This document shows positions 1 to 64,000 of a DNA stretch of 64,000 nucleotides, in pieces. Made by a program: the position numbers and the translations under genes. Below the pieces are notes generated by a model. The model worked only from the letters and a program-made list of their open reading frames with translations, ran no database searches and was not told the DNA's origin. The DNA lies in the NCBI GenBank assembly GCA_023265515.1, contig JAHFSZ010000002.1, positions 8,358-72,357 of the forward strand, given 5' to 3'. How positions within the stretch are numbered: the stretch's first letter is position 1; each line of letters begins with the position of its first letter. This stretch comes from Verrucomicrobiota bacterium. GTDB lineage: Bacteria > Verrucomicrobiota > Verrucomicrobiia > JABWAM01 > JAHFSZ01.

Positions 1-102
1 GACGGTCAAAAGTTCCGCCTGATCCGGCGACGCGAGGCGTTGCCAGACCTTTTAAAAAATGAGATGATTTAACGCTCGTTTTTCGAAGCGGGAGGCAATC
101 CC

Positions 103-921
103 ATGGCACTGAACTTTACCAAGATGAACGGCGCCGGAAACGATTTCGTCATGATCGACAATCGCGATGGATCGGTTTGCCTGAGCCGTGAACAGATCCG
201 CTGGATCTGCGACCGCCACCGCGGGGTGGGGGCCGACGGCCTTCTGCTGGTCGAAAAATCCGCTGGCGGCGGCGCCGATTTCAGGATGCGTTACTATAAC
301 GCAGACGGCGGCGAGGTTGAGATGTGCGGCAACGGGGCCCGTTGTTTTGCGCGCTTCGTCCAGACTCTGGGCTGGGAGAAACCCGAACTTCGATTTGCGA
401 CGCCCGCCGGTCTCATCCGGGCGCAGTTCGAGGGTGACGGGGTGAGAATCAGTCTCGGGGCGCCGCGAGACCTGAAACTGGCGCAGACCATCGATTTGGA
501 ATCGGGAGAATTGAAGATCCACTCGATCAACACGGGTGTCCCACACGTGGTCCTGTTTGTACCCGAAGCCGATGAGGCAATGGTCGGGGAGTGGGGAAGG
601 GAGATCCGGAATCACCCGCTGTTCCAGCCGCGCGGAACGAATGTGAACTTCGTCCAGCTGAAGGAGGGCAACCTCATCCGCGTTCGGACCTACGAGCGAG
701 GAGTCGAAAATGAGACGCTCGCGTGCGGCACCGGCGTGGTCGCCGCAGCCATCGTATCGCACCTGTTTCACCGGGTGCCAGTGCCGGTTCAGGTTCAGGT
801 ACAGGGCGGTGAGACTCTCGAGGTTGTTTTCGCGGCCAAAGGGCTTGAGATCTCCGACGTGCGCCTCAAAGGGCCCGCTGATTTCGTCTTCGAAGGGAAA
901 TTAGCGCTTCCTAAGAACTAA
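103..921 (+). CDS. dapF: diaminopimelate epimerase
   Basis: N-terminal NGAGNDFVMIDN motif and the CGNGARC active-site cysteine region; ~270 aa as expected. Confidence 0.9.
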   Translation: MALNFTKMNGAGNDFVMIDNRDGSVCLSREQIRWICDRHRGVGADGLLLVEKSAGGGADFRMRYYNADGGEVEMCGNGARCFARFVQTLGWEKPELRFATPAGLIRAQFEGDGVRISLGAPRDLKLAQTIDLESGELKIHSINTGVPHVVLFVPEADEAMVGEWGREIRNHPLFQPRGTNVNFVQLKEGNLIRVRTYERGVENETLACGTGVVAAAIVSHLFHRVPVPVQVQVQGGETLEVVFAAKGLEISDVRLKGPADFVFEGKLALPKN

Positions 922-946
922 CCATTCCGGTAAGTAAGGATAATCC

Positions 947-1885
947 ATGTTCACCGGAACCTACACCGCATTAATCACGCCATTCCGCGACGGCAACGTC
1001 GATGCCCGCGCGCTTTGGGAACTGGTCGAAAGACAGATCCAGGCGGGGGTGGACGGCATCTGTCCGGTCGGCACGACGGGTGAATCGCCAACGGTGACGG
1101 TCGAGGAGCACGTCAACATCATCGAAATCTGTGTCCAGGCTGCGAAGAAAAAAATCAAGGTGATCGCGGGCACAGGCGCCAATTCCACCCAAGAGGCGAT
1201 CCATCTGACGCAGGCTGCCGAACGGGCAGGCGCAGACGGCTCGCTCCAGGTGGCGCCGTATTACAACAAGCCAAGCCAGGAAGGGCTTTATCAGCATTTC
1301 CAAGCCATCGCTTCGTCAACCAGCCTTCCAATCATGCTCTATAGCATCCCAGGCCGGTGCGGCATTGAGATCGGCGTGGATACGGTGGCTCGTCTGGCGA
1401 CGGCCTGCAACAATATCGTTTCCATCAAGGAGGCGGGAGGCAGCGCCGACCGCGTCAGCCAGCTTCGACAGGTCCTGCCCAAGGAGTTCACCATTCTTTC
1501 GGGTGACGACTCGCTCACGCTGCCGTTCATGGCAGTGGGGGCGCGCGGCGTCGTGAGCGTCGTTTCCAACCTGATTCCGGCCGAAATCGCGCAACTGGTG
1601 AAGGCGTTCGCGGCGGGCAGGTTGGAAACGGCGATGAACCTCCATGAAAAATATTATCCGCTGTTCAAGAACATGTTCGTCGAGACCAATCCCGTTCCGG
1701 TAAAATTCGCCATGACGCTGATGGGCTTGATCGCCGAGGAGTACCGCCTGCCGCTGGTCCCCGCAAGCGACGCGAACAAGGCGATCATCTCCGAAACCCT
1801 CAGGAACTGCGGATTGATCCAGGCAATGACCGAAATGCGCGAACGGAAGCTTCCCAGGACGGAGCCTGTTCCGTTCAAGAAATAA
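947..1885 (+). CDS. dapA: 4-hydroxy-tetrahydrodipicolinate synthase
   Basis: TALITPF and VGTTGES motifs typical of the DapA/NAL family; adjacent to dapF and dapB. Confidence 0.9.
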   Translation: MFTGTYTALITPFRDGNVDARALWELVERQIQAGVDGICPVGTTGESPTVTVEEHVNIIEICVQAAKKKIKVIAGTGANSTQEAIHLTQAAERAGADGSLQVAPYYNKPSQEGLYQHFQAIASSTSLPIMLYSIPGRCGIEIGVDTVARLATACNNIVSIKEAGGSADRVSQLRQVLPKEFTILSGDDSLTLPFMAVGARGVVSVVSNLIPAEIAQLVKAFAAGRLETAMNLHEKYYPLFKNMFVETNPVPVKFAMTLMGLIAEEYRLPLVPASDANKAIISETLRNCGLIQAMTEMRERKLPRTEPVPFKK

Positions 1886-1888
1886 GAA

Positions 1889-2653
1889 GTGATGGCGACC
1901 AAAATTGTCATGCTCGGAGCGCTTGGCCGGATGGGTCAGCATATCCTCCGCCTCGCCAGGGAGGACAGGGAGTGCGAGGTGGTTGGCGAGGTCGACCGGG
2001 ACGTGGACCTGAAGCCTAGCCTGGGGAAGGCGGACGTGGTGATCGATTTCACCATGCCCGCCGCAACCATGCACCATCTTCCCGAGATCGTCGCGGCGAA
2101 AAAGGCCCTGGTCCTCGGCACCACCGGGTTTTCTGAAGATGAGAAGAGAAAGCTCGGGGAGGCTTCCAAGACCATCCCCATGGTCTTTGCCCCCAATATG
2201 AGTCTCGGCGTGAATCTGCTTTTTTCGCTCACCCAGATCGTCGCGCAGGTTGTTGGCGACGATTTCGACGTGGAGATCGTCGAGGCGCACCACAACAAGA
2301 AGATCGACGCGCCCAGCGGAACGGCCAATCACCTCGCTGAAATTGTCGCTGCAGCGAAGCAGAAGCCGCTTTCACAAGTAGCAAAGCATGGCCGTGCCGG
2401 AATCACCGATGCCCGGCGAAGGAGCGAGATCGGCATTCACGCCATCCGGGGCGGTGACGTCGTTGGCGATCACACGGTGATGTTCCTGGGCACCGGCGAG
2501 CGCATCGAGCTGACGCACCGTGCCAGCTCCCGGGACACCTTTGCCAAGGGCGCTCTGCGCGCGGCCAAGTGGGTGGTCAACGCGGAGCCTGGCCAGTACG
2601 ACATGCTCGACGTTCTCGGCCTGAAGGTTCAGCCCAACGCTGAAAATGGATGA
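1889..2653 (+). CDS. dapB: 4-hydroxy-tetrahydrodipicolinate reductase
   Basis: N-terminal GALGRMG dinucleotide-binding motif; EAHHxxKxDAPSGTA catalytic region. Confidence 0.9.
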   Translation: MMATKIVMLGALGRMGQHILRLAREDRECEVVGEVDRDVDLKPSLGKADVVIDFTMPAATMHHLPEIVAAKKALVLGTTGFSEDEKRKLGEASKTIPMVFAPNMSLGVNLLFSLTQIVAQVVGDDFDVEIVEAHHNKKIDAPSGTANHLAEIVAAAKQKPLSQVAKHGRAGITDARRRSEIGIHAIRGGDVVGDHTVMFLGTGERIELTHRASSRDTFAKGALRAAKWVVNAEPGQYDMLDVLGLKVQPNAENG

Positions 2654-3132
2654 CCTACGGCATCGGATTCGGTTCGAACATGGGCGACCGTGTGGAGCAT
2701 ATCCGTGCGGGGATGGCTTTCCTCAACACCATCTTCAAATCCGGATGGCGGGTTTCATCGCTTTATGAGACGTCCCCCGTGGGTTGCCCTCCGGGGTCCC
2801 CGGATTTCATCAATGCCGTTGCCGAAGGGGAATTCGAAGGCAACCCGCTGGCTCTTCATCGGCTTCTCAAGGCGTTTGAACAAACTCGGGGAGACCGCCG
2901 CCCGCCGGCCGGGCGGAACGAGCCGCGCGCCCTCGACCTCGATCTGCTTTATGCCGAGGGGCCTTTTGCCAGCGCGGAACTGACGTTGCCTCATCCACGC
3001 CTCCATCTGCGACGTTTTGTTTTGCAACCGCTGGCCGAAATTCATCCGGCACTGGTCATTCCCGGACTGGGAAAGACCGTGCAGGAGTTGTTGGCGGCTT
3101 TAAAAACCGACGAAGTGGTTCGAGCCCTGTGA
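2650..3132 (+). CDS. folK: 2-amino-4-hydroxy-6-hydroxymethyldihydropteridine pyrophosphokinase (HPPK)
   Basis: ~160 aa with FolK-like layout (IGxGSNxGD, LDLDLL); its start overlaps the dapB stop by 4 nt. Confidence 0.8.
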   Translation: MTYGIGFGSNMGDRVEHIRAGMAFLNTIFKSGWRVSSLYETSPVGCPPGSPDFINAVAEGEFEGNPLALHRLLKAFEQTRGDRRPPAGRNEPRALDLDLLYAEGPFASAELTLPHPRLHLRRFVLQPLAEIHPALVIPGLGKTVQELLAALKTDEVVRAL

Positions 3133-3236
3133 TAAAAGCCTGAAAGGTTCTTTTTATGGAAGTGAGAGTAATAGATCGCCTCATCTCAGAAGTCTTGTAA
3201 ATCCAGCGGATCCTGTCAGAAAAAACGGTCTTAACG

Positions 3237-3953
3237 ATGATGATCTTTCCAGCCATCGATCTTAAAAACGGCAAATGTGTCCGTCTCCTGCAGGGGAAAG
3301 CGGAGGAGGTCACCGTTTATTCCGACAACCCTGTTGCGATTGCGATGCAGTGGCAGGAACAGGGCGGCCAATTCCTCCATGTGGTCGACTTGGATGGCGC
3401 TTTTTCCGGCGAACCCAAAAACCGCGAATGGGTCCGCCAGATTATCTCATCAGTGCCGATTCATATCCAGCTGGGCGGGGGTCTTCGGACACTCCTCCAG
3501 ATTCGCGAGGTCCTCGAGCTCGGCGTCGATCGCGTCGTCCTGGGAACCAGGGCAGCCTCGGAAGATTTTGTGCGGAAGGCTCTGCGCGAGTTTGGCGCCG
3601 AGAAGCTGGTCGTGGGCATTGACGCCCGGGATGGCAAAGTGGCCCTGTCCGGATGGACGGAACAGACGGGTCTGAACGCCATTGATCTGGCCAAAAGGGT
3701 TTTTGAGCTCGGCATCCTCCGGATGGTGTTTACGGATATCAACACGGACGGGATGCTCATTGGCCCGCCGCTGGATTCGATCCGGCGGCTTTGCGCGGCT
3801 GTCGGCTGCTCCGTGATCGCTTCCGGGGGCGTTTCCACTCTGGAGGACATCCGCAAGTTGCGGGAGCTCAAACTTTCCAATTTGGAGGGTGTCATTGTCG
3901 GCAAGGCGCTTTACGAAAAAAAGTTCACCCTTCGCGAGGCGCTTCGTGATTGA
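3237..3953 (+). CDS. hisA: ProFAR isomerase (phosphoribosylformimino-5-aminoimidazole carboxamide ribotide isomerase)
   Basis: N-terminal IFPAIDLKNGKCVRLLQG and a (beta/alpha)8 HisA-like sequence. Confidence 0.85.
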   Translation: MMIFPAIDLKNGKCVRLLQGKAEEVTVYSDNPVAIAMQWQEQGGQFLHVVDLDGAFSGEPKNREWVRQIISSVPIHIQLGGGLRTLLQIREVLELGVDRVVLGTRAASEDFVRKALREFGAEKLVVGIDARDGKVALSGWTEQTGLNAIDLAKRVFELGILRMVFTDINTDGMLIGPPLDSIRRLCAAVGCSVIASGGVSTLEDIRKLRELKLSNLEGVIVGKALYEKKFTLREALRD

Positions 3954-5925
3954 TTACGTGAAGGAATTAAACCCGCAACAACTGGAGGCTGTTCAGGCGC
4001 CGCCGGGCCCGCTCTTGATTATCGCGGGGGCGGGGAGCGGCAAAACCCGGACACTGACCTACCGTGTGGCCTTCCTGATCGAAAAGGGCCTGCCGCCAGA
4101 TCGTCTGTTGCTGCTGACGTTTACCAACAAGGCCGCCAACGAGATGCTCCATCGCGTCTCATCCCTGCTTCCAGTGGACGCGTCGCGGATTCCCGGCGGA
4201 ACTTTCCACAGCATCTGCAACCGGCTGCTCCGGCGCCACGCGCGCGAGGCCGGCTACGAGCCGGGCTTTTCCATTTTTGACGAGGAGGATTCCAAGGACG
4301 TGATTGCCCAGTCCGTCGCCGAGGAACAGATCGACACCAGGAAGAACCGATTTCCGAAACCCGAGGTGTTAAGCGACATCTTCAGCCTCGCGGCGAACAC
4401 AGAGCGGCCCGCCGCCCAGATCGTCCGCGAACAGTACGAGCATTTCGAGGAGCTGATCAGGGAAATCGAACGCGTTCAGGAGCGCTACCAGCACCGGAAA
4501 AGAGAGATGAACGGAATGGATTACGATGACCTGCTCTCGGTGTTTCTCCGGCTGCTGAAAACCAATCCCGGAATCCGCGAAAGCTACCAGAAAATCTTTC
4601 AATATGTCCTGGTCGACGAGTACCAGGACACCAACAAAATCCAGAGTGACATCGTCGACACGCTGGTCGCTGGCCACAAAAATGTGATGGTGGTCGGCGA
4701 CGACGCGCAAAGCATCTACTCGTGGCGTGGCGCCAATTTTCGCAACATCATGGAATTTCCGAAGCGCTACCCCGGCGCGAAAATCGTCCGCATCGAGCAG
4801 AACTACCGGAGCACGCCGCAGGTTCTGGAGCTGGCCAATGCCTCGATCGCGCAGAACACCGAGCAGTTCAAAAAGAATCTTCAACCGGTTCGGGCGAGGG
4901 GACCGAAGCCGGTGATCGTCCCCGCTTCCAACGGGTTCCAGCAGGCGGAATTCGTCGCCACGCAGGTGCTGGAGCTGCGCGATCAGGGGATCAATCTCAA
5001 CCAGGTCGCGGTCCTTTACCGCTCGCATTATCACAGCATGGAACTGCAGATGGAATTGACGCGGCGCAACATCCCGTTCCACATCACTTCGGGAATTCGC
5101 TTTTTCGAGCAGGCCCACGTCAAGGATGTGGCGGCGCATTTAAAGCTCGTCCTCAACCCCAGCGACGAGCTTTCTTTCAAGCGCCTGCTCAAGCTAATGC
5201 CCAAGGTTGGTGCCATGACCGCCGACAAGATCTGGCGCAAGGTCGGAGCGGAACCGAGAAACTCTGATTTGAAGGGTCTCGTCGCTCGGATGATTCAGCA
5301 TGGCCCATCAATCCCCAGGGCGGCGGAGAATGAATGGAAACAGTTTGCGGCAATACTCAAGCAACTTGCGTCGGATGAAATTCGAAAGCATCCCTCCGAG
5401 ATGATCCATAGCGTCCTGGAATCCTGGTACTCGGCGTACCTGAAAGTAACTTATCCCAATTTTAAACATCGCCTGGAGGACCTTGCCCAGTTCGCGTCGT
5501 TTGCGGCGAAATTCAAGGACCTGGAACATTTTCTCGCGGAACTGACGCTGATGACCAACCTCGAGATTGAGCAGGAAGCCAGGGATGAGAGGCTCGACCC
5601 TTCCGAAATCCTGAGGCTCTCCACGGTTCACCAGGCCAAGGGCCTTGAATTCGAGGCCGTGTTCGTCATCGGATTGGCTGATGGTATGTTTCCCTCGAGC
5701 CGGTCGCTCCAGTCGCAGGCCAACGAGGAGGAAGAGCGCCGGCTCTTTTACGTCGCCGTAACGCGTGCGAAGGACTATTTGTTTCTCATCTATCCGCTGA
5801 TCCGGTCCAATGCCGGGTATTACGGCGATGCTATGCAGAAGCCCTCCCGCTTCATTTACGAGCTGCCCGAACACTGTGCCGAACGAGCCGAGCTCCCTGA
5901 GAAAAGCTGGGCTTGGGAGAGTTGA
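3946..5925 (+). CDS. UvrD/PcrA/Rep-family ATP-dependent DNA helicase
   Basis: Walker A (AGAGSGKTRTLTYR), helicase motifs II (VLVDEYQDTN), IV and VI (VAVTRAK). The track ORF starts at 3889 inside hisA; an in-frame GTG at 3946 overlapping the hisA stop is the more plausible start, but this is uncertain. Confidence 0.85.
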   Translation: MIDYVKELNPQQLEAVQAPPGPLLIIAGAGSGKTRTLTYRVAFLIEKGLPPDRLLLLTFTNKAANEMLHRVSSLLPVDASRIPGGTFHSICNRLLRRHAREAGYEPGFSIFDEEDSKDVIAQSVAEEQIDTRKNRFPKPEVLSDIFSLAANTERPAAQIVREQYEHFEELIREIERVQERYQHRKREMNGMDYDDLLSVFLRLLKTNPGIRESYQKIFQYVLVDEYQDTNKIQSDIVDTLVAGHKNVMVVGDDAQSIYSWRGANFRNIMEFPKRYPGAKIVRIEQNYRSTPQVLELANASIAQNTEQFKKNLQPVRARGPKPVIVPASNGFQQAEFVATQVLELRDQGINLNQVAVLYRSHYHSMELQMELTRRNIPFHITSGIRFFEQAHVKDVAAHLKLVLNPSDELSFKRLLKLMPKVGAMTADKIWRKVGAEPRNSDLKGLVARMIQHGPSIPRAAENEWKQFAAILKQLASDEIRKHPSEMIHSVLESWYSAYLKVTYPNFKHRLEDLAQFASFAAKFKDLEHFLAELTLMTNLEIEQEARDERLDPSEILRLSTVHQAKGLEFEAVFVIGLADGMFPSSRSLQSQANEEEERRLFYVAVTRAKDYLFLIYPLIRSNAGYYGDAMQKPSRFIYELPEHCAERAELPEKSWAWES

Positions 5926-6143
5926 AACGACCGGCCGTGCTTTCAGAAGGGCGGAGGGAAGATCCATGTGAACAAATCGGGCCCCTTTCCAGACTTCCTG
6001 CTCTATTCGATATAATATTTATTGTGCGACGTTGTATGGGGGGTGTGAATAACTTGCGAAGAACCTGATCCCCATGCCGGAAAGCCTGCTACGCTTGAAA
6101 AAATGGGTTGTTTTACGTTGTCAAAACGAGATGATCGCCACCC

Positions 6144-6809
6144 ATGGCCAAGCGTTATGCACCCCGAAAATCCTCGAAAACGCGCTCCCCGGGTCTCTTC
6201 ATCTCCTTTGAAGGCGTCGACGGAACGGGCAAATCGACACAGATTCGCCTTTTGGCAGCCCGCCTGGAAGGGCTCAAAAAGCGTGTGGTGGTGCTTCGCG
6301 AGCCTGGTGGAACTCGGATCGGCGAAAAAATCCGACATCTCCTTCAGTACGACCGCGGAGCCCTCCAGATGACACCGGCGACCGAAACACTTCTTTTTTG
6401 CGCCAGCAGGGCCCAGTTGACCTCCGAAAGGATCCTCCCTGCCCTTGCCGCGGGCAAAGTGGTCCTGACCGACCGCTTCATCGACTCGACGACCGTTTAT
6501 CAGGGGTACGGACGAAAACTGGGGCACGATGCGATTCAAAAAATCCATGAATTTTCCATCGGCCGCGTTCGTCCTCATCTCACGTTCGTCCTCATGATGA
6601 AGCCGGAGACCTCCGTAAGGCGCGCGCGACGACGTGGCCGATTCGACCGGATGGAAGCTCAGAAAAAATCCTTCTACCGATCCATCCATCGAGGCTACCG
6701 GGCACTGGCACGCCGCGAGCCTGGCCGGATCCGATGGATCGCCGCCGACCGTTCCCGCCATGCGGTCCATTCCGACATTTGGAAGGAAACATTGAAAAAA
6801 TTGAAATGA
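6144..6809 (+). CDS. tmk: thymidylate kinase
   Basis: P-loop FISFEGVDGTGKST and LID-region arginines. Confidence 0.85.
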   Translation: MAKRYAPRKSSKTRSPGLFISFEGVDGTGKSTQIRLLAARLEGLKKRVVVLREPGGTRIGEKIRHLLQYDRGALQMTPATETLLFCASRAQLTSERILPALAAGKVVLTDRFIDSTTVYQGYGRKLGHDAIQKIHEFSIGRVRPHLTFVLMMKPETSVRRARRRGRFDRMEAQKKSFYRSIHRGYRALARREPGRIRWIAADRSRHAVHSDIWKETLKKLK

Positions 6810-6812
6810 CCG

Positions 6813-7778
6813 ATGGCGTGGAGTGATTTTAAACAAAACGCGGCGACCATACGGTTCGTCCAAAAGGCGCTTCTGGCGGGGCGCCTTGGTCATGCCTACC
6901 TGATCACCGGCGAATCCCATCAGAAACTTGGCCTCGCCCGGCAAATCGCCGCAGCGCTCAATTGCGCGGGCGCAACGGGCGACGCCTGCGGTCAGTGCAA
7001 TTCCTGCCGGAAAATCTTAACAGATCATCATCCGGACGTGCGACTGTTTCGCCCCGAATCCAAATCGAGGCGAATCGACATTGATACGGTTCGCGAGCTG
7101 GAGCGGGTCTCCTTTCTCAAGGCAAGCGAGGGCCGCACCAAGGTCGGCATCCTCGTCGACGCGGACCGTCTGACCCAACCCGCCCAGGACGCGTTTCTGA
7201 AAACGCTCGAGGAACCGCCCAAAAACACCCTCTTTCTGTTGATCACATCGGAGCCGGAACAGCTCAAATACACAATTCTTTCGCGCTGCCTGAGAATCAA
7301 TCTTTTCCAGGAGGAGCCAGCCGAACCTTCCGAGCGTCAGAAGAACATCCTGTCGGTACTCAGGGGTTGGAAATCGGCTCCGAACCAAAGCTCCCTCTTC
7401 CAAACCTACCGGCTTGCGGACGCATTCCAGAAGGCGCTGGACGAGGCCAAAGAAGAGGCCGAAACCAAGGTGCAAGCTGATTACGAAGGCAAGGGCTATG
7501 AAAACCTCGATGCCGCACAGCGCGAAAAAATCGAGGCCGAAAAAGATGCGGCTGTGAAGGCCGAGTATCGCAGGCAGCGTGATCATCTGGTCCGCGTTTT
7601 GGAGGATCATCTCCGGGACATGAGCATCTCGGCTCCGTCGAATCGGAAACTGGTGCGCGCCTTCGATGCGGTCGAGCGGATGCACGCACGCTTCGAAAGA
7701 AACATGAACGAGGGCCTCCTCCTGGAAGTCACGCTGATGCAGTTGGCCGAAGCGCTGGAATCGCAGGGCCGTTCATGA
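6813..7778 (+). CDS. holB: DNA polymerase III delta-prime subunit
   Basis: HAYLITGxxxxGK AAA+-like motif plus a CxxC...CxxC zinc module (CGQCNSCRKI); the tmk-holB adjacency is classical. Confidence 0.8.
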   Translation: MAWSDFKQNAATIRFVQKALLAGRLGHAYLITGESHQKLGLARQIAAALNCAGATGDACGQCNSCRKILTDHHPDVRLFRPESKSRRIDIDTVRELERVSFLKASEGRTKVGILVDADRLTQPAQDAFLKTLEEPPKNTLFLLITSEPEQLKYTILSRCLRINLFQEEPAEPSERQKNILSVLRGWKSAPNQSSLFQTYRLADAFQKALDEAKEEAETKVQADYEGKGYENLDAAQREKIEAEKDAAVKAEYRRQRDHLVRVLEDHLRDMSISAPSNRKLVRAFDAVERMHARFERNMNEGLLLEVTLMQLAEALESQGRS

Positions 7779-8314
7779 AACCCTTTGACAGCCAACATGT
7801 TCCGGAGCATTCTGGCCCATCCATGAAGCGATGGAGCGCCATGCTGCTGGGTCTTGCCTTCCCCCTGCCCCTTCTTCTCTTGACGGGCGCGGGCGAGGAT
7901 ACCCCGCAACATCGGCCACAGCCTCTTCCCATGGCTTCCAGCGGCGTGATCGAAAGCTTCAAGATCCCGGAACGTGACGCCGCCGGCAACCTCCTCTGGC
8001 TGATTCAGGGCGAAAAGGCGCAAATCATCCAGGAAGGCCGCATCCAGATTTTCAATGTCCAGGTCGATACCTATCGACTGGGCGAGGTCGACCAGACCAT
8101 GACGTCACCCGAGTGCCTGCTCATCCGTCAGACGGAAGGCGGCAAGGTTGTCACGCACGCCGAGAGCACCAACAAGGTTGCGATCGTCGGCAAGAACCTC
8201 CTCATCACCGCAGATGGTTTTCAATGGTTTCCCGAGCAGACGCGTCTGGTCATGCAGAAAAATGTCCAGGTGGTCTTTGAGCGCAAAAAGGGATCCCTCT
8301 TCAAGAACAGCTGA
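7775..8314 (+). CDS. LptC-like LPS export periplasmic protein (N-terminal membrane anchor)
   Basis: An N-terminal hydrophobic segment followed by an OstA-like beta-jellyroll-type sequence, immediately upstream of lptA-lptB. The call is by position and weak similarity; the true start may be M at 7823. Confidence 0.5.
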   Translation: MKPFDSQHVPEHSGPSMKRWSAMLLGLAFPLPLLLLTGAGEDTPQHRPQPLPMASSGVIESFKIPERDAAGNLLWLIQGEKAQIIQEGRIQIFNVQVDTYRLGEVDQTMTSPECLLIRQTEGGKVVTHAESTNKVAIVGKNLLITADGFQWFPEQTRLVMQKNVQVVFERKKGSLFKNS

Positions 8315-8316
8315 TC

Positions 8317-8880
8317 ATGAGACGCACCGCACTGTTTCTAATTTTCTTGGGTTGTTCCGCCGCGCTCGTTGCCAACCCGGAGGCACCTGCTCCGACGGAG
8401 AAAACCAAGACCACGATTCAGTCGGACTTTGGCGATTTCGACTACAAAACCAAGAAAGGGATCTTTGAAGGGAACGTCTTGGTCAATGACGTGCAGATCA
8501 AGCTGAAGTCCGAGAAGATGATCGTTTACCTGGCCGAGAAGGATAATTCCGTCACCAAGGTCGAGGCGATGGGAACCGTCGAGATCCAGCACGAAGGAAA
8601 GACCGCCTATGCGGATAATGCGGTCTACAGCAGGGACACCGGCGTCATCCTTCTCACCCCGAAGCCCGGAGGCGAGCGGCCCAGGATCAGGGATGAAAAG
8701 GGCAACATCGTCCGTGGCAATGAAATCGTCATCAACCGAAACGACAATACGATGAAAGCGGTGGGCCGAGTTGAGCTCGAATACACACCAGACGGCAAAT
8801 CGGGTGATTTCTTCGGACCCAAGACCGGTACCAATCTCACCCATGATACAGCAATCCAGCCCCAAGCCCCAGCCCGATAG
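8317..8880 (+). CDS. lptA: LPS transport periplasmic protein LptA (OstA-like N-terminal domain)
   Basis: Signal peptide followed by an OstA-N-like repeat region (KSEKMIVY...TGNVEIQ..AYADNAVY). Confidence 0.75.
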   Translation: MRRTALFLIFLGCSAALVANPEAPAPTEKTKTTIQSDFGDFDYKTKKGIFEGNVLVNDVQIKLKSEKMIVYLAEKDNSVTKVEAMGTVEIQHEGKTAYADNAVYSRDTGVILLTPKPGGERPRIRDEKGNIVRGNEIVINRNDNTMKAVGRVELEYTPDGKSGDFFGPKTGTNLTHDTAIQPQAPAR

Positions 8881-8914
8881 CACCAAGGTCCGCCGCAGGA
8901 AACAGGGTCCGCGC

Positions 8915-9691
8915 GTGGTCGTATCCCTGCCCGCCCCGAAGACCCGCGTCCTCGAAACCAAGATCCATCGCAAGCTGCTCCAGACGCGCGAGCTGCGAAA
9001 GGAATACCGCGGGCGCCAGGTCGTCCGCGGCGTCGAAATCGAGGTGAATCGCGGCGAGGTGGTTGGCCTGCTCGGGCCGAACGGTGCGGGCAAAACCACG
9101 ACTTTTTACATGATCGTCGGGCTTGTCCGTCCTGATGGCGGCTCGGTCTATTTCAACGGCGAGGATATCACTCATGAGCCGATGTACCAGCGCGCGCGGC
9201 GCGGCATGGGTTATCTGGCCCAGGAGCCGACGGTCTTCCGCAAGCTGACGGTCGAGCAGAATGTCATGGCGATTCTCGAGACCCTCGACGTCACCGAGGA
9301 GGAACGGCGCGACCGGCTGGAAGGCCTTCTCGCCGAGCTTGGCCTCACGCACCTGGCCAAGAACAAGGCCTACACCCTGAGCGGCGGCGAAAGGCGGCGG
9401 CTGGAAATCACGCGTGCCCTCGTCACCAACCCATCCTTTATCCTCCTCGATGAGCCGTTTAGCGGGGTCGACCCCAAGGCGGTGCATGATGTCCAGGAAA
9501 TCATTGAGCGCCTCAAGCAGAAGGGCCTGGGCATGCTGCTAACCGATCACAATATCCGGGAAACCCTCTCGATTGTCGACCGCGCTTATCTCATCTGCGA
9601 AGGGGAAGTGATGCGCGAAGGTTCGAGTGAATTTCTGGTGAACGACCCGGTCAGCAGGGATTTGTATTTGGGCCCCCGCTTCTCGATGTGA
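8915..9691 (+). CDS. lptB: LPS export ABC transporter ATP-binding protein LptB
   Basis: Walker A GPNGAGKTT, signature LSGGERRR, Walker B ILLDEP and an LptB-like C-terminal extension. The track ORF begins at 8771 with an N-terminal overlap on lptA; the true start is likely a non-ATG codon between 8915 and 8975. Confidence 0.8.
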   Translation: MVVSLPAPKTRVLETKIHRKLLQTRELRKEYRGRQVVRGVEIEVNRGEVVGLLGPNGAGKTTTFYMIVGLVRPDGGSVYFNGEDITHEPMYQRARRGMGYLAQEPTVFRKLTVEQNVMAILETLDVTEEERRDRLEGLLAELGLTHLAKNKAYTLSGGERRRLEITRALVTNPSFILLDEPFSGVDPKAVHDVQEIIERLKQKGLGMLLTDHNIRETLSIVDRAYLICEGEVMREGSSEFLVNDPVSRDLYLGPRFSM

Positions 9692-9784
9692 ATCCGATGC
9701 TGGATGTTCGATGCTGGATGACGAGCAGGATTTTGTATTCTTTTTTGGACTTCTTGCAAAAGCAAGATTTCGATTTGAGATTGA

Positions 9785-10792
9785 TTGACCGCGCGCTCAG
9801 GAGTACAACCCATCCATCCGATGCCCAACAACACCACCTTCAAGGTCACCAAACACGTTACCGTCGAAGATTTTTATACGGCCCATGCCGAGGCGTTACA
9901 GTTGAAACTGATCGCGGGCGCCACCGGCCTGCACCGCAGAATCCGTGAAGGTTCGGTCAACCGTTTGGGCCTCGCCCTCAGCGGTTTTTTTACATACTTC
10001 GCGGAAAAAAGGGTCCAGATCATGGGCAGCGCCGAAACAAGCTATCTGCGTTCCCTGAGCAAACCGACCCTTCGCACCCGCGTGCGCGCCCTCTTCAGCA
10101 AGAAAATCCCATGCATCATTTTCGCCCGCAGCATCAACCCCCCCGCCCTGTTCATTGAAGAGGCGGAGGACCATCAGATTCCCATTTTCAAGTCGCCAAT
10201 GATCACGATGCGACTCGTCAACGCGGTGACGATCTACCTCGAATCCGATTTTGCGCCCCAGACCAACGAGCACGCCAGCATGGTCGACATCATGGGCATC
10301 GGTACTCTCATCCGCGGCAAGAGCGGCATTGGCAAAAGCGAGTGCGTCCTTTCCCTCGTGGAGTGCGGCTTCAGCATCGTTTCCGATGACATGACCCGGA
10401 TCCGCCTGCTGGAGGGACGGGAACTGATCGGCACTTGCCCGAACAAGGTGGCCGGCTACCACATGGAGGTCCGCGGTCTTGGGATCATCCACGTCGGGCA
10501 CATTTTCGGCGTGGGAAGCATCCGGGCCGAAAAGCGCGTTGATCTGGTCGTCACGCTGGTTGACTGGGCAGAGATCGAGGACAAGATCGACCGGCTTGGG
10601 ATGGATCAGAACACGACCGAAATCCTGGGCATCAAGGTGCCTCAGGTGATTATCCCCGTCCGGCCGGGGCGCGACATCGCCAAACTCGTCCAGGTCGCCG
10701 CCATGGACCAGAAGTTGAAGTTGATGGGTTACAACTCGGCGCTTGAATTCAACCAGCGTCTTATTCAAACCATGAAGCATAATCATCTGTAG
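9785..10792 (+). CDS. hprK: HPr kinase/phosphorylase
   Basis: P-loop GKSGIGKSE and the HprK C-terminal catalytic domain; full-length form with an N-terminal domain. The start may be M at 9821. Confidence 0.9.
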   Translation: MTARSGVQPIHPMPNNTTFKVTKHVTVEDFYTAHAEALQLKLIAGATGLHRRIREGSVNRLGLALSGFFTYFAEKRVQIMGSAETSYLRSLSKPTLRTRVRALFSKKIPCIIFARSINPPALFIEEAEDHQIPIFKSPMITMRLVNAVTIYLESDFAPQTNEHASMVDIMGIGTLIRGKSGIGKSECVLSLVECGFSIVSDDMTRIRLLEGRELIGTCPNKVAGYHMEVRGLGIIHVGHIFGVGSIRAEKRVDLVVTLVDWAEIEDKIDRLGMDQNTTEILGIKVPQVIIPVRPGRDIAKLVQVAAMDQKLKLMGYNSALEFNQRLIQTMKHNHL

Positions 10793-10800
10793 AAAATGCC

Positions 10801-11109
10801 ATGACCATCATGGGAAACAAACCGAACAAGAAAGCCGGAGATACGGTCATCCAGGACTGCATCATCGTCAACAAGCTTGGCCTGCACGCCCGTCCGGCCG
10901 CCCTTTTTGTGAAGACTTCCAATCGCTTTGAATCCGATATCACTGTCGAAAAAGACGGTGAGCAGGTCAATGGCAAGAGCATCATGGGCCTGATGATGCT
11001 GGCCGCTGGCTGCGGCTCCAAGGTCCGCATCAAAGCTACAGGAGCTGACGCGAAGGAAGCGATTGGCGAGATTGGAAAATTGATTACCCGCAAGTTTGAT
11101 GAGGAATAG
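10801..11109 (+). CDS. ptsH: phosphocarrier protein HPr
   Basis: ~100 aa with GLHARPA around the phosphorylatable His and an adjacent Ser-region motif; follows hprK. Confidence 0.85.
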   Translation: MTIMGNKPNKKAGDTVIQDCIIVNKLGLHARPAALFVKTSNRFESDITVEKDGEQVNGKSIMGLMMLAAGCGSKVRIKATGADAKEAIGEIGKLITRKFDEE

Positions 11110-11110
11110 T

Positions 11111-11146
11111 CCTCATTGGCCAAATGAGGCTATCCGGCCTGTTTTT
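11111..11146 (+). terminator. putative intrinsic terminator after ptsH (7-bp stem CCTCATT/AATGAGG, downstream T-run)
   Basis: Hairpin 11111-11129 directly after the ptsH stop, with a TTTTT run at 11142-11146. The spacing is not ideal. Confidence 0.4.
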
Positions 11147-11197
11147 CCTCCCCCTTCGCGAATTGACTTTGACCCCACTTAAAACTAGCGTTTTAGT

Positions 11198-11677
11198 GTG
11201 GATCACGAGACCAAAGAACGGCTTGAAACCTTCCTCACCCAGAAGGGACTAAGGCGCACCGCCCAACGCGCGGCCATCCTGGAGGCGGCCTTCGGCACCA
11301 CCGAACATTTCACCGCCGAAACCCTGCTCACCATGGCTCGGGACCGGGATCCCTCCGTCTCGCGCGCCACCGTCTACCGGACGCTGGCACTTCTGACCGA
11401 GACCGGCCTGCTCAAGGAGTTGGACCTGGGCAAGGACTTCAAATTTTACGACCCCAACTATTCCAAGCACCCAAACCACCATCACATCATCTGCAACGAC
11501 TGTGACAAGATCGTGGAGTTCGAGAGCAAGGACATCGAGCAGCTCGAAAGCGAGATTTCCCACAAGCTCGGCTTCACCATCGGCTCCCAGAAGATCGAAA
11601 TCCGCGGCAACTGCGAGGACCTGAAGAAGAAGGGCGTTTGCTCCAATCAAACCGGTTGTGAGAAGAAGAAGACTTGA
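11198..11677 (+). CDS. Fur-family metalloregulator (Fur/Zur/PerR type)
   Basis: Winged-helix N-terminal (RxTxQR...VYRTL), an HHH metal site, and CxxC plus C...C structural zinc cysteines; GTG start. Confidence 0.85.
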   Translation: MDHETKERLETFLTQKGLRRTAQRAAILEAAFGTTEHFTAETLLTMARDRDPSVSRATVYRTLALLTETGLLKELDLGKDFKFYDPNYSKHPNHHHIICNDCDKIVEFESKDIEQLESEISHKLGFTIGSQKIEIRGNCEDLKKKGVCSNQTGCEKKKT

Positions 11678-11704
11678 CCGAATTCGACGCCTATCGGCGC
11701 AAGA

Positions 11705-12175
11705 TCAGGTGAAGATTTTGCCGACTTCTTCGATGTCTTCCGCGTCGAACTGAAAGCCTGCCTCCTTGGAACGGGCGCGAAGCTTCGCCAGCAACTGGGC
11801 AAGCTGGCTGGTGGCGTTGACCGTGTAGAAACGGACCAGACCGACGGTCGTTTGTTCACCGAAGATCGTGATGAGGATGTTATTTTCGTCGATCGAGGTC
11901 ATGAAGATGTGCGCGTCCTTACCCTGATGATAGAGGGCGCTGAACTCGATCTCACCGATCCGCCGGGCAAGCTCCTTGGTCGCCGCGAACGAACCCGCCG
12001 CCAGCGCCGCCAGGATGGTGGTATCGGCAATGTTAAAGTCTCCTTGCTGGGAAATCACGGTACCGCCTTTGTCGATGACAACGGCGAGGTTCGCCTCCGA
12101 CTTCTGGAGGAAATCATTAAGAATCGCATCCAGCTGCTGGACGTCTTCCACCGACAATATTGGGATGGTCTCCAT
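11705..12175 (-). CDS. mglB: Roadblock/LC7-domain protein MglB (GTPase-activating partner of MglA)
   Basis: Roadblock fold sequence similar to myxobacterial MglB; lies directly downstream of mglA with a 12-nt gap. Confidence 0.8.
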   Translation of the reverse strand: METIPILSVEDVQQLDAILNDFLQKSEANLAVVIDKGGTVISQQGDFNIADTTILAALAAGSFAATKELARRIGEIEFSALYHQGKDAHIFMTSIDENNILITIFGEQTTVGLVRFYTVNATSQLAQLLAKLRARSKEAGFQFDAEDIEEVGKIFT

Positions 12176-12187
12176 GTTGCCTTCCCT

Positions 12188-12832
12188 TTACCTGACGGTC
12201 GACATCAGCACCGTCGTCTTCGATCGTTTGTCCGGTGAGTAGCTTTCCTTCGTGAATTTGTAAAGCAAGAGGCGCGAGATTGCGTTGAGCGTTGAAAAAA
12301 CATTTTCGCCCGTGGTCGCGCAGCCTTCGAACGACTGAACCTTCACCTTCCGGTTGTTCAAAAGGTATTCAAGGTAGTTGACTGGCGCGACATTGGGCAT
12401 GTCTCTCTTGTTATACTGCAGCACGTAAGGAATCTCATCAAGATTTATGTTCATCTTGGCCAGGTTCTCCTCCATGTTGCGAAAACTTTCGACGTTCTCC
12501 TCCATCTTGTCCCACTGCGAATCGGCGACAAAGACAATGCCATCGACACTGCGAAGAACCAGCTGGCGGGTCGCGTTGTAAATCACCTGGCCAGGAACCG
12601 TGTAAAGCTGGAACTTGGTCTTGAAGCCCTTGATGACAACAGCGTGCAGTGGAAGAAAATCAAAAAAAAGCGTCCGGTCGGCGGCCGTCGCCAGCGACAC
12701 CATGTCGCCACGGTTGTCAGGGGCGACCTGCGAGTGGATGTAGGTTAGGTTGGTGGTCTTGCCGCCGAGCGCGGGCCCATAGTAGACGATCTTGAATTGA
12801 ATTTCTTTATTGGCGTAATTGATGATTGACAT
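12188..12832 (-). CDS. mglA: Ras-like small GTPase MglA
   Basis: Near-colinear match to Myxococcus MglA: KIVYYGPxLxGKTTNL P-loop, RTLFFDFLPL switch region, FKTxFxLYTVPGQ and DGxVFVADSQ. Confidence 0.9.
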   Translation of the reverse strand: MSIINYANKEIQFKIVYYGPALGGKTTNLTYIHSQVAPDNRGDMVSLATAADRTLFFDFLPLHAVVIKGFKTKFQLYTVPGQVIYNATRQLVLRSVDGIVFVADSQWDKMEENVESFRNMEENLAKMNINLDEIPYVLQYNKRDMPNVAPVNYLEYLLNNRKVKVQSFEGCATTGENVFSTLNAISRLLLYKFTKESYSPDKRSKTTVLMSTVR

Positions 12833-12844
12833 AACTTTATCCGC

Positions 12845-14713
12845 TCATGCCGCGCTGAGATTCTGACGGCTCAGTTCTTCCGCCAAACGTTCGACTCGCT
12901 TGAAAAACCCGCGGTTGATCTTTTCGCCGGAATGCCATAACAGCAGAAACACACCTGGTGCCCGAAAGAAGCTCACGAGGCGTTTTTCCAAAAGGATGGT
13001 AACGCGCGAAACTTTACCAGCGCCGGCGGGCTCAATTCCACGTGCCAGATGCCGGAAAATCTGTGGGATAAACGCGCTGATCATCTGCTTATCGAATCCT
13101 TCGGGGGGTCTGCCTGCGAGCACAAGTCCATCCTCCGCCACCATCATCCCGGCGACAACTTCGAACTTGGCGATCGCGGTATCAATGATTTCCTGTACTT
13201 TTAAAGTACGCTGATCTGTCAAAGTCAGCAACCGATTAAGTGCACTGACGTTCACGGCCCCGGCGGGCTCGGGCATGCTGGACAGCCGCAGAAGGCTTTT
13301 CCGGCGGACGCCGACATCCTTCAGGTCCTGCAATGACAGGGTTTTCACGCGATCCCGCTGGTCGAGGATTTTCCGCGCGACTTGGAAGGACACGCCGTTC
13401 AATTCCGTGAATTCATGCGGGTGAAAGCGGTTCACCCGCTGCATCAGAACGGCTTCGTCAAAATTTTCGGCCGTTGGGCAGATTTCCAGGTCTTTTGGCT
13501 CCGGAGACCTTTGCTGCTCCGCGGGCACATCCGCGGCTTCCTCCGGTTTGATTTCGGCGGCCGCCGGTTGGGTCTTCGCAGTCGCCGCAACAGACGCCAC
13601 TCCCGCCCCCGACTTTTCTGTAAAGAGATTGGCAGGAATGCTCGAGTCATCCGGCAGCTTCACCTCCGGGGAGCCCTCAACCTTGATCATATCGGCGGGG
13701 ATTTGCGCAACGATCCGGTCCAGCGGCAGTACCACTTCGGCGGATTGGTTGACGGAATTGACCGCATTGACCATGTGCGCAGGGAAAAAAGGATGAAGCG
13801 CGGAATACTCAATCGCGATCCGGCCCGAGGCAAGCTTCGGCAACACAAGCTCGATCGGAAGCTCGATGACCTGTTCACCGGCCTCTTCGAGGCATTTCTG
13901 GCGCGGGATGGCGAGGAGATCTTCGGGCAGTCGCTTGAGAAGGCTTATCAGGAAAAGCCTCACACTGGTCACCGGGCCTGAAGGGGCTTCGAGCTGCTCC
14001 GCACCAGCAGGCGGTTCAACCTCAGCAGGAGAATCGACGCGCACGGAAAGTTTGGGCGGCTCAATCGGCGCCGGCACTCCCGCCTGCGGAGGCGGCTGGG
14101 GAATCTGCGGCTCAGGCCGTGGCGGTTCCAGGATTTTGATTTCAGCGGGTGTTCCACTCTTGCCTTCCGAAAACGGCGACTCGACAAAATTGGGATCGAT
14201 TTCCTGCCGGACCTGGCCCTCAACGATCAAAAGTTCCGGTGGAATACTCGCCACCACGTCCGGCAACGGCATTCGGATCGCTTCCTTTCTGTTGACGCCG
14301 GCCCGGGTGATCTCGCCACCGATTTGGTCCAGGATGAGCTCAAGCGGAACCGTAATCCGTCCGCTGGTGAGTTGCGGCAAAAGAACTCCCGCCTCGAAGG
14401 TGAATGTTTCAGGAATCTGCGCCACTGAGAGCTTGTTGGGATCGACCAGGTTACCGGGAAGGCTCTGGATGATCGGCGCCGCGGCAATTTGGATCGTCAC
14501 GCCGCTTGAACTTACGGCACTCCCCGGGGATCCCTGCGAAGCTGCGGAATCGCCGCCTGCAACATCCATTCCCTTGGGTCGGAAGACCTGCGTCTGGCTC
14601 ATTCGAAGCGCCTCGTGAGGATCGACCCCGGGCGGCAGAGGCTTCTTCTGCATCCCCGAAGGCCGGATGACCGGAATCGGCATCTTGGGTCGGGTTTTTG
14701 GAAAATCCGCCAT
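12845..14713 (-). CDS. Pro-rich multidomain protein: 3 internal ~35-aa repeats + ComEA-like helix-hairpin-helix + C-terminal Roadblock/LC7 domain
   Basis: Repeated (I/V)xLPxELxLPxLxSGRI motif at roughly residues 100, 290 and 330. HhH segment (FTELNGVSFQVARKIL...LQDLKDVGVRRK). The C-terminal ~110 aa aligns to the MglB-type roadblock fold (VVAGMMVAEDGLVLAG...RVTILLEKRLVSFF). No confident named orthologue recognised. Confidence 0.6.
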   Translation of the reverse strand: MADFPKTRPKMPIPVIRPSGMQKKPLPPGVDPHEALRMSQTQVFRPKGMDVAGGDSAASQGSPGSAVSSSGVTIQIAAAPIIQSLPGNLVDPNKLSVAQIPETFTFEAGVLLPQLTSGRITVPLELILDQIGGEITRAGVNRKEAIRMPLPDVVASIPPELLIVEGQVRQEIDPNFVESPFSEGKSGTPAEIKILEPPRPEPQIPQPPPQAGVPAPIEPPKLSVRVDSPAEVEPPAGAEQLEAPSGPVTSVRLFLISLLKRLPEDLLAIPRQKCLEEAGEQVIELPIELVLPKLASGRIAIEYSALHPFFPAHMVNAVNSVNQSAEVVLPLDRIVAQIPADMIKVEGSPEVKLPDDSSIPANLFTEKSGAGVASVAATAKTQPAAAEIKPEEAADVPAEQQRSPEPKDLEICPTAENFDEAVLMQRVNRFHPHEFTELNGVSFQVARKILDQRDRVKTLSLQDLKDVGVRRKSLLRLSSMPEPAGAVNVSALNRLLTLTDQRTLKVQEIIDTAIAKFEVVAGMMVAEDGLVLAGRPPEGFDKQMISAFIPQIFRHLARGIEPAGAGKVSRVTILLEKRLVSFFRAPGVFLLLWHSGEKINRGFFKRVERLAEELSRQNLSAA

Positions 14714-14725
14714 GACTCGACTCTT

Positions 14726-16429
14726 TTAGAGATCCACCATCGTGATTGCAAGAGCCTCTTCAAGCGTGCTGAGTCCCTGCCTGGCCTTGTCGATGGCGTT
14801 GCGCCTGAGTGTCTGCATCCCCTGCTGAAGCGCGACCGTTTTGATTTCATTGGCCGCCCTGCGCTGGATCACCAAGAGGCGGATCTCCTCCGTGATCGGG
14901 ATCAGCTCGAGCACGGCAAGGCGCCCGGAATAGCCTGTATTTTTGCAGTAATCGCAGCCATGGCCCTTGAAAAATTTGGTTGCCCTCGCCTCTTCCTGCG
15001 ACATTTCCAATTGCTCCATCAGCTTTTGCGGCACTTGGACGGGCTCCTTGCAGTGGCCGCAGATTCGCCGCATCAGGCGCTGTGCGCAAGAGAGCGTCAC
15101 ACTGGAGGCGACGAGGAACGGCTCGATTTGCATGTCGATGAGCCGCGTGATGGCGCCTGCCGCGTCGTTCGTATGCAGGGTGCTCAATACCTGGTGACCG
15201 GTGAGCGCCGCTTTGACGGCGATGTCCGCAGTCTCGTTGTCCCGGATCTCACCGATCATCACGATATCCGGATCCTGGCGAAGGATGGAACGCAGAGCAG
15301 CCGCGAAGTCGAAACCAATCTCAGGTTTTACCTGGACCTGGTTGATCCCGTTGAGCTGGTACTCGACCGGGTCCTCAACAGTGACAATGTTGTAGATCGG
15401 CTGATTGAGGTGGGCCAGCGCCGAATAAAGAGTCGTGGTCTTGCCCGATCCCGTGGGCCCGGTCACGAGCATCATTCCGTGAGGCGCCTCCAGCGCCTCC
15501 ATGAATTTTTTCAGGCTGTCCGAATCCATCCCGATCGAGTCGATGCTTGGCGCAAGCCCGCTCTTGTCGAGAAGACGAAGCACGACTTTTTCTCCATGGA
15601 TCGTTGGCAGGAACGAGGCGCGAAAATCGAATTCCTTGCCGGACATGCTGATGCGGATGCGGCCATCCTGAGGCAGACGACGTTCAGAGATGTTGAGTTT
15701 CGCCATGATCTTGAGGCGGGAAATGAGCGCATTTTGCATCGACTTGGGCGGCGGCGGATAGTCGTAGAGGCTGCCGTCGACGCGGTAGCGGAGCTTCAGA
15801 TACTTTTCATAGCATTCCATGTGGATGTCGCTTGCCTTGTCCTTCACCGAGGTGGCCAGCATCATATTGGCAATTTTGATGACCGGCGCCGCTTCGGGGT
15901 TCTCTTCGGAGACATCGGCTTTTTCATCCTCGGAGATCTCGATGCTTGTATCGTCGGCCTCCGCTTCGGCCAGGAGGTCCTGCATACCGGCGGCCGATGC
16001 CGCTTCCGCGATCGCCATGGCATCCTGAACCGCCTTTTCGGTCGAAATCATCGGAACAATTTCCATCCTGGTGATCTGTCTGAGTTCGTCGAGGGCCAGG
16101 ACATTGAGAGGATCGGCCATCGCCACGTAGAGCATGTTGCCGAGCCGCGCGATGGGGATCAGCTGGTGATTCTTGGCGATATCCTTGGGAACCAGATCGA
16201 GGAGTTCCTTTGAAATCTTCATCCGCGAAAGATTGACCGGCGGGGTGCCGAGGCAACGACCCATGCTGATCATCATGTCCTGTTCGGTGACGTATTTCTT
16301 GTCGAGAAGGAGTTTGAGAAGGCGTCCGCCCTGGGTCTTTTGGATTTCAAGAATCTCCTCGAGCTGTGAGCTCTCAAGGAGGCCATCCTCGATCAGGATA
16401 TCCGCAATTCTTTCACCGAATGGTTTCAT
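14726..16429 (-). CDS. PilB/GspE-family secretion/pilus assembly ATPase
   Basis: N-terminal T2SSE_N-like domain, Walker A GPTGSGKTT, Asp/His boxes and a tetracysteine motif CGHCK...CDYCKNTG. Confidence 0.9.
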   Translation of the reverse strand: MKPFGERIADILIEDGLLESSQLEEILEIQKTQGGRLLKLLLDKKYVTEQDMMISMGRCLGTPPVNLSRMKISKELLDLVPKDIAKNHQLIPIARLGNMLYVAMADPLNVLALDELRQITRMEIVPMISTEKAVQDAMAIAEAASAAGMQDLLAEAEADDTSIEISEDEKADVSEENPEAAPVIKIANMMLATSVKDKASDIHMECYEKYLKLRYRVDGSLYDYPPPPKSMQNALISRLKIMAKLNISERRLPQDGRIRISMSGKEFDFRASFLPTIHGEKVVLRLLDKSGLAPSIDSIGMDSDSLKKFMEALEAPHGMMLVTGPTGSGKTTTLYSALAHLNQPIYNIVTVEDPVEYQLNGINQVQVKPEIGFDFAAALRSILRQDPDIVMIGEIRDNETADIAVKAALTGHQVLSTLHTNDAAGAITRLIDMQIEPFLVASSVTLSCAQRLMRRICGHCKEPVQVPQKLMEQLEMSQEEARATKFFKGHGCDYCKNTGYSGRLAVLELIPITEEIRLLVIQRRAANEIKTVALQQGMQTLRRNAIDKARQGLSTLEEALAITMVDL

Positions 16430-17259
16430 GACAGGAGCCGAAACACGTCTTGTATCTTGAGCCGCAGGTCATTGGGGTGCGTGATGTACCACTGGACGTG
16501 GCACTGGGCGGCCGACTCGATCTGATGCCTGGCGTGACGGTCCATTGGGTTGACCGTCGCGGCGAAAATGGTGCGGCTGATCTTATCGAACGGAAGAACC
16601 ATCCGCGAAACGCAAAGCGCAGGATCCACCAGCTCGGCCCGCCGCGCATCCACGTCGTACGTATCCATCGGCATGAACGGAATCTTGGCGGTCTGTGATA
16701 GAAAGAGCAGCGTGTTTTCAATGGCGGAGATGCCGCGGTCCGCCAGCACTTCGATGACGGTCGGCGCAGGGGTGTTGGGGTGCGATTCTGCAATTCTGGA
16801 GGCAAAATCGCTCAGGATTGAGGAGCGGTTTTTCTCCGGGAAAAGACCGTGCTGGATCATGAAATCGATCAGGATTTCGTTCGGATTTTCCTCCTCGACA
16901 GCCTGCGTATCCACCGGGGCAGGCGCGGGCGCGGGCTGAACTTCGCCTACGGCGGCGTAGCCGGGCATCTTGCTTTCAAGTTCGCCGAGAGCTGCCAGGG
17001 CCTCCCCATCATCCGGTGAGCGTTGCAGGACGCCTTCATACTCGAGGATCGCAGAGGAGATTTGTCCCAGGCGGACGTAAATTTTGGCGATCTTCTTCGA
17101 GGCTTCAATGGCGTCTTTTTCCCGACCGAGCTTGGTGTAGGCCTCCTTAAGGATTTCCATCGACTGATAGTCGTCCGGATCCGCCGCGGTGATCACTTCA
17201 AACATCTGCACCGTCTCAAGAAGCTTGGGGTCTTCCTGGATTTTTTTGTGGGAAGCCAT
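16426..17259 (-). CDS. TPR-repeat protein with C-terminal GspE-N-terminal (T2SSE_N/MshEN-like) domain
   Basis: TPR-like helical repeats in the N-terminal half; the C-terminal ~110 aa resemble the N-terminal domain of GspE/MshE ATPases. Overlaps the ATPase gene by 4 nt; the start is probably M at 17259 rather than the track start at 17322. Confidence 0.6.
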   Translation of the reverse strand: MASHKKIQEDPKLLETVQMFEVITAADPDDYQSMEILKEAYTKLGREKDAIEASKKIAKIYVRLGQISSAILEYEGVLQRSPDDGEALAALGELESKMPGYAAVGEVQPAPAPAPVDTQAVEEENPNEILIDFMIQHGLFPEKNRSSILSDFASRIAESHPNTPAPTVIEVLADRGISAIENTLLFLSQTAKIPFMPMDTYDVDARRAELVDPALCVSRMVLPFDKISRTIFAATVNPMDRHARHQIESAAQCHVQWYITHPNDLRLKIQDVFRLLS

Positions 17260-17635
17260 GGAACCGACCTGGGAGCGCCTTGAGGCAACAGGCCGCCATG
17301 AAGTTCGCTCCGGCCGTTCCAATATGAGTTCATTTCAATCAATAGGCAAGGACAGTTTGAGCTTCCCGCCTGCGTAAGTCGTACAGAATCAACGAATAAG
17401 AAATTTGACTCATGGTGGCAGGTTTTTGGCAAAGCCCTGTTTTCGAGGTGCGAAAGCCGGGATCGATGAGGCCGCTTTCGTCATTCCCCCGCCCTGCCCG
17501 AATGCTCCGGAGGACATCCCGCCGAGGGCAACTCGCTCAAATCTGCATCCCCAAATAAGGGCCCCTTGGTTTCATCCAAGCAGGGGGGGCAAAAAGTTTC
17601 TTAACATCCCGGCGGAAGTCGATTAAGATACGAGC

Positions 17636-17782
17636 ATGAGATATCTCCTGATCTTCGTTCTCGCCGTTTCCGCACTCGGTTCGTTGACCGGTTGCGGCTA
17701 CAGCAAACTCTACAAGGATTACAACGACTATCAAGATCACGACGACGACAATACCATTCCCAAGAGCCGGCAGTCGCGTTAA
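17636..17782 (+). CDS. small (48 aa) putative lipoprotein, Asp/Tyr-rich
   Basis: Not in the ORF track. ATG at 17636; signal peptide with lipobox LTGC; low-complexity acidic tail. Sits in the 550-bp gap upstream of metH. Confidence 0.3.
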   Translation: MRYLLIFVLAVSALGSLTGCGYSKLYKDYNDYQDHDDDNTIPKSRQSR

Positions 17783-17874
17783 AAGGCCGTCTCCCGCCTG
17801 CTTTGTTCGCTTCCTTCTGTCACCAACGCTCTCCTCCGTGGGGGCGTGACTCTTAACACGCTCATTTCTATGGT

Positions 17875-20800
17875 ATGATGACACGCGAAGATAGAATCGA
17901 ACTGCTTCACGAACTGCCCCGCGAGCGCATTTTGTGCATCGATGGCGCGATGGGAACCGCCCTGCAAGCGCGTGATTTGACGGCGAAAGATTTCGGCGGT
18001 GGATCGTATGAAGGATGCAACGAGTACCTGGTCATCACGCGGCCCGATGTGATTCTCGACATCCACAATAAGTACCTCGAAGCAGGCGCCGACATCCTCG
18101 AAACGGACACCTTCGGAAGCACGGCGCTGGTCCTGGCCGAGTATGGCCTGGAGGACCGGGCTCATGAGATCACCAAGCGTGCCGCCGAGCTGGCCCGCAA
18201 GGCGGCCGATGCCTTTTCGACGTCGAAGAAGCCCCGTTTTGTGGCCGGTTCGATGGGCCCTACAACGAAGGCGATCTCGGTCACCGGGGGGGTGACCTTC
18301 GACCAGCTGATCCGCCAATTCAAGGAGCAGGCGCGAGGCCTGGTTGACGGAGGCGTCGATGTCCTCCTGCTCGAAACGGCGCAGGACACCCGCAATGTGA
18401 AGGCCGGTTTGATCGGCATCCAGGACCTCTTTCATGAGACAGGCATTTCCGTACCGGTCATGGTTTCCTGTACCATCGAGCCCATGGGCACGATGCTCGC
18501 TGGGCAAACGGCGGAGGCCTTCGAAGCTTCCGTCCGTCATGCTCCTTTGCTTTCTGTTGGCCTGAACTGCGCGACGGGCCCGGAATTCATGACCGACCAC
18601 ATGCGTTCGTTGCACGAGGTCGCCTGCACCTACGTCTCCTGCGTGCCCAATGCCGGCCTCCCCGATGAGGAAGGCCATTACCTGGAAAGTCCTGAAAGAC
18701 TGGCCGCTTCTCTCGAGCGATTCGCCAAAAACGGCTGGCTGAACTTCGTTGGCGGCTGCTGTGGCACGAACGAAAAGCACATCCGGGCCATTGCGCAGAT
18801 GATCGATGGAAAGAAACCGCGGGTTCCGAAAAAAAACCGCAAGACGGTTTTCACCGGCATCGACCTGGTCGAGGCAAACGAGGACAACCGTCCGCTGATC
18901 GTCGGCGAACGGACCAACGAGGTTGGTTCCCGCCTCTTCAAGCAACTGATCACCGACGAAAAATACGAGGAGGCCAGCGAGATTGCCCGCCGTCAGGTCA
19001 AGCATGGCGCACACATCATCGACATCAACCTGCAAAACGCCGACCGCGATGAGATTCGCGACATCGATGCCTTCTATGACAAAGTCACCCGCAAAATCAA
19101 AGCGCCTTTGATGATCGATACCACCAACCCGGCTTCCATCGAGCGCTCCCTCACCTACTGCCAGGGCAAATCGATCATCAATTCGATCAACCTCGAGGAT
19201 GGCGAGGAGAAGTTCGAGCAGGTATGCCCTCTCGCCCGAAAATACGGCGCCGCCCTGGTCGTCGGCTGCATCGACGAGGATAAACTTCAGGCCCAAGCCA
19301 TCACCCGCGAGCGCAAACTGCAAATCGCCGAGCGTTCCTACCGGCTGCTCACCGACAAATACGGCATACCCGAGGAGGACATCATCTTCGACCCGCTCGT
19401 CTTCCCATGCGGCACCGGCGATCAAAATTATGCCGGCAGCGCGGTCGAGACGATCGAAGGCATCCAGCTGATCAAGCGAAGGTTTCCGCGCTGCAAAATG
19501 GTCCTGGGGATCAGCAACATCTCGTTCGGCCTGCCGCAGGCTGGGCGTGAGGTTCTCAATTCCGTTTTTCTCTACCATTGCACGAAAGCCGGGCTCGACC
19601 TTGCGATCGTCAACGCCGAAAAAATCGAGCGCTTCGCAAGCCTCTCCGAGGAAGACCGGAAGGTTTCCGAAGACCTGCTCTGGAACCGCGGCGAAAAGCC
19701 GGTTGAAACTTTTACCGCCCAGTTTCGGCAGGCACGCAAGAGGGACAAGAAGCTCACCGATCTGCCGCTCGACCAGCGGCTGGCCAATTACATTATCGAG
19801 GGAACCAAGGACGGGCTCATCGATGACCTTCAGCTCAAGTTGAAGGAGGACCGGCCGCTCAACATCATCAACGGTCCACTGATGTCCGGCATGGCGGAAG
19901 TCGGCCGGCTGTTCAACGCCAACGAACTCATTGTCGCTGAAGTCCTGCAAAGCGCCGAAGCGATGAAGACGGCCGTATCCTTTCTTGAACAGTTCATGGA
20001 GAAGAACGAGACCGCGGCGCGGGGCAAAATCGTGCTTGCCACCGTGAAAGGGGATGTCCACGACATCGGCAAGAATCTCGTTGAAATCATTTTGCAGAAC
20101 AACGGCTACTCGGTCGTAAATCTCGGTATTAAGATCCCACCCGAGGAACTCATCAAAGCTTATCACGAACATCGGCCTGATGCGATTGGTTTGTCCGGGC
20201 TTCTCGTCAAGTCGGCCCAACAGATGGTCATCACCGCATCCGATCTGCGCAACGCTGGCATTCAGATTCCGCTTTTGGTCGGCGGCGCCGCCCTCTCCGA
20301 CCGTTTTACACGGACCAAGATCGCCCCTTCCTACAACTATGTTGTCTGCTACGCGAAGGACGCGATGGAGGGCCTTCGCCTGATGGATCAGCTCGGTGAT
20401 CCCAAGCTTCGGGACGAGTTGATCCGGCAGAGATCCGCAACCGAAATCGGCATGGAGTCTCGCGAAACCCGGCAACTTCCTCCTGAATCCGAACTGCGCA
20501 GCTCGCGCGTGCGGATCGACATCCCGATGCCGAAGCTCGGTGATGATATGATGCGCAAGAAGCGCACCGTCCCGGACCTCGATGAGATCTGGAGCTACAT
20601 CAACCCGCAAATGCTCTACGTCCGACACATGGGATTCAAAGCCAATTACGAAAAGGCCCTCGCCCAGCGCGATCCCAAGGCGCTCGAGCTCCAGTCGCTC
20701 ATGGACCAGGTCAAGGAAGAGTGCCGCGCCGGGTTGATGAAAATCCGGACTGTTTGGCAGTTCCTCGAGGCGGAGGCCGACGACAACAAAATCCATCTTT

Positions 20801-21336
20801 TCCAAAAGGGCGGCAAGAAACCCGCCCATACATTCCAATTCCGCCGCCAGCGCAAACCCGACGGACTCTGTCTGAGCGACTATGTCCTGTCGGCTAAGGG
20901 GGGCGAACGGGACCATATCGGCCTGTTCGTGGTTGGGGCGGGTTACGGTATTCGAGAACGATCCGAGGAGGCGAAGCACCAGGGCGAATACACGCGCTCC
21001 CATGGGCTCCAGGCGCTCGCGCTCGAAACAGCGGAAGCATGCGCCGAGTGGCTCCACCGCCGGATGCGTGAAGACTGGGGTTTCCCCGACCCGGCCGGCA
21101 TGACGATGATGGAACGATTTCAGGCGCGCTATCGGGGCAAACGATATTCATTTGGCTACCCAGCCTGCCCGAACCTCGAAGACCAGGCCGGCATTTGGAA
21201 ACTGCTCATGCCAGATGAGATTGGCATCCAACTGACCGAAGGATTCATGATGGAACCCGAAGCAAGCGTGTCGGCGTTGGTTTTTCATCATCCCGACGCC
21301 ATTTACTTTTCGGTCGAGAGCGATGAGCGGCAATAG
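17875..21336 (+). CDS. metH: cobalamin-dependent methionine synthase
   Basis: Hcy-binding, pterin-binding and B12-binding (DVHDIGKN) domains plus the AdoMet reactivation domain, colinear over 1153 aa. Confidence 0.95.
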   Translation: MMTREDRIELLHELPRERILCIDGAMGTALQARDLTAKDFGGGSYEGCNEYLVITRPDVILDIHNKYLEAGADILETDTFGSTALVLAEYGLEDRAHEITKRAAELARKAADAFSTSKKPRFVAGSMGPTTKAISVTGGVTFDQLIRQFKEQARGLVDGGVDVLLLETAQDTRNVKAGLIGIQDLFHETGISVPVMVSCTIEPMGTMLAGQTAEAFEASVRHAPLLSVGLNCATGPEFMTDHMRSLHEVACTYVSCVPNAGLPDEEGHYLESPERLAASLERFAKNGWLNFVGGCCGTNEKHIRAIAQMIDGKKPRVPKKNRKTVFTGIDLVEANEDNRPLIVGERTNEVGSRLFKQLITDEKYEEASEIARRQVKHGAHIIDINLQNADRDEIRDIDAFYDKVTRKIKAPLMIDTTNPASIERSLTYCQGKSIINSINLEDGEEKFEQVCPLARKYGAALVVGCIDEDKLQAQAITRERKLQIAERSYRLLTDKYGIPEEDIIFDPLVFPCGTGDQNYAGSAVETIEGIQLIKRRFPRCKMVLGISNISFGLPQAGREVLNSVFLYHCTKAGLDLAIVNAEKIERFASLSEEDRKVSEDLLWNRGEKPVETFTAQFRQARKRDKKLTDLPLDQRLANYIIEGTKDGLIDDLQLKLKEDRPLNIINGPLMSGMAEVGRLFNANELIVAEVLQSAEAMKTAVSFLEQFMEKNETAARGKIVLATVKGDVHDIGKNLVEIILQNNGYSVVNLGIKIPPEELIKAYHEHRPDAIGLSGLLVKSAQQMVITASDLRNAGIQIPLLVGGAALSDRFTRTKIAPSYNYVVCYAKDAMEGLRLMDQLGDPKLRDELIRQRSATEIGMESRETRQLPPESELRSSRVRIDIPMPKLGDDMMRKKRTVPDLDEIWSYINPQMLYVRHMGFKANYEKALAQRDPKALELQSLMDQVKEECRAGLMKIRTVWQFLEAEADDNKIHLFQKGGKKPAHTFQFRRQRKPDGLCLSDYVLSAKGGERDHIGLFVVGAGYGIRERSEEAKHQGEYTRSHGLQALALETAEACAEWLHRRMREDWGFPDPAGMTMMERFQARYRGKRYSFGYPACPNLEDQAGIWKLLMPDEIGIQLTEGFMMEPEASVSALVFHHPDAIYFSVESDERQ

Positions 21337-21350
21337 GCGCTGAAACTTTT

Positions 21351-22700
21351 CTACTTCTTCTTCATCGTTTTGCGTTCCGACGGGGCGCTCAAGTGTGGAA
21401 CCTGCGTGGCGGCCGTCAGCTTGTCGATCCGCCCCTGTGCACGGATCAGAGAATCGCGGGCCGAGTCCTTGCCCGCCGAAAAGAGCAGATCTGTCTCCTC
21501 AGCGACAATCCTTTCGATTTCGGCCCAGAGAGGAGTCGTCTGCAGGGGCCTGGCATAGTAGAGGCTGTCGATGAAGGCACGGTTGTTGATGCTGAGCTTG
21601 CCTGGAAAATCCAGAAAAACGCGGGATTGTGCGGCGGAGACGCGCGCTGGGATGCTTGTGCCGCTCATCGCGAGCTTGGTCTGGCTCGTCGGTCCCGTTA
21701 AAAACCGCACCAGCTTCCACGCCTCCTCCAGATGCTGGGTAAAGCTGGAAATGCCATAGCCCTGCACCAAAAGCGTCGTCGCACGCCTGCGGTTCCTTGG
21801 CATCGGGCTGACGTCCCAACCGAGCCCCTCCTTCTTTTGCAGCTGGGCGGCCAGCGAGCGGCCGGCGAACATCATCGCCGAGAAACGTTTTTCCAACGGC
21901 GGCTCCGGTGAATCCGCCGCGGCAAGCGTGGATTTGGCCTGCGCGACGCGAGACTCATAGATCAGGTCGACGTAGAATTGCAGCGCTGCGGCGTTTCTTT
22001 CAAGCATCGCGGGAGATCCAAGCAGCCATCTTCCGGTATCCGGATCGAAGATCTCACCGCCATTCTGCCAGACGAATGGAGCCCATGCGGACATGTCCGG
22101 ATCCAGATCGAGCCCATACTGGATCATTCTTTCGGATCCCTCTTCCATCAGGGTCAGCCGCTCAGCCGCTTGCTTGAGGTCGCCCCAGTCCCACGAGTCG
22201 CTTGGATACGGGATGCCCGCCCGGTCAAATTTCCGCTTATTGAAATAAAGCACCTGCGTGGAGCACGCGGCCGGCACCGCCCACAGCCTGTTATCCTGGA
22301 AAAAACACTCCGTCAGCCGCGGCTGGAAGTCGAAGAGGTCATCGGCGCGTCCGCTGATGTCGTGCAGCAATCCCTTGCTTCTCATCTGCGCGAAATCGGA
22401 CAGGTCAAGGGCAAAAACATCCGGCATCGCCCCCTTGGAGACTTCCTTCAAGATTTCTTCCAGGTATGCCCGATGCGTGGCGGTCCGGATGAGTTCGACT
22501 CGGATGCCGTGGTTCTGCTCTTCAAATATCGCAGCCTGCTGCTTCATGCGGGAGAATGCGGCATCGTCCGCCCAGAACATCAACCTGAGGCGGACCGCCT
22601 CTTGTTTCGAACAGCCAAAAAGAAAGGAGGCCAGCGAAAGAAGGAAAATGAGGCGTTGAAGTTTGATCTTCAATGAAGTTGGAACTCGTACGCCGCGCAT
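21351..22700 (-). CDS. ABC transporter extracellular solute-binding lipoprotein (family 1, sugar-type)
   Basis: Lipoprotein signal (LSLASFLFGCS) followed by an SBP family-1-like sequence. The track ORF extends to 22814; the start is more likely ATG at 22700. Confidence 0.7.
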   Translation of the reverse strand: MRGVRVPTSLKIKLQRLIFLLSLASFLFGCSKQEAVRLRLMFWADDAAFSRMKQQAAIFEEQNHGIRVELIRTATHRAYLEEILKEVSKGAMPDVFALDLSDFAQMRSKGLLHDISGRADDLFDFQPRLTECFFQDNRLWAVPAACSTQVLYFNKRKFDRAGIPYPSDSWDWGDLKQAAERLTLMEEGSERMIQYGLDLDPDMSAWAPFVWQNGGEIFDPDTGRWLLGSPAMLERNAAALQFYVDLIYESRVAQAKSTLAAADSPEPPLEKRFSAMMFAGRSLAAQLQKKEGLGWDVSPMPRNRRRATTLLVQGYGISSFTQHLEEAWKLVRFLTGPTSQTKLAMSGTSIPARVSAAQSRVFLDFPGKLSINNRAFIDSLYYARPLQTTPLWAEIERIVAEETDLLFSAGKDSARDSLIRAQGRIDKLTAATQVPHLSAPSERKTMKKK

Positions 22701-22728
22701 TCGAAGTTCGAAATCCGAAATCCGAAAG
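22699..22728. repeat. tandem heptamer array (TCGAAAT / TCCGAAA x4) immediately 5' of the SBP start codon
   Basis: ATTCGAAGTTCGAAATCCGAAATCCGAAAG, directly abutting the proposed ATG at 22700 of the minus-strand SBP gene. Confidence 0.65.
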
Positions 22729-22734
22729 CAAGGA

Positions 22735-23766
22735 TCATACCTGTACGTCCTGCATGAATTGCGCGGCGGCCTCCGGCGGCACCGGATTGATGTAAAAACC
22801 GCTTCCCACTTCAAATCCGGTGATCATCGTCACGCGGGGAATGATTTCCACGTGCCAGCGAAAATACCTTTCAAGACCGTCGAGCCGCGCCGTCGTCGTG
22901 GATGAACGAGTCGGGGCTGTGTAGAGCAGGCAGTTATAATGCGGGTGGTTGAGGGCCTTATTGAGCTTCTGAACCACCACCTTGTAACAATCGGCGATCT
23001 GGATAAACTCGTTCTTTTCGGCGGAGTAGAAATCGCTCATCTGCCTGCGAGGAAAAATCGAGACTTCGAATGGAAACCTTGAAGCATAAGGGCAGAACGC
23101 AATGAAGCCGGAATTCTGGTAGACAACCCGCTGATTGTCACGGAGCTCCTGCTGAAGAATATCCTCGAAAATCGATCGCTCTTTCTCCGTGTAATAAGAG
23201 CGCGCATGGTCAAGTTTGTTCTGTACAATGCTGGGTACCACCGGAGTTGCGATCAGCTGGGAGTGTGCGTGGCTCAGCGAAGCGCCGGCCATCCTGCCGA
23301 CATTCTTGAACACCAGCAAATAACGAAACCGGAGGTCCTTTTCCAAATCGATCATGCGCAACTTGTAAGTCTTGAATACCTCCGCGATCTCCTCCACCGC
23401 AAGCGTCTCGAGGGGATGGCCGGTCAGCGGAGTCTCAACAATGATTTCGTGAGCACCGACCGCGTCCATCATATCGTAAATCCCGACCCCCTCGGCGCGG
23501 TTCTGTCCTTCAATCCGCAGGACAGGATAGGTGTTTGGAATGACCCTCACTTTCCAGCCGCCCGTATTGGCCAGTCCGGCCTTGGGACGCAGCGCATAGA
23601 TTTCGGGAGGGGTCATCTTCTCGTTGCCCTCCGCGAGCGGATCGTTTTTCCCTGACTCCGCTTCCGAAGAACAGCTCGAGGAGATGAATTCGGCGGGGCT
23701 TTTCGTGCGCTCGGTCGAAACGATGACCCATCGGTATGTGAGAGGATCCTTTCGCAGTTCAGCCAT
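22735..23766 (-). CDS. GalT-like HIT-family nucleotidyltransferase (galactose-1-phosphate uridylyltransferase / ADP-glucose phosphorylase family)
   Basis: HxHxQ active-site motif (SHAHSQL) and overall GalT-like layout; the N-terminal zinc CPFC motif is divergent. Confidence 0.7.
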   Translation of the reverse strand: MAELRKDPLTYRWVIVSTERTKSPAEFISSSCSSEAESGKNDPLAEGNEKMTPPEIYALRPKAGLANTGGWKVRVIPNTYPVLRIEGQNRAEGVGIYDMMDAVGAHEIIVETPLTGHPLETLAVEEIAEVFKTYKLRMIDLEKDLRFRYLLVFKNVGRMAGASLSHAHSQLIATPVVPSIVQNKLDHARSYYTEKERSIFEDILQQELRDNQRVVYQNSGFIAFCPYASRFPFEVSIFPRRQMSDFYSAEKNEFIQIADCYKVVVQKLNKALNHPHYNCLLYTAPTRSSTTTARLDGLERYFRWHVEIIPRVTMITGFEVGSGFYINPVPPEAAAQFMQDVQV

Positions 23767-23863
23767 GGTTCCCGGCTAACATAGTTGTTGCCGGCAGGCA
23801 AGGCCGGATGCAGCAAGCCGTATTTTTCATTTTCAGCGGCGCATGTTTTTGTTATAGGCAGCC

Positions 23864-24343
23864 ATGGTTAAAAACTTCCCCCTTCTTGTCGCCATCAGCT
23901 CGGCCGTCCTTTTCGGCTGTGAACCCCAGAAACAGCCGCAAGCCGAAGTCGAACCGGAACAGGTTCCTGCCGTCGGCTTTCCAGCAGCAAAGAACCGAAC
24001 CGCCAGCGCCGCTGTTCAAACCGGCCTTCAGACCTATGTCTGCACGCAGCAGGTCGCGGCATACGACCCGGCGAATCCTTCCAAACAGCTCGGTTTTTTC
24101 AAAACGGGCAGCGAACTGCAGCTCACCCTGACGCCAACGGGTCCCGGGATGGTGGTGGTGACCTATCAGGACCCAAGCGGCACGCTCATCACAGCGGTTT
24201 GCCGTGCCGAGGATGTCGGCGTGGCGCCTCCCGGGCAATCCGCGTCCGCTCCCTCGCAAGAGCCGCAAAAACCGAAGGGGCTTTCAGGCGGCGTGAAGAC
24301 CCAAGGCAATCCGAAGTACAAGCCGCTGGGTGGTGGGCTCTAA
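23864..24343 (+). CDS. secreted lipoprotein with two-Cys domain and low-complexity tail (paralog 1)
   Basis: Lipobox LFGC. Conserved block VCTQQVAAYDPANPSKQLGFF...YQDPSGTLITAVCRAEDV shared with the next gene. Confidence 0.5.
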   Translation: MVKNFPLLVAISSAVLFGCEPQKQPQAEVEPEQVPAVGFPAAKNRTASAAVQTGLQTYVCTQQVAAYDPANPSKQLGFFKTGSELQLTLTPTGPGMVVVTYQDPSGTLITAVCRAEDVGVAPPGQSASAPSQEPQKPKGLSGGVKTQGNPKYKPLGGGL

Positions 24344-24399
24344 ACGCCTCTTTTTGGCCTGACTTGGCGATGGTGCCGTGGTAAATTTAAGCTGATTCT

Positions 24400-25044
24400 A
24401 TGTTGAGAAACCTGATGAGCATCGCCGTGGTGGCCGGTCTCGTCTACGGCGCCTACGTCGTCAACCTGAAGTACTTCGGAGGCAATTCGTCTACCCAGCA
24501 GAAACAAACGGAGTTCAAGATGGTTCCGTTTGTCTGCCCGCGGGACATCCAGGCTTTTGATCCGGCCTCTCCCAAAAAACTCATCGGCCAGTTCAATAAA
24601 GGCACACAGATCGACGTGGGCATCAATATCTTTGACGGGATGAAAAACGTTTCCTACCAGCAGCCGAATGGACAGACCGTCCGGGCCCTCTGCCGCGCCA
24701 AGGATCTGACGGGTCAGCCCGCTGACGCGCCACTCGAAAAGATGCAGGTGAAAACGAAACTGGCGGGCAATCCCGCGCTGAAAGACAACCCCGACGCGAC
24801 GTGGCTCGGTAATGGCCAGATGACCATCCAACAGGGAGAAAATGGAGGTGTTCCGGGCACCGGTGTCGCCGGCAGCTTCATTCCACTCGGCAAAAGCGGC
24901 GCCAAAGAAGGCAGGACCCTCAGTGGTTCCTTTGAAGGTCAGCAGGACTCGACGCCTCCCCCGTCGCCGTCTCTGAGCCCCGAGCAGGGAATCAAGCAGA
25001 GGGCCAAGGACTTGGGCACCAATCAGGGTTCGGCTTCTCCATAA
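24400..25044 (+). CDS. membrane-anchored two-Cys domain protein with Gly/Pro/Ser-rich tail (paralog 2)
   Basis: N-terminal TM helix. Block VCPRDIQAFDPASPKKLIGQF...YQQPNGQTVRALCRAKDL is paralogous to 23864-24343. Confidence 0.5.
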   Translation: MLRNLMSIAVVAGLVYGAYVVNLKYFGGNSSTQQKQTEFKMVPFVCPRDIQAFDPASPKKLIGQFNKGTQIDVGINIFDGMKNVSYQQPNGQTVRALCRAKDLTGQPADAPLEKMQVKTKLAGNPALKDNPDATWLGNGQMTIQQGENGGVPGTGVAGSFIPLGKSGAKEGRTLSGSFEGQQDSTPPPSPSLSPEQGIKQRAKDLGTNQGSASP

Positions 25045-25092
25045 CCCTGCACACAGAAGTAGTTATCCTCCTATCGTGCGACTGTCCACCCG

Positions 25093-25689
25093 GTGAGAAT
25101 GTTCGTCGCCATTGATCTGTCTGAGGAGGCGCGTTCCGAGATAGCGGCACTGGTCCTCTCGTTGCGAAAACACGGCGCGGATGTCAAGTGGGTGGAATTG
25201 CAGAACCTTCACCTCACGCTGAAGTTCCTGCCTGATGTCGAGGACTCAAAACAGGATGCGCTTCACAAAGCATTCTCACCGCTCGCACGATCCTTCACGC
25301 CTTTCCAACTGCGTCTTGTCGGCGTCGGTGGTTTTCCCGACGGCGATCGCCCTAGGATTCTCTGGGTGGGCGCCGCTGAAGGTAGCGAGCATGTAAAGCA
25401 GCTCGCCGCGTCTATCGAATCGGTCCTTGAGCTCGCTGGCTTCGCGCGGGAATCGCGCCCTTTCCAAGTCCACCTGACGGTCGGAAGGGTCCGGAGCGCC
25501 AAAAAACTCGCCCCACTCATGGATCAGATCAAGAAGATGCCTTTCTCGTCGGTCCACGGCTTCCAAGTGAACAGCCTCACTCTGTACCGAAGTACTCTGA
25601 CTTCGGCACAGCCGGTTTATGAAGTCATCGGGAAATTTCCCTTGGGGACTCGAGAAACTCCATCGCCTGACCCAGAACAGTGGCGCTAA
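25093..25689 (+). CDS. thpR: RNA 2',3'-cyclic phosphodiesterase (2H family, ThpR/LigT)
   Basis: Two H-x-T-x motifs (LHLTLKFL and VHLTVGRV) with ~190-aa spacing typical of LigT. Confidence 0.8.
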   Translation: MRMFVAIDLSEEARSEIAALVLSLRKHGADVKWVELQNLHLTLKFLPDVEDSKQDALHKAFSPLARSFTPFQLRLVGVGGFPDGDRPRILWVGAAEGSEHVKQLAASIESVLELAGFARESRPFQVHLTVGRVRSAKKLAPLMDQIKKMPFSSVHGFQVNSLTLYRSTLTSAQPVYEVIGKFPLGTRETPSPDPEQWR

Positions 25690-26788
25690 AAGTCCCTTGG
25701 GGTGAACTGGGCACCTCAAAGAGCTTTGCCTGAAAACCGTTCTTGGCAAAGCCGCCATAATAAAGGTCGAGGATCTCGTCGCGGTGCACATCGGTCTCAC
25801 CCGCGATCAGGGCAAACCGGATGTTCCTCTTGGCGGCGGCGACCATTTCCGCGGAATGCGCGAAAACACCGTAGCCGCTGCCGCCCCATTTGACAGCCTG
25901 GTAAAACTCGGCACCTGAGCATGGGATAGATCCACGGATCAGTTCCGGGTGCTGGAAGGCAACTCGCGCCGCCATCCGGCCTCCCTCGCCGAGGCCGGCG
26001 ACATAGACACGGGACGGGTCAATCTTGTATTCCTCCATCATTTTGAGGATGCCCACCACCGTGAGGCCGACACGCCGTGCCTCGGCATCCTGATCGCCGA
26101 CATTCTGCGCGGCGATGAACAGAAGGTTTCGCTCGTTCAGCACGGCATCCCAGCCCCATGGGATCTCCACTGTATCCCTTGAATTGATGAAAGCCACCAA
26201 ACCGAAGGGCTTGGACCCGTCATATTTTGTCGGGACGTAGATGTAAAATTTTTCCTTGTCCATCTGGTAGCTATAGTCAACGTCGGGGTTTCGATGGGGG
26301 ATCTTCGGGGGCTGGCTGAAACTGTAAAAAAAACCTCCCGCCTGCTTGATCGGAGAAACTGACGTCGAGGAAGAGGTTAACGGCATTGGGCGGGCCGGCG
26401 CGGGATCGAGACTCTCAAGCGGCTTCGGCTTGATAGGCGCGGGCGGATTTTGGGCGGGTTGCGGCGCTGGCGTGGAACTGAAAACCGGCGGCTTGGCTGG
26501 CTGCGTTGCGTGCACCGCCAGTTCCGGAAAATATCGAGATTTTTCCTCGGCGGCAAGTTGGTCCGGTGTCAGGTAGATCATTCCCTCGGGAAGCTGGCAC
26601 TCCAGCCGGCCCGGCTTCACCACAACGGTTTCGAACCTCATCGTATTGCCGTTGTTGAGCTTGACCGCCACTTCGGCATTCGAAACCGATTCCATCAAAA
26701 AAAAGCAGATCAGCGCGAGGAAGCCCCCGCGGACGACATGGCTCGTTCGCCGAAATCGCTGCTGAAACTTGTCAATCCTTTTAGGCAT
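25625..26788 (-). CDS. secreted alpha/beta-hydrolase-fold protein (esterase/PHB-depolymerase-like); nucleophile elbow reads GLGEGG
   Basis: N-terminal signal/TM, Pro-rich linker, then a hydrolase-like core (VYVAGLGEGGRMA) in which the usual GxSxG serine appears replaced. Converges on and overlaps thpR by 65 nt. Confidence 0.5.
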   Translation of the reverse strand: MPKRIDKFQQRFRRTSHVVRGGFLALICFFLMESVSNAEVAVKLNNGNTMRFETVVVKPGRLECQLPEGMIYLTPDQLAAEEKSRYFPELAVHATQPAKPPVFSSTPAPQPAQNPPAPIKPKPLESLDPAPARPMPLTSSSTSVSPIKQAGGFFYSFSQPPKIPHRNPDVDYSYQMDKEKFYIYVPTKYDGSKPFGLVAFINSRDTVEIPWGWDAVLNERNLLFIAAQNVGDQDAEARRVGLTVVGILKMMEEYKIDPSRVYVAGLGEGGRMAARVAFQHPELIRGSIPCSGAEFYQAVKWGGSGYGVFAHSAEMVAAAKRNIRFALIAGETDVHRDEILDLYYGGFAKNGFQAKLFEVPSSPQGTFSATVLGQAMEFLESPREISR

Positions 26789-27035
26789 CTTGTTGTAAAA
26801 AATATAACACAAATCAACTGGTTTGCTGAGTGAAATGTTACAGGGTTGGCGCGTGCCTGAAAGCAGAAAAAAGCCCGTTTTAGGAGCAACAGGGGGTTAT
26901 TTTGGCTCCCTTGAGGCCCAGGAGAGGATTGCCAAACCGGCTGCCGCCCGCTAAATTCTGTTACGCCGAAACCGTTCCGGCGCCCTGGCACGAGATCCGA
27001 TCATCGAAGAAAAAAACTTTCTGCCCCGCAATACA

Positions 27036-27347
27036 ATGGATGACGGCCAAATATTACAGCAAGTCCGGGCGATCTATGTGCGCAATGCGGTGGACACGCA
27101 GTTTCTCCAGATCGATGTCACCAGCAAGGCCGTATTTGTAAAAGGCGTCTTCACCGTTACCATCTACAAACCCAAAAAGAGCGGTCCGGAAAGTGCGGCG
27201 GATGTCACGAAGCTCAAGGACGAAGTTCGGCGGACTTTGCGAAATATTGAACAACAGATCATTGCCATCGGCGAAATCAAATCTTTGAACTTTGAATACG
27301 ACAACTGGATGAGAAGCCCGACGGGATGGGTGGAAAAGAGGGTCTGA
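27036..27347 (+). CDS. hypothetical small protein (103 aa)
   Basis: ORF with a plausible divergent promoter region; no recognisable motif. Confidence 0.35.
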   Translation: MDDGQILQQVRAIYVRNAVDTQFLQIDVTSKAVFVKGVFTVTIYKPKKSGPESAADVTKLKDEVRRTLRNIEQQIIAIGEIKSLNFEYDNWMRSPTGWVEKRV

Positions 27348-27390
27348 AACCCCGGGGTCTCCGCCCTGGAAGGCGAGCACGGATCAAAAT

Positions 27391-29295
27391 TCACCGCTGG
27401 CTGGATTCCTTCGGGGCCCTCCAAAGCTGGCGATAAATGTCGTACGTCTTGCGAGGTTCGCGAAGAAACGGGCTGGATCTGCCCTCCCCTTGACCAGCGA
27501 TTCCGAGCCATTCCTCCTGACTCCAACCGTCAGGGAAGGCCATCTCAATGGTTGGATCGGTGTCGTGAATACCATCCCGGTCCTTGACCGAAGTATCCTT
27601 CCACCACTCATCGAGCCATTCGAAGACAATGCCGCCGATGGACGTTCCCGTTCCCGGCTTCCCCGTCCGGTTGAACACGATATCCTGCCAATTGTTCCGG
27701 TGATACTCGGCCTGTGCCTCTTCGTCGACCCCCCTGCCGGTTCGATAGGCGTCACAGCCGAACTCCACGATTAAAACGGGCCGGTCGAAAATAGCCTTGG
27801 CTGCTTCCCACAAGGCACCGAAGCCTTCCTTGCCCGCATATTCATTGATGCCAATAAAATCCAGCTCGGGCGCCTTCTGGGCGTAAACATCGAGCAGGTT
27901 GAGGCCCATGTTGCCGACTCCCACGGGGTGATCCGGGTCGAGCTTGTGAATCAACGCCGCCGCTTCGTTCAACAGACTCGCATACGCTTCGGGATAAACC
28001 GCGGCGTTGGTTCGGCTGGCGTTCACTCCCGAAAAATTCGCCGGCATGTTATTTTCATTCCCCAAGACATACGCGAGAAGCCACGGTTCATTCTTGGACT
28101 GCTCGACCATGCTTCGGACCGCTTCAAGCATCTTGTTGCGCTGCTGTGGATCCCGGTAGTCGGTACCCTGTTCCCAGCTCGCGCCCGAATGAACCGTGTA
28201 AGCGCCCAGCGGCTCATTGAGGATGCCATAGATTCCGAAGTTCTGGCGCATTTCCCGCAGCAACGGGAGATTGAGCGGATGATCGGTGAACATGCGAATC
28301 GCATTGCAGCCCATCTCCTGGAGCAATTTGAAGTCCCCCACCACCGGCTCGTCGGCGTCCTGCACACCGTTTTTGTTTTTATCGATCCACGTTTCGTAGG
28401 CGACGTCGTTCTTGCCATTTTTGTTCTCGTCGGCGTCCATCCAGTTCCAATCCTTGATATGAAAACCCACCTTGGTCGGCAGGTACGAGACCCCTTGGAC
28501 GAAAAACGGCTTGCCGTCCATTTGCAGCCCCCACTGTCCGTTGTCGTATTGGACACAGGCGACCTTTCCGCCGCGCCGCGAGACGATCTTCAAGCGGCTT
28601 AGATCGGCCCGGCTGCGTTCGCGGTCCTGCGGCGTGTACTGGATAAAGCGGCCCGGTGTGACAGCAACATCGTTGCGCGTTGGGTCGCCGCCGACATTCG
28701 CATGCACCTTCACCAGCGCATCAACCAGTTTCAGATTCATCTCCGGGTGGCTTTGCGTCAGACGGATGATCGAGCCCCACGCCACCGGGGCAACGGGCCA
28801 GGTATAGACTCGCTTCCGGCTCCAGCAAAAAGACTTTGGATAGAGGATCATCGACGCCCGGTAAGCTTTGAGTGCATGGTCGTAGTGGCCCGCCTCCTCG
28901 AGGGCCCTGCCCGTGAAAAGCAGGCGCAATCCCGGATCTTCGGAACACATGGCCCATGCATAAAAATCCGCTTGGGAGTCGCCGGACTGGACATAGTTCC
29001 ATGGGGCCTTGGTGAGCCTCTCCTTCGCCTTGTACTCCTTGAATGCAGGATCCTTCCAGAGGGACCGATTCGGATCGACCCCCTCGCCTGAGGCTTTGGC
29101 AAGCCCCTCTCGGTCCTTGATCATGTACTGATAATCGAAGGTGCCGGCATTTTTGAATTCGCCATATTTCTCGTAGTCGACCTCACGCTCGGATCCGGGA
29201 TCGAAGAGTTTGAACGGTTCGGCCTGAGCGATCGGTGCCGGTACGAAAAATGCCAGGATAGCGAGGGTGAAAAACCCTGAGGATCGGGAAAACAT
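27391..29295 (-). CDS. secreted glycoside hydrolase, clan GH-A TIM barrel (GH5-like), with ~250-aa N-terminal accessory domain
   Basis: Signal peptide. Putative acid/base VLGNENN and nucleophile IVEFG motifs at spacing typical of clan GH-A. Paralogous to the next gene. Confidence 0.7.
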   Translation of the reverse strand: MFSRSSGFFTLAILAFFVPAPIAQAEPFKLFDPGSEREVDYEKYGEFKNAGTFDYQYMIKDREGLAKASGEGVDPNRSLWKDPAFKEYKAKERLTKAPWNYVQSGDSQADFYAWAMCSEDPGLRLLFTGRALEEAGHYDHALKAYRASMILYPKSFCWSRKRVYTWPVAPVAWGSIIRLTQSHPEMNLKLVDALVKVHANVGGDPTRNDVAVTPGRFIQYTPQDRERSRADLSRLKIVSRRGGKVACVQYDNGQWGLQMDGKPFFVQGVSYLPTKVGFHIKDWNWMDADENKNGKNDVAYETWIDKNKNGVQDADEPVVGDFKLLQEMGCNAIRMFTDHPLNLPLLREMRQNFGIYGILNEPLGAYTVHSGASWEQGTDYRDPQQRNKMLEAVRSMVEQSKNEPWLLAYVLGNENNMPANFSGVNASRTNAAVYPEAYASLLNEAAALIHKLDPDHPVGVGNMGLNLLDVYAQKAPELDFIGINEYAGKEGFGALWEAAKAIFDRPVLIVEFGCDAYRTGRGVDEEAQAEYHRNNWQDIVFNRTGKPGTGTSIGGIVFEWLDEWWKDTSVKDRDGIHDTDPTIEMAFPDGWSQEEWLGIAGQGEGRSSPFLREPRKTYDIYRQLWRAPKESSQR

Positions 29296-29369
29296 GCGGG
29301 TGATTTACACAAAAAGGCTTGATGAATGGAACACAAAACGCCGAAATGAGAGCGGGAAAACGGGCGGAC

Positions 29370-31319
29370 TTATTTTACGAGACCCGGTTTTTCCGGCTGT
29401 TCTCCAGCATTCCCCTTGTTGGCCGGAAAAGGCAGGGGCTTTCGGTTCCACAACTCCTTGAGCATCCCATAGGCAACTCGCAACTCGCGAAGAAAGGGGC
29501 TCGATGTGCCGTCGCCCTGTGACGTGATACCGAGCCATTCCTCCTGGCTCCAGCCGTCGGGAAAGGCCGCCTCGATGGTTGGCTCGCGGTTCTGCCGGTT
29601 GAGTGAGTCTCCCGTCGTGTCCTTCCACCATTCATCGGCCCATTCGAAGACAACGCCCCCGATCGAGTTGCCCACCCCGGGTTCACCGGCGGAGTTGTAA
29701 GCAATGTCTTCCCAGCAATGGCGTATGTAGTTGGCCTGCGTGGTCTCGTCGGGCCCCTTGCCCGTCCAGTAGGCGTCGCATCCGAACTCGGTGACGACCA
29801 CTGGCCGGTCGAACGTCGTATGCGCCTCGAACCAGAGCGATCCGAAGCCGCCCATGGCCGGATAGGCGTTGACGCCGATAAAATCGATCTCGGGCGCAAA
29901 CTTGCCATAGACGTCGGCCAGGCCCAGACCCATGTTACCGATCCCAGCCGGATGGTTCGGATCAATCTGATGGATCATCCTGGCAGCCTCATTGAGGAAC
30001 CTGGCATATGCCTCGGGGTAGACGCTCGCATTGGTCCGCGTCGCGTTCACACCCGAATAATCGGCAGTCATGTTGTTTTCATTTCCAAGGATGTAGCAGA
30101 GCAGCCACGGCTCATCCTTGCATCTTTCGACGGTGGCGCGGAGCGCAGCAAGCATACTTTTGCATTGCTCCGGATCGCGGTAATCCGTTCCTTTGTCCCA
30201 ACTTGCGCCGGAGTTGATCGTGTAGGCGCCGATCGGGTTCATCAGCATGACGTAGATCCCATAGTCTTGATGCATTTCGCGCAGCAGCTCGATGTTCAAC
30301 GGAAGGTTGTCGAGCACACGGATCGCATTGCAACCCATCTCCTGGAGCAGCTTGAAGTCTCCGACCGCGGGCTCATCAGGATCGTGGGTGCCATTGCGGT
30401 TGGCGTCGACCCATGTTTCGTAAGCGACGTCGTTTTTGCCGTTTTTGTTTTCGTCGGCCTCCATCCAGTTCCAGTTGTAATCCCGGCCCACCTTGGTCGG
30501 CGTGTAGGTCATTCCGCGGATGAAAAACGGCTTGCCTTCCACCTGAAGGCCCCACTGCCCGTTGTCGTATTTTACACAGCTGACCTTCGCCCCGCGCCGC
30601 TCGACAACTGGAAGCAAACTCACGTCACGGCGGGCTTCATTTCGCTGCTGGGCGCTGTATGGAACGAATTTCCCGGGAGTGACCGCCACTTTGTTCTTTG
30701 TGGGATCGCCGCCAATCGTGGTCTGGATCCGGATCAAGGCGCCGTCCAGCTTCAGGCCAAGTTCCGGGTGAAGGCGCGTCAGGTTGATGATTGAGTTCCA
30801 GGCTGCAGGCCCGATCAGCCAGGTCCATGTTTTTTTTCGGTTCCAGACATACGTATTCGGATGGAGGACCATGGCCGCCCGATACGCCTTGAGCGCGTGG
30901 ATGTAATGGCCACCCTCTTCGAGCGCTCTTGCGGTGAAGAAAAGTCTCAGGCCCGGATCGAGCTTCGGCGCCGTCGCCCAGACAAAAAAGTCAGCCTGCG
31001 GATCGCCAGAATTGATGTGCGACCAAATGTCGCCCTTGAGTCTTCCCTCCTTCTCCAGCCTCGCATAGCCAGGGTCGCGCTTCACGCTGAGGTTGGGATC
31101 GATTCCCTCCCCGGACGCCCTTGCGAGGCCCTCCTGGGAAATGATCGTGTATTGATAATCGAAGGTTCCGATACCCTTAAATGAACCATATTTGGAGTAA
31201 TCGATGGTTGGATCGCTTCCCGGATCGGCCAGCGGGAAAGCGGGGTTCCAGGCCCGGACGACCAGTGGAACCGCGCAAAATCCCACAAGGAGCAGAATGC
31301 GTTTGAAAATCATCATCAT
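29370..31319 (-). CDS. secreted glycoside hydrolase, clan GH-A (tandem paralog)
   Basis: Colinear with 27391-29295 (ILGNENN, VTEFG), with the same N-terminal domain. Confidence 0.7.
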   Translation of the reverse strand: MMMIFKRILLLVGFCAVPLVVRAWNPAFPLADPGSDPTIDYSKYGSFKGIGTFDYQYTIISQEGLARASGEGIDPNLSVKRDPGYARLEKEGRLKGDIWSHINSGDPQADFFVWATAPKLDPGLRLFFTARALEEGGHYIHALKAYRAAMVLHPNTYVWNRKKTWTWLIGPAAWNSIINLTRLHPELGLKLDGALIRIQTTIGGDPTKNKVAVTPGKFVPYSAQQRNEARRDVSLLPVVERRGAKVSCVKYDNGQWGLQVEGKPFFIRGMTYTPTKVGRDYNWNWMEADENKNGKNDVAYETWVDANRNGTHDPDEPAVGDFKLLQEMGCNAIRVLDNLPLNIELLREMHQDYGIYVMLMNPIGAYTINSGASWDKGTDYRDPEQCKSMLAALRATVERCKDEPWLLCYILGNENNMTADYSGVNATRTNASVYPEAYARFLNEAARMIHQIDPNHPAGIGNMGLGLADVYGKFAPEIDFIGVNAYPAMGGFGSLWFEAHTTFDRPVVVTEFGCDAYWTGKGPDETTQANYIRHCWEDIAYNSAGEPGVGNSIGGVVFEWADEWWKDTTGDSLNRQNREPTIEAAFPDGWSQEEWLGITSQGDGTSSPFLRELRVAYGMLKELWNRKPLPFPANKGNAGEQPEKPGLVK

Positions 31320-31404
31320 TCGGGTCCGTCAGTATCGGGATAAGAGACGCAAGAATGTAAGCCTAGCCCGCAGCGGGACGAAAATCAACGCAAACGCAGC
31401 CCAC

Positions 31405-32094
31405 TCAATGGCGGCAGCTCATGGTCAACCGGAACCCGGGTCTCTGTTTGATCCGAAGCTGGTCGATGCCGGACCATTCCCGATAATTGAGCGCGTCGGC
31501 CTCGCGGAATCCCCGCCTTACGGAGAGTTTAGCATCGTGAAACAGCACGGGATCAAAACTCAGTGCCGTGAGCAACGCGACGACGCAGTAGGCGATCGGG
31601 TGCCGGTAAAGGTCATTGACGAGAAAGCCACGGCGGCAATTCTGGAACATTTTCTCAAGAAGCTCGACAATCCTTTCGTCCGGCAAATGGTGGAAAAACA
31701 TCGAGGCGGTGATGTAGTCGAATAACCCGAGCTGCTCGAGCTGGAACGCCGAATGGCACAGATAACGGATGTGAGGATGAGCGGAGTGCTTTTGGGCGTA
31801 CTCGATCAGGCGGGGATTCGAGTCGATCGCGGTGATCTGGACCGTCCTTTTTCGTTTTTTTGCCCATCTTTGGATGGCCAATGGGATATCGCCTGAACCG
31901 GTCCCAAGATCGAGCACCGTGAATTCGCGCCCAAGTCCAGGAGTGTGATCGAAGCAATCGAGGACCGCGTCCGCACCACCCAGCCATCGGTTCACCCATC
32001 GCATGAACCGGAGCGAGGGAATGATCTTCTCGATCCCGACGTTTTGCTCGTCGAGCACTTCGCGTTGCAGGGATCGTTGGTCCATCCAGCCCAT
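31405..32094 (-). CDS. class I SAM-dependent methyltransferase
   Basis: Motif I VLDLGTGSGD and a post-I acidic residue. The likely start is M at 32094, overlapping the upstream gene end. Confidence 0.65.
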   Translation of the reverse strand: MGWMDQRSLQREVLDEQNVGIEKIIPSLRFMRWVNRWLGGADAVLDCFDHTPGLGREFTVLDLGTGSGDIPLAIQRWAKKRKRTVQITAIDSNPRLIEYAQKHSAHPHIRYLCHSAFQLEQLGLFDYITASMFFHHLPDERIVELLEKMFQNCRRGFLVNDLYRHPIAYCVVALLTALSFDPVLFHDAKLSVRRGFREADALNYREWSGIDQLRIKQRPGFRLTMSCRH

Positions 32095-34004
32095 CACGGT
32101 TTCAGCAGAAGGAGTTCGTCGCCGGCAAGGGTCAGGACAGGGCAATAGAGTCCTCTTCTTTGCCGGGTCCACCAGGTTCCCTCGCTGCGGAGGGTTGAGA
32201 GATCAGTGAAGTGATAATCATAGATGACGGCACGAAGGTAGCGTGGAGGCCCCTCCGGAAACGGATTTTTTCCCAGCAGGGCGAGCACGTCCGGCGAGCC
32301 CTGGAGCAGCTTCAGGCAAAATCGGCCGAACCATGGGTTTTGCCGGACAGAGCCGAGCGCGGCGAACCACATCTGCCAATCGAGGCGCGGCTGATGAGGC
32401 TGAACCCAGAGAGGATGCCGTTTGAGGTCGCCCGGCTTGTATTTGAACTCGTACGGCAGCCAGTCGACGCCGTTATTGCTCCCCTCGATGATGATTTCTA
32501 GCCGCGCGGTGGTCATGACCCGGAAGAGGCCGTAACCATTGACGGAGCGGAAAGGAACGAACAGAGCGTACGTTCTTTCGACCCAGTTCGGCCAGGCGAA
32601 GCGGACGCGGAACGCTCCGATCAAAGCGAGGTTCGACATGAAAAGAATGACTATGGAAAGCGGGACGAGAACCCAACGCGGCCAACGCAGGCCGGTATTG
32701 CCCGTTCCGCCAAAAGTCCACCGACTCACGACCTCGGCGAGCTTCTCCCGCCAGGAACCTGGCCAGGCGGAGTCATCCAGCAGGCAAAGGCAAAGGAGCG
32801 CGGCGAGCATATTGAAGAAACAGTAATTTCCCGTCAGGAAAATCAGCATTTGAAGGAAGAGGAATGCTCCGCATGCGAAGGCGCGGAGACGCCTCGGCCC
32901 GAAAATCAAGAACGGAACGATCAGCTCGATCGCAAACATGGCGCCGGCGGAAAACTGCTGACACCATCCGGGAAAATGATGCGCAAACCATCCAATCCAT
33001 GTCGGCAGTGGCTGGGTTTCATAGTGGTAGGTCAGCGCGGTGAAATGATGCCACGTCGGATCTCCACTGGAGAGCTTGACGACTCCGGACATGAAGATGA
33101 GCCGGAAAACCAGCCAGCGGTAGAGCCACACCACGGCCAGGCTGGGAGCAGCCTCGTGTCGAAAGTTGGGAAGCCATTGGAGGGGTGCAAAAAAGATCGC
33201 AAGAAAGCCGGTTTCCAAAAGGAGGATGTCCCATTGAAAACTCAGGAACTCCTGCCCGACGACGGCGAGCGACAGATAGAACGCCCAGAGCAGAAACAAA
33301 ACCAACACGGGCGCAAACCCCAGAATCAGGAGCAGGGAAAGAAGCGTCCCACCAAAACAGAGGAAGTGCAGGAAGTTGTCGCTCGCGTCAAACCAACAGA
33401 GCGTCGGAAGGTACTGCACGGCCTCGTACCCGAAACGCCCCTTGACTGCCTCGATCAATTCCGAGGCCGGTAGAATGCCGTTGCGGCCGACAAGCCCGCT
33501 GATCTGGGTCCAGAGCGAAAGGAACGCGATCAGGTAAATCACACCGAGGCCTCTGAGGAAAAACCACCGGGTGAGGTTATATTCAGGGGGCTCATAGCGC
33601 CGCCCCCAGAGAAAGCGGGAAACCGACGAGAACAAGCCGCGGTTCCGCGCCACGCGACGGTAGATGAATTCGGTGGCGCGGGCAAAGCCCGGAGCTCTTT
33701 TATAGAGCCAAAGCGGAGCTCTTGCGATCCAGGCGGGAGTCGTCGCCAGCGTCCGAAACACCGCCTCGGCGGCGCTGAAGACCCGGCCGTCCGGCAGGCA
33801 GAGCTTCACCGCCTTTTCGAACGCCTCCTTCGGCACACCGGCAAATGGTATCTCGAGCGACTGGTAAGGGACATAGTCCACTTTTTCGCGCGTCCAATGT
33901 TTCCACCGCGCGATCCAGTAGCCGCAGAATCCGCAATCGCCGTCGTAAACCAGAAGGGGGTTTTTCACATTCATAAGATCCGGCAAACCGACGCATCTTA
34001 TCAA
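32094..34004 (-). CDS. fusion of DCC-type thiol-disulfide oxidoreductase (DUF393) and lipase-maturation-factor (LMF) membrane domain
   Basis: N-terminal VYDGDCGFCGYWI (DCC family), then a polytopic membrane region and an LMF-like C-terminal domain (RLDWQMWFAALG...NPFP). Confidence 0.7.
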   Translation of the reverse strand: MIRCVGLPDLMNVKNPLLVYDGDCGFCGYWIARWKHWTREKVDYVPYQSLEIPFAGVPKEAFEKAVKLCLPDGRVFSAAEAVFRTLATTPAWIARAPLWLYKRAPGFARATEFIYRRVARNRGLFSSVSRFLWGRRYEPPEYNLTRWFFLRGLGVIYLIAFLSLWTQISGLVGRNGILPASELIEAVKGRFGYEAVQYLPTLCWFDASDNFLHFLCFGGTLLSLLLILGFAPVLVLFLLWAFYLSLAVVGQEFLSFQWDILLLETGFLAIFFAPLQWLPNFRHEAAPSLAVVWLYRWLVFRLIFMSGVVKLSSGDPTWHHFTALTYHYETQPLPTWIGWFAHHFPGWCQQFSAGAMFAIELIVPFLIFGPRRLRAFACGAFLFLQMLIFLTGNYCFFNMLAALLCLCLLDDSAWPGSWREKLAEVVSRWTFGGTGNTGLRWPRWVLVPLSIVILFMSNLALIGAFRVRFAWPNWVERTYALFVPFRSVNGYGLFRVMTTARLEIIIEGSNNGVDWLPYEFKYKPGDLKRHPLWVQPHQPRLDWQMWFAALGSVRQNPWFGRFCLKLLQGSPDVLALLGKNPFPEGPPRYLRAVIYDYHFTDLSTLRSEGTWWTRQRRGLYCPVLTLAGDELLLLKP

Positions 34005-34056
34005 TTCGGCGGGGCGAGCAAAACCATTTTGAGCCTAAAAAGCCGACATTGAGTCC

Positions 34057-34737
34057 TCACCGGCGCGCTCGCAGAGTGCGGCCCACCAGACGGATGAAAC
34101 GGAGGGTGTCGATCACTGGGTTGATATGGCTTGATTCTCCCCGGTAGATCGTTTTGATCGGGCATGAGCCGATCCGGTGGCCCGCGCAGGCCAATTGAAA
34201 GAGAATTTCGCTCTCCAGATCGAAGTGGCTTGTGGTCAGCCGCCAATCAAGCGATCCAAGAAGCCGGCGCGAAAAGAGCCTAAATCCGCACTGCGTATCC
34301 GGCATCCACTGCCCCGCAATCCGGCTGATCAGCCATGACATGAAGCGGTTCGTCGCGATCCGAATCCAAGGCATCTTCCTTGTATCCCTCATCCGGTTGC
34401 CCAGCACCAGATCATAAGAACCTCGCTGTGCACACTCGTAAAGCATCGGGATGTCGGCGGGATCATGCTGGCCGTCGGAATCGAGCAGAACCAGCCATGG
34501 CAGGTCTTCCTTCGCGAACGTTTCAAAAGCCGTCTGGATCGCCACGCCCTTACCGCGATTCTTCGGGTGGCGCACCGCGACGGCCCCCGCCGCCTCCGCC
34601 GCCTCGGCAGTGCCGTCCTTCGACCCGTCATCCACGACCACGACTTTTTCGACAAACTGCAGGCATGACTTCACCACCGGCACGATCCGGACAGCTTCGT
34701 TGTACGCGGGAAGGATGGCGACGATGGGCAATTTCAT
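34057..34737 (-). CDS. family 2 glycosyltransferase (polyprenyl-phosphate sugar transferase-like)
   Basis: N-terminal AILPAYNE, VVDDGSKDGT and a DxD-like motif. Confidence 0.8.
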   Translation of the reverse strand: MKLPIVAILPAYNEAVRIVPVVKSCLQFVEKVVVVDDGSKDGTAEAAEAAGAVAVRHPKNRGKGVAIQTAFETFAKEDLPWLVLLDSDGQHDPADIPMLYECAQRGSYDLVLGNRMRDTRKMPWIRIATNRFMSWLISRIAGQWMPDTQCGFRLFSRRLLGSLDWRLTTSHFDLESEILFQLACAGHRIGSCPIKTIYRGESSHINPVIDTLRFIRLVGRTLRARR

Positions 34738-34826
34738 TTCTAATTTCGGATTTCTAATTTCTAATCAAAACTGTGACCAAAGCTGACAAACGTTAGAAAT
34801 AAGAAATTAGGAATTAGAAATTTTCA
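34738..34826. repeat. AT-rich inverted repeat built from heptamer units (ATTTCTA/ATTTCGG), ~30-bp arms, 25-bp spacer
   Basis: Left arm 34738-34766 (TTCTAATTTCGGATTTCTAATTTCTAATC). Right arm 34792-34823 is its imperfect reverse complement. Located between the lipA stop and the GT2 start; the right arm encodes the last 5 codons of lipA. Confidence 0.7.
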
Positions 34827-35691
34827 ATTCATCCGCATGATAGGAGCTGCGAACGAGGGGCCCGGAAAAAACTTCGCGGAAGCCGAGTGCGAGCGCAATG
34901 CTGCGATACCAGTCGAAGCGCTCCGGCGGCACAAATTCGACCGCCGGCAGATGCCGCAGCGTGGGCTGAAGATACTGCCCCAGCGTCAGCACGTCGCAAC
35001 CCGCAGTACGCAGGTCCAAAAACGCCTGTTTTAACTCCCCCTCCGTCTCGCCAAGGCCAAGCATCAGCCCGGACTTGATCACGACGGAGCCTGAAAGCTC
35101 CCGCGCTTTTTTCAGGACGGAAAGCGAACGCCGATAGCGCGCCCGCGAGCGGACTTGCGGCGTGAGGCGCTCAACAGTTTCGAGATTGTGGTTGAACACT
35201 TCCGGCCCTGCCTCGAGCACAGTCTTCAGGCTCTCCCCGGATCCGTTGAAATCGGTCGTGAGGACCTCCACAACAATCGGGCCGCACGATTCCTTGATGG
35301 CCTGGACCGTTTTGGCAACATGTCCCGCCGCCCCATCCTCCAGATCATCCCTCGCCACCATCGTGATGACCACGTGACGCAAACCGAGGCGCAGGCATGC
35401 GCCGGCAACGCGCCGGGGTTCGTCGTCCTCCAGCGGCAGCGGCCTGGCGGTCTCCACCGCGCAAAAGCCGCAGGCCCGCGTACACCGGCTGCCCGCCACC
35501 ATGAAGGTCGCGGTGGCCCGCGACCAGCATTCCCAGCGGTTCGGACAGCGGGCGCTTTCGCAAACCGTATTGAGGCGCAGGTCCTCGATAAGCCGGCTCG
35601 TGCGTCCAAAGACGGGGTTGGATGGCAGCTGGACGCGAATCCAATCGGGGATTCGGGGCCGGCGTGCTGCTTCTGGCGTGGAAACGTCCAT
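34807..35691 (-). CDS. lipA: lipoyl synthase
   Basis: Radical-SAM CxxxCxxC (CTRACGFC) plus the N-terminal CESARCPNRWEC cluster motif. Confidence 0.9.
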   Translation of the reverse strand: MDVSTPEAARRPRIPDWIRVQLPSNPVFGRTSRLIEDLRLNTVCESARCPNRWECWSRATATFMVAGSRCTRACGFCAVETARPLPLEDDEPRRVAGACLRLGLRHVVITMVARDDLEDGAAGHVAKTVQAIKESCGPIVVEVLTTDFNGSGESLKTVLEAGPEVFNHNLETVERLTPQVRSRARYRRSLSVLKKARELSGSVVIKSGLMLGLGETEGELKQAFLDLRTAGCDVLTLGQYLQPTLRHLPAVEFVPPERFDWYRSIALALGFREVFSGPLVRSSYHADELKISNS

Positions 35692-35734
35692 ATTGTCAAC
35701 AGGGCCCGTTTAGAGTAGGAGACTACACCTTGCC

Positions 35735-36802
35735 GTGAAAAGAATATTATTCGTGACTCAGGGTGACCAGGCAACCGCATCCAGCCGCCACCGGGTTTAT
35801 CAATTCGTCCCGCTTTTGGAAAAGGCCGGCTGGGATGTCGTCATCAGCCCGGCGATGACGGCGGCTGAATACAGGATCATGTCGATCAAGGCCGACCCGC
35901 TGACCCGGGGTCGCCAGTATTGGAGGATCATGACGCGACGTTTCCGCGATCTGCACCATATTCAGGAGTTCGACCGCGTGGTCATCCAGCGGCCGATCCT
36001 GCCGGCGCCATGGCCTTTCATGGAGAAAAGTTTTGCCCGCCACAAGCCGTTCATCTTCGACTATGAGGAGGCCTTTTATCTGCCTGCGGAGACAACCGCC
36101 AACATCTGGGGCGAGCACCGGCAGACCCAGAGAATCAGCGACATCTGCCAACTGGCGAAGAAAGTCTTGGGCGCCAATGAAATTCTGGCGGATTTTGCCC
36201 GCGGCCACGGCACCGAAGCGCATGTTGTACCCATGGCGATCGACTTTGAAAAAGCCTCCGATGCCATGGCGCGCCGGCATCCAAACCCGACGTTCACGAT
36301 CGGCTGGTTTGGAAGCGGCCTGGCTCAGCCGAGCCTCGAAAAGGTGATCCCCGTCCTCAAGAGCCTCCACCAGAAGGCCCCCTTCGCCCTCAAGATCATC
36401 GGCGGCATGCCGCATGCGGTCAACTATGCGTTTCCCGTGGAGTGGCTCCCCTGGGAAATTGAGAAGGAGAACGATCACCTGGCTTCCTTCGACATGGCGA
36501 TCGCCCCGATCCCGGACACGCCCCGCAACAGAACCCGCACGAGCTTCCGCATCCTTCAATACCTCGCTCACCAGGTCCCCGTACTGGCCTCCCCGGTCGG
36601 CATCCAGGCCGGCGAGTTGAAGGAAGGCGAGCATATCGTCTACGCCCGGACACCCGAAGAATGGTCCGACAAAATCGTTATGCTGATGAAGGATGAATCC
36701 CTCCGGAACCGGCTGGCAGTGGCTGGAAAAGACTGCGTCCGCCAGAGTCACGATCTCAACAATGTCTTCAAAAAATTGTTCCAGGTGCTGGACGCCGAGT
36801 GA
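35735..36802 (+). CDS. GT-B fold glycosyltransferase (GT4-like)
   Basis: C-terminal GT-B donor-binding signature (E..x7..E-like region, GxPxLASPVG); the N-terminal acceptor domain is divergent. Confidence 0.6.
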   Translation: MKRILFVTQGDQATASSRHRVYQFVPLLEKAGWDVVISPAMTAAEYRIMSIKADPLTRGRQYWRIMTRRFRDLHHIQEFDRVVIQRPILPAPWPFMEKSFARHKPFIFDYEEAFYLPAETTANIWGEHRQTQRISDICQLAKKVLGANEILADFARGHGTEAHVVPMAIDFEKASDAMARRHPNPTFTIGWFGSGLAQPSLEKVIPVLKSLHQKAPFALKIIGGMPHAVNYAFPVEWLPWEIEKENDHLASFDMAIAPIPDTPRNRTRTSFRILQYLAHQVPVLASPVGIQAGELKEGEHIVYARTPEEWSDKIVMLMKDESLRNRLAVAGKDCVRQSHDLNNVFKKLFQVLDAE

Positions 36803-36932
36803 GGGTCAGAACCCAGAACTCAGGACTCAGAATGAAGGGGCAGAATTTAGGGGTCAGGAGTCGGAAGAACAGCTGGATAAGATGATCACAATGAATTCTG
36901 GATTCTGGATTCCGAGTTCTGTATTCTGGAAA
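36803..36932. repeat. inverted arrays of heptamer-periodic CAGAA / TTCTG units immediately upstream of kdsA
   Basis: 36805-36870 contains CAGAA/CAGGA at 7-bp intervals (about 7 units). 36893-36930 contains TTCTG/TTCCG at 7-bp intervals (5 units) in the opposite orientation. Confidence 0.7.
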
Positions 36933-36934
36933 TA

Positions 36935-37747
36935 ATGATCCGCATCGACCGAAATTTTTTCAAGCCCTCGAAGAGTTTTTTCCTCATCGCAGGCCCGTGT
37001 GTCATCGAGTCGTACAAGCAGATCTTCACGACGGCGAAGACCCTTAAAACAATCTGCCAGAAGCTTAAAATCCGGTTCGTCTTCAAGACATCGTACGACA
37101 AGGCCAATCGGAGCTCCTTTCTTTCGTTCCGTGGGCAGGGCGTCGAGCAGGGCTTGAAGATGCTGGGACAGCTTCGCAAGGAGCTCAACATCCCGATCCT
37201 CACCGATGTCCACAGCATCGAAGAGGCTTTCCTCGCCGCCGCAGTTGCCGATGTCCTCCAGATTCCCGCCTTTCTCTGCCGCCAGACCGATCTGTTGATC
37301 GCGGCGGGCAAGACTGGCAAATGGGTCAACATCAAAAAAGGCCAGTTTCTTTCGCCGCGCGACATGGAGAAGGCGATCGAAAAGATCGAGCGCGGCGCCA
37401 AGTCCCAGCGCATCCTCCTGACGGAGCGCGGCACCAGCTTCGGCTACCACAATCTGGTCGTTGACTTTCGCAGCATCCCGATCATGAAGCGGACCGGCTA
37501 TCCCGTCATTTTCGACGCCACCCACAGCGTCCAGCTGCCGGGTGCCGAGGGCGACCGCTCGGGCGGTGAACGCCAGTTCGTCGCCCCCCTGGCGCGCGCC
37601 GCCATTGCCGCGGGCGCCGACGGGTTGTTCATCGAAACCCATCCCAACCCGGACGAAGCCCTCTCTGACGGCGCCAACATGGTCCCGTTGGCCGAGATGG
37701 AGAGTCTGCTGAAGGGGTTGCTGAAGATTCGAAAGAGTTTGGGTTGA
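36935..37747 (+). CDS. kdsA: 3-deoxy-8-phosphooctulonate (KDO8P) synthase
   Basis: FLIAGPCVIES and the DAHP/KDO8P synthase family layout. Confidence 0.9.
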   Translation: MIRIDRNFFKPSKSFFLIAGPCVIESYKQIFTTAKTLKTICQKLKIRFVFKTSYDKANRSSFLSFRGQGVEQGLKMLGQLRKELNIPILTDVHSIEEAFLAAAVADVLQIPAFLCRQTDLLIAAGKTGKWVNIKKGQFLSPRDMEKAIEKIERGAKSQRILLTERGTSFGYHNLVVDFRSIPIMKRTGYPVIFDATHSVQLPGAEGDRSGGERQFVAPLARAAIAAGADGLFIETHPNPDEALSDGANMVPLAEMESLLKGLLKIRKSLG

Positions 37748-37772
37748 GCCAAAGACTCTTTGTGGTCCGAAA

Positions 37773-38255
37773 TCAGGGGTTTGGAATTTCGAGCAGTGCC
37801 ACTGCGAATGCCACGATCCCCTCTTCCCGGCCGGTGAAGCCCAGCCTCTCCGTGGTGGTGGCCTTGATGGAGATTGCTTCGTCGGAAATCTTCAGGACCT
37901 CAGCCAGTTTAAGTCTCATGAGAGGGACATGAGGCGAGAGTTTGGGTTGCTCGGCAAGAATCGTGCAGTCCAGATTGTTGATCCGCGCCTTTTTCTCACC
38001 GAGGAGCCTGCGGACATGTTCGAGCAGTTTCAGGCTGTCGGCTCCGCGATAGGCATCGTCGGTATTGGGGAAGAGCACACCAATGTCGCGCTCCCCGGCA
38101 GCGCCGAGCAATGCGTCCATGATGGCATGCGTCAACACGTCCGCGTCGGAATGCCCGTCCAAGCCATGCGTGTGCGGAATTTCGACGCCGCCGAGAATCA
38201 ACTTCCGTCCTCTCGCAAACCTGTGAACGTCAATCCCCTGGCCGATCCTGATCAT
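37773..38255 (-). CDS. ispF: 2-C-methyl-D-erythritol 2,4-cyclodiphosphate synthase
   Basis: RIGQGIDVHRF and HSDADVLxHA motifs. Confidence 0.9.
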   Translation of the reverse strand: MIRIGQGIDVHRFARGRKLILGGVEIPHTHGLDGHSDADVLTHAIMDALLGAAGERDIGVLFPNTDDAYRGADSLKLLEHVRRLLGEKKARINNLDCTILAEQPKLSPHVPLMRLKLAEVLKISDEAISIKATTTERLGFTGREEGIVAFAVALLEIPNP

Positions 38256-38279
38256 TTTTTCGGTCTTGAATGTTGAATT

Positions 38280-38984
38280 TTAAATTTTGAGCTTAAGCAG
38301 CGCTTCCGCAAACCGAATATCCTGCTTTCTCGTGATCTTCGGGTTGGGGCCGTCGTATTCGTACAAATAAACTTTCCCGCCCCAGGCCTCGACGGCCGCC
38401 GCGTCGTCCGTAACGCCCAGTTTCTTCTTACAGACATGTCGATAGGCATTCAAAATCAACGATCGGCGGAAAACCTGAGGCGTCTGGACCGCAAAGAGAT
38501 GGTTTCGGTCGACGGTGGCATGGACACGGCACCGGCCATTGACCTTTTTGATCGTGTCAACCACCTTGGAGCCGATCACGGCCGACCCGCGCTGGCGCGC
38601 CACCCGGAGGCCCTCGCGAATCATCGCTTCATTCAAGAAAGGCCGGGCCCCATCGTGAATGATCACCCACCCGCTCTCCTTGCCGATTTTTTCGAGAGCC
38701 AGGCTGACGGAATCGGAGCGCTCAGCACCGCCACGGATCATTTTCTTGACCTTGGTGAAACGGTGGCGTCGGACGAGCGACTGGAGCTTGCTTCTATTGC
38801 GCTCGTTGCAGGTGAGAAAAACCTGGTGGATGGACGGTGAACGCTGAAGCGCGCGCAACGAGTAAAACAAGACCGGCCTGCCCGCGAGCGGGAGGAAAAG
38901 CTTGTCGATCCGCCGGCCCATGCGGCGGCTCCGGCCCGCGGCCAGAAGGATGGCGGTGGCAAGGCCGTTTTTAGCTCTTGGCAT
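38280..38984 (-). CDS. ispD: 2-C-methyl-D-erythritol 4-phosphate cytidylyltransferase
   Basis: N-terminal AILLAAGxSxRMG motif; ispD-ispF adjacency. Confidence 0.85.
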   Translation of the reverse strand: MPRAKNGLATAILLAAGRSRRMGRRIDKLFLPLAGRPVLFYSLRALQRSPSIHQVFLTCNERNRSKLQSLVRRHRFTKVKKMIRGGAERSDSVSLALEKIGKESGWVIIHDGARPFLNEAMIREGLRVARQRGSAVIGSKVVDTIKKVNGRCRVHATVDRNHLFAVQTPQVFRRSLILNAYRHVCKKKLGVTDDAAAVEAWGGKVYLYEYDGPNPKITRKQDIRFAEALLKLKI

Positions 38985-40002
38985 GTTTTAAATCCGCGAA
39001 GACCATTCGGCCCGCGGGCGTTTGAAGAATGCTGGCGACTTCCGCCTGGACAACCTGGCCAAGATGCGGTTTGCCCATGTTTACGACGATCATGGTGCCG
39101 TCGCTCAGATAACCGACCGCCTGGCCCGAATCACGGCCTTCCTTGACCAGTTTCACGTCGATCAGTTCACCCGGGAGCGCGAGGGGTCTCGTGGCCTTGG
39201 AAAGCTCGTGAACGTTCAAGAGTTTGACTTCCTGCAATTCGGCGATCTTCTGAAGGTTATAGTCCGTCGTGATGATGCGGGCGTTCAAAAGCCGGGCCAT
39301 GTGAATCAGCCTCGCGTCAACCTCGCCGCCCTCCGGCAGACTTCCCTCCGGAATGTGGAAATTGATCATCGAGCTCGACTTCAACGCTTCGAGCGTCTCC
39401 TGCCCCCGCCGGCCCTTGGCCCGGCGTGTCACATCCGCGGAATCGGCAAGGCGCTTGACCTCCTCGAGCACATACGGGGACACGCTGAGCGTCCCCTCGA
39501 TGAAGCCGGCTTTGACCAGGTCCACAATCCTCCCATCAATGATAGCGCTCGTGTCCACGACCCAGTTGGTTTCGCGCGAATCGGATCGCTGGAAACGGAT
39601 GTAGGGGATGATCAGGCTGAACTCGTCCTTGTTGCTGCGAAGCGCAAGCATCATGCCGAGATAGCCGGCTACCAGGTAGACAAACAGGTGGATGAGCCAT
39701 TGGGTATCTTTGCTGGTGTACTCAAAGATCCCGGATGCCAACAGCAGCCAAGCCAGGATGCAGCCGATCGCCAGGCCGAACGTCGCCGACGAAAACGCCC
39801 GCAGTGAAACCCCCTTCAAAAGCCGGTCGGCGAGGATGACCATAAGGCCGGCCACCATGCCAAGACAGAAACCAACCCAGTGCGGCCAGTGCGTCCAGCC
39901 CTGCTTGCCCAGCATGTCGGTAAACGCCTCCGCGACATAGTAGCCCCCGACACCGCATGCAACGAGGAACAAAACCCTGAAAATGTTGACTGTCCGCTCC
40001 AT
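38971..40002 (-). CDS. PIN/TRAM-domain membrane protein (YacL-like)
   Basis: Four N-terminal TM helices, a PIN-like acidic core and a C-terminal TRAM-like beta domain. Placement upstream of ispD mirrors yacL-ispD linkage in other bacteria. Confidence 0.65.
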   Translation of the reverse strand: MERTVNIFRVLFLVACGVGGYYVAEAFTDMLGKQGWTHWPHWVGFCLGMVAGLMVILADRLLKGVSLRAFSSATFGLAIGCILAWLLLASGIFEYTSKDTQWLIHLFVYLVAGYLGMMLALRSNKDEFSLIIPYIRFQRSDSRETNWVVDTSAIIDGRIVDLVKAGFIEGTLSVSPYVLEEVKRLADSADVTRRAKGRRGQETLEALKSSSMINFHIPEGSLPEGGEVDARLIHMARLLNARIITTDYNLQKIAELQEVKLLNVHELSKATRPLALPGELIDVKLVKEGRDSGQAVGYLSDGTMIVVNMGKPHLGQVVQAEVASILQTPAGRMVFADLKHAKS

Positions 40003-40029
40003 GTTGAATTCCGATCGTTGGTTGGGGTT

Positions 40030-40833
40030 TTAGCGCGATTTTGGATTCATGAACTTTCGCCGTTCTTCGTTCTTCTCCGCCTCTTTTTGGCTATCCGTCT
40101 TGTTCTTATCCTGTTCGTAGCGGTCTTTATAGCCTAAAATGCCGCCTTTTCTCAGATTGTAGGAAAGCGCCCGGACATTTTCGTAAATTTCCTCTTTCTG
40201 GAAGAGCCTGCCGATGGTGCCCCGGCCCTTGTTGATGTCATCCAGGATCTTGTTCATGCGCGTGCTGGTCGTATTCATATTCGCCGTCAGCTCCTTGAGA
40301 TTTTTCGCGCTCGACCGCAGGTCGCTCAGAGTGGCGTCGTCCAGAAAACCGGAGGAAAGCTTGTCGACGGAGGCGTTGAGCTTCTGCAAGAACTCCTCGG
40401 CACTCTCCGCCATATGACCCAGGCTCGCCGGCTCCTTCCCATGGAGGATCTCCCCTGGTTTGGCCGCCGCCGCCGTCTGACTGCCCGGATCGATCGTGAT
40501 ATAAACGTCGCCGAGCAGACCGGATTGCTTGATGGCGAATGTCGCATCCTCTTTGATGATGTACTTCCACTTCTTGAAATGGAACATGCCGAGGACCACG
40601 TCAACATGATGGCCTTCAGGATCCAGGCTGATCTCCTTCACCTTGCCAACCTCGACGCCAGCATAAAGAACCTTCGAGCCGTTGATCAGGCCCGAGGCAT
40701 TCTGGAAACGGACGGTGAGCTCGTAGTCGCCCCGCTCGCCAAACTTGCCGAAGAAAAGAATCAGGCCGGCAACGACGGAAAGACCCATGAGGACAAAGAG
40801 TCCGACCTTCCATTCCAAGTGCTTGGATTCCAT
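40030..40833 (-). CDS. mlaD: MCE-domain protein MlaD
   Basis: N-terminal TM anchor plus an MCE domain, downstream of mlaF-mlaE. Confidence 0.75.
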   Translation of the reverse strand: MESKHLEWKVGLFVLMGLSVVAGLILFFGKFGERGDYELTVRFQNASGLINGSKVLYAGVEVGKVKEISLDPEGHHVDVVLGMFHFKKWKYIIKEDATFAIKQSGLLGDVYITIDPGSQTAAAAKPGEILHGKEPASLGHMAESAEEFLQKLNASVDKLSSGFLDDATLSDLRSSAKNLKELTANMNTTSTRMNKILDDINKGRGTIGRLFQKEEIYENVRALSYNLRKGGILGYKDRYEQDKNKTDSQKEAEKNEERRKFMNPKSR

Positions 40834-40845
40834 ATCTTCGTCAAC

Positions 40846-41590
40846 CTAGATGTCCACCAGCACATCGCTCCGGCCCTGGATGAACTTCTGGACCACTGGG
40901 TTTTGTGAGTTTTGTATCTCAGCGGGGGTGCCCGACTCAAGGATTTTGCCCTCGTAAAGCATGCCGATGCGATCCGCCACCTTGTATGCGCTCACCATGT
41001 CGTGCGTGACGACGATCGATGTCACATGAAATTGTTCGGAAAGCTTGAGGATCAGGTTGTTGATGCTGTCGGCGATGACCGGGTCGAGGCCCGCAGTGGG
41101 TTCATCATAGAGGACGATGCTCGGCCGGTCAATGATGGCTCGGGCAAGACCCGCCCGCTTGCGCATCCCGCCGCTGATCTCCCCGGGCTTCTTGTGGCCG
41201 TGCCCCTCGAGCGACACCAGTTTGAGCGCCTCTTCGACACGCCCGCGGATATCGCGTTTTGAATTCCTGCCCGAAATGGCCAGTGGAAATGCGACGTTCT
41301 CGTAAACCGTCATGGAATCGAACAGGGCGGCATTTTGGAAAAGGATCCCGATTTTCTTGCGAAGGGGAGTCAGTGTGCGCTCCTCGAGAGGCACCCAGTC
41401 CTGCCTATCGATGAAGATTCGGCCGCGCCTTGGCTTGGCGAGCGAGGCAATCAGCCTCAAGAGCTGGCTTTTGCCTCCGCCGCTCCGGCCGATGATGACG
41501 AGCGTCTCGGCGGACTCCACCCGCAGGTTGACGCCGCGCAGAATGTCGGTCCCTTTGAATCCGTGGTGGAGATCTTCGACTTGGATCATG
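40846..41590 (-). CDS. mlaF: ABC transporter ATP-binding protein MlaF
   Basis: The track ORF (to 42309) carries a spurious N-terminal extension overlapping mlaE. The true start is ATG at 41590 (MIQVEDLHHGF...), overlapping the mlaE stop by 4 nt. Walker A GRSGGGKS and signature ISGGMRKR. Confidence 0.85.
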
Positions 41591-42419
41591 GGGTGAGCAG
41601 CTTGCTGAAGATAATGGTGATGAAAAAATTCGCGATGAGGATCGCCACCGAAGAAACCACCACGGCTTCCATCGTCGCCTTCCCCACGCCCTCGGCGCCT
41701 TCTTCGCAGGTTAAACCCTTGTTGCAGCTGACTGTGACGATGATCCATGCGAAGGCCAGCGCTTTCATGAGCCCCGCCACCACGTCTTTGTATTTGGTGT
41801 ATTTCTCCATATTGTTGAGAAAATAGCCTCCGTCGATGCCGAGCAACTGAGTCCCCACCAGGTATGCCGCGACAATGCCAACCAGGATCGCCTCCGCCGT
41901 GAGCATAGGCATCGACACCACCAAGCCTATGGTCCGTGGAACCACCAGGTAGTCCACCGGGTGCACCGCCAGCGCCCGCAGAGCATCCACCTGCTCGGTC
42001 ACCCGCATCGTGCCGAGCTCCGCGGCAATGGCCGCGCCAACCCGGCCCGCCAGGATCAGGCCGGTGATGATCGGCGCCAGCTCCCGCGCCAGGGCGATCG
42101 AGACAGCAGGCCCGGTGCCGGAATCCATCTGAACCTTGTGAAACTGGTAGAAGATCTGGGCGCAAAAGACCATGCCGATGAAGGCGCCTGTAAAACAAAC
42201 CACCATCTGGGAGCGGGCCCCAATCAGGTAAATTTGCGTGAAGATTTCCCGGAAATACGGCCGTCGCGTGAAAAGCGAACGCAGCGTCTCGAGGGTCAAC
42301 GACCACCATTCGCCGAGCTCGCTGAGAAACCGAAAGGCGGTGTTCGCGATCGGGTCCAACAGCATGTTCATGCGGGCAAAACTAGGCATCTGAGACCTGA
42401 ATTGCAATACTGTTGCCAA
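41586..42419 (-). CDS. mlaE: ABC permease MlaE
   Basis: MlaE/Ttg2B-type polytopic permease sequence. Confidence 0.8.
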   Translation of the reverse strand: MATVLQFRSQMPSFARMNMLLDPIANTAFRFLSELGEWWSLTLETLRSLFTRRPYFREIFTQIYLIGARSQMVVCFTGAFIGMVFCAQIFYQFHKVQMDSGTGPAVSIALARELAPIITGLILAGRVGAAIAAELGTMRVTEQVDALRALAVHPVDYLVVPRTIGLVVSMPMLTAEAILVGIVAAYLVGTQLLGIDGGYFLNNMEKYTKYKDVVAGLMKALAFAWIIVTVSCNKGLTCEEGAEGVGKATMEAVVVSSVAILIANFFITIIFSKLLTP

Positions 42420-42447
42420 ATGTCGTCGGCCCGATTATCTAGGAGAT

Positions 42448-42894
42448 ATGAGCCTTTCCGAACAGATTGACGGACAGATCATGGATGCGATGAAGAAGAG
42501 CGAAGCCGCACGGCTTTCGGTCATGCGCCTGCTCAAGTCGGCCGTCAAATATTACCAGGTGGAAAAAAAGCTTGCTGAGGTAAACGATAACGATTTTCTC
42601 GCGGTCGTCCGCAAGCAGATCAAGCAGCGACAGGACTCCGTGGAGGCCTACAAACAGGGCGGCCGTGACGAATTGGCCGCCAGGGAACAGGAAGAGCTCA
42701 AGATCCTGGAGGAATTTCTCCCGCCGTCAATGTCCGAGTCCGATCTTGAACAACTTATCAAGGAAACCATCCAGCAGCTCGGTGTCAGCTCCAGGAAGGA
42801 GATGGGCCGCGTCATGAAGGCCGTGAACGAAAAGATCGCCGGCCGCGCCGACGGCAAAACCGTCAGCCAGCTCGTTCAAAAAAACCTGGTCTGA
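42448..42894 (+). CDS. GatB/YqeY-domain protein
   Basis: YqeY-like ~148 aa sequence (MDAMKKSEAARLSV.RLLKSA). Confidence 0.8.
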   Translation: MSLSEQIDGQIMDAMKKSEAARLSVMRLLKSAVKYYQVEKKLAEVNDNDFLAVVRKQIKQRQDSVEAYKQGGRDELAAREQEELKILEEFLPPSMSESDLEQLIKETIQQLGVSSRKEMGRVMKAVNEKIAGRADGKTVSQLVQKNLV

Positions 42895-42912
42895 CTTCCC
42901 CCGCCCTGACGC

Positions 42913-43338
42913 TCACCGCGCCGGGTAGAGGTGATAAAGCATCACGTAGATCACCACGCCCGTCACCGAGACATACATCCAGATCGGGAAGGTCCACCGC
43001 GCCAGGGCCGCATGATGTTTAAACCGGCGCTTCAAGGCCAGCCTCAGGGTAAGGATCGCAAGCACGGGTACTGCCGCCGCGAGCAGCGTATGAGAAATCA
43101 GGATGGTGAAATACACTGTCCGCAACACCTCCCCTTCGCCCATGAATTTTTTCGAGCCGACCTGCGCGTGGTAAGTGAGATACGAGACCAAAAAAGCCAC
43201 CGAAACCAGAAACGCGACGCCCATGCAGAGGCGGTGGGCCCGGACATTCGTCGTCTTGATGAAGTAAAGTCCCAGGAGCAGCAACACCGCGCTGGTCCCA
43301 TTGAGCAGGGCGTTGAGCGAAGGCAGAAATTGGATCAT
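42913..43338 (-). CDS. DUF420-family membrane protein (YozB-like, often linked to heme-copper oxidase/SCO loci)
   Basis: Four TM helices with a DUF420-like pattern; start overlaps the SCO1 stop by 4 nt. Confidence 0.55.
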   Translation of the reverse strand: MIQFLPSLNALLNGTSAVLLLLGLYFIKTTNVRAHRLCMGVAFLVSVAFLVSYLTYHAQVGSKKFMGEGEVLRTVYFTILISHTLLAAAVPVLAILTLRLALKRRFKHHAALARWTFPIWMYVSVTGVVIYVMLYHLYPAR

Positions 43339-44039
43339 GGCCGGGAAGCGTGTTTCAACGCGGCGATATCCGAGACAATCTTTTCCAGCACATCCTCGCG
43401 GGCCTTCTTCTTGGTGACGGCGCTCTCGATTGCAGGCACGGGTTCCGGTTCCAGCGTCGTGTCAGCAACGCCGTAATAACCGCGAATCTGCCCGTTGCCG
43501 TCAACCAGCACGAAATGGGTGCCATGGATGATCGGCTGCTCGGCTGGATTCCGTCCCGCCTCCGACACGCCCAATTTGAAGTCCTTGGTGATCATCTCGA
43601 AAATCTGCTTCCGGTCGCCGGTCAAAAAAATCCAGACGCCGGGGCGCGCGCCGTAGCGCTTCGCATAATGCCGGAGAAGCTCGGGCCGGTCGTATTCGGG
43701 ATCAACTGAGACGCTGACGAGCCTCACTCCATCGACTCCCTCCAGGGACTTTTGCAGCTCGGCCATCCGCGACGACATGATCGGGCACGGGCCGGCGCAG
43801 CGGGTAAAGACGAAGTCCGCCACCCACACGGAGCCCAGCAGATCCTTCAGCGTGACATTTTTGCCGTCCTGGTCGATCAGCTTGAAATCTGTAATACGCC
43901 CATAAACCGGCGGCATCGCGGCCCTTCTCTGGGCGATGCTTTTGACGAGTACCGAGACCCAAATTACCGAGCCAACGATGAGGCCGAGGAAAAAAATCAG
44001 CCAGACCCATGCCACCACCTTTCGGGAGGACGCCGTCAT
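43335..44039 (-). CDS. SCO1/SenC copper chaperone (thioredoxin-like)
   Basis: N-terminal TM, CxxxC (FTRCAGPCP) and a downstream conserved His. Confidence 0.8.
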   Translation of the reverse strand: MTASSRKVVAWVWLIFFLGLIVGSVIWVSVLVKSIAQRRAAMPPVYGRITDFKLIDQDGKNVTLKDLLGSVWVADFVFTRCAGPCPIMSSRMAELQKSLEGVDGVRLVSVSVDPEYDRPELLRHYAKRYGARPGVWIFLTGDRKQIFEMITKDFKLGVSEAGRNPAEQPIIHGTHFVLVDGNGQIRGYYGVADTTLEPEPVPAIESAVTKKKAREDVLEKIVSDIAALKHASRP

Positions 44040-44821
44040 ACCGCATCCGTGCGTTTCCTGCGGAGAGCCGCTGTCCAGGAAAGAACGAACATCGCCAGTC
44101 CGAAGAGTATGATCACCGCAAGACAGAGCGGCAATGATGCGACCTGGGCGGGATAGGCATCGCCGAGAAGGACGCGCTGAAAGGCGCTAACCCCGTAAGT
44201 CAGCGGGTTGACCACCATGATCCATTTCAACCAGGATGCCGCTCCCGAAAGCGGAAAAAGCGACCCGGATAAGAGCCACATTGGCATCAAAAAAAGATTC
44301 ATGATGCCGTGGAATCCCTGCGTCGATTGCATTCTCCACGCGATAAGGAATCCAAGGCCGGTCAAAGCGAACGCGATTCCGAACATCACTCCGACCAGTG
44401 CCACGCCCTGGACAACACCGATCGGGATGCCGGCCACGGGAGCCAGCAGAACGAAGATCAGCCCCTGCAACAGCGCCACCGAACTGCCCCCCAGAATTTT
44501 GCCAAGCACGATCGCCCCGCGTGAAACCGGCGCCACCAGCACCGACTGCATGAACCCTTCGCGCCGGTCCTCGATGATCGAGATCGTGGAAAAAATGGCG
44601 GTGAACAGGACAATCAGCACCGCAGTACCCGAAAAAAGGAACCGCAGGTAGCCGACTTTCGACGCGCCCGGCGACTGGAAGGATCCGCCAAGTCCGAAGC
44701 CGATCATGACCCAAAACAGCACCGGTGGCGCCAGCGAACCGATGACGCGGCTCCGATCACGATAAAACCGGATGATCTCCCTCCACCAGAGCGTGAAAGC
44801 CGGGAGCCAGAAGGCGTTCAT
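44036..44821 (-). CDS. ABC-2 type transporter permease (NosY-like)
   Basis: Six-TM ABC-2 permease; start overlaps SCO1 by 4 nt and the upstream ATPase by 4 nt. Confidence 0.7.
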   Translation of the reverse strand: MNAFWLPAFTLWWREIIRFYRDRSRVIGSLAPPVLFWVMIGFGLGGSFQSPGASKVGYLRFLFSGTAVLIVLFTAIFSTISIIEDRREGFMQSVLVAPVSRGAIVLGKILGGSSVALLQGLIFVLLAPVAGIPIGVVQGVALVGVMFGIAFALTGLGFLIAWRMQSTQGFHGIMNLFLMPMWLLSGSLFPLSGAASWLKWIMVVNPLTYGVSAFQRVLLGDAYPAQVASLPLCLAVIILFGLAMFVLSWTAALRRKRTDAV

Positions 44822-45786
44822 TTTTTTACCTCTTCCCCGGCACCCTCGACTGCGCCGTTCGCGTAAATGAAACGGTGGCCGGTGTGATGCACGAAAACAT
44901 CTTCGAGCGTCGGCTTGCCGAGCCGGATCGACTGGATTCTTCCCGGAAATGTCTCGACGAGCTGGGTGATGAACTCGTGCCCACGTTCCTTTTCGATACG
45001 GAGCGTGTCATCGACGAGAGTGGCCTCGACGCCAAAACGCTCATGAATTTGCTTTTGAAGCTCGCCTGGATGGTCGGACACCGCCGTGATCACATCGCCG
45101 CCGATTGCGGCCTTCAGCCGCTCCGGGCGGTCAAGCGCGATCAGCCTGCCCCCGTCCAGAATTCCGATCCGGTCGCACTTCTCAGCCTCCTCCATCAAAT
45201 GTGTCGTCAGGACAACGGTGGTCCCTTCCGCCTTTCGGATGGACTCAAGGTAGTTCCAGACGTCCCGGCGTGCGTTCGGGTCGAGCCCCGTGCTCGGCTC
45301 ATCCAGCAGCAGCAAGTCAGGATGGTGGAGAAAACCCTTCGCCAGCTCCGTGCGCCGGCGTAAACCGCCTGAAAGTTCTTCGACACGCGTCCGGCGCCTC
45401 TCCCAAATGCCGACGCGCTCCAGCTTTTCGCGAATGCGGTCTGTCAAATCGGATCCACTCATCCCATAGAGGTGTCCCTGGTGCCAGAGGTTCTCCTCGA
45501 CCGTCAATTTTTTGTCCAGTGCCGGCGCCTGAAAGACGACGCCCATGCGCATTCGCGCCTCGGCGGGCCGCGCCGACACGTCGACGCCAAAGATTTCCGC
45601 AATTCCCTCCTGCGGCTCAAGAAGCGTCGACAGAATCTTGAAGAGCGTCGTTTTGCCGCCGCCATTCGGGCCGAGAAGGCCGAATAATTCGCCGCGTGTG
45701 ACCTCAAAACTCACCGACTGAAGCGCCTGCCGCTGGCCATAACGATGGCTGAGTCCGTCAATCCGGATGGCGGGTGAATCACTCAC
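44818..45786 (-). CDS. ABC transporter ATP-binding protein (NosF/CcmA-like)
   Basis: Walker A GPNGGGKTT, signature LSGGLRRR and Walker B LLLDEP. Confidence 0.85.
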   Translation of the reverse strand: MSDSPAIRIDGLSHRYGQRQALQSVSFEVTRGELFGLLGPNGGGKTTLFKILSTLLEPQEGIAEIFGVDVSARPAEARMRMGVVFQAPALDKKLTVEENLWHQGHLYGMSGSDLTDRIREKLERVGIWERRRTRVEELSGGLRRRTELAKGFLHHPDLLLLDEPSTGLDPNARRDVWNYLESIRKAEGTTVVLTTHLMEEAEKCDRIGILDGGRLIALDRPERLKAAIGGDVITAVSDHPGELQKQIHERFGVEATLVDDTLRIEKERGHEFITQLVETFPGRIQSIRLGKPTLEDVFVHHTGHRFIYANGAVEGAGEEVKK

Positions 45787-45829
45787 AGTTGGAAAGGGAT
45801 GGGCACATGCGTGTGTGAGATGCCGATGC

Positions 45830-46612
45830 TCACTGTTGGAAAGTGAAATTGACCGGGGTTTCGGTCCCTGAAACCGTCACTTCTGCGGTCCGGGCCGGCA
45901 GCGCCTCGTGCCAGGCCTCGACCGTGTAGGTACCTGCGGGAATATTGGAGATGGCAAAGGAACCGTCCTCTCCAGTCACTGCGAACCACGGGTGTTCGAG
46001 GACCGCCACATGCGCACCCATCCATGGGTGCACATCGCATTTGAACCGAACTGTGACTTCCGCGCTGTTGAAGATCTTGTCTGCGAACATCCCCTTGACC
46101 GGCTGGCCCAGGTTGAACTCCCTGTTCGCCACGCCCATCGCATGGACATTGTGGAGTGTCCCGTCGCTATTGCGAATCGTGAAGGCCTGGCCCACCCGGA
46201 CCGCCATCACATGGGGGACATAATGACAATCGACCTGATCCAACAAAGGCTTGTCCGCGGACACGGGCGGGATGGGCTTCCCCTGATAACCCTTCTTTAA
46301 ATAGACAAGCACGTTTTTGAGGCCGCCTCCGGAACCGATCACCACCGTCTCGCTGACGGCCGACGGGGCATGTGCCTTGCAATAAGGATCGGCATCCATC
46401 TTGATCGGCTCAGCCGAGGGTGGCGTCCCGGAAAAGATCGCCTTGCCGGTGATCTTCCCCAGTCCGACTGCCGGCGTCGACGACGCTTCAGCCTTGGCGA
46501 TCGGTGCGGAAGCTTCCGCAACGGGCTTGGAGGAGCCCGGTTTTTTTCCGCAACTCATGATAAAAAGAAGCAAAAAGATGCCGAATATATTGGCGATTTT
46601 CACCATGAACAC
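45830..46612 (-). CDS. lipoprotein with amicyanin/plastocyanin-like type-1 copper (cupredoxin) domain plus N- and C-terminal extra domains (paralog A)
   Basis: Lipobox IMSCG. Putative copper ligands LHNVHAM (His) and FKCDVHPWM (Cys-x2-His-x2-Met) with ~39-residue His-Cys spacing, as in amicyanin (PHNVHF ... CTPHPFM). Paralogous to 53431-54138. Confidence 0.6.
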   Translation of the reverse strand: MFMVKIANIFGIFLLLFIMSCGKKPGSSKPVAEASAPIAKAEASSTPAVGLGKITGKAIFSGTPPSAEPIKMDADPYCKAHAPSAVSETVVIGSGGGLKNVLVYLKKGYQGKPIPPVSADKPLLDQVDCHYVPHVMAVRVGQAFTIRNSDGTLHNVHAMGVANREFNLGQPVKGMFADKIFNSAEVTVRFKCDVHPWMGAHVAVLEHPWFAVTGEDGSFAISNIPAGTYTVEAWHEALPARTAEVTVSGTETPVNFTFQQ

Positions 46613-46636
46613 ATCCGCTTGCGGTCGACCCCGCGC

Positions 46637-47488
46637 TTACTCGTACTCGCCGCCCTGACTTTGGCCAGCCCCGGCAGATGCCTCCCTGGCCTGCTTGGCC
46701 TGTTCGGCGATCCAGGCATCATACTGCTCCTGGGTTTCCACCGTCACGAATCCTCGCATCCGGTAATGGCCAAGGCCGCAAAGCTGGGCACACATGATCT
46801 CATACTCAAATTTATCGTTGCCGAGCTTCTTGCGCATGTCTTCGGTCGTAACCGTCGGTTTGAACCAGATGGGAACACGCATGCCAGGGATTGCGTCCTG
46901 ACACGCACGCATCTCCCGAAGCGCGAAGCTGTGAATGACATCCTTGGACGTGATCAAAATAGTGGCATCGCGATTGACCGGCAAATGGAGCTGATTCATC
47001 ATGACAATGTCGTCTTGGGCGGCCGGATCGGTCCGGTCGAGACCAATCGGATTGTCGGGATTCACGAGCTTGAGTTCCTGACGCCCGAATTTTCCGTCAG
47101 GACCAGGATATTGGATGTTCCAGGCAAACTGCTCCGCGATGACGTGGATTTGAACCGACTGGTCCCCCGGCGGAAACTCGTTGACGCGCTTGGCCCAAAG
47201 AGGAAAGGCCAGGAAGAGCAGCAACACGGCCTCCGTGACGATGACACCCACCTCCACGAATGTCGGATGATGACCCCGGAAACCGATGTAATCCGCTTTG
47301 GGGTGCTTCGAACGGCGGAAACGCCACAGAATGGTCAAAAAGAAAAACGTCCAGCCGACGAACAGCGCCAGCATGAACAGGTGGACATAGTTAAGCAATG
47401 AATCGATGCTGGCGGCATGCTCCGAAGCCGCGGGAGCGATTCCGATCCACTGATTCACATCCAATAAATCTTTTAACTTATCAATCAT
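46637..47488 (-). CDS. coxB: cytochrome c oxidase subunit II (CuA), no fused cytochrome c domain
   Basis: Two N-terminal TM helices and CuA ligands H...CAQLCGLGHYRM. Confidence 0.85.
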   Translation of the reverse strand: MIDKLKDLLDVNQWIGIAPAASEHAASIDSLLNYVHLFMLALFVGWTFFFLTILWRFRRSKHPKADYIGFRGHHPTFVEVGVIVTEAVLLLFLAFPLWAKRVNEFPPGDQSVQIHVIAEQFAWNIQYPGPDGKFGRQELKLVNPDNPIGLDRTDPAAQDDIVMMNQLHLPVNRDATILITSKDVIHSFALREMRACQDAIPGMRVPIWFKPTVTTEDMRKKLGNDKFEYEIMCAQLCGLGHYRMRGFVTVETQEQYDAWIAEQAKQAREASAGAGQSQGGEYE

Positions 47489-47531
47489 CGACTCTCCTCA
47501 CTCTCTTCTCCTTTTCAAAATATCAATCATA

Positions 47532-47795
47532 TCATGGAATCCTCACGTTTTTCATCCGCAGGATGCCGAGCTCCTTGGGACCACCGATGATGAACATTTT
47601 GGACCGCTTGAAAAGATAGAAAAAGAATACGCCGATGGCGCTCAGAACCATGCCGGAAACCATCAGCAGTGCGATGATCCCGACATTCATCCCCTGCGTC
47701 ATGGAGGAGTTCGGATCGCCAAAGCAGACTGCGCACGCCACCAACTTGCTCGGCCAGGCCGCCAGAAACATCGCCGTAATCATTGCCGCTCTCAT
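47532..47795 (-). CDS. small membrane protein with CAVCFGDP motif inside cox operon
   Basis: ORF between coxD and coxB; two hydrophobic segments flanking a CxxC motif. No family recognised. Confidence 0.35.
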   Translation of the reverse strand: MRAAMITAMFLAAWPSKLVACAVCFGDPNSSMTQGMNVGIIALLMVSGMVLSAIGVFFFYLFKRSKMFIIGGPKELGILRMKNVRIP

Positions 47796-47812
47796 GCTTT
47801 TCTTTAAATTTA

Positions 47813-48019
47813 TCACATCCATGGCATATTTTTAAGCTTTCGATAAACCACGATCCCATACCGGATCAGGCCTGCACCCGCACCGAATGCTACAACACCC
47901 GCCAGAAGGTAAAGCCCTCCCCGCTTGTCCAAAAACTGCCCGACGCTCCAAATGCCGAAGCCGAATGTCAGGAGCGTCGAGCAGGCAATGAACACGAGGT
48001 GGAGGGTTTTGAGGGACAT
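47813..48019 (-). CDS. small two-TM membrane protein (68 aa) inside cox operon
   Basis: ORF immediately after coxD; two predicted TM helices. Confidence 0.3.
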   Translation of the reverse strand: MSLKTLHLVFIACSTLLTFGFGIWSVGQFLDKRGGLYLLAGVVAFGAGAGLIRYGIVVYRKLKNMPWM

Positions 48020-48022
48020 GGT

Positions 48023-48400
48023 TCAATGGCCATGCTCTTCGGCCGGCGCCGGAGCGCTCTGCCGGAACAATGGACCCGGGGTTGAGGATGAGGTCCTGAT
48101 TTCGTCCTTCAGCGACCAGAGCGTCAGCGCCATCAAGCCCGTGAAAAAGATCGCCGTGAAAATCATCACCTTGAAAATGACGGCCATCTTTACAAACATG
48201 TCCCAGAACAGATGCATGAAGATGCTGGCCACCAACGCGGCCTTCAACGTCGCGATGATCAAGGCAACAACAATGTTTCCCGAGTGTCCGAAATGGATGT
48301 AGGACACTCCCACTGTCACGCCGGTCAGGACGATCAACGACACCCCGACGATCATGTACCATGAAACGTGTTTTTTGATGGCTTTAACCGTATCGCTCAT
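48023..48400 (-). CDS. coxD: cytochrome c oxidase subunit IV (prokaryotic caa3-type CtaF/CoxD family)
   Basis: Three TM helices with similarity to B. subtilis CtaF (WKHIVGF.../...FMHL). The start is taken at M 48400 rather than the track start 48490. Confidence 0.65.
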   Translation of the reverse strand: MSDTVKAIKKHVSWYMIVGVSLIVLTGVTVGVSYIHFGHSGNIVVALIIATLKAALVASIFMHLFWDMFVKMAVIFKVMIFTAIFFTGLMALTLWSLKDEIRTSSSTPGPLFRQSAPAPAEEHGH

Positions 48401-48413
48401 ATTTTCTCCTATC

Positions 48414-49220
48414 TCACAGCAGATAAAGGACTGGGAAAAGAAAAATCCAGACCAGATCGACGAAATGCCAGAAGAGTCCGGACACCTCAACGCGATTGGT
48501 TAGTCGCTCCGGGTTGCTCTTCCACATTTCCGCGGAATTGTTGTTCTTCCATATCAGGACCGCCAGGAAAAAGATTCCGAGCGGCAGGCCAAAGATCCCC
48601 AGCCAGGCGGCGCCCGCAATGAAAGCCGCGCCTCCCCCCGTAGCCGTGTCGTGCATGGGTCCAAAAATGGCCATGTACAAAATCGTCAACGCAACGGTCA
48701 CCAGCGCCGTGCATGCGCCACGCCCAAACAGGTATGCGTTGACAACCATTCCCCCGAACACGTGCAAGGCGTGCAAACCGGTGAGTGTGAAATAAATCGC
48801 ATAAAACGTATGCGTCTCCGGGAAGTGATGGTGGTGGAACTTGCCATAGTATTCGAAGGACTTCACGCCGAGGAAGATCAGCCCGCAGAGAATGGTCAAC
48901 CCCAGGAAAATCCGGAACCAGTCGAAGTGGTCGATCTTGAGGTTGAACATCGTGAAGTTCGGTATCTTCAGCGCGGCCCAGGCCATCACCATCGTCATTG
49001 AAGAGAGAATCAGCACAGCCGTGTTAAACGTCCCGATCGGGATGTTCAGGTCGAAATCACGACCCGGCATCCAGTTGAACGACCCGACACGAAGCACAAT
49101 GTACGTTGAAAAAAGGGCGCCAAAAAGCATGACTTCGGAAGCCAGGAAAAGCCAGATTCCGACCTTCGCGTTATAGAGGCCGGTGTCCGGCCGTTCCTGA
49201 ATGGTGTAGGGTATATCCAT
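48414..49220 (-). CDS. coxC: cytochrome c oxidase subunit III
   Basis: Typical CoxC (LFLASEVMLFGALF; 7-TM pattern). Confidence 0.85.
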   Translation of the reverse strand: MDIPYTIQERPDTGLYNAKVGIWLFLASEVMLFGALFSTYIVLRVGSFNWMPGRDFDLNIPIGTFNTAVLILSSMTMVMAWAALKIPNFTMFNLKIDHFDWFRIFLGLTILCGLIFLGVKSFEYYGKFHHHHFPETHTFYAIYFTLTGLHALHVFGGMVVNAYLFGRGACTALVTVALTILYMAIFGPMHDTATGGGAAFIAGAAWLGIFGLPLGIFFLAVLIWKNNNSAEMWKSNPERLTNRVEVSGLFWHFVDLVWIFLFPVLYLL

Positions 49221-49274
49221 AATGATTTCCGATCACTCCTAAGCCGTGTGGCGTATATCCATGATGATTCCTGA

Positions 49275-51065
49275 TCACTCCTGAGGTTGTGTCTGAGGTG
49301 TAAAATCCCTGGCGGCGCCCGGCACGCTGTATTCATAAGCGGTCCTGTAAACCGTCGGCAGCGTGGGCCAGTTGCCATGCGGCGGCGGGGTGGCCGTCGA
49401 CCACTCCAATGTCGTGGCCTCCCATGGGTTGTCCGATGCCTTCTCGCCCAGCTTCATCGAGACGATAAAGTTGATCAGGAACGGAATCTGGAACAGCGCC
49501 AGAGTCCATGCCGCCATCGACATGAAAATGTTCCAGTGCAGGGTCGGCTCCGCCAGCAGGTACGTTGCGCCGCCATCGTAGAGGCGCCGCGAGACGCCTT
49601 GCATTCCCTGGATCATCATCGGCGCGAAAATGCAGTTCATGCAGACAAACGATCCCCAGAAGTGGAGCTTGCCGAGCGATTCGTTCATCTTACGGCCTGT
49701 CGCCTTTGGATACCAATGGTAGAGCCCGGCGAAGAGGGCGAAGATCGTGCCCGGCGCGACCACGTAGTGGAAATGGCCGATCACGTAATAAGTATCGTGC
49801 AGGAACAAGTCGATGGCATTGAACGCAAGCGGCAGTCCCGTCAGACCCCCGATCCCGAACATCGGCAGGAAGCCCACCGCGAACAGCATCGAACTCGTGA
49901 ACCGGATCGACCCGCCCCAAAGCGACAGGATGAGGCATGTCAGCAGAAGGACCGACGGCACTGAGATCAGGACGGTCGTCGTTTGAAAGAAGACGCTGAT
50001 CCTCGATCCCATACCCGTCATGTACATGTGGTGCGCCCAAACGATGAACGAGAGAAAACCAATGGTGAGAGTCGAAAAAACCAGCGCCCGGTACCCCCAG
50101 ATCGGCCTGCGCGCGTTCGCAGCGATGACTTCAGCGACAATTCCCATGGCCGGAAGGATCAACACGTACACCTCGGGGTGGCCGAGAAACCAGAAAAGGT
50201 GCTGCCAGAGAAGCGACGTGCCTCCCCCACTCCGCGCATAGCCCGCGATCACGTTCGATTTTGCCGCCACCACGAGACCTTCCGGCAGAAAGAAGCTCGT
50301 CCCCGCCAGACGGTCCATCAACTGCATGATACCGGCCGCTTCGAGCGGTGGGAATGCGAGCACCAGCAAAAACGACGTCATGAGTTGCGCCCAGACAAAG
50401 TACGGAAGCCGCATCCATGTCATCCCGGGTGCGCGGCACTGGATGATCGTACTGATGAAATTAATCGCGCCCAGCAGCGACGAAGTGATCAGGAAGACCA
50501 TTCCAATGATCCAGAGCGTCTGGCCGGTCGGGGCAATCACCGCCAGCGGTGTGTAGGATGTCCAGCCCGACTGGGCGGCGCCGCCCGGAGCCCAGAAGCT
50601 GGCCAGCATCACCACGCCCCCGACGAAATACGACCAGTAACTGGCGGCGTTGATCTTTGGAAACACCATGTCCGGTGAGCCGATCTGCAGTGGAATGACA
50701 AAGTTGCCGAATGCCGCAAAGGCCAGCGGCACAATCCCGAGGAAGATCATGATCGTGCCGTGCATGGCCCCGAGCGCGTTGTAGAACTCGGGCACCATGA
50801 TGCCGCCCGGCATGCTGCTGTCCCCCAGCACCGAAGCAATCAACTTGCCCAGGACGGGAAGAGGCCTGCCGGGATAGGCAAGCTGCCAGCGCATCAGCAT
50901 CACCAGGCCGAAGCCGAAGAGCAGGAAAAAGAAGGCGGTGAACATGTACTGGTAGCCGATCACCTTGTGGTCTGTCGCGAAGATGTATTTGCGCCAAAAC
51001 GGCATTGGATCGTGATGCGCGTCCTTTGCGTCGTGATGCGGCTGTTCTTTCGTGATCGTATCCAT
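49275..51065 (-). CDS. coxA: cytochrome c oxidase subunit I
   Basis: Heme-copper oxidase subunit I with conserved His ligands. The track ORF (to 51497) has a spurious 144-aa N-terminal extension; the real start is ATG at 51063-51065 (MDTITKEQ...). Confidence 0.9.
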   Translation of the reverse strand: MDTITKEQPHHDAKDAHHDPMPFWRKYIFATDHKVIGYQYMFTAFFFLLFGFGLVMLMRWQLAYPGRPLPVLGKLIASVLGDSSMPGGIMVPEFYNALGAMHGTIMIFLGIVPLAFAAFGNFVIPLQIGSPDMVFPKINAASYWSYFVGGVVMLASFWAPGGAAQSGWTSYTPLAVIAPTGQTLWIIGMVFLITSSLLGAINFISTIIQCRAPGMTWMRLPYFVWAQLMTSFLLVLAFPPLEAAGIMQLMDRLAGTSFFLPEGLVVAAKSNVIAGYARSGGGTSLLWQHLFWFLGHPEVYVLILPAMGIVAEVIAANARRPIWGYRALVFSTLTIGFLSFIVWAHHMYMTGMGSRISVFFQTTTVLISVPSVLLLTCLILSLWGGSIRFTSSMLFAVGFLPMFGIGGLTGLPLAFNAIDLFLHDTYYVIGHFHYVVAPGTIFALFAGLYHWYPKATGRKMNESLGKLHFWGSFVCMNCIFAPMMIQGMQGVSRRLYDGGATYLLAEPTLHWNIFMSMAAWTLALFQIPFLINFIVSMKLGEKASDNPWEATTLEWSTATPPPHGNWPTLPTVYRTAYEYSVPGAARDFTPQTQPQE

Positions 51066-51121
51066 GTGCTTCTTTTTCCTTTTCTTTTTGAAACGCCCTT
51101 CTCTAAAAAATCCTTTTGCTT

Positions 51122-52027
51122 CTAAGGTCGAATCTTGTCGAATACCATCAGGCTCAGCAGGACGGGCAGGTAAACGATCGAGGCACCGAAAAGCCACCAG
51201 GCACTCGAGTTCGTCTTCTTCCGGTTGAACCGGACTGCAAACCCCAGAAACACCGAGCTCAGGACCAGGGCGGACAGAAAATAAACAGCCCCCGAAAGTC
51301 CCAGGATGCTCGGCATCAGGCTGATCGGCAGCAACATCATCGCATGAAAAACCGACAGCCTGCCCGTGCTGGCCCCGTCCGGATCGACCACCGGCAGCAT
51401 CGAAAACCCGCCCGCCTTGTAGTCCTCCTGATAGATCCACGCAATCGAAAAAAAGTGCGGCATCTGCCAGAAGAATATGATCGCGAAAAGGATCCATCCC
51501 TCCGGCGTCAGCTCACCACGCGCGCCGGCCCAGCCGATGATCGGCGGCAGCGCGCCCGGCACCGCACCCACAATGGTGTTGAGCCAGGTCAAGCGCTTCA
51601 GGGGCGTGTAGATAAATAGGTAGCTAACCAACGTGAAGCCGGCCAGGAGACTGGCCAGGGCGTTCACCGAGACGGCCAAGTAGATCACTCCGATCAGAGA
51701 GACCGCCGCGCCGAAAACAAAAGCCTCCTGCGGCTGCATCCGCCCTGAGGGCAGCGGCCGGTTCTTGGTCCGCGGCATTTTCGCGTCCGCGTCGCGCTCC
51801 AGCCATTGGTTGAGAGCCGCCGCCCCGCTGGCAACGAGCGCAGTGGCGAACAGAGTATGGATCATCAGGCCGACATCGATAACGCCCCGGGAGCCCATAT
51901 AGAAACCGACCAGCGTCGTCATCAGGACCAGAAACGTGAGCCGTGCCTTCACCAGCTCGGAATAGTCCGCCGCGAGGCCCCTCAGGAGCATGCCAAGTTT
52001 GGCGTCGGTAACCGCGGCTGCTTTCAT
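51122..52027 (-). CDS. ctaB: protoheme IX farnesyltransferase (heme O synthase)
   Basis: UbiA-family prenyltransferase with CtaB/CyoE similarity; the start at 52027 overlaps the ctaA stop. Confidence 0.85.
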   Translation of the reverse strand: MKAAAVTDAKLGMLLRGLAADYSELVKARLTFLVLMTTLVGFYMGSRGVIDVGLMIHTLFATALVASGAAALNQWLERDADAKMPRTKNRPLPSGRMQPQEAFVFGAAVSLIGVIYLAVSVNALASLLAGFTLVSYLFIYTPLKRLTWLNTIVGAVPGALPPIIGWAGARGELTPEGWILFAIIFFWQMPHFFSIAWIYQEDYKAGGFSMLPVVDPDGASTGRLSVFHAMMLLPISLMPSILGLSGAVYFLSALVLSSVFLGFAVRFNRKKTNSSAWWLFGASIVYLPVLLSLMVFDKIRP

Positions 52028-53136
52028 CCGGCCATCCCCATTTTTTGTATTTCCGCTTCTGAATTCTGGATCCCCAAGGCCCACGCCGGATTTCCTTCCC
52101 GGGATGCCACGCAGCAAACCAGAATGATGGAGAGGAGCGAGCCCGCCAGCAGGGTCAGGGAGCCAACGACAACATGGGCCGTGGCGATGTCGGCCGCTTT
52201 ATTGGTCCAGATGGTCGAAGCCCCGAGAACGATCTGCGCTGCCACCAGGCCCACCCAGATCACGGAAAGCCCGCGCAGGACAGGATTCAGACCGTTGGTC
52301 TTGCAGATCCGCCGTGCACTCCAGACGACTCCGGCCAGAATCAGGAATGCCGCGATTCGATGGACAAATTGAAGGGCAATTTGAAAGGCCGTGGTCGCCG
52401 GCAAATCCATCCATTGGATCCGCTCCAAGTTGATGCGCGCAAGCGATACGGCGTCCATCGGCGGGATGAGCCGGCCATAAGCGAGCGGGAAATCGTTGAT
52501 CGACAGGCCGGTATGCTGGTGCCGCATCGACGCCCCCAAAATCAATTGAATGAAGATCAAGATTGTCGTGCCAAGAGCCAGCCGCCTGAGCGCATGGCAA
52601 CCCGCGATCGGATGTTTCCGCAAGGAAAATCGCGACCACCAGCGCGTCGTGAAGAGGCCGATGGCGCCAACCAGCACGAAGAACCCTTGGGCGAGGCATG
52701 CGTGGACAATCCCGATCTCATCCTTAAGCCAAACCACACGCAGACCGCCGAGCACCCCCTGCAACACAACGGCCAGAAACGCAATCCAGCCGAGCTTTCG
52801 CATCCAGGGCCGCCGGTCTTTCCACGCGATCCAGCCGGCCAGCACCGCCGTCAAAAGGCCTACCGTCGAGGCGACCAAGCGGTGCGAATGTTCATAAAAA
52901 ACGCCGCCCACCATCTTGGAAAAAGGAAAAAGGAACATGTTATAGCCGTAGGTGGTCGGCCAATCCGGAACCGCCAAACCGACGCCCTTGCTCGTCACCA
53001 CTCCGCCAACGCCGATCAAAACCAGCGTCACGCCCGCCGTGAAAACGGCGAACCGGTTGAGCCATGGATGATATTCCGCACTGCCCATTTCTGAGTTTGA
53101 AACCTCCGCAAAAACGAAAACCTTATACCGTGCCAT
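52024..53136 (-). CDS. ctaA: heme A synthase (COX15/CtaA family)
   Basis: 8-TM COX15-like sequence with conserved His pairs. Confidence 0.8.
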   Translation of the reverse strand: MARYKVFVFAEVSNSEMGSAEYHPWLNRFAVFTAGVTLVLIGVGGVVTSKGVGLAVPDWPTTYGYNMFLFPFSKMVGGVFYEHSHRLVASTVGLLTAVLAGWIAWKDRRPWMRKLGWIAFLAVVLQGVLGGLRVVWLKDEIGIVHACLAQGFFVLVGAIGLFTTRWWSRFSLRKHPIAGCHALRRLALGTTILIFIQLILGASMRHQHTGLSINDFPLAYGRLIPPMDAVSLARINLERIQWMDLPATTAFQIALQFVHRIAAFLILAGVVWSARRICKTNGLNPVLRGLSVIWVGLVAAQIVLGASTIWTNKAADIATAHVVVGSLTLLAGSLLSIILVCCVASREGNPAWALGIQNSEAEIQKMGMAG

Positions 53137-53187
53137 CGGACGGGGGCAATCACTTTGTGGAGCCCCACGGCCTGACGGTTATGGCTC

Positions 53188-53209
53188 CTTTTGTTACGGC
53201 GAGGCGAAC
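53188..53209. repeat. GC-rich hairpin (8-bp stem CGGCGAGG / CCTCGCCG, 6-nt loop) in the ctaA upstream region
   Basis: Perfect inverted repeat seen directly. Related GGCGAGGCG-containing copies recur at 53246-53262. Confidence 0.6.
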
Positions 53210-53297
53210 ACCTCGCCGAAGCGCCGCGCCTTACACTCCGCCCTTACCCACCAGGCTTCGCCGGCGAGGCGAGCGGACGGGGCTTGCGTGGAGGCGG

Positions 53298-53311
53298 GTG
53301 AAACGTTTCAC
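53298..53311. promoter_or_regulatory. 14-bp perfect palindrome GTGAAACGTTTCAC upstream of ctaA-ctaB-cox operon
   Basis: Perfect dyad ~165 bp upstream of the ctaA start. Candidate dimeric regulator site (CRP/FNR-like half-sites TGAAA..TTTCA). Confidence 0.35.
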
Positions 53312-53364
53312 AAAGTCGCGGACTTCCTTGGTCGCAAACTTTTGGGTATTTCCAACTCTCTCGG

Positions 53365-53385
53365 CAGTCCGGCGAAGCCGGACTG
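53365..53385. repeat. hairpin (9-bp stem CAGTCCGGC / GCCGGACTG, GAA loop) 46 nt after the stop of the upstream cupredoxin-like gene
   Basis: Perfect inverted repeat. Possible terminator or RNA-processing structure, though no U-run follows. Confidence 0.45.
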
Positions 53386-53430
53386 CTCTGGGAGGTTGCC
53401 AGCTCTTAAGGCCCTGCCTTCGAGCGGGAG

Positions 53431-54138
53431 TTAGGTCTTAGGTTTAAAGATAAAATCGGGGGCCTTGGCCTCACCCGCCTCGACCTTGATCTTCTGGGTC
53501 AACGTGCCGCCCTTGTGGTGCCACGCCTCAAGCGTGTACTCACCCGGCGGCAGGCCCGTGATGGTGAAACTGCCATCCTCCTTCGTCACCGCATAGAATG
53601 GATGATCCAACACACCCACGTAGGCAAACATCCATGGATGGACGTCGCATTTGAACTGGACCATCACTTCCGGCTTCGTAAAGACCTTCTCGCTTTTCAT
53701 TCCCTTGACCGGCTGGCCGAGATTAAATTCCGGATTGTTCTTTGCCATGCAATGCACGTTATGCAGCGTGCTGTCGTCGTTCTGAATCTGCAGCAGCTGG
53801 CCCACCTGGATGCCCATGACGTACGGCACGTAGAGGCAGTTTTGCTGATCAAGCAGTTTTGCCTCCTTGGGAACGGGAAAGGTTTTGCCTGCGAGACCAT
53901 CCTTGACGTAGACGAACACGTTCGCCAGGCCGCCTCCGGGTCCGACGATGTAATGCTTCGTGGTAACCCCTGTCGCGTGGGTCTTGGCACAATAAGGATC
54001 GGCGTCCATCTTGATCGCTTTCTCGGCCGGAGCCGCCCCCTGAAGAATCGCCTTGCCGCTAATCGACCCTTGGGCAAATGCCATCCCGCTTGTCACCAAC
54101 AATGCTCCTGTTGCAATCCATATTCCTGTCTTTTTCAT
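53431..54138 (-). CDS. secreted amicyanin/plastocyanin-like type-1 copper (cupredoxin) protein with extra N- and C-terminal domains (paralog B)
   Basis: Signal peptide; LHNVHCM and FKCDVHPWM copper-ligand motifs; C-terminal DGSFTITGLPPGEYTLEAWH beta-sandwich-like tail. Colinear with 45830-46612. Confidence 0.6.
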   Translation of the reverse strand: MKKTGIWIATGALLVTSGMAFAQGSISGKAILQGAAPAEKAIKMDADPYCAKTHATGVTTKHYIVGPGGGLANVFVYVKDGLAGKTFPVPKEAKLLDQQNCLYVPYVMGIQVGQLLQIQNDDSTLHNVHCMAKNNPEFNLGQPVKGMKSEKVFTKPEVMVQFKCDVHPWMFAYVGVLDHPFYAVTKEDGSFTITGLPPGEYTLEAWHHKGGTLTQKIKVEAGEAKAPDFIFKPKT

Positions 54139-54202
54139 ATCATGACCTCTTTTTTCCTTATCTTTTTTGGTTCAGTTTGATGTTTCAGTTAAAAAAACAG
54201 CT

Positions 54203-57200
54203 TTAATGAGGCGGCCCTTCGTAGGTCATCAGGTAGTCGCGTACCGCCTCGATTTGGGTTTGGACATTGCCATCCAAAACGTTCGTGAACGGACTGGGTC
54301 CCTGGTCCGGCCAGTTGGGCGGCATGAGGCCGAAGCCTGGCGTCACGGGGTTCGGTCTGGATGTGTCGCCTGGGTTATTGAGCCATGGGATGATCCCGTC
54401 GGGCCGCATCCGGTCCTTCACCATCATGAGATTCGGCGCCGCCTTGCCATTCTCCCGCGCCTTTTCCGGGGTCACGACCGCGTGGCAGGAAAGGCACTTG
54501 AAATCGATCAACAGCCTTTCGCCGGCCGGAACGAGAGCCTGTGAGGGATGAAATCCCGCCATGGTCGCCTTCTCAAATGGATACGGCTGCTTGTCGAGCA
54601 GGGCGAAGTACCGGATCAACGCATTCATCTGCGTATCGGTGAGATTGAATGTCGGCATCCGGGCGTTTAACCAGTAACGATACTTATGGTCCCCCGGCTG
54701 CTTGATGAAATGATAAAGCCAGTCGGGGCGGACCCTGATGCCGACGCCGGCGAGGATTGGCGGCCGCATGAACGGCTGCTCGATCTTGGCATAGATTGCC
54801 CCGCCCCGCCCCTCGACGACATGACAGCCGGCGCAGTTCAGTTCCTTGATCAACCAGCGGCCATTCTCGATTTGCCATTGGCTGTCGTCCAGATGGGCGG
54901 CCGAGGCGGGAGTCGGTTTTTCCGACGTCAGTGACATGATCGCCGTCATAATCAGGTCAATTTGTTCTTCGTTGAAATTGTACTGCGGCATCTTCAGGTA
55001 CTCCTGCGGGCGCTTCGCGGAAATCCGGTCGAAGGAGCGCGGGTTGGACAACTTCTGGTGGAGGAACCCGTAGTGGTTCTTCTCTTGCATGTGGATGAAT
55101 CCAAAATCGAACTGTGTTACCTTTTTGCCCGCCCAGTCCGAGAGCTCGATGCTCACCGGCTTTTCCGTCTCCAGGCCCCGGATCTGATGACAGCTGTAGC
55201 ATCCGTATCGGCGGACCAGTTTTTCGCCGGCAAACTGATTCTTCTCATCAGCCGACATCCCCTTGCATTTCTCCTGCGCCTCGTTCAGCGGCATTTTCGT
55301 CTGCAGGTAGTCCACCACCATGTCGTCGACGACCCCGGGTTTGACATCAGGAATCTTCTTTTCGTCGAACACATGGTTCTTATCCTGCAAGAGATAGCTC
55401 GCGATGTCGGCCGCGTCGCTGTCGGAGAGTCTGAGATTCGGCATCCGGGTCGCCTCGTGGTATTGCGACGGGTCCTTCAGCCACGCATAGAGCCAGCCCG
55501 GCGAGTATTTGCTGCCGCCGCCGCTCAGCATCGGTCCGCGGGTCCGGAACATCCTGTCCTTGGCGGGAATCTGCTCCCAAGTCTCCTTCTCGACATGGCA
55601 GCCATAACAGCCGACCTCAGCGACGAGTTTTTTGCCGTTTTCCGGGTTGCCCGGCGGCGGAGCCGGTGAATCGACCGTCGCGTCAGCCCGGTGAAAGACA
55701 AACTCCGTGATCGCATGGATTTCGGCGATATTGCGGTCCGCCCAGTCGAAGGTCTGTTTGCCGTCCTGGCTGGTGTACTTCATTCCCGCCCGGTTGTTGT
55801 CGAGCCCCCAAAACTGGGGCATGTAGGTGTTCGCACGAAACTCCTTCGGGTTGAGCAGCCACTTCTCCATCCACTCCTGGGTCACTTTGGCCGGGATCTT
55901 GGCCAGCGTCGGCGCGGCACGATCGGTCGGGACGCGGATTGGCACGGTGATGTCGCGGCCGATTTTCAGATCCTCGGGTTTGGTCAGGCCATTGGACGCG
56001 AGGATCATCTGCGGCTCGGAGCTGTAGCGGTTGGCGATCGCCTGCAAGGTCTCTCCGGCCTCCACCTTGTGCTTGGCGGTGGTCTCAAGCTGTTGAATGC
56101 GATGGCAGGCGTAGCATCCTGCCTGTTCGACGAGCCGGATCGCCTGGTTGATCTTATCGCCCGTGTTTGGCCCGTTCGTTCCCTCCGGCAAGGGCTTCTG
56201 CGGAATCCACGTCACATTCAGGTGGCACTTCAAGCAGGAGGACTCAACGAACTCCTTCGGGCGCATCGGGTCCTCCTTATGGTGTATCGGATGCCAGCCA
56301 TATTGGTCATGCCAGATGCGCGCCTGCGTCGAAGACTCCTTCTTGGCCTTTTCCACATTTTCGACCGGCGGCAGCGATGCCAGGATCCGGCTCACTTGCC
56401 CGAGATCCTGCTTCACGCGCACCAGATCGTCCTTCTTGACCGCCAGATCCGGTTGCGACGTGTCCTTGCCGGAAATTTCACGAGCGAGCTTGTCGCGCCG
56501 CTCCTCGAGCGATGTTTTCCAGGAACCGAGCGCGTCGTGCGAGGACTGGTAATTCTGCTCGAGTCCCGAAAAGGTCGACGGCTCCATCCAGCGCTTCAAA
56601 CCGTCGCAATAGACGTACTCCTTTTCGACGGGATAAAATTGCGGTGTGTGAGCCGCGCTCATAAAACCGACGCCCCGATCCCATCCGAGGTGGCAGGTGG
56701 AACATCCGAATTTCTGGACTGGATGCGGCGAATCCGGACTGAGGAAAACGTCGAGCCGCGGGTGCGAGCGCCATGGATGCGGAAGCCCGGAGTATCGGAA
56801 TCCCTGCTGGCCGGGCTCGAGGCCGTCCTTTTTCTCGATGAAGGCATGGCATGTCGAGCAGCGGTCCATCCGCGACACCTGCGTGAAATTAAGGTCGTAT
56901 TTCTGGTCTTCGGTGATCACCTGCTGGATCCTCGTGAATGGCGCCGCGAACTCCAGCATCGGAATCCGGTCGACGAGGTTGAGCCTGACATTGGTCAGCT
57001 TGTCCAATTTGCTTCCGGCCAGATCGCGTTCCTTCGTCAGTTTCCTGACTTGCTTGTCGAGATCGATTTCCGCTTCCTTTGCCTTCGCCAGCTGCGCATC
57101 AGCCGTGTCGTGGTTGGTCTTGGCGGCGTCCATCACCGCCTTCTTCTGGAGAAGCATTTCGCGCTGGCGCTTGATCTGCTCCATTTTTTTGGAGAGGAGC

Positions 57201-57622
57201 GGATCATCGGGGTTCAACTCCACCATTGCGTCATACTGCGAAACCAGCTGGTCAAGGTTGGATTTTTGCGCCTGGTATTCGCTGGTGGCAACACCCAGGG
57301 CCGTTTTAAGAAGAGACTCCGTGACCGCAAGTTGAGCAACGATTCCGTGCTCCTCATCCAGCTTCTGCCGGGTCTCCCTGAGCTGGAGCAGAAGCTGATC
57401 GATGTTCGCTTCCTGGGCCTTGGTTTCGGCGCCCTTGACGTCAAGGATCAGCTTGAGCTTCTCAAACTCCTGCGACTTGTTCTGATAGGTTTTCCATTCG
57501 CGCGTGTAATCGCGGTAAACCATCCAGACTACGGAGCCGAGCAATAGGAGAGATGTGACGACAAAAATGACGTTCAGCCGGGGTATGTTGTATTCGTGGA
57601 CGGTCTCGGGGACGTTGCGCAT
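54203..57622 (-). CDS. membrane-anchored octaheme c-type cytochrome (N-terminal TM + ~200-aa coiled coil + multiple class-I cytochrome c modules)
   Basis: Eight CxxCH motifs (CSTCH x2, CLKCH, CYACH, CYGCH, CYSCH, CAGCH, CLSCH), several followed by class-I-like Met-Pro ligand loops. Directly downstream of the Rieske/cyt b genes. Confidence 0.8.
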   Translation of the reverse strand: MRNVPETVHEYNIPRLNVIFVVTSLLLLGSVVWMVYRDYTREWKTYQNKSQEFEKLKLILDVKGAETKAQEANIDQLLLQLRETRQKLDEEHGIVAQLAVTESLLKTALGVATSEYQAQKSNLDQLVSQYDAMVELNPDDPLLSKKMEQIKRQREMLLQKKAVMDAAKTNHDTADAQLAKAKEAEIDLDKQVRKLTKERDLAGSKLDKLTNVRLNLVDRIPMLEFAAPFTRIQQVITEDQKYDLNFTQVSRMDRCSTCHAFIEKKDGLEPGQQGFRYSGLPHPWRSHPRLDVFLSPDSPHPVQKFGCSTCHLGWDRGVGFMSAAHTPQFYPVEKEYVYCDGLKRWMEPSTFSGLEQNYQSSHDALGSWKTSLEERRDKLAREISGKDTSQPDLAVKKDDLVRVKQDLGQVSRILASLPPVENVEKAKKESSTQARIWHDQYGWHPIHHKEDPMRPKEFVESSCLKCHLNVTWIPQKPLPEGTNGPNTGDKINQAIRLVEQAGCYACHRIQQLETTAKHKVEAGETLQAIANRYSSEPQMILASNGLTKPEDLKIGRDITVPIRVPTDRAAPTLAKIPAKVTQEWMEKWLLNPKEFRANTYMPQFWGLDNNRAGMKYTSQDGKQTFDWADRNIAEIHAITEFVFHRADATVDSPAPPPGNPENGKKLVAEVGCYGCHVEKETWEQIPAKDRMFRTRGPMLSGGGSKYSPGWLYAWLKDPSQYHEATRMPNLRLSDSDAADIASYLLQDKNHVFDEKKIPDVKPGVVDDMVVDYLQTKMPLNEAQEKCKGMSADEKNQFAGEKLVRRYGCYSCHQIRGLETEKPVSIELSDWAGKKVTQFDFGFIHMQEKNHYGFLHQKLSNPRSFDRISAKRPQEYLKMPQYNFNEEQIDLIMTAIMSLTSEKPTPASAAHLDDSQWQIENGRWLIKELNCAGCHVVEGRGGAIYAKIEQPFMRPPILAGVGIRVRPDWLYHFIKQPGDHKYRYWLNARMPTFNLTDTQMNALIRYFALLDKQPYPFEKATMAGFHPSQALVPAGERLLIDFKCLSCHAVVTPEKARENGKAAPNLMMVKDRMRPDGIIPWLNNPGDTSRPNPVTPGFGLMPPNWPDQGPSPFTNVLDGNVQTQIEAVRDYLMTYEGPPH

Positions 57623-57634
57623 GAGAAGGGCCGA

Positions 57635-58876
57635 CTAAAAGTTGATCCAAGGGGATGCGAAGATGTATTTCAGCGCGATCGTCCACCGGAGGTACATCTT
57701 GATCGGAACGATGGCCATGACCAGAAACAGGAAGATGGCGACAGCATAGCGCCCCATGCCGAGACGTTCGTAGAAATTCTTCAGTTTTGTTTTCGCCAGG
57801 ATGACGGGCAGGACCAGGAAGTAAAAGCCAAGCAGAAGAATGCCGAGGAATTCCTTTTTCAACAGCTTTAGCCAGTTGCCGGGATCCGCGTAGTTCGGCC
57901 CGACGTCGGGAACCCCCTGCTTGAGCCAGTCGATATTCAGCGCGTTGCCAATCGGATAAAGCGTCTTGATCCAGACGAGCTCCGACAGGTTCACGTTGTT
58001 GGCGGCGACCACCTTGTGTGGATTCCATTCCTCGAATGGCCCGAAGTAGTTCCAGCCCGGCCCCCGCAAAATCGTTCCGAGCACGATCATGTAGTCCCAC
58101 ATCACGAAAAAGCCGATACAGAAGGTCAGGATCGCCAGCCGGCGGTCCTTGAAACTATAGTAGCCGTTGCCCTTCGGATTCACGTCAATGTAGGGAATCG
58201 CCATCAGACCAAATATGATGATGCTCGGCAGAACAACGCCGGCCATCCATGGATCGAAGTAAACCAGCAACTCTTGCAGTCCGAGAAAGTACCACGGCGC
58301 CTTCGACGGGTTCGGCGTGTTGCCGGGATTGGCGGGCTCCTCGAGCGGCGCAGGGATCACCAACGACCAGACCACCAGGACGACGGTCCAGATGATCATG
58401 CAGATGAATTCGATATAGACAAGGTCGGGCCAGACCCATGTCTTCTGATTGGAAGTCTCCTTCTCCTCGGGCGGCAGCATCTCCTCCATCCGGCGGTCGT
58501 TGTTGTGGGCCTGCCACATCGAAATCCAGAGGAAAAAACTGAAGAAGAAAATCATCAGGAAGATCGGCGCGTTGTCGGGCTTCAGCAGATTGTGCGCAAA
58601 GTTCTTGTCCAATAGCATGATCCCAAGCGTGAGGGTGATTCCCGTCATCGCCAGCAACGTGCCGGTCCGTGTCCAAACCGGGCGTTGGAACAGCGCCCAG
58701 ATGAACACGATCGCGAACAGCGTGAAGGAAATCTGCGGCTGTCCGAGGTAATCCAGCACGTTTTTGAGGCCGTAATGGACCGCCGCCGAGATGAAGAGGG
58801 CGGCAGCGGCGGCGAGGAACGCCTTCAGCATCCATCGCCTGTTCGCCGCACCCAGTGTGTTTGTGAGTAATCCCAT
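57635..58876 (-). CDS. cytochrome b C-terminal portion / subunit IV-like membrane protein (PxWYFL motif) with extended C-terminal TM region
   Basis: KAPWYFLGLQELLVYF resembles the PEWY motif of the cytochrome b/b6-subunit IV C-terminal domain. Follows the cyt b6-like gene; the start is uncertain (58831-58915). Confidence 0.65.
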   Translation of the reverse strand: MGLLTNTLGAANRRWMLKAFLAAAAALFISAAVHYGLKNVLDYLGQPQISFTLFAIVFIWALFQRPVWTRTGTLLAMTGITLTLGIMLLDKNFAHNLLKPDNAPIFLMIFFFSFFLWISMWQAHNNDRRMEEMLPPEEKETSNQKTWVWPDLVYIEFICMIIWTVVLVVWSLVIPAPLEEPANPGNTPNPSKAPWYFLGLQELLVYFDPWMAGVVLPSIIIFGLMAIPYIDVNPKGNGYYSFKDRRLAILTFCIGFFVMWDYMIVLGTILRGPGWNYFGPFEEWNPHKVVAANNVNLSELVWIKTLYPIGNALNIDWLKQGVPDVGPNYADPGNWLKLLKKEFLGILLLGFYFLVLPVILAKTKLKNFYERLGMGRYAVAIFLFLVMAIVPIKMYLRWTIALKYIFASPWINF

Positions 58877-58889
58877 TGAAAGAGCGGGG

Positions 58890-59678
58890 TCACATCGGTC
58901 CACTGATACCGCCATCCTTGCGGATTCTCCAGAAGTGGACCGCCATGAAAACAATGGCGACCAGCGGCAGAAGGATGCAATGTAAAACGTAAAACCGGTT
59001 CAGTGTGATCCCGCCGATTTCCTTGGAGCCCAGCAGAAGGAATCGCGCATCGTCACTCGAATGAATCAGGGGGATGCCGCCAATCTGCAGCAACTCGGAC
59101 CCCGGCCCGCCCGCCCCCAGAAACGGCGTTGCCTTCGCCATGTTGGAGCCGACCGTGATGGCCCAGATGGCCAGCTGGTCCCAAGGCAGGAGATAGCCCG
59201 TGAAGCTCAGCAGGAACGTCAACACCAGCAGAACGACTCCGATCACCCAGTTGAACTCGCGCGGCGGCTTGTAGGAGCCGGTCATGAAGACCCGGAACAT
59301 GTGGAGCATCACCATGATCACCATCGCATGGGCGGCCCACCGGTGCATTTCGCGCATGATCCCAAACGGCACCTCCTCACGGATGTCGACCATGTCAGTA
59401 TAGGCGAAATCGACCGTCGGCCGGTAATAGAACATCAGCAAGACCCCCGTCAGGGTCAGCACAAGAAAAAGGAAAAAACTCAAACCGCCCGCGCACCAGG
59501 TGTAGCGCAACTTCACGCCGCTCGTCTTCACCTTCGTGGGATGCAGATGAAGGAAGACGTTGCCAAGCATGATCAGGACCCGCTTGCGGTCGGTGTTCGG
59601 AATGCCGACGCGGAAGATCGATTTGGTGATCTGCGACTCCTCGATGTTCTTCTTAAGATTGCGAAGTGGGTTCAGCAT
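58890..59678 (-). CDS. cytochrome b6-like (cytochrome b N-terminal, heme bL/bH His ligands)
   Basis: [20 protein letters not shown] ... [15 protein letters not shown] pattern with paired His in helices B and D. Confidence 0.85.
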
Positions 59679-59682
59679 AAAA

Positions 59683-60282
59683 TTAAACCGCGACGAAGGA
59701 TTCCGGATTGCTCCACTCCCCCTTTTCCTTGAAAAACATCTGGCTCTTGTCGACGGTTAATTGACCGTCGTCGGCCAGCGTGATCTTGAAACGGGGCAGC
59801 GGCGTCGGAGCAGGGCCTTCAAAATTAACGCCCGGCTCCACACCCGGCCTCGGCCCATAGAAACCGCTGCCGTGGCACGGGCATTTGAACTTCATTTCAT
59901 TCTCCGACCAGTTGGGCGTGCAGCCCAGGTGGGTGCAAACAGTCGAAATCGCCAGGATCTTTTCGGTGGTGCGGACAATCCAGACCTTCTCGGTGTTTTT
60001 GAACTGCTCGCTCACGCTGTCATTCGAATATTCATCGGGAACCCCGGCCCGAAACTTCTGGGCCTTCGTGAAATCCAGGCGCGGCGCCATGAAGGCGGCC
60101 AGTATCGCGCTCAGTCCGCCGAATGCCGCGGCGAAAATCACCCAACCCGCCGCGGCAGTGGTGATAAATTTCCTGCGGTCCAGCGGAGCCTTCCAGACCC
60201 CGTCGGCCTTGAGCTGGGCAATCGCCTGCTCGCGCTGGCTGGGTTGTTTGCCCGCATCGTTCTCTTGCTGAGCCTGAGCCAT
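59683..60282 (-). CDS. Rieske [2Fe-2S] iron-sulfur protein, Tat-exported
   Basis: Twin-arginine [10 protein letters not shown]; CTHLGC ... CPCHGS boxes. Confidence 0.85.
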
Positions 60283-60297
60283 AGGTTCGTTTTGCTG

Positions 60298-61356
60298 CTA
60301 CTCCTGCTTGACCGGAAAATCCATCCCTTCGGCGGGGGTCCTGCGTCCCCGCAACACATCAATCGCCGCCTGCCGCACACCAAGCTGCGGATCCCTGTCT
60401 GCCACCTTTTGCAGATCGGCCCTCAAATTGTCATCCAAAAAAATGCCCAGAAGCTGAACCGCGCGGATGCGATACAATTCAATCTGCGCCTGGCTCAGCA
60501 TCGGGCCCTTCGACCCGCCGCCTCGCGCGGACTCTCTTGCCGCCACCCGCCCGACGAATTCGGGGTCCAACAGCCGCTTCAGCACGGGCACGGCCTCCCC
60601 ATGCATGATACTGCCCTGACCGTCCTTCGCCCCGCTCTCGCGCGCCAGGGAAAACGCCGCGTTCCAGTCCGCCAGCGGGTCCGGATCGTTCAACGCCCGC
60701 TTCAGTGCCTCGACCGCGCTTGTATCATCGAAGAAACCGAGCGAAAAAAGCGCTGCGTACTTTACGCCCGCATCATCGCTCTCCACACGATTGAGGATCA
60801 ATGGCACTGCCCGCGCCTCGCGCATCTTGCCGAGCGCGATCATTACAAAAATATCCTGCTCGGCTGGACCGCCCTGCTTCAGCGTTTCCAACAATGTAAC
60901 CGACGCCTCCGGCCCGCCGACCAGTGAGAGGACTTGTGAGACATACTGCACAACCTTCGGATCGCGCCCCCGCGCTTCGTTGAACAACTCGATCAGCTTC
61001 GGGACAAACTCCGGATTTTCCCCGAGAAACTTCTCACGATCGAAACGAAGCCGGTCGTTGAGATCGCTCAGACTCTGCCAGCGCTTTGCTTCCTGGATGT
61101 AGTTCAGAAGCGCGAAGGCGGCCTCCTGCCGGCTCGATGCGGATTTCGCGCTGAGCGCACCCAGGTAATCGTTGACGTCACGGCGCTCAAACGTCAGCCA
61201 CCGGAAAATAAAATACAGGCCGACGCAGAACAAGACAATCAACAGCGGGATGACAAAGAACTGAAGGGCAAGGACGACCAGCGGGGATCTCTCCCCGCTC
61301 GGTTCCTCACCCCTGAAAACTGTTTTCGGCGGCAACGGAGACGGAATTTCAGCCAT
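60298..61356 (-). CDS. membrane-anchored HEAT/PBS-lyase-like repeat protein
   Basis: One N-terminal TM helix followed by ~6 HEAT-like repeats (..AVPLILNRVESDDAGVKYAALFSLG.. pattern). Embedded between the polyferredoxin and Rieske genes. Confidence 0.5.
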   Translation of the reverse strand: MAEIPSPLPPKTVFRGEEPSGERSPLVVLALQFFVIPLLIVLFCVGLYFIFRWLTFERRDVNDYLGALSAKSASSRQEAAFALLNYIQEAKRWQSLSDLNDRLRFDREKFLGENPEFVPKLIELFNEARGRDPKVVQYVSQVLSLVGGPEASVTLLETLKQGGPAEQDIFVMIALGKMREARAVPLILNRVESDDAGVKYAALFSLGFFDDTSAVEALKRALNDPDPLADWNAAFSLARESGAKDGQGSIMHGEAVPVLKRLLDPEFVGRVAARESARGGGSKGPMLSQAQIELYRIRAVQLLGIFLDDNLRADLQKVADRDPQLGVRQAAIDVLRGRRTPAEGMDFPVKQE

Positions 61357-61374
61357 GGCACGCGCCCAACGGCC

Positions 61375-61884
61375 TTACGCCGCCTCTTCGTGTGCCGCGC
61401 TCGGACGCTGCTGCGGCGTCACGGCATCGTATTTGATTTGCTGCGGCAGCATCGCCGCGAGGTTCGTCACCGGATTCGGCACCCAGATGGCGTCCTTGTC
61501 GCAAACAATTTCGCAAAGCCGGCAGCTGACACACGTCTTTTCGTTGACCACGGCCACCTTGAAATGCAAATCGGGATTGCGCGGATCAGGTTCCAGCGTA
61601 ATGCAATCAAAGGGGCAGATGTCCACGCAGTACTCGCAAGCAGTGCAATTATCAGGATCGACGACCGCCCTGGGGATCTCCTTGAGTGGGACACGCTGGA
61701 CCAGCTCCCCCTTTTCATTTTGAATGCACGAAACCGGGCAGAAAATCGCGCAGACGCCGCACTCGATGCAACCTCCGGGATGGATTTGAAAGACTTCCTT
61801 TTTGGCGCCGCTGATGGTGTCCGTCGGGCATTTTTGCTCGCAGATGCCGCAGCTGATGCATGTATCGGTAATGAAATACGCCAT
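61375..61884 (-). CDS. polyferredoxin with four [4Fe-4S] CxxCxxCxxxCP motifs
   Basis: CISCGICEQKCP, CIECGVCAIFCP, CTACEYCVDICP and CVSCRLCEIVC; the start is ATG at 61884 (MAYFITDTC). Confidence 0.8.
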   Translation of the reverse strand: MAYFITDTCISCGICEQKCPTDTISGAKKEVFQIHPGGCIECGVCAIFCPVSCIQNEKGELVQRVPLKEIPRAVVDPDNCTACEYCVDICPFDCITLEPDPRNPDLHFKVAVVNEKTCVSCRLCEIVCDKDAIWVPNPVTNLAAMLPQQIKYDAVTPQQRPSAAHEEAA

Positions 61885-62026
61885 AATATGGATTGTTCCG
61901 GGGAATTCAACATAACCACAGCGTTCTGAGAGGCGCAATCCCTTTGTGAAATGTTTCACAAGCGACTGCGGCGCTTACTGTTTGGTCAAATCAACCGAAA
62001 CGGAAATGGGCGTCCAGGCCGACGGG

Positions 62027-63880
62027 TTAGGAGCGCATTTTCTTGAGGGCGTGTTCCAGATTCCAGCCGGTTTTTTTCAGCGCCGCCCACGCCTCCTCGT
62101 AGGAAAAACCGGTCAACTCCTTCATGATCCGGGTCATCCGATCCTGCAATTTCTCGCACGAGGGTTGCAGGTCGGTCATCAGATTGTCCTTCACTTTCCC
62201 GAGGCGGATCATCGAGATCGTCGTCAACATGTTCAACATCAGTTTCGTCGCCGTTCCTGCCTTCAGTCTTGTTGAGCCCGCCACCACCTCGGGCCCCGTG
62301 TCCACCAGCAACGTGAGAAAGCGGTTGTTGCCCTTGAACTCCACAGGCGCCGCCGGATTGCATGTCAAGAGGATGCTCCTCGCCCCCGCGCTCAGCGCTG
62401 CCTGCAGCGCTCCGATGACAAACGGGGTCGATCCCGAAGCGGTGATGCCGACAACGACGTCCTTGCGGCCGACATGCCGGTTCCGAATGGATTCGGCTCC
62501 GTACACCCCATCATCTTCCGCGGTTTCGATCGCCTGGTAGAGCGCGCGAAAACCTCCCGCGATGATTCCCTGCACCATCGAGGGAGGCGTGCCGAAGGTC
62601 GGCGGGCACTCCGCCGCATCGAGCACACCGAGCCGTCCGCTCGTGCCGGCACCCACGTAAAAGAGCCTTCCGCCTGCCCGCAAAGCGGACGTGATCCACT
62701 GGATCGCCCGGTCGATGGATTCGCTGCGTTGCAAAATCTGCGGGATCACGGTCTTTTCCTCGGACATCATTAAATCGATGATTTCCTTGATCGACGCCTT
62801 TTCGAGATGGCGCGCACGGGGATTCGGTTGCTCGGTGGGTGAATGAGCAAGGTTGCGCGATTCAATCGAGCCCCGGTAAAGATCGCCCCGGTCGCGCGGC
62901 GGCTTGATCCATCGATAAAGTTTCGTAGCGGGTTTAGCTTCGATGAACCGCGAGCGGCAAAGCAACGCGGCGCCGTAAGCTCCCTCCTCGCGGCTCACGT
63001 TGACCCGAGCGTGCGGCAGTTTCATGAGGATCGCCTCCCGAAGTTTGAGCACATAGTAGGGCTGCCCCGCGGCGAGACCTCCGGTAAGCACCACGCGAGG
63101 CGTCTTGAGCTGGACCAGCTCCGCAGCCCGCACGACCTGCTGTGACAGCCGGAATGTTCCCTCCCGGATCACGTCCCGCGAAAGCTCCTTGTGCTTGAAG
63201 ACCAGCGGCGCAAGGCTGGCGATGTCCTCCTTGGAGGCCGCAAGCGTCCAGGTCACCAGTTCTTCCATGGTGTTGAGGCTGAGCTGGCGCAGCACGTCGC
63301 GGCCGAAGACGCTTGTCTGCCGGTCCTCGTCATACTCCAGAAATGTTCGTTGCAACATCAGCCTGGCCAGATCATAACCGCCGCCGACATCCCCCACGAC
63401 ATGGCCCCATCCGCCGAGCTTGCAGGCACGCGATCCGTTCCGCGCCAGCACGTTGGACCCGGTGCCGCAGATCACCATCACACCGGGCTTGTCCCCCAAA
63501 GCCGCCGCAAACCCCGAATCGGTGTCCCTGCCAACCAGGTGCCTCGACTCCGGCCAGACCTTTTGGGCAAGCCGCTTGACACGGGCCTCATCGCTCGGAG
63601 ACACACACCCGGCCACGAACATGCCGATGAATGATGATGCCGGCCGTTTCAAGCGCTCGCGGATTCCCTCCCAAAGATGGACGATCTGCCGGTCGTCCAG
63701 GAGCTTGATGTTGCAGGGCAAGGTCTTGATCCGTTGAACCACTCGCCCGCCACCATCGATCAAAATCGCAACCGTCTTGGTCGAGCCGCCCTCAATACCG
63801 CAGTAGAAGCATTTTTTCGAATTTCGAATTTCGAATTTCGAATGTCGATTTTTTGGAGTAGGCCGCATCCGAATCGCCAT
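62027..63880 (-). CDS. fusion protein: BadF/BadG/BcrA/BcrD-type sugar kinase (GlcNAc/MurNAc kinase-like) + N-acetylmuramic acid 6-phosphate etherase (MurQ, SIS domain)
   Basis: N-terminal CGIEGGSTKT phosphate-1 motif and kinase core. C-terminal SIS domain with GGRLFYVGAGTSGRLGVLDAAECPPTF, typical of MurQ. The N-terminal 25 codons contain an (ATTTCGA)3-4 repeat, so the exact start is uncertain. Confidence 0.8.
   Translation of the reverse strand: MAIRMRPTPKNRHSKFEIRNSKKCFYCGIEGGSTKTVAILIDGGGRVVQRIKTLPCNIKLLDDRQIVHLWEGIRERLKRPASSFIGMFVAGCVSPSDEARVKRLAQKVWPESRHLVGRDTDSGFAAALGDKPGVMVICGTGSNVLARNGSRACKLGGWGHVVGDVGGGYDLARLMLQRTFLEYDEDRQTSVFGRDVLRQLSLNTMEELVTWTLAASKEDIASLAPLVFKHKELSRDVIREGTFRLSQQVVRAAELVQLKTPRVVLTGGLAAGQPYYVLKLREAILMKLPHARVNVSREEGAYGAALLCRSRFIEAKPATKLYRWIKPPRDRGDLYRGSIESRNLAHSPTEQPNPRARHLEKASIKEIIDLMMSEEKTVIPQILQRSESIDRAIQWITSALRAGGRLFYVGAGTSGRLGVLDAAECPPTFGTPPSMVQGIIAGGFRALYQAIETAEDDGVYGAESIRNRHVGRKDVVVGITASGSTPFVIGALQAALSAGARSILLTCNPAAPVEFKGNNRFLTLLVDTGPEVVAGSTRLKAGTATKLMLNMLTTISMIRLGKVKDNLMTDLQPSCEKLQDRMTRIMKELTGFSYEEAWAALKKTGWNLEHALKKMRS
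63815..63848. repeat. tandem heptamer array (ATTTCGA x3 perfect plus 2 degenerate flanking units)
   Basis: TTTTCGAATTTCGAATTTCGAATTTCGAATGTCGA, in the 5' end of the kinase-MurQ ORF. Same unit as 22699-22728 in the opposite orientation. Confidence 0.65.
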
Positions 63881-64000
63881 TCTTGGCGTCTTTGCGGCTT
63901 TGCGCGAGAAAAAATAAGCCGGTTTCGGCTAATATTTATTGATCTGGTCAATCAGCATCCGCAGGCGGCCATAATCACGCCGGTTGAACAGCATCTTGAT

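What the first reader, a model, noticed from the sequence alone, without database searches (positions are those of the whole stretch)
11705..17322. Five-gene operon coupling an MglA/MglB polarity GTPase pair to a PilB/GspE-type ATPase via an undescribed giant Roadblock-domain protein and a TPR/GspE-N-domain protein
On the minus strand, TPR+T2SSE_N protein -> PilB/GspE ATPase -> 622-aa repeat/HhH/Roadblock protein -> MglA -> MglB are packed with 4-nt overlaps or 12-nt gaps, so one transcript is likely. The MglA sequence is an unmistakable orthologue of the Myxococcus polarity switch, and MglB is its Roadblock GAP. No pilM/N/O/P/Q, pilC or pilT genes are present here, so this is not a standard type IV pilus locus with mglAB appended. 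The arrangement looks like a self-contained small-GTPase-controlled ATPase module. The extra Roadblock-domain giant protein and the GspE-N-type (potentially cyclic-di-GMP binding, MshEN-like) domain are candidate adaptor and input components.
Basis: partly seen in the sequence, partly recalled or inferred. Interest (0 to 1): 0.8.

Follow-up and report, generated by a model that had tools for sequence, protein, structure and literature searches.

The report
MglA/MglB switch operon wired to PilB
A five-gene operon, conserved across Verrucomicrobiota, puts the MglA/MglB polarity GTPase pair next to a type IV pilus-type motor ATPase and two unstudied adaptor-like proteins, so it looks like a compact, co-encoded version of a pathway known so far only from scattered Myxococcus genes.

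Summary
Five minus-strand genes (11705-17259) are joined by a 4-nt overlap and three 12-nt gaps, between opposite-strand housekeeping genes. They encode:
- a TPR + MshEN/T2SSE_N protein;
- a PilB-type ATPase (PDB PilB E 4e-165);
- a 622-aa protein;
- a Group-1 MglA (E 3e-67; R53, T78 and Q82 kept);
- MglB (E 2e-19).

The 622-aa protein has no Pfam hit of its own. Family profiles show:
- a C-terminal Roadblock domain (PDB 7f8f, E 1e-9; 21 of 30 relatives hit PF03259);
- a ComEA-type (HhH)2 domain (E 5e-19);

The same gene order recurs in all 32 Verrucomicrobiota genome loci found and in further metagenome loci, although the 622-aa protein has drifted to about 25% identity.

It splits into two modules that also occur apart: adaptor+PilB, and 622-aa-like protein+MglA+MglB. 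No pilC or pilMNOPQ lies nearby. One relative has a PilT-like gene, others have PATAN-domain genes.

The c-di-GMP-type motif sits in PilB's own N-terminus, not in the TPR protein.

Most likely function (inferred): GTPase-gated recruitment or activation of PilB. This is a new variant of a known kind, and I found no paper describing it.

The parts
17299..17362 (-). Conserved upstream block, putative promoter (possible -35 TTGCCT at 17344-17349, 17-nt spacer, -10 CATATT at 17321-17326)
   Evidence: This block is nearly invariant between the window and relative L001, while the surrounding intergenic DNA has diverged (sequence). The hexamer assignment is my own reading. The consensus scan did not flag it.
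16426..17259 (-). g1: 277-aa TPR + MshEN/T2SSE_N-domain protein (candidate adaptor to PilB). TPR about 16978-17103, MshEN-like domain about 16441-16683
   Evidence: Pfam MshEN 5.1e-11 and TPR_14 5.5e-05. It aligns to PilB model TIGR02538 positions 28-135. It overlaps g2 by 4 nt. It lies immediately upstream of PilB in every related locus, including loci without MglA/B. The family has 3132 hits at E<1e-5; the top 120 are about 280 aa, and those that carry a name are called hypothetical or TPR protein.
14726..16429 (-). g2: 567-aa PilB-type extension ATPase. N-terminal MshEN c-di-GMP-type motif at aa 7-52 (16274-16411)
   Evidence: T2SSE 1.6e-135. TIGR02538 PilB 649.6 bits (cutoff 675.65) over the full length; GspE 605.6 bits (cutoff 630.25). 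Best solved relatives are Geobacter PilB 4e-165 and M. xanthus PilB 1.7e-155, with GspE at 7e-121. The N-terminal motif RIADxLIxDGLLxxxQLxExxxxQ-KxQGG-RLLKLLL is conserved in all orthologues.
12845..14713 (-). g3: 622-aa multidomain protein (candidate scaffold or regulator of the GTPase pair)
   Evidence: No Pfam hit of its own. Only 8 close homologues in the word-indexed search. 372 hits at E<=0.001 in the exhaustive profile search. Always found between PilB and MglA. No hydrophobic segment, so it is predicted to be cytoplasmic.
14222..14527 (-). g3 repeat domain, copy 1 (aa 63-164)
   Evidence: Matches the HMM of copy 2 at 1.6e-05. pLDDT about 80 in the full-length model.
13679..13993 (-). 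g3 repeat domain, copy 2 (aa 241-345): four strand+helix units, uncharacterised fold
13262..13468 (-). g3 ComEA-type (HhH)2 domain (aa 416-484). The hairpin glycines are partly degenerate in this copy
   Evidence: Family profile A7 hits ComEA 8dss at 5.3e-19, 2duy at 1.5e-14 and EEPD1 at 1.2e-30. Precomputed HHH_3 on distant members. The window copy reads NGVS and VGV where the family has GVGP and PGIG.
12848..13261 (-). g3 C-terminal Roadblock/LC7 domain (aa 485-622), the most conserved part of g3
   Evidence: Family profile A2 hits Robl_LC7 structures 7f8f at 1.1e-09, 7f8m at 7e-07 and dynein roadblock at 1e-04. 21 of 30 family members hit PF03259 individually, best 8.8e-10; the window copy itself does not. 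Predicted secondary structure is alpha-beta-beta-alpha-beta-beta-beta-alpha. Fold matches are weak (E>=0.15, prob up to 0.85) but go to Ragulator, MglC and Asgard Roadblocks.
12188..12832 (-). g4: MglA, Group-1 type small GTPase (214 aa) with a roughly 20-aa C-terminal tail
   Evidence: 3.4e-67 to T. thermophilus MglA and 7e-67 to M. xanthus MglA. P-loop GPALGGKTT, R53-T54 and T78-V-P-G-Q82 were read directly from the sequence. These are the Group 1 criteria of PMC4316618. Median identity to the 32 distant loci is 73%.
11705..12175 (-). g5: MglB, Roadblock-type GAP partner (156 aa)
   Evidence: Robl_LC7 5.9e-17. NF052242 MglB 66 bits, below the cutoff of 200. M. xanthus MglB structures 2.2e-19 and T. 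thermophilus MglB 6e-11.

Best explanation
This is a conserved Verrucomicrobiota operon in which a Group-1 MglA GTPase and its GAP MglB control a PilB-type type IV pilus extension ATPase through two co-encoded cytoplasmic proteins.

Shown:
- The five genes form one tight unit.
- Their order has been kept over deep divergence.
- MglA keeps the residues required for MglB-stimulated GTP hydrolysis.
- The ATPase is closest to T4aP PilB and carries a conserved MshEN-type N-terminus.
- g1 is always glued to PilB.
- g3-like proteins are always next to MglA/MglB.

Inferred mechanism:
- MglA-GTP binds an effector. The best candidate is the TPR part of g1, by analogy with the TPR protein SgmX of Myxococcus.
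- The PilB-N-terminal-like domain of g1 then docks onto PilB, or onto the PilB docking site of the pilus base. PilB is thereby recruited or licensed only where MglA is GTP-bound.
- MglB switches the signal off.
- g3 uses its Roadblock domain to bind MglB or MglA, as the Roadblock protein MglC does in Myxococcus. Its repeat domains and its (HhH)2 domain would place or scaffold the GTPase module, possibly against DNA or the pilus motor.
- c-di-GMP may act as a second input directly on PilB's N-terminus.

The pilus machine itself would be encoded elsewhere in the genome.
For: - Operon anatomy.
- Protein identities.
- Synteny g1>g2>g3>g4>g5, same strand, in all 32 Verrucomicrobiota genome loci. 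All five genes are seen in 27 loci (25 with g1 and PilB near full length); the other five loci lack only upstream or downstream genes at contig ends. The order also holds in metagenome loci whose g3 scores only about 50 bits.
- Unequal drift inside an unchanged order (median identity MglA 73%, PilB 57%, MglB 46%, g1 36%, g3 about 25%) argues for selection on the arrangement.
- Module logic: g1+PilB occurs without the rest. g3-like+MglA+MglB occurs without PilB. A repeat-only protein sits near a g1-like+PilB pair.
- Pilus link in relatives: a PilT-like 363-aa ATPase and a PATAN-kinase gene lie directly upstream of the five genes. PATAN response regulators are reported to bind PilB in cyanobacteria (bioRxiv 10.1101/2021.06.11.447907, abstract seen).
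- Precedent: MglA-GTP binds the TPR protein SgmX, which is needed for polar PilB localisation, and MglB blocks this (PMC7519303).
- All five proteins lack hydrophobic segments.
Against: - No interaction was tested. Every protein-protein step is inferred from domain content, adjacency and analogy.
- g1 has only about one to three TPRs and was not shown to be related to SgmX.
- Pairwise similarity between g1's domain and PilB's own N-terminus is insignificant (E 0.063).
- The Roadblock domain of g3 is not MglB-like (hhalign E 0.33; no MglB or MglC among the profile hits).
- No pilC, pilM-Q or pilin genes lie within 64 kb here or within about 10 kb in relatives. The target machine is therefore unidentified.
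- g2 falls just under the NCBIfam PilB cutoff (649.6 against 675.65).
- In many distant loci the nearest envelope-related neighbours are TadE/TadG-like pseudopilin genes, not T4aP genes.
Confidence: 0.55

Rival explanations
1. The GTPase logic is the same, but the ATPase drives a different fibre machine, such as a type II secretion-like or Tad-like pseudopilus, rather than a motility pilus. The module would then gate secretion or adhesion.
For: g2 scores nearly as well on GspE (605.6 bits, cutoff 630.25) as on PilB, and passes neither equivalog cutoff. In a large share of the distant loci a convergent TadE-TadE-TadG(VWA) triplet lies directly downstream of mglB: 17 TadE, 13 Tad and 9 VWA hits among 150 flank ORFs. 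No T4aP genes lie nearby.
Against: The full-length architecture and the best solved relatives are PilB: 4e-165 over residues 6-566, against 7e-121 for GspE over 104-563. Tad systems use a different ATPase clade, TadA/CpaF (my own knowledge). The TadE/G genes are on the opposite strand, are absent from the window and from several lineages, and travel with housekeeping neighbours such as a GHMP kinase and TrmB. That pattern suggests clade-level synteny. A PilT-like gene is present in one relative.
Confidence: 0.17
2. The roles of the two adaptors are swapped. g3 is the MglA effector that reaches PilB through its repeat domains. g1 is a PilB-N-domain mimic that inhibits or chaperones PilB independently of MglA.
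For: g1+PilB exists without MglA/B, so g1 does not need the GTPase. A protein made only of g3-type repeats lies near another g1-like+PilB pair. g3 sits physically between pilB and mglA in every locus.
Against: g3-like proteins that carry the repeat domain also occur with MglA/B where no PilB is nearby. TPR proteins are the documented MglA-GTP effectors (PMC7519303; PMC3983030, title and abstract).
Confidence: 0.15
3. The cluster is a DNA-uptake (competence) device. PilB powers a competence pilus, and the ComEA-like (HhH)2 domain of g3 handles incoming DNA.
For: The family profile of the HhH region hits ComEA strongly, 5e-19. PilB-type ATPases power competence pili in other bacteria (my own knowledge).
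Against: g3 has no signal peptide or membrane segment and is fused to a cytoplasmic regulator-type Roadblock domain, whereas ComEA acts outside the cytoplasm. The hairpin glycines are degenerate in the window's copy. No comEC or other competence genes are nearby.
Confidence: 0.06
4. The adjacency is accidental: unrelated genes that happen to be packed together.
For: None beyond the general fact that compact genomes pack unrelated genes together.
Against: Identical order and strand in more than 35 loci with unrelated flanks, at 25-73% protein identity.
Confidence: 0.02

Closest known systems
Myxococcus xanthus MglA/MglB - SgmX - PilB pathway (with FrzS and SopA)
   Same: A Group-1 MglA with an intrinsic Arg finger, an MglB GAP, a TPR-containing candidate effector, and a T4aP PilB as the output. 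In Myxococcus, MglA-GTP binds SgmX and SgmX is required for polar PilB localisation (PMC7519303; PMC11580455).
   Different: In Myxococcus the genes are scattered. SgmX is a large multi-TPR protein with no PilB-like domain, and no direct SgmX-PilB contact has been detected. Here all parts sit in one operon. The TPR protein is small and carries a PilB-N-terminal-type domain. A third protein (repeat + HhH + Roadblock) is present that has no Myxococcus counterpart I could identify.
MglC and RomY, accessory partners of MglB in M. xanthus
   Same: MglC is a second Roadblock-domain protein working beside MglB (PMC4719450). RomY forms a bipartite GAP complex with MglB (PMC9481161). I saw only the titles and abstracts of both. 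The Roadblock domain of g3 could play a comparable accessory role.
   Different: MglC is a small single-domain protein. g3 is 622 aa with extra domains, and its Roadblock profile does not retrieve MglC or MglB. MglC appears only as an insignificant fold match (E 0.36).
MshE / PilB MshEN c-di-GMP-binding N-terminal domain
   Same: The first 52 residues of g2 fit the tandem 24-residue MshEN motif (consensus recalled from memory). They score 37.9 bits on NF053729, whose cutoff is 38, and are conserved in all orthologues.
   Different: The score is borderline, and the second half-motif is degenerate (Gly3, Gly10 and Gln24 are replaced). Binding was not tested. The MshEN-like domain of g1 lacks the motif residues.
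PATAN-domain regulators linked to MglA/MglB and to PilB
   Same: PATAN genes were noted near some mglA/mglB genes (PMC4316618). PATAN response regulators are reported to bind the pilus motor in Synechocystis (bioRxiv 10.1101/2021.06.11.447907). Relatives of this operon carry REC-PATAN-kinase or FHA-PATAN genes alongside it.
   Different: No PATAN gene is present in this 64-kb window.
Actinobacterial conservon (CvnA-D)
   Same: An operon-encoded MglA-family GTPase plus a Roadblock protein plus further fixed partners (PMC4316618).
   Different: The conservon uses Group 2 GTPases, a histidine kinase partner and no secretion-type ATPase. The partners are unrelated.
Bdellovibrio MglA with the TPR protein Bd2492
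   Same: MglA working with a TPR protein in pilus-dependent behaviour (PMC3983030, abstract seen; the Bd2492 detail is from my own knowledge).
   Different: In Bdellovibrio there is no MglB and no operon with pilB.

Membership tests
MglA family, Group 1 (Wuichet & Sogaard-Andersen 2014) | Small single-domain GTPase with high similarity to characterised MglA | tested here: met
   214 aa. 3.4e-67 to T. thermophilus MglA and 7e-67 to M. xanthus MglA over residues 1-195.
MglA family, Group 1 (Wuichet & Sogaard-Andersen 2014) | Intrinsic arginine finger next to the G2 threonine, and G3 motif TVPGQ | tested here: met
   R53-T54 and T78-V-P-G-Q82, read from the translation and seen aligned. The criteria come from PMC4316618.
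MglA family, Group 1 (Wuichet & Sogaard-Andersen 2014) | Coupled to an mglB gene (within four genes) | tested here: met
   mglB starts 12 nt after the mglA stop codon.
MglA family, Group 1 (Wuichet & Sogaard-Andersen 2014) | MglB-stimulated GTP hydrolysis | not testable with these tools
   Needs biochemistry.
MglB (Roadblock/LC7 GAP) | Roadblock/LC7 domain and similarity to solved MglB | tested here: met
   PF03259 61.6 bits against a cutoff of 23. 2.2e-19 to M. xanthus MglB. The NCBIfam Thermus-type equivalog NF052242 scores 66 bits, below its cutoff of 200.
Type IVa pilus extension ATPase PilB | T2SSE ATPase core with an N-terminal MshEN/T2SSE_N region over the full length | tested here: met
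   PF00437 451.9 bits and PF05157 65.2 bits. Full-length match to Geobacter and Myxococcus PilB. Walker A GPTGSGKTT and the CxxC...CxxC motif were read directly from the sequence.
Type IVa pilus extension ATPase PilB | Passes the curated equivalog cutoff TIGR02538 | tested here: not met
   649.6 bits against a cutoff of 675.65. GspE TIGR02533 scores 605.6 against 630.25. The protein is PilB-like but is not assigned by the curated threshold.
Type IVa pilus extension ATPase PilB | The genome encodes the cognate machine (pilC, pilM-Q, pilins, pilT) | tested here: inconclusive
   None in the 64-kb window or in the flanks of relatives. A PilT-like gene lies upstream in one relative. The rest of the genome was not available.
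MshEN c-di-GMP-binding domain | Tandem RLGxxLLxxGLLxxxxLxxxLxxQ motifs (consensus recalled from memory) or a pass on NF053729 | tested here: inconclusive
   g2: NF053729 37.9 bits against a cutoff of 38. The first motif fits except G3>A and the second is half degenerate. It is conserved in orthologues. g1: the domain passes PF05157 (42.8 against 23.1), but the motif positions R1, G10 and Q24 are not kept.
Roadblock/LC7 superfamily (g3 C-terminus) | Significant match to PF03259 or to solved Roadblock proteins | tested here: met
   Met at family level: the profile of 30 C-termini hits 7f8f at 1.1e-09, and 21 of 30 members hit PF03259. Not met by the window sequence alone. The predicted secondary-structure order fits. 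The 3-D model of this part has low confidence.
ComEA-type (HhH)2 domain, HHH_3 (g3 middle) | Significant profile match to ComEA or HHH_3 | tested here: met
   The family profile hits 8dss at 5.3e-19 and 2duy at 1.5e-14. The window copy alone has no Pfam hit and its hairpins are degenerate. DNA binding was not tested.
SgmX-like MglA effector (g1) | TPR protein that binds MglA-GTP and promotes PilB recruitment | not testable with these tools
   Only the TPR content was checked: TPR_14 23.9 bits against a cutoff of 23.5. Homology to SgmX was not tested, and binding needs an experiment or a multimer model.

The most novel reading that the evidence does not exclude
The 622-aa protein family is an unrecognised third core partner of bacterial MglA/MglB switches. 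It is found beside mglA-mglB both with and without pilB. It is built from a domain of new fold (1-3 copies), a ComEA-type DNA-binding module and a divergent Roadblock domain. It could act as the missing exchange factor, co-GAP or positional anchor, for example tethering the switch to the nucleoid. The small TPR+PilB-N-domain protein could be a direct physical bridge from MglA-GTP to the PilB motor. That link has not been found in Myxococcus, where no direct SgmX-PilB contact was detected.
Probability: 0.3. Interest if true: 0.8.

Novelty: new variant of a known kind. Interest (0 to 1): 0.62.

Why it matters
How the MglA polarity GTPase actually reaches the pilus motor is still open in Myxococcus. 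SgmX and SopA are required for polar PilB, but no direct contact with PilB has been detected (PMC11580455).

This operon offers a minimal, co-encoded set of five soluble proteins in which each candidate link is short and testable in vitro. The set is conserved across a whole phylum that has no motility model.

It also extends Group-1 MglA to Verrucomicrobiota, which a 2014 survey listed only under Group 5.

It defines two protein families that are currently annotated as hypothetical. One of them contains a confidently predicted domain with no match among solved structures.

Tried and rejected
- Pfam and NCBIfam on the 622-aa protein itself returned nothing.
- The word-indexed homologue search with a 43-sequence alignment returned the same 8 close proteins, so one capped search was wasted.
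It worked with the narrower A4.
- The full-length AF2 model has low confidence in the C-terminus, and its Foldseek hits were insignificant.
- The afdb50 fold library was not available.
- hhalign of the g3 Roadblock profile against the cognate MglB alignment found no significant relation.
- BLASTP of g1's C-terminal domain against PilB's N-terminus was insignificant, so g1 is not a recent duplicate.
- The Rfam scan of 11000-18000 for a leader riboswitch, such as a c-di-GMP riboswitch, found nothing at E<=1.
- The consensus promoter and terminator scan was no better than shuffles.
- The context of one 1342-aa repeat-only protein was uninformative because the contig was short.
- The organism could not be named. 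The exact proteins are in an NCBI contig of 75,412 bp, but the look-up gave no taxon. Verrucomicrobiota is inferred from the relatives.

Full report
**1. Observation**

- g1, 16426-17322 as a TTG ORF
- g2, 14726-16429
- g3, 12845-14713
- g4, 12188-12832
- g5, 11705-12175

g1 and g2 overlap by 4 nt. The other three junctions are 12-nt gaps. The unit is bracketed by opposite-strand genes. On one side Fur (11198-11677) is convergent. On the other, a small lipoprotein-like ORF (from 17636) and metH (17875-21336) are divergent.

The true g1 start is most likely the ATG at 17259, giving 277 aa. That is where orthologues and the public gene call begin. A 64-nt block at 17299-17362 is almost invariant against a relative whose proteins are about 70% identical, while the rest of the intergenic DNA has diverged. 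I read this block as the promoter. That is an inference, because the generic promoter scan did not flag it. No Rfam element lies in the leader.

**2. The four recognisable proteins**

- g4 is an MglA orthologue. It scores 3.4e-67 against T. thermophilus MglA and 7e-67 against M. xanthus MglA. It has the P-loop, the R53-T54 arginine finger and the TVPGQ G3 motif that define Group 1 MglA (criteria from PMC4316618).
- g5 is MglB. It scores 5.9e-17 on Robl_LC7 and 2.2e-19 against M. xanthus MglB.
- g2 is a PilB-type ATPase.
  - It scores 1.6e-135 on T2SSE. The PilB equivalog model covers its full length at 649.6 bits, just under the cutoff of 675.65. GspE scores 605.6 bits over a shorter span.
  - Its best solved relatives are Geobacter PilB (4e-165) and M. 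xanthus PilB (1.7e-155), ahead of GspE (7e-121).
  - Residues 7-52 fit the MshEN c-di-GMP motif (NF053729 37.9 bits, cutoff 38). This stretch is conserved in all orthologues.
- g1 has a short TPR region and a C-terminal MshEN/T2SSE_N domain (5.1e-11) that aligns to positions 28-135 of the PilB model. Its motif positions for c-di-GMP binding are not kept.

None of the five proteins has a membrane-like segment.

**3. The 622-aa protein (g3)**

Its own sequence hits no Pfam or NCBIfam family. The word-indexed search found only 8 close homologues. An exhaustive profile search found 372 relatives at E<=0.001. From these I built domain alignments.

- C-terminus (aa 485-622). This is a Roadblock/LC7 domain.
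  - The profile hits solved Robl_LC7 proteins at 1.1e-09 and 7e-07, and dynein roadblock at 1e-04.
  - 21 of 30 members hit PF03259 individually.
  - The predicted secondary structure has the Roadblock order.
  - It is not MglB-like.
- aa 416-484. This is a ComEA-type (HhH)2 domain: ComEA 5.3e-19, EEPD1 1.2e-30. The window's copy has degenerate hairpins.
- aa 63-164 and aa 241-345. These are two copies of one domain (copy 2's HMM finds copy 1 at 1.6e-05).
  - It models confidently (pLDDT 86.3) as four strand-helix units.
- The linkers are proline- and acid-rich and are predicted to be disordered.

Of the 157 proteins held from the two searches, 106 have both the repeat and the Roadblock domain, 23 have repeats only (up to three copies) and 24 have the Roadblock only.

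**4. Conservation of the arrangement**

A scan of one genome per species returned 32 loci. All were labelled Verrucomicrobiota, Verrucomicrobiia or Verrucomicrobiae except one 3-kb contig. Their g3 C-termini are 30-39% identical to the window's.

I searched the window's five proteins against six-frame ORFs of these loci. Every locus shows g1>g2>g3>g4>g5 on one strand. Genes are missing only where the contig ends.

Median identity to the window is 73% for MglA, 57% for PilB, 46% for MglB, 36% for g1 and about 25% for g3.

Metagenome loci whose g3 scores only about 50 bits keep the same five genes, with unrelated flanks.

Flanks of the 32 loci hold housekeeping genes, and none of pilC, pilM/N/O or a secretin appears among the 25 most frequent families (of 81 found) in 150 flank ORFs. 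The window itself holds only housekeeping genes outside the cluster and no pilin-type leader motif.

**5. Modularity and hints to the target**

- The g1+PilB pair occurs alone in L042.
- It also occurs downstream of a repeat-only protein in L043.
- g3-like proteins occur divergently next to mglA-mglB and PATAN-domain genes with no PilB in view, in L036 and L037.
- So the operon joins an [adaptor-PilB] module to a [g3-MglA-MglB] module.
- In the lineages whose PilB and MglB are closest to the window's, a REC-PATAN-kinase-FGE gene precedes the five genes.
- One of those loci also has a 363-aa PilT-like ATPase and a GYF-domain gene.
- PATAN genes near mglA/mglB were noted before (PMC4316618). PATAN regulators are reported to bind the pilus motor in a cyanobacterium.
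- These neighbours favour an ordinary type IV pilus as the controlled machine.
- Against that, many loci of the more distant clade have a convergent TadE-TadE-TadG(VWA) triplet right after mglB. This keeps a Tad or pseudopilus reading alive.

**6. Mechanism**

Shown:
- co-encoding and deep conservation of the gene order;
- intact catalytic residues in MglA;
- a PilB-type motor with a conserved MshEN N-terminus;
- invariant g1-PilB and g3-MglA/B adjacency.

Inferred by analogy with Myxococcus, where MglA-GTP binds the TPR protein SgmX, SgmX is needed for polar PilB and MglB prevents this (PMC7519303):
- MglA-GTP engages g1's TPR.
- g1's PilB-N-like domain couples to PilB or to its docking site.
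- MglB resets the switch.
- g3's Roadblock domain binds MglB or MglA, as accessory Roadblock proteins do in Myxococcus (PMC4719450 and PMC9481161).
- g3's repeats and (HhH)2 domain position the module.
- c-di-GMP may act directly on PilB.

I put 0.55 on this overall picture. The rivals are:
- a different fibre machine (0.17);
- swapped adaptor roles (0.15);
- a competence device (0.06);
- chance adjacency (0.02).

**7. Comparison and novelty**

The closest known system is the Myxococcus MglA/MglB-SgmX-PilB pathway. The logic is the same, but the embodiment differs:
- one operon rather than scattered genes;
- a small TPR protein with a PilB-N-type domain;
- an extra multidomain Roadblock protein containing an unmatched fold.

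Four full-text searches found no paper describing this operon or either protein family. The main survey of prokaryotic small GTPases reported no conserved PilB neighbourhood for Group 1, and listed Verrucomicrobia only under Group 5.

Public annotations call g1 and g3 hypothetical or TPR proteins. In some JGI records MglA is called 'signal recognition particle receptor subunit beta'.

I rate this a new variant of a known kind, with interest 0.62. It is not categorically new, because GTPase control of PilB is established. It is a clean, phylum-wide, testable minimal system that bears on an open question: how MglA reaches the motor, given that no direct SgmX-PilB contact has been detected.

**8. 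Limits**

- No protein interaction, transcript or phenotype was tested.
- The rest of the genome was not available, and the organism is inferred only from relatives.
- The loci were retrieved through g3 or g1. The survey therefore shows that these genes always travel with the others. It does not show how many Verrucomicrobiota lack the operon.

Noticed in passing
window 12191-12247 (-), MglA aa 196-214; also the MglA orthologues in L002-L033: Every MglA in this operon family carries a 20-40-aa C-terminal tail beyond the canonical G domain. It ends ...ALSGIAAAAARR in the distant clade and ...RSKTTVLMSTVR in the window. M. xanthus and T. thermophilus MglA lack such a tail. It could be a targeting or partner-binding tail, like the hypervariable tails of eukaryotic small GTPases.
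   Followed up: partly
L013:11876-14317 (-), and likewise L010, L018, L019, L023, L032 and others: A convergent triplet of TadE-like, TadE-like and TadG-like (some with VWA) genes lies directly downstream of mglB in many of the distant Verrucomicrobiota loci. Housekeeping genes (TrmB-like methyltransferase, Na/Pi cotransporter) follow. No full tad locus is in view, and the triplet is absent from the window.
   Followed up: partly
L039:1953-5449 and L040:304-3800; also the P0173 locus (no DNA held): In the lineages closest to the window, the five genes are preceded on the same strand by a 386-409-aa unknown protein and a 777-aa REC/PATAN-Ser/Thr kinase-FGE-sulfatase protein. One locus also has a 363-aa PilT-like ATPase and a GYF_2-domain protein. 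These may be further members of the system.
   Followed up: partly
window 17636-17782 (+): A roughly 48-aa ORF with a lipoprotein-like signal (MRYLLIFVLAVSALGSLTGC...) lies divergently upstream of the operon. A gene of 51 aa is called at the same place in two relatives.
   Followed up: no
L009:6176-8022, L020:6024-7736, L017:5085-6016, L022:3534-4461, L032:8459-10284, L044:629-2445: In several loci pilB, g1 or g3 appears split over two or three frames or genes. Some of these come from assemblies with MFD-type isolate names. The splits could be sequencing frameshifts or real decay. I did not examine them.
   Followed up: no
window 12188-12832 (annotation in public sources): JGI names members of this MglA cluster 'signal recognition particle receptor subunit beta'. 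One g3 homologue (P0008) is named 'predicted regulator of Ras-like GTPase activity (Roadblock/LC7/MglB family)'. The first name is misleading and the second agrees with the profile result.
   Followed up: yes
window 14528-14713 (-), g3 aa 1-62: The N-terminus of g3 carries a short conserved basic, proline-rich peptide: KTRPKMPIPVIRPSG here and MKLPFFRSSKP in the distant clade. It precedes the first folded domain and is the kind of linear motif a TPR domain could bind. This is pure speculation.
   Followed up: no
window 32094-34004 (-): A 636-aa protein combines a DCC1-like thiol-disulfide oxidoreductase domain with lipase maturation factor LMF1 and LMF1_C domains (E 2e-58 and 3e-51).
   Followed up: no
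window 54203-57622 (-): A 1139-aa protein with LysM and cytochrome c domains sits inside a respiratory gene cluster (cytochrome b/Rieske, COX1/2/3, CtaA, SCO1). The domain combination is unusual.
   Followed up: no

Follow-up and report, generated by a model that had tools for sequence, protein, structure and literature searches.

What is the job of a protein encoded between the motor gene of a type IV pilus and the genes of a polarity switch? The question is raised by one open reading frame, which we call X, in a window of 64,000 nucleotides (the whole stretch of DNA that was analysed) from a Verrucomicrobiota bacterium. To our knowledge, the route from MglA/MglB to the pilus motor is understood in Myxococcus only, where it runs through SgmX, FrzS and SopA. 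In M. xanthus PilB is recruited by MglA through SgmX/SopA, and no direct contact of the SgmX/FrzS/SopA route with PilB has been found so far (PMC11580455). The family of X supplies a candidate for the coupling protein: in Verrucomicrobiota its gene is a fixed part of an operon with PilB, MglA and MglB, and in other bacteria it is linked to PATAN regulators. Since the candidate sits in the same operon, the coupling question can be tested directly with a few purified proteins.

X and its neighbours

The initial annotation took positions 12845-14713 as its unit, and these coincide with exactly one open reading frame on the minus strand. From the N- to the C-terminus its product consists of an N-terminal motif region, a domain we call M1, a linker, a second copy M2, another linker, a degenerate (HhH)2 domain, a connector helix and a Roadblock domain (Table 1). 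By itself the protein falls below every threshold in Pfam, NCBIfam and PDB sequence searches; the Pfam scan returned nothing at E<=1, and no curated Pfam or NCBIfam model spans either the whole of X or its N-terminal M module. What supports the domain calls is accordingly the profiles of the family and the predicted structure.

Table 1. Features of X and of the genes around it (window positions; residues refer to X)
Feature	Positions	Strand	Details
TPR protein with C-terminal MshEN, first gene	16426..17322	(-)	298 aa; PF05157 5.1e-11, TPR_14 5.5e-5
PilB-type type IV pilus extension ATPase with MshEN N-terminal domain, upstream of X	14726..16429	(-)	567 aa; TIGR02538 4e-195, PF00437 1.6e-135, PF05157 5.5e-18
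ORF X	12845..14713	(-)	622 aa plus stop, ATG start; from the ORF list
N-terminal region	14564..14713	(-)	residues 1-50; KTRPKMPIPVIRPSG..KKPLPPGVDP.EALRMSQTQVFRPK; Pro-/Lys-rich, clade-conserved
M1, first ~115-aa M copy	14159..14500	(-)	residues 72-185; LPQLTSGRI at 112-120; tail IDPNFVESPFSE
Linker 1	13970..14158	(-)	residues 186-248; 29% Pro; variable in length and sequence
M2, second M copy	13607..13969	(-)	residues 249-369; four beta-alpha units; LPKLASGRI at 291-299; tail IPANLFTEK
Linker 2	13502..13606	(-)	residues 370-404; Ala/Pro/Glu-rich, variable
Degenerate ComEA-type (HhH)2 domain	13265..13501	(-)	predicted helices at residues 420-478; alignment A4
Connector with near-invariant LNRLL helix (residues 489-495)	13199..13264	(-)	residues 484-505
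Roadblock/LC7 domain	12848..13198	(-)	residues 506-622; alpha-beta-beta-alpha-beta-beta-beta plus C-terminal helix (601-621), model topology
MglA-type small GTPase, downstream of X	12188..12832	(-)	214 aa; P-loop GPALGGKT; DRTLFFDF, PGQ, NKRD; Arf/Ras Pfam matches
MglB-type Roadblock protein, last gene	11705..12175	(-)	156 aa; PF03259 5.9e-17

It could be argued that X is low-complexity sequence in drift, or a spurious frame, and has no function, given that it has no direct database match, contains Pro-rich stretches and has a GC3 of 0.65, slightly lower than in the genes around it. We give this practically no credence. It is refuted by conservation and synteny: there are conserved orthologues with domain-specific conservation, the M(1-3)-[HhH]-Roadblock family numbers 372 cluster representatives at 50% identity, two separate regions give confident AF2 models, and about 45 loci have kept the gene order. 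X is a real gene under selection, since among its close relatives (n=8, 65-100% identity, alignment A1) the domains are 55-93% identical and the linkers 20-69%. A promoter and terminator scan at the locus gave a result no better than shuffles. X has no TM segment or signal-like hydrophobic stretch, its highest 19-residue Kyte-Doolittle average being 1.35, inside the Roadblock domain. Its residues 1-50 are 74-82% identical within the clade versus 14-52% for the next 20, and they possibly hold linear binding motifs.

The gene spacing indicates that the five genes TPR-MshEN / PilB / X / MglA / MglB form one operon, since the first overlaps the pilB start by 4 nt, X starts 12 nt past the PilB stop, and X ends 12 nt ahead of the MglA start. 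The window's MglB matches NF052242 (MglB) at 3.8e-18, which is under the equivalog cut-off. The same cluster is present in locus L001 and on the contig of P0007. Of 29 Verrucomicrobiota MAG loci, all those of sufficient length have this order as well; in them X is just 25-33% identical to the window's protein and MglA 73-81%. Loci L036 and L037 also have the five genes, with an X that lacks the HhH.

A second arrangement, with mglB-mglA divergent from X and then a REC-PATAN regulator, belongs to another lineage. It was seen in 12 additional metagenome loci, many of which are cut short (mglA is visible in 7, the REC-PATAN gene in 10 and both in 5). Two of three tested REC-PATAN proteins have an N-terminal MshEN, one of them weak (E 1.5e-3, below the Pfam cut-off), and the third gave no MshEN match. 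In Synechocystis PATAN domains bind the N-terminal region of PilB and PilC (bioRxiv 10.1101/2021.06.11.447907). An MshEN-bearing protein, whether PilB, TPR-MshEN or MshEN-REC-PATAN, is encoded beside X in nearly every locus examined. Genomic context ties X strongly to MglA/MglB and PilB.

The M domains and the family they define

The region of X ahead of the HhH had been described as a proline-rich triple repeat, three copies of an (I/V)xLPxELxLPxLxSGRI motif embedded in a Pro/Ala/Glu-rich linker. This description does not hold. 'SGRI' is present only twice, at residues 117-120 and 296-299, and what recurs instead is the folded M domain, in two copies that hhalign matches to each other with a probability of 96.5% (E 9e-10). 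The Pro/Ala/Glu-rich stretches are the disordered linkers between modules; within the clade linker 1 is 20-69% identical, with large insertions in P0008, and linker 2 is 20-54% identical. The module spans ~115-125 aa in four weakly similar 'h-x-h-P-h-x-x-h-h-x-x-h-P' beta-alpha units and terminates with an IPxPFxE-like tail. A family module HMM finds M1 and M2 in X with domain E-values of 9.5e-24 and 2.7e-30.

The AF2 model of M2 (residues 240-372, 44-sequence alignment A5) has a mean pLDDT of 82.8, with blocks of 88-95 over model residues 11-100, and a comparison of this predicted structure with the PDB found no structural neighbour. There is no Pfam or NCBIfam model for M either. As modelled, M is a fold without a known match, present in X as two confidently folded homologous copies. 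M is thus a conserved domain of ~120 aa whose structure is predicted with confidence but for which both a curated model and a solved relative are lacking. It would be worth a new Pfam entry and an experimental structure.

We define the family by at least one M domain (a PQLxxGRV core, four hxLPLxxhhxxLP-like units and an IPxPFxE tail) followed by a C-terminal Roadblock; the family HMMs find two M domains and a C-terminal Roadblock in X. This M-[HhH]-Roadblock family is widespread, conserved and unnamed. A recount of architectures in 157 sequences gave 46 M1-H-R, 36 M2-H-R, 31 M2-R and 18 M1-R, and the HhH is absent in about one third of the family. Some members (M-M-M, 860-1340 aa) have no Roadblock; the context of these giants differs and is uninformative, with one 6.7-kb contig and a PG_binding_1 neighbour. 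The initial annotation recognised no described family in this combination, and we agree: no curated model covers the whole protein, and no paper combining roadblock and HhH (with MglA) was found in the library that was searched. A search on PATAN and roadblock gave irrelevant matches only.

Finding the family depended on the choice of query. A full-length diverse alignment returned the same eight close relatives only, probably because it was swamped by Pro-rich words, and a C-terminal alignment returned seven family members together with true ComEA proteins. In the GTDB scan A4, the diverse alignment, offered nothing conserved to search with, and relatives turned up only when an alignment of a Verrucomicrobiota subfamily was used. 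With the X clade alignment that scan found no relative, so the clade has no GTDB species representative detectable by it.

The HhH segment and the Roadblock domain

The segment after the second linker had been likened to a DNA-binding HhH of the ComEA type. The homology is borne out and the DNA binding is not. The clade alignment matches a ComEA-only alignment with a probability of 91.7% (hhalign, E 8e-7), the family profile matches the ComEA structure 8dss at 9e-17, and the AF2 model of the segment has five predicted helices. Yet the sequence of X alone reaches only E 0.4 against a ComEA-only HMM. Its hairpin 1 reads G-V-S and not G-h-G, and its hairpin 2 reads G-V-R after a one-residue deletion. 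Among nine clade sequences hairpin 2 is without GxG in all nine, and hairpin 1 in all but P0004 (GIG). With these motifs lost in the clade, DNA binding by X should not be assumed. The wider family is different, as 38 of the 87 members outside the X clade keep both GxG hairpins. HHH_3 matches 30 of 39 scanned sequences (38 distant homologues and the X fragment; best 5e-21), and TIGR01259 (comEA) matches the family at about 1e-11. The HhH is ancestral to the family and eroded in the X clade, so here it probably does not clamp DNA but acts as a spacer, either structural or for binding protein.

This bears on the idea that X is a ComEA-type DNA-binding protein, serving either DNA uptake and transformation through the type IV pilus or as a nucleoid tether of the pilus/MglA module. 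The clearly ComEA-type HhH of the family and the members with both hairpins intact argue for it, as does the JGI label of shortened members, 'competence ComEA-like helix-hairpin-helix protein'. We nevertheless find it quite improbable. X has no signal peptide or membrane anchor, and the second glycine is lost in both clade hairpins, one of which also has the deletion. Roughly one family member in three does without the HhH, among them that of L036, where the operon is still the same. What X is constantly found with is MglA and MglB rather than competence genes. Finally, we checked one of the short JGI 'ComEA-like' calls, P0164, and its gene model proved to be truncated, with the M domain left out; such truncated models are a source of misannotation as 'ComEA-like competence protein'. 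The connector that follows the HhH is 73-100% identical in the clade, and two of its leucines (L91 and L92 of A4) are (nearly) invariant across the family; the AF2 model has a helix here (H85-91).

The last ~117 aa of X fold as a Roadblock, as had been proposed. AF2 on residues 405-622 gave a pLDDT of 83, with values above 90 across the Roadblock part (91-94 over most of it), and Foldseek matched the model with probability 1.0 to MglB (6hjm/3t1s/1j3w), the Asgard Roadblock 9jue and LAMTOR (TM 0.73-0.83 on target). The family profile matches the PDB Robl_LC7 chains 7f8f (2.7e-8) and 7f8m (5.9e-6), Robl_LC7 (PF03259) matches 30 of the 39 scanned sequences (best 1e-8), and the family Roadblock HMM matches X at 5.5e-44. 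This is the most conserved part of X, at 79-93% identity in the clade.

The further suggestion of a giant protein like MglB or MglC is another matter, because by sequence X is not an MglB. No NCBIfam MglB model matched it, and hhalign of its Roadblock with 36 operon MglB sequences (35 from related loci and the window's own) gave a probability of 7% (E 0.005). No greater closeness of the domain to MglB than to generic Robl_LC7 could be detected, so heterodimerisation of X with MglB is an argument from analogy only. We dropped the idea that X is an MglB paralogue; the shallow clade alignment against two MglB sequences gave nothing usable, and with deeper alignments the match was still weak (hhalign).

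MglB is a GAP and Ragulator a GEF. X could chiefly be an enzymatic regulator of MglA acting through its Roadblock. It might replace MglB as GAP, assist it as RomY does, or serve as a GEF or GEF scaffold in the manner of RomR/RomX or of Ragulator, which is built of Roadblock proteins, with the M domains used for targeting to the pole or motor. The predicted C-terminal helix of its Roadblock, the high conservation of that domain and the strict linkage of X to mglA-mglB in both gene arrangements all fit. Against this are the missing MglB model match, the weak alignment to the operon MglB family, and a bona fide MglB already encoded two genes downstream. We regard this as the less probable account, at something like one chance among several, and it is compatible with the adaptor role to which we now turn.

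A possible link between the polarity switch and the pilus motor

We lean, with no great margin of confidence, towards X being a soluble cytoplasmic multidomain adaptor, a third component of MglA/MglB polarity modules that control type IV pili. The context suggests that it probably functions as an adaptor or regulator coupling MglA/MglB to the pilus extension motor. The role of scaffold or GAP/GEF accessory first suggested for X would agree with this context. Roadblock domains work in pairs, as homo- or heterodimers, and these bind small GTPases or further pairs of Roadblock domains (MglB-MglA, MglC-MglB, Ragulator); on this basis the C-terminal Roadblock of X would dock onto the MglA/MglB pair. 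The flexible Pro-rich linkers would let both M domains reach the motor. Their most likely targets would be MshEN-type N-terminal domains, because of the MshEN-bearing protein encoded beside X in nearly every locus. X might then bring PilB to where MglA-GTP is, hold it there, or report back to the switch, the job that SgmX/SopA/FrzS do in Myxococcus.

Several observations complicate this adaptor model. The pairing of M with MshEN is guilt by association, and M copy number does not track the number of MshEN proteins, as L036 has one M and two MshEN proteins. One REC-PATAN neighbour gave no MshEN match, and the M-M-M members do without a Roadblock. The canonical HhH in many members also implies an ancestral nucleic-acid-binding role, which the model does not explain. 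A stronger version, in which M is an undescribed fold that specifically recognises MshEN/GspE-N1-type domains and M-[HhH]-Roadblock is a direct MglA/MglB-PilB link outside Myxococcales, seems to us doubtful but worth stating. If it were true, the five-gene cluster would be a self-contained, portable 'pilus polarity cassette', and the canonical HhH of many members would also couple the cassette to the nucleoid.

How does X compare with known systems? MglB (T. thermophilus 1J3W/3T1S, M. xanthus 6HJM/6H5B) has the same fold and C-terminal helix as predicted for X, and both share an operon with an MglA. However, MglB is a single domain of ~130-160 aa with known GAP activity, while X has 622 aa and a Roadblock at its C-terminus only, and the sequence relation is marginal. 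LAMTOR/Ragulator and Asgard Roadblock proteins (5Y39, 6B9X, 9JUE, 7F8M) also share the fold, and the archaeal chains 7f8f/7f8m are matched by the family profile better than the operon's own MglB is. These are small single-domain subunits of archaeal and eukaryotic GTPase-regulating complexes, unlike the multidomain X.

ComEA (HHH_3, PF12836; 8DSS, 8DFK, 2DUY) has an (HhH)2 DNA-binding domain homologous to the middle domain of the family. In X this domain is internal to a cytoplasmic protein and its GxG motifs are degenerate in the clade. ComEA competence proteins have a signal peptide or N-terminal TM helix, and X has no such hydrophobic segment.

MglC, a paralogue of MglB with a Roadblock that has MglB and RomR as binding partners in M. 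xanthus (PMC4719450), is a second Roadblock beside MglA/MglB, as X is. By analogy it serves best as a precedent, in concept, for a Roadblock that takes part in a polarity module without being a GAP. It is set apart by description as a small, single-domain protein without the M/HhH fusion of the multidomain X (PMC4719450).

A parallel in proposed function is with SgmX, SopA and FrzS, the effectors by which MglA directs PilB to the leading pole in M. xanthus (PMC11580455, PMC7519303); we propose the same role for X. The comparison is one of description and not of demonstrated homology. Neither SgmX nor SopA contains a Roadblock or HhH, their genes do not lie with mglA-mglB, and SopA homologues are reported in Myxococcales only. 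SgmX is a TPR protein, as is the product of the first gene of the window's cluster, and SopA resembles X in that a disordered linker connects folded domains for which no structural relatives are known.

The X cluster and its relatives

X, the 622-residue protein under study, belongs to a cluster of five minus-strand genes. The spacing is tight, with a 4-nt overlap between the TPR-MshEN gene and pilB and 12 nt at each of the next three junctions, so the cluster is most simply read as one operon. We found no other type IV pilus genes in the 64-kb window outside the cluster, and no second member of the X family in the window. Elsewhere in the window, two adjacent paralogous genes with a weak Glyco_hydro_2 TIM-barrel match look like a tandem duplication unrelated to X. 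Another gene, next to those for cytochrome b and COX1, joins cytochrome c domains to a LysM domain, an unusual combination.

Genes of the X cluster and other genes remarked on in the window
Feature	Position	Strand	Remarks
TPR + MshEN protein, 298 aa	16426-17322	-	first gene of cluster
PilB-type extension ATPase	14726-16429	-	TIGR02538 4e-195; MshEN N-terminal domain
X	12845-14713	-	third gene of cluster; single ORF, ATG start, 622 codons
MglA-type small GTPase	12188-12832	-	directly after X
MglB-type Roadblock protein	11705-12175	-	PF03259 5.9e-17
~640-aa paralogue	27391-29295	-	signal-peptide-like N-terminus
~640-aa paralogue	29370-31319	-	signal-peptide-like N-terminus
Cytochrome c-LysM protein, 1139 aa	54203-57622	-	

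Two close homologues lie on contigs with the same five-gene order. The subfamily alignment led to 29 Verrucomicrobiota MAG loci, and all of those long enough to show the order have it too. X in those loci is 25-33% identical to that of the window, PilB about 57% and MglA 73-81%. The order recurs in an unrelated metagenome lineage (P0057, locus L036) whose X has no helix-hairpin-helix (HhH) domain. A second subfamily is arranged differently: mglB and mglA lie on one strand, and a divergent X is followed by a REC-PATAN response regulator of 560-605 aa. This arrangement comes from 12 metagenome loci (L032, L033, L035, L039-L047), many of them truncated; mglA is present in 7, the REC-PATAN gene in 10 and both in 5. 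Two of the three REC-PATAN proteins tested have an N-terminal MshEN domain (E 5.3e-7 and 1.5e-3, the second weak). What both arrangements share is X together with MglA, MglB and a PilB-related partner that carries MshEN. In published work, PATAN domains bind PilC and the N-terminal portion of PilB (bioRxiv 10.1101/2021.06.11.447907), and their genes are known as neighbours of MglA/MglB genes (PMC4316618).

Residues 7-52 of the PilB protein match NF053729, a model of an MshE-related c-di-GMP-binding motif, at E 1.1e-9 and 37.9 bits, slightly below the 38-bit cut-off; on this match the motor may be c-di-GMP-responsive. In the first protein of the cluster a TPR region is combined with an MshEN domain at the C-terminus that resembles the PilB N-terminus, and there is no ATPase domain. 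Its gene is kept in all related loci; whichever factor binds the N-terminus of PilB, this protein may serve it as a partner or act as a decoy.

Anatomy of X

By itself X has no Pfam match at E<=1, nothing meaningful in NCBIfam and no hit in a PDB sequence search. A word-indexed search returned just eight proteins, 65-100% identical and every one metagenomic, one of them labelled 'Roadblock/LC7/MglB family' by JGI. When these are aligned with X, conservation clearly follows the domains. Identity to the window protein is 79-93% in the Roadblock region, 73-100% in the connector, 74-82% in the N-terminal 50 residues and 51-86% in the HhH region. It is 38-81% in the two copies of the domain we call M (64-81% without the N-terminally truncated sequence that gives 38%), and falls to 20-69% in the Pro/Ala/Glu-rich linkers. 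This pattern rules out a drifting low-complexity ORF and indicates purifying selection on the folded or binding segments.

The initial annotation described a proline-rich triple repeat, which gives way to two folded domains of ~115-125 aa. The 'SGRI' motif occurs just twice in X, and residues ~72-185 and ~249-369 are mutually homologous (hhalign probability 96.5%, E 9e-10); the M domains are joined by Pro-rich linker segments (residues 186-248 are 29% Pro). Iterated HMM searching of 158 sequences detected 242 M modules, spread over 150 of them at one to three each, with the consensus hxLPLxxhLxxLPxxLL ... VxLPxxxLLPQLxxGRV-xhPLxxLhxxLPxxLL ... VxLPLxxVVxxLPPxLL ... IPxPFxE. AF2, given an M-domain alignment of 44 sequences, models the second copy at pLDDT 88-95 across about 90 residues as a core of four strand-helix units, the IPxPF tail being less ordered (pLDDT around 60). 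The four units are weakly alike (P 2e-4 to 4e-3 across 16-18 columns), and this likeness is what had been noticed by eye. The M-domain profile has no sequence match in the PDB, and Foldseek found no structural relative there (best E 2.5).

The C-terminal Roadblock domain, also seen by eye, is confirmed. An AF2 model of residues 405-622 from a 17-sequence family alignment has a mean pLDDT of 83, rising to 91-94 across most of the C-terminal 120 residues, and a predicted alpha-beta-beta-alpha-beta-beta-beta-alpha topology. Its top Foldseek matches in the PDB are all Roadblock proteins (probability 1.0, TM 0.73-0.83 on target): Asgard Roadblock3 (9jue), MglB of M. xanthus (6hjm, 6h5b, 6izw) and T. 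thermophilus (3t1s, 1j3w), and LAMTOR/MP1-p14. The alignment profile matches the Robl_LC7 chains 7f8f (2.7e-8) and 7f8m (5.9e-6). The idea of a giant MglB-like protein does not hold up by sequence. Against an alignment of 36 MglB sequences (the one in the window and 35 from related loci) the family Roadblock gave an hhalign probability of 7% and E 0.005, in the correct register, and X matched no MglB model in NCBIfam. We therefore reject a close MglB paralogue.

The ComEA-type HhH proposed for X stands as homology, but the DNA binding it implied is doubtful. The region aligns column for column with the canonical ComEA-type (HhH)2 of distant family members, whose family profile matches Tex, EEPD1 and the ComEA structures 8dss (9.2e-17) and 8dfk (5.5e-16). 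An independent hhalign test, an eight-sequence clade alignment against true ComEA proteins only, gave a probability of 91.7% and E 8e-7, and AF2 predicts five helices at residues 420-478. Judged by its sequence, however, the domain is eroded in the clade of X and its eight close homologues. Hairpin 1 reads G-[VI]-S or G-I-P in 8 of these 9 sequences, G-I-G being kept in P0004, and hairpin 2 reads G-[VIL]-R with a one-residue deletion in all 9; both GxG hairpins are retained in 38 of 87 other domain-bearing family members. X alone scores E 0.4 against a ComEA-only HMM, and about a third of the family lacks the domain, including the P0057/L036 lineage with the same operon. X should also be cytoplasmic, since its hydropathy reveals nothing that could serve as a signal peptide or TM helix. 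Eroded hairpins and this location make ComEA-like DNA uptake or nucleoid tethering very improbable for the clade, while such a role is possible for relatives with a canonical HhH.

The wider family

An exhaustive HMMER search of 1.84 billion cluster representatives with the X alignment found 372 proteins at E<=1e-3 and 22 at E<=1e-30. In a census of the top 157, made with custom domain HMMs and the ComEA-only HMM, the recurring build is M(1-3 copies)-[HhH]-Roadblock: M1-HhH-Robl in 46, M2-HhH-Robl in 36, M2-Robl in 31 and M1-Robl in 18, with a few M-M-M proteins without Roadblock. A Pfam scan of 39 sequences (38 distant homologues and the window fragment of X) recognised HHH_3 in 30 (best 4.8e-21) and Robl_LC7 in 30 (best 1.1e-8), and nothing in the N-terminal modules; in NCBIfam the ComEA HhH region is the sole part recognised. 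Five three-M proteins of 1010-1342 aa (P0050, P0063, P0069, P0072, P0104) have neither Roadblock nor any Pfam domain, so M occurs outside the MglA context too; P0050 (L038 2452-6480) adjoins a PG_binding_1 protein.

JGI entries called 'competence ComEA-like helix-hairpin-helix protein' (210-290 aa; P0158-P0164) belong to this family. The one checked, P0164, is a truncated gene call with an M domain in open frame upstream (L033 1852-3681 +), so these short annotations are probably artefacts or misnomers. A scan of 185,579 GTDB species representatives with two conserved peptide patterns did not find the X clade. In GTDB scans the family has its closest genomic relatives in Verrucomicrobiota MAGs; a single match binned as Terracidiphilus, on a 3-kb contig, is probably mis-binned.

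Proposed role of X and comparison with known systems

With the anatomy, selection pattern and gene linkage of X established, its context leads us to lean, by a little, towards an adaptor or regulator through which the pilus extension motor is coupled to the MglA/MglB switch. Its Roadblock end would bind MglA, the dimer of MglB or both, much as Roadblock proteins do in MglB-MglA, MglC-MglB and Ragulator. The M domains, with flexible linkers between them, would contact MshEN-type domains in PilB and in the proteins that accompany it, and the conserved IPxPFxE tails and the conserved N-terminal 50 residues could be further linear motifs. In the main competing reading X would be a catalytic regulator of MglA (GAP, co-GAP or GEF); this fits the same anatomy, and we consider it rather unlikely.

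The Roadblock and HhH are known domains. What is new is the M domain, the fusion architecture and the fixed position between pilB and mglA; our literature search found no paper describing the combination of Roadblock, HhH and MglA. X, widespread and uncharacterised, is a testable part of a polarity system that has been much studied, and its M domain has no solved relative. MglC is a precedent for a second Roadblock protein in the MglA module, and the TPR-MshEN protein recalls SgmX, a TPR effector. SopA of M. xanthus, whose two folded domains are orphans and whose linker is disordered, is required for polar PilB (PMC11580455), and is by its description an intriguing functional analogue of X.

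Follow-up and report, generated by a model that had tools for sequence, protein, structure and literature searches.

The window analysed here is a 64-kb stretch of DNA from an uncultured Verrucomicrobiota bacterium. On its reverse strand, lipA is followed by a gene for a family-2 glycosyltransferase (GT2), and the 69-nt intercistronic spacer, together with both its edges, is taken up by an AT-rich inverted repeat built of heptamers, which we refer to as I1 (Table 1). Its two arms are complementary at 25 of 29 positions (86%). TRF resolves each arm into 4.3 tandem copies of a 7-nt unit (82% matches, consensus ATTTCTA / TTAGAAA); the same period was recovered for both arms by an independent periodicity scan. 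The element has a GC content of 26.7% (17–21% in the arms), in a window of 57.5% GC. An earlier note on this DNA had described a heptamer-built inverted repeat at the junction, and direct reading, TRF and an inverted-repeat search all bear this out. Its arm length of about 30 bp was also right (29 nt), but the spacer between the arms measures 28 nt instead of 25, and the GC content of the window falls short of the approximately 60% given there.

Table 1. Positions in the window of I1, its flanking genes and the other period-7 arrays
Feature	Position	Strand	Remarks
GT2, downstream cistron	34057..34737	-	family-2 glycosyltransferase (polyprenyl-phosphate glycosyltransferase-like); Pfam Glycos_transf_2
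I1, ATG-proximal arm	34736..34764	-	mRNA sense TTAGAAA TTAGAAA TCCGAAA TTAGAAAT, into GT2 start; 29 nt, 20.7% GC
I1, spacer	34765..34792	-	apical part of hairpin; 28 nt, 43% GC; own small internal stem in predicted fold
I1, distal arm	34793..34821	-	mRNA sense ATTTCTA ATTCCTA ATTTCTT ATTTCTAA; 29 nt; 3' half intercistronic
lipA, upstream cistron	34807..35691	-	lipoyl synthase; Pfam Radical_SAM, LIAS_N
Sister element, distal arm	36805..36834	+	TCAGAAC-type, 4 units; starts 3 nt past stop of GT1 gene (35735..36802)
Sister element, proximal arm	36891..36930	+	ATTCTGG-type, 5 units; ends 4 nt short of kdsA ATG (36935)
Single array, ispD-ispF	38263..38294	-	mRNA sense CTCAAAA TTTAAAA TTCAACA TTCAAGA; between ispD stop (38280) and ispF ATG (38255)
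Single array, GalT-like gene / solute-binding-protein gene	22701..22731	-	mRNA sense TTTCGGA TTTCGGA TTTCGAA CTTCGA, then ATG
(TTTCGAA) x5 array	63815..63852	-	5' end of BadF/BadG-SIS fusion gene, within N-terminal ORF extension

Both edges of I1 reach into coding sequence. The low-coordinate arm covers the A and the T of the GT2 ATG (34737-34735) and reads, in mRNA sense, TTAGAAA TTAGAAA TCCGAAA TTAGAA ATG AAA TTG CCC into the gene. At the other edge, GAA TTG AAA ATT TCT AAT TCC TAA is followed by TTTCTTATTTCTAA, the 28-nt spacer and then the proximal arm. The high-coordinate, distal arm contains the lipA codons I-S-N-S and the stop codon (34807-34821); the preceding K codon, which had been counted as part of the arm, lies just outside it. 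The lipA orthologues end in ADELKVI, ADELKII, ADELKLTSA or ADELKFVHE, and the window's tail after ADELK is ISNS. Since the tails beyond the conserved ADELK (VI, II, LTSA, FVHE) all differ, the window's tail is written by the repeat. This agrees with the earlier remark that the arm encodes the last lipA codons, as if the element had inserted at or overprinted the gene end; the possibility that orthologues share these last residues without any repeat context is not what we found.

An ENA contig of 22,962 nt, and thus of another length than the source of the window (at least 64 kb), has identical gene spacings (69, 132 and 24 nt), which argues against an assembly artefact, provided that the two assemblies are independent. 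The lipA of the window is 61–67% identical to those of the best 80 loci of species-representative genomes, mostly from Chthoniobacterales and Verrucomicrobiia MAGs, and up to 73–75% identical to those on two metagenome contigs.

In this clade, period-7 arrays form a class of elements, found in short spacers adjoining start codons, and I1 is one of them. The 64-kb window contains such arrays at five junctions, compared with 0.03 expected from composition-preserving block shuffles, and arrays of periods 8 and 9 are absent from it (0 each). Arrays of the (TTCNNNN)n kind had been suspected at further start codons, and four more junctions in the window indeed carry them. I1 and its sister element before kdsA (36807-36928) are the top two among all inverted repeats in the window. 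The array at 22701-22731 is flanked by the stop of the GalT-like gene (22735) and the ATG of the solute-binding-protein gene (22700), while the ispD-ispF array extends into the end of ispD. Since the spacers are short and filled by the arrays, these touch stop codons as well as starts.

The same pattern holds across 1.07 Mb of sequence from other Verrucomicrobiota (160 loci centred on lipA), with 30 period-7 arrays where about 2 are expected; periods 8 and 9 are near expectation. The heptamers include CTTGTCA, GTGACGT, CTTAAAR, TTCGTCA, TTGGGAT and TTGGTTG. Nearly all arrays lie 0–70 nt from the 5' end of a gene, usually at no more than 15 nt, and at about one third of the array loci an inverted partner array lies at most 160 nt away. 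One array sits in a convergent 3'-3' spacer (L161, 6910-6938). Non-coding DNA as a whole displays no global lag-7 autocorrelation, so the arrays are discrete elements and not a genome-wide property. The idea of ATTTCTA as a special motif does not hold, since the heptamer differs from junction to junction within a clade-wide class.

Syntenic relatives of the lipA-GT2 pair were recovered via GT2 homologues. In most of them, the two genes overlap by 4 nt (TTGA or ATGA). This is the case in L166, L167, L168, L169-171, L082 and the P0004 contig, and GT2 identity to the window's GT2 is 80% in L166, 80% in L167, 77% in L168, 81% in L169-171 and 84% in the P0004 contig. A spacer element occurs in only three lineages, namely L161/162 (43 nt), L163-165 (62 nt) and the window (69 nt); in L081, there is a single array, about 30 nt long. 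Because most syntenic relatives have the 4-nt overlap, the overlap is probably ancestral and the element derived. The L163-165 element consists of (ATTTNNN)4, a GC-rich centre and (NNNAATG)4. L161 and L163 have an identical 16-mer, GTTCAATGATAAATGT, but in the window another heptamer has taken the place of the units. The number of proximal-arm units is 2 in L161, 4 in L163 and 4 in the window. The junctions are identical among L163, L164 and L165 (three samples of one species), and so are those of L161 and L162.

The ispD-ispF junction has a similar history. In L161, L163 and L166, where we read the junctions, the two genes overlap at an ATGA, with a G-rich motif resembling an SD in front of it; gene calls place a 4-nt overlap in L167 and L168 as well. 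In the window, an array has been inserted, ispD ends at a new stop, and the SD is missing. On a poorly resolved tree of five proteins, presence of the lipA-GT2 element (window, L161, L163) is patchy, which points to repeated gain or loss, or to recombination. Such patchiness is as expected for fast-turnover repeats.

As to how the elements arose, we infer that they grew in place, with 7-nt units duplicated by slippage and an additional inverted duplication, rather than by insertion of a mobile element. In the recR-lipA element of Chthoniobacterales, the distal arm (AAGCTTT)n begins within the last recR codons AAG CTT TAA, the pattern that local tandem duplication would give. Among long simple-sequence repeats, heptanucleotides are the commonest kind in many bacteria, and a polymerase footprint favouring 7-nt slippage has been proposed as the cause (Mrazek 2007, as cited in PMC4679880 and PMC4692102). 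A MITE or REP element is not supported: the 64-kb window holds no second copy of arms plus spacer and no convincing target-site duplication, its two inverted elements share neither arm sequence nor spacer, and the distal arm in relatives was seeded locally. The one candidate duplication, GGATGAATTGAAA / AAATGAAATTGCC, corresponds to the conserved E-L-K and M-K-L-P codons, which are also present in relatives that lack the element.

We then have to consider whether the arrays are maintained. At four-fold sites of kdsA, identity between the window and L163 or L166 is 0.42 or 0.39, respectively, compared with 0.41 by chance. The array before kdsA can nevertheless be lined up unit for unit in the window and in L163, L166 and L168, with the TTCT cores kept and the other three positions variable; in L167, it is degraded. 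Such alignment in spite of saturated synonymous sites speaks for selection on the arrays, some of which would be under purifying selection and not pure slippage debris. Similarly, the array before lipA (AACTTGTCACTTGTCACTCGTCACnnGTCACTCTT) is near-identical by eye in L007, L042, L076 and L027, where four-fold identity of lipA is 0.51–0.58. For the lipA-GT2 element itself, the case for selection is weaker than for the kdsA and recR-lipA arrays. In both of these elements, the conserved part is the ATG-proximal array, and not every lineage has the inverted distal arm (it is present in the window and L168 at kdsA, and in L027 and L076 at lipA). The hairpin that the earlier note expected is predicted, as described below, but in the sister elements the inverted arm is an optional add-on to a conserved ATG-adjacent array. 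The arm units are so alike that pairing in a shifted register is possible, which would make a count of compensatory covariation uninformative.

Several other identities could be rejected. An intrinsic (Rho-independent) terminator does not fit arms of 17–21% GC with no T run after them, and a terminator scan was empty at the element; scans likewise found no promoter-like or terminator-like site in it. No Rfam covariance model matched at the gathering threshold (sub-threshold look-alikes were plant miRNA precursors with E values of 0.3–0.5), and no tRNA or tmRNA was found. A phase-variable contingency locus is at odds with the imperfect units (82%), the housekeeping genes and the identical junctions in L163/L164/L165 and L161/L162, a small sample. 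HutP-like (UAG-N4)3 or CsrA GGA sites each suit just one or two arrays. A stop-codon insulator in three frames would describe the GT2 proximal arm, but not the kdsA, ispF and solute-binding-protein arrays. Nor does the inverted arm occur only if a co-directional gene ends close upstream: L042 has recR immediately upstream, yet carries a single array.

Folding the lipA-GT2 junction as RNA, a check that the earlier note had suggested, gives a predicted hairpin with an MFE of -28.4 kcal/mol (z = -2.2), the AUG in the stem and internal loops about every 7 nt. A hairpin is likewise predicted for the kdsA element (-56.2 kcal/mol, z = -3.0), its AUG pairing with GGGUCA just after the upstream stop. 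Single arrays are predicted to be unstructured (z from 0 to +1). The homologous hairpins are weak, with z = +0.3 in L163 and an L161 junction that barely folds; for both, no relief from a terminating ribosome is predicted. I1 also folds as single-stranded DNA (-13.5 kcal/mol, z = -2.4). It had been supposed that the hairpin occludes the ribosome-binding region of GT2. The predicted stem does include the AUG, but there is no recognisable SD to occlude, and an SD signal is essentially absent from the genome, with 8 of 52 genes compared with 7 of 52 in a control window when starts are taken, imprecisely, from the longest ORFs.

We next calculated the cost of opening positions -12 to +12 around the start codon. 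For GT2 in free mRNA, this is 11.2–11.9 kcal/mol, which corresponds to the 69th percentile of 52 window genes (median 10.1), whose starts are again the imprecise longest-ORF ones. With a cost of 11–12 kcal/mol this close to the median, calling the element an attenuator was overstated. The start of kdsA costs 13.2 kcal/mol if the distal arm is included in the fold and 5.9 kcal/mol if it is omitted. In free mRNA, the single arrays before kdsA in L163 and L166 come to 3.6–5.4 kcal/mol and the ispF array of the window to 4.6–7.1 kcal/mol; the single array of the solute-binding-protein gene reaches 17.7–20.0 kcal/mol.

We tentatively favor, at a little under an even chance, a model in which the hairpin works in the polycistronic mRNA, at the start site of GT2, and keeps GT2 translation coupled to that of lipA. 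The AU-rich, G-poor proximal array would give GT2 a very open start site that does without an SD. The distal arm would pair with this array to form an imperfect hairpin of 29 bp, with interruptions about every 7 nt, which would bring the accessibility of the start down to that of an ordinary gene. The lipA stop is located within the distal arm, so a ribosome that completes lipA could then unzip the stem and expose the GT2 AUG. In this way, coupling by structure would take the place of the termination-reinitiation to be expected from a 4-nt overlap. Translational coupling via mRNA secondary structure is a known phenomenon, for example between coat and replicase of phage MS2. As there, the downstream start would be base-paired with the end of the upstream cistron, a likeness of mechanism and not of family; in contrast to MS2, the coupling is a prediction here, and the pairing partner is a repeat array instead of a unique coding sequence.

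In favour of this model, the AUG lies in the stem of the computed fold, and the cost of opening the start site drops from 11.2 to 4.5–5.0 kcal/mol once a ribosome occupies the lipA stop; a comparable drop, from 13.2 to 7.2 kcal/mol, is computed for the kdsA hairpin with a terminating ribosome upstream. The lack of promoter-like and terminator-like sites in the element and of an SD signal in the genome also fits. Published experiments found that gaps of more than 20–38 nt abolish termination-reinitiation coupling, which needs overlaps or very short gaps (PMC10666635), so another coupling device would have been needed once the spacer grew. What speaks against coupling is that the masking is modest, the masked GT2 start being predicted to be no more closed than the window median, that the homologous hairpins of L163 and L161 are weak, and that the element is patchily distributed. 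Moreover, arrays exist without a partner (ispF in the window, kdsA in L163 and L166), and the hairpin is thus not needed for the role of the arrays. Contact with both stop and start is unavoidable for anything that fills so tight a junction, and this geometry by itself is thus no evidence.

It is also conceivable, although rather unlikely in our estimate, that the arrays are a neutral or selfish by-product of 7-nt polymerase slippage and template switching, functionless and accumulating where they are tolerated, i.e. in short spacers. The general abundance of heptanucleotide repeats and the polymerase-footprint explanation proposed for it (as quoted in PMC4679880 and PMC4692102) would fit, as would the patchy presence among close relatives, the re-homogenised heptamers, the array seeded from gene-end codons and the one in the convergent 3'-3' spacer (L161, 6910-6938). 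However, position-specific sequence is kept in some arrays despite saturated four-fold sites, inverted partners recur at about one third of the loci, and presumably coupled overlaps of housekeeping genes (ispD/ispF, lipA/GT2) were opened and the downstream gene was not lost. The sequence conservation of the proximal arrays would be better accounted for if each array were a row of putative sites for an RNA-binding protein with a footprint of about 7 nt, such as a cold-shock protein or the OB-fold domains of ribosomal protein S1, whose role would be to promote SD-independent initiation by recruitment or by clearing the site; the inverted arm would be incidental or modulatory. This would explain the 7-nt unit and suits a genome without an SD signal, in which single arrays are poor in structure and mostly cost 3.6–7 kcal/mol to open, the solute-binding-protein gene being an exception at 18–20; MacGregor (2015) made a like proposal for TAACTGA arrays, citing CspB with one heptamer per protein (PMC4679880). 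But the heptamers vary by junction (ATTTCTA, ATTCTGG, TTTCGGA and AATTCAA here; CTTGTCA, CTTAAAR and TTCGTCA in relatives), so that no single sequence-specific factor fits, and the ATG-proximal array of lipA-GT2 is purine-rich (UUAGAAA) while those elsewhere are pyrimidine-rich. We regard such a protein platform as unlikely.

Two further explanations concern the duplex itself. RNase III usually needs roughly 20–22 bp, and AU-rich single-stranded flanks would suit RNase E, so the 29-bp stem and its intercistronic position could mark a processing site that separates the lipA and GT2 mRNAs and gives them independent stabilities. We consider this very unlikely, given that a cut within the stem would remove the GT2 start region, that internal loops break the stems about every 7 nt and that the stems are much weaker or absent in relatives. 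Still less probable, and seemingly the least likely of all inside an operon junction, is a function at the DNA level, in which the element, as a cruciform or as an array bound by a regulator or a nucleoid protein, would influence transcription through the junction. In its favour, the repeat is symmetric between the strands and folds as single-stranded DNA too. Heptad repeats are described as transcription-factor sites in the ctxAB promoter of Vibrio cholerae (bioRxiv 10.1101/2021.05.14.444153), and deletion of heptamer repeats altered LexA/NtcA regulation of Nostoc recO reporters (bioRxiv 10.1101/2022.06.06.494920). On the other hand, the junction lies within an operon and is a 4-nt overlap in relatives, promoter-like hexamers are absent, the heptamers vary from locus to locus, and a 7-bp spacing sets successive sites on different faces of the helix. 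Structural coupling remains the reading that we prefer for I1.

I1 belongs to a class that is already known in other phyla, and it lies outside all sequence-defined families. It has the 7-nt unit in at least 3 copies, the over-representation, the start-adjacent non-coding site and the recurrence at many loci of intergenic heptanucleotide tandem repeats. Related repeats are the STRR heptanucleotides of cyanobacteria. One close parallel is the TAACTGA family, known from marine Beggiatoaceae and from some Cyanobacteria and Bacteroidetes (MacGregor 2015, PMC4679880). Its members likewise are tandem 7-nt units in 2–6 copies, intergenic, mostly ending a few nt from a start and sometimes overlapping the end of the upstream ORF, with SDs rare and downstream genes functionally unrelated; S1, cold-shock proteins or CsrA have been proposed to bind them. 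In contrast to that family, the heptamers here are junction-specific, and inverted pairs are common, while there they occur once among 170 sets. Membership is ruled out: the units here are ATTTCTA, TTAGAAA, ATTCTGG and others, and TAACTGATAACTGA has no match in the window with up to 2 mismatches.

Heptamers in Nostoc PCC 7120, for example (TTTTGAA)3 and (GACYAAT)8, also occur as several different ones per genome, within 30–100 nt of starts and sometimes overlapping them, and their deletion alters reporter regulation (bioRxiv 10.1101/2022.06.06.494920). They differ in lying mostly in promoters and 5'-UTRs of an AT-rich genome, where they are linked to transcription-factor access, whereas the present arrays sit at operon junctions in a genome of 57.5% GC. 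The GGGAATC repeats of Xanthomonas and GGGGAYT repeats of Nostoc (Rehm 2015, PMC4692102) are similar in being intergenic, in the over-representation of heptamers versus other unit lengths, in their recurrence between the same gene pairs in related species with variable length and sequence, and in some inverted stem-loop pairs. Those repeats are G-rich and capable of forming G-quadruplexes, whereas the present arrays are AT-rich or G-poor and incapable of it. Finally, the "global regulatory elements" of Geobacter metallireducens are 4 or 5 tandem heptamers at many loci, and their class 3 (MTYCTGA x5) resembles the ATTCTGR units before kdsA here; that family has one consensus in dozens of near-identical copies, some inside genes, while our units are junction-specific (PMC2700814). 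Our literature searches found no report of such arrays in Verrucomicrobiota, a phylum not mentioned in PMC4679880.

The arrays add Verrucomicrobiota to the phyla with start-adjacent heptanucleotide arrays, which have been catalogued for decades in several of them. For annotation, they matter because they rewrite gene ends (the lipA and ispD tails) as well as gene starts (the BadF/G-SIS extension). The lipA-GT2 pair also constitutes a natural experiment, in which the same two genes are found as a -4 overlap, with spacers of 43 and 62 nt and with a 69-nt spacer bridged by a hairpin, and the sister junction exists with and without the inverted arm. This orthologous junction set makes it testable whether such elements are coupling devices, protein platforms or junk. 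A broader possibility, which we think distinctly unlikely, is that start-adjacent period-7 arrays are conserved cis-elements of a shared SD-independent mode of initiation, in which the array is a ladder for a protein with a 7-nt footprint and the inverted arms are a switch. If this were true, the system would span SD-poor Verrucomicrobiota, Cyanobacteria, Beggiatoaceae and Bacteroidetes, its proteins would be of the cold-shock-domain or S1 type, and upstream ribosomes would open the switch. The conservation of the kdsA and recR-lipA arrays would then, according to our literature searches, be the first comparative evidence for it.

Period-7 arrays were found at several gene junctions in the window and at lipA/GT2-centred loci from related Verrucomicrobiota genomes (L-numbers in the table). 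At the GT1-kdsA junction, an (ATTCTGR)5 array ends 4–6 nt upstream of the kdsA ATG, and this kdsA-proximal array is kept in register among relatives whose synonymous sites are saturated; it has been lost in L161. In the window and in L168, an inverted (CAGAAYN)4 arm directly follows the stop codon of the upstream gene. Two kinds of heptamer array with no relation to each other, (GTGACGT)n/(CTTGTCA)n and (AAGCTTT)n/(CTTAAAR)n, occur at the recR-lipA junction of Chthoniobacterales, either singly or as inverted pairs; one distal arm begins within the final recR codons AAG CTT TAA.

Positions of heptamer arrays, other repeats and associated features
Feature	Locus	Position	Strand
GT1-kdsA array	window	36805-36930	
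GT1-kdsA array	L168	1783-1880	
GT1-kdsA array	L163	7925-7963	
GT1-kdsA array	L166	7970-7999	
recR-lipA array	L009	2133-2209	
recR-lipA array	L063	about 3888-3967	
recR-lipA array	L112	1114-1190	
recR-lipA array	L027	3880-3965	
recR-lipA array	L076	about 3049-3125	
recR-lipA array	L042	3929-3966	
recR-lipA array	L007	3928-3964	
ispD-ispF junction	window	38255-38294	
ispF-kdsA convergent array	L161	6910-6938	
GT2 to LMF1-like spacer	window	33975-34056	
BadF/BadG-ATPase-SIS fusion ORF	window	62027..63880	minus
(TTTCGAA)x5 array	window	63815-63852	
Terminator-like hairpin	window	about 63905-63930	
15-nt tandem repeat	window	48139-48178	
Short-period repeat	window	9760-9784	
9-nt repeat	window	6787-6806	

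Two further junctions were compared with those of relatives. In the three syntenic relatives examined, ispD and ispF overlap by ATGA next to a G-rich Shine-Dalgarno-like motif; in the window they are set apart by a 24-nt spacer built of a heptamer array, which supplies ispD with a new stop and eliminates the motif. GT2 and the LMF1-like gene share a 4-nt overlap in L161, L166, L167 and L168 and are separated by 82 nt in the window (start according to the ENA gene call), with no visible heptamer array in between.

Adjacency to a start codon is not universal among the period-7 arrays. One exception, GGTCTAA TGTCCAA GGTCCAA GGTT in L161, is located where ispF and kdsA converge, in the spacer bounded by their 3' ends.

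The highest-scoring tandem repeat in the window (TRF score 62) is the (TTTCGAA)x5 array, situated within the BadF/BadG-ATPase-SIS fusion ORF at its 5' end. The ATG directly after the array (63813) is out of frame and reads M-L-L-L-R-Y-stop. Since the only in-frame starts, 63880 and 63868, are both upstream of the array, the repeat codes for ..NRHSKFEIRNSKK.., which precedes the Pfam domain beginning at residue 28. This 5' end may represent an N-terminal extension made by the repeat, a non-canonical start or a frameshift. The gene upstream has a terminator-like hairpin.

Second by TRF score (52) is the 15-nt repeat CCGTGAAAATCATCA x2.7. Weaker short-period repeats precede two other starts. GATTTCG ATTTGAG ATTGA stands directly 5' of the ORF at 9785; the other, AAAAATTGA x2.2, has a 9-nt unit and lies shortly 5' of the ATG at 6813.

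We also counted Shine-Dalgarno-like 4-mers (AGGA, GGAG, GAGG) upstream of the predicted gene starts in the window. They occur between -18 and -4 at 8 of 52 starts and in the control interval (-70 to -56) at 7 of 52. The genome appears to rely little on Shine-Dalgarno sequences; the count is approximate because start codons were taken from the longest ORFs.
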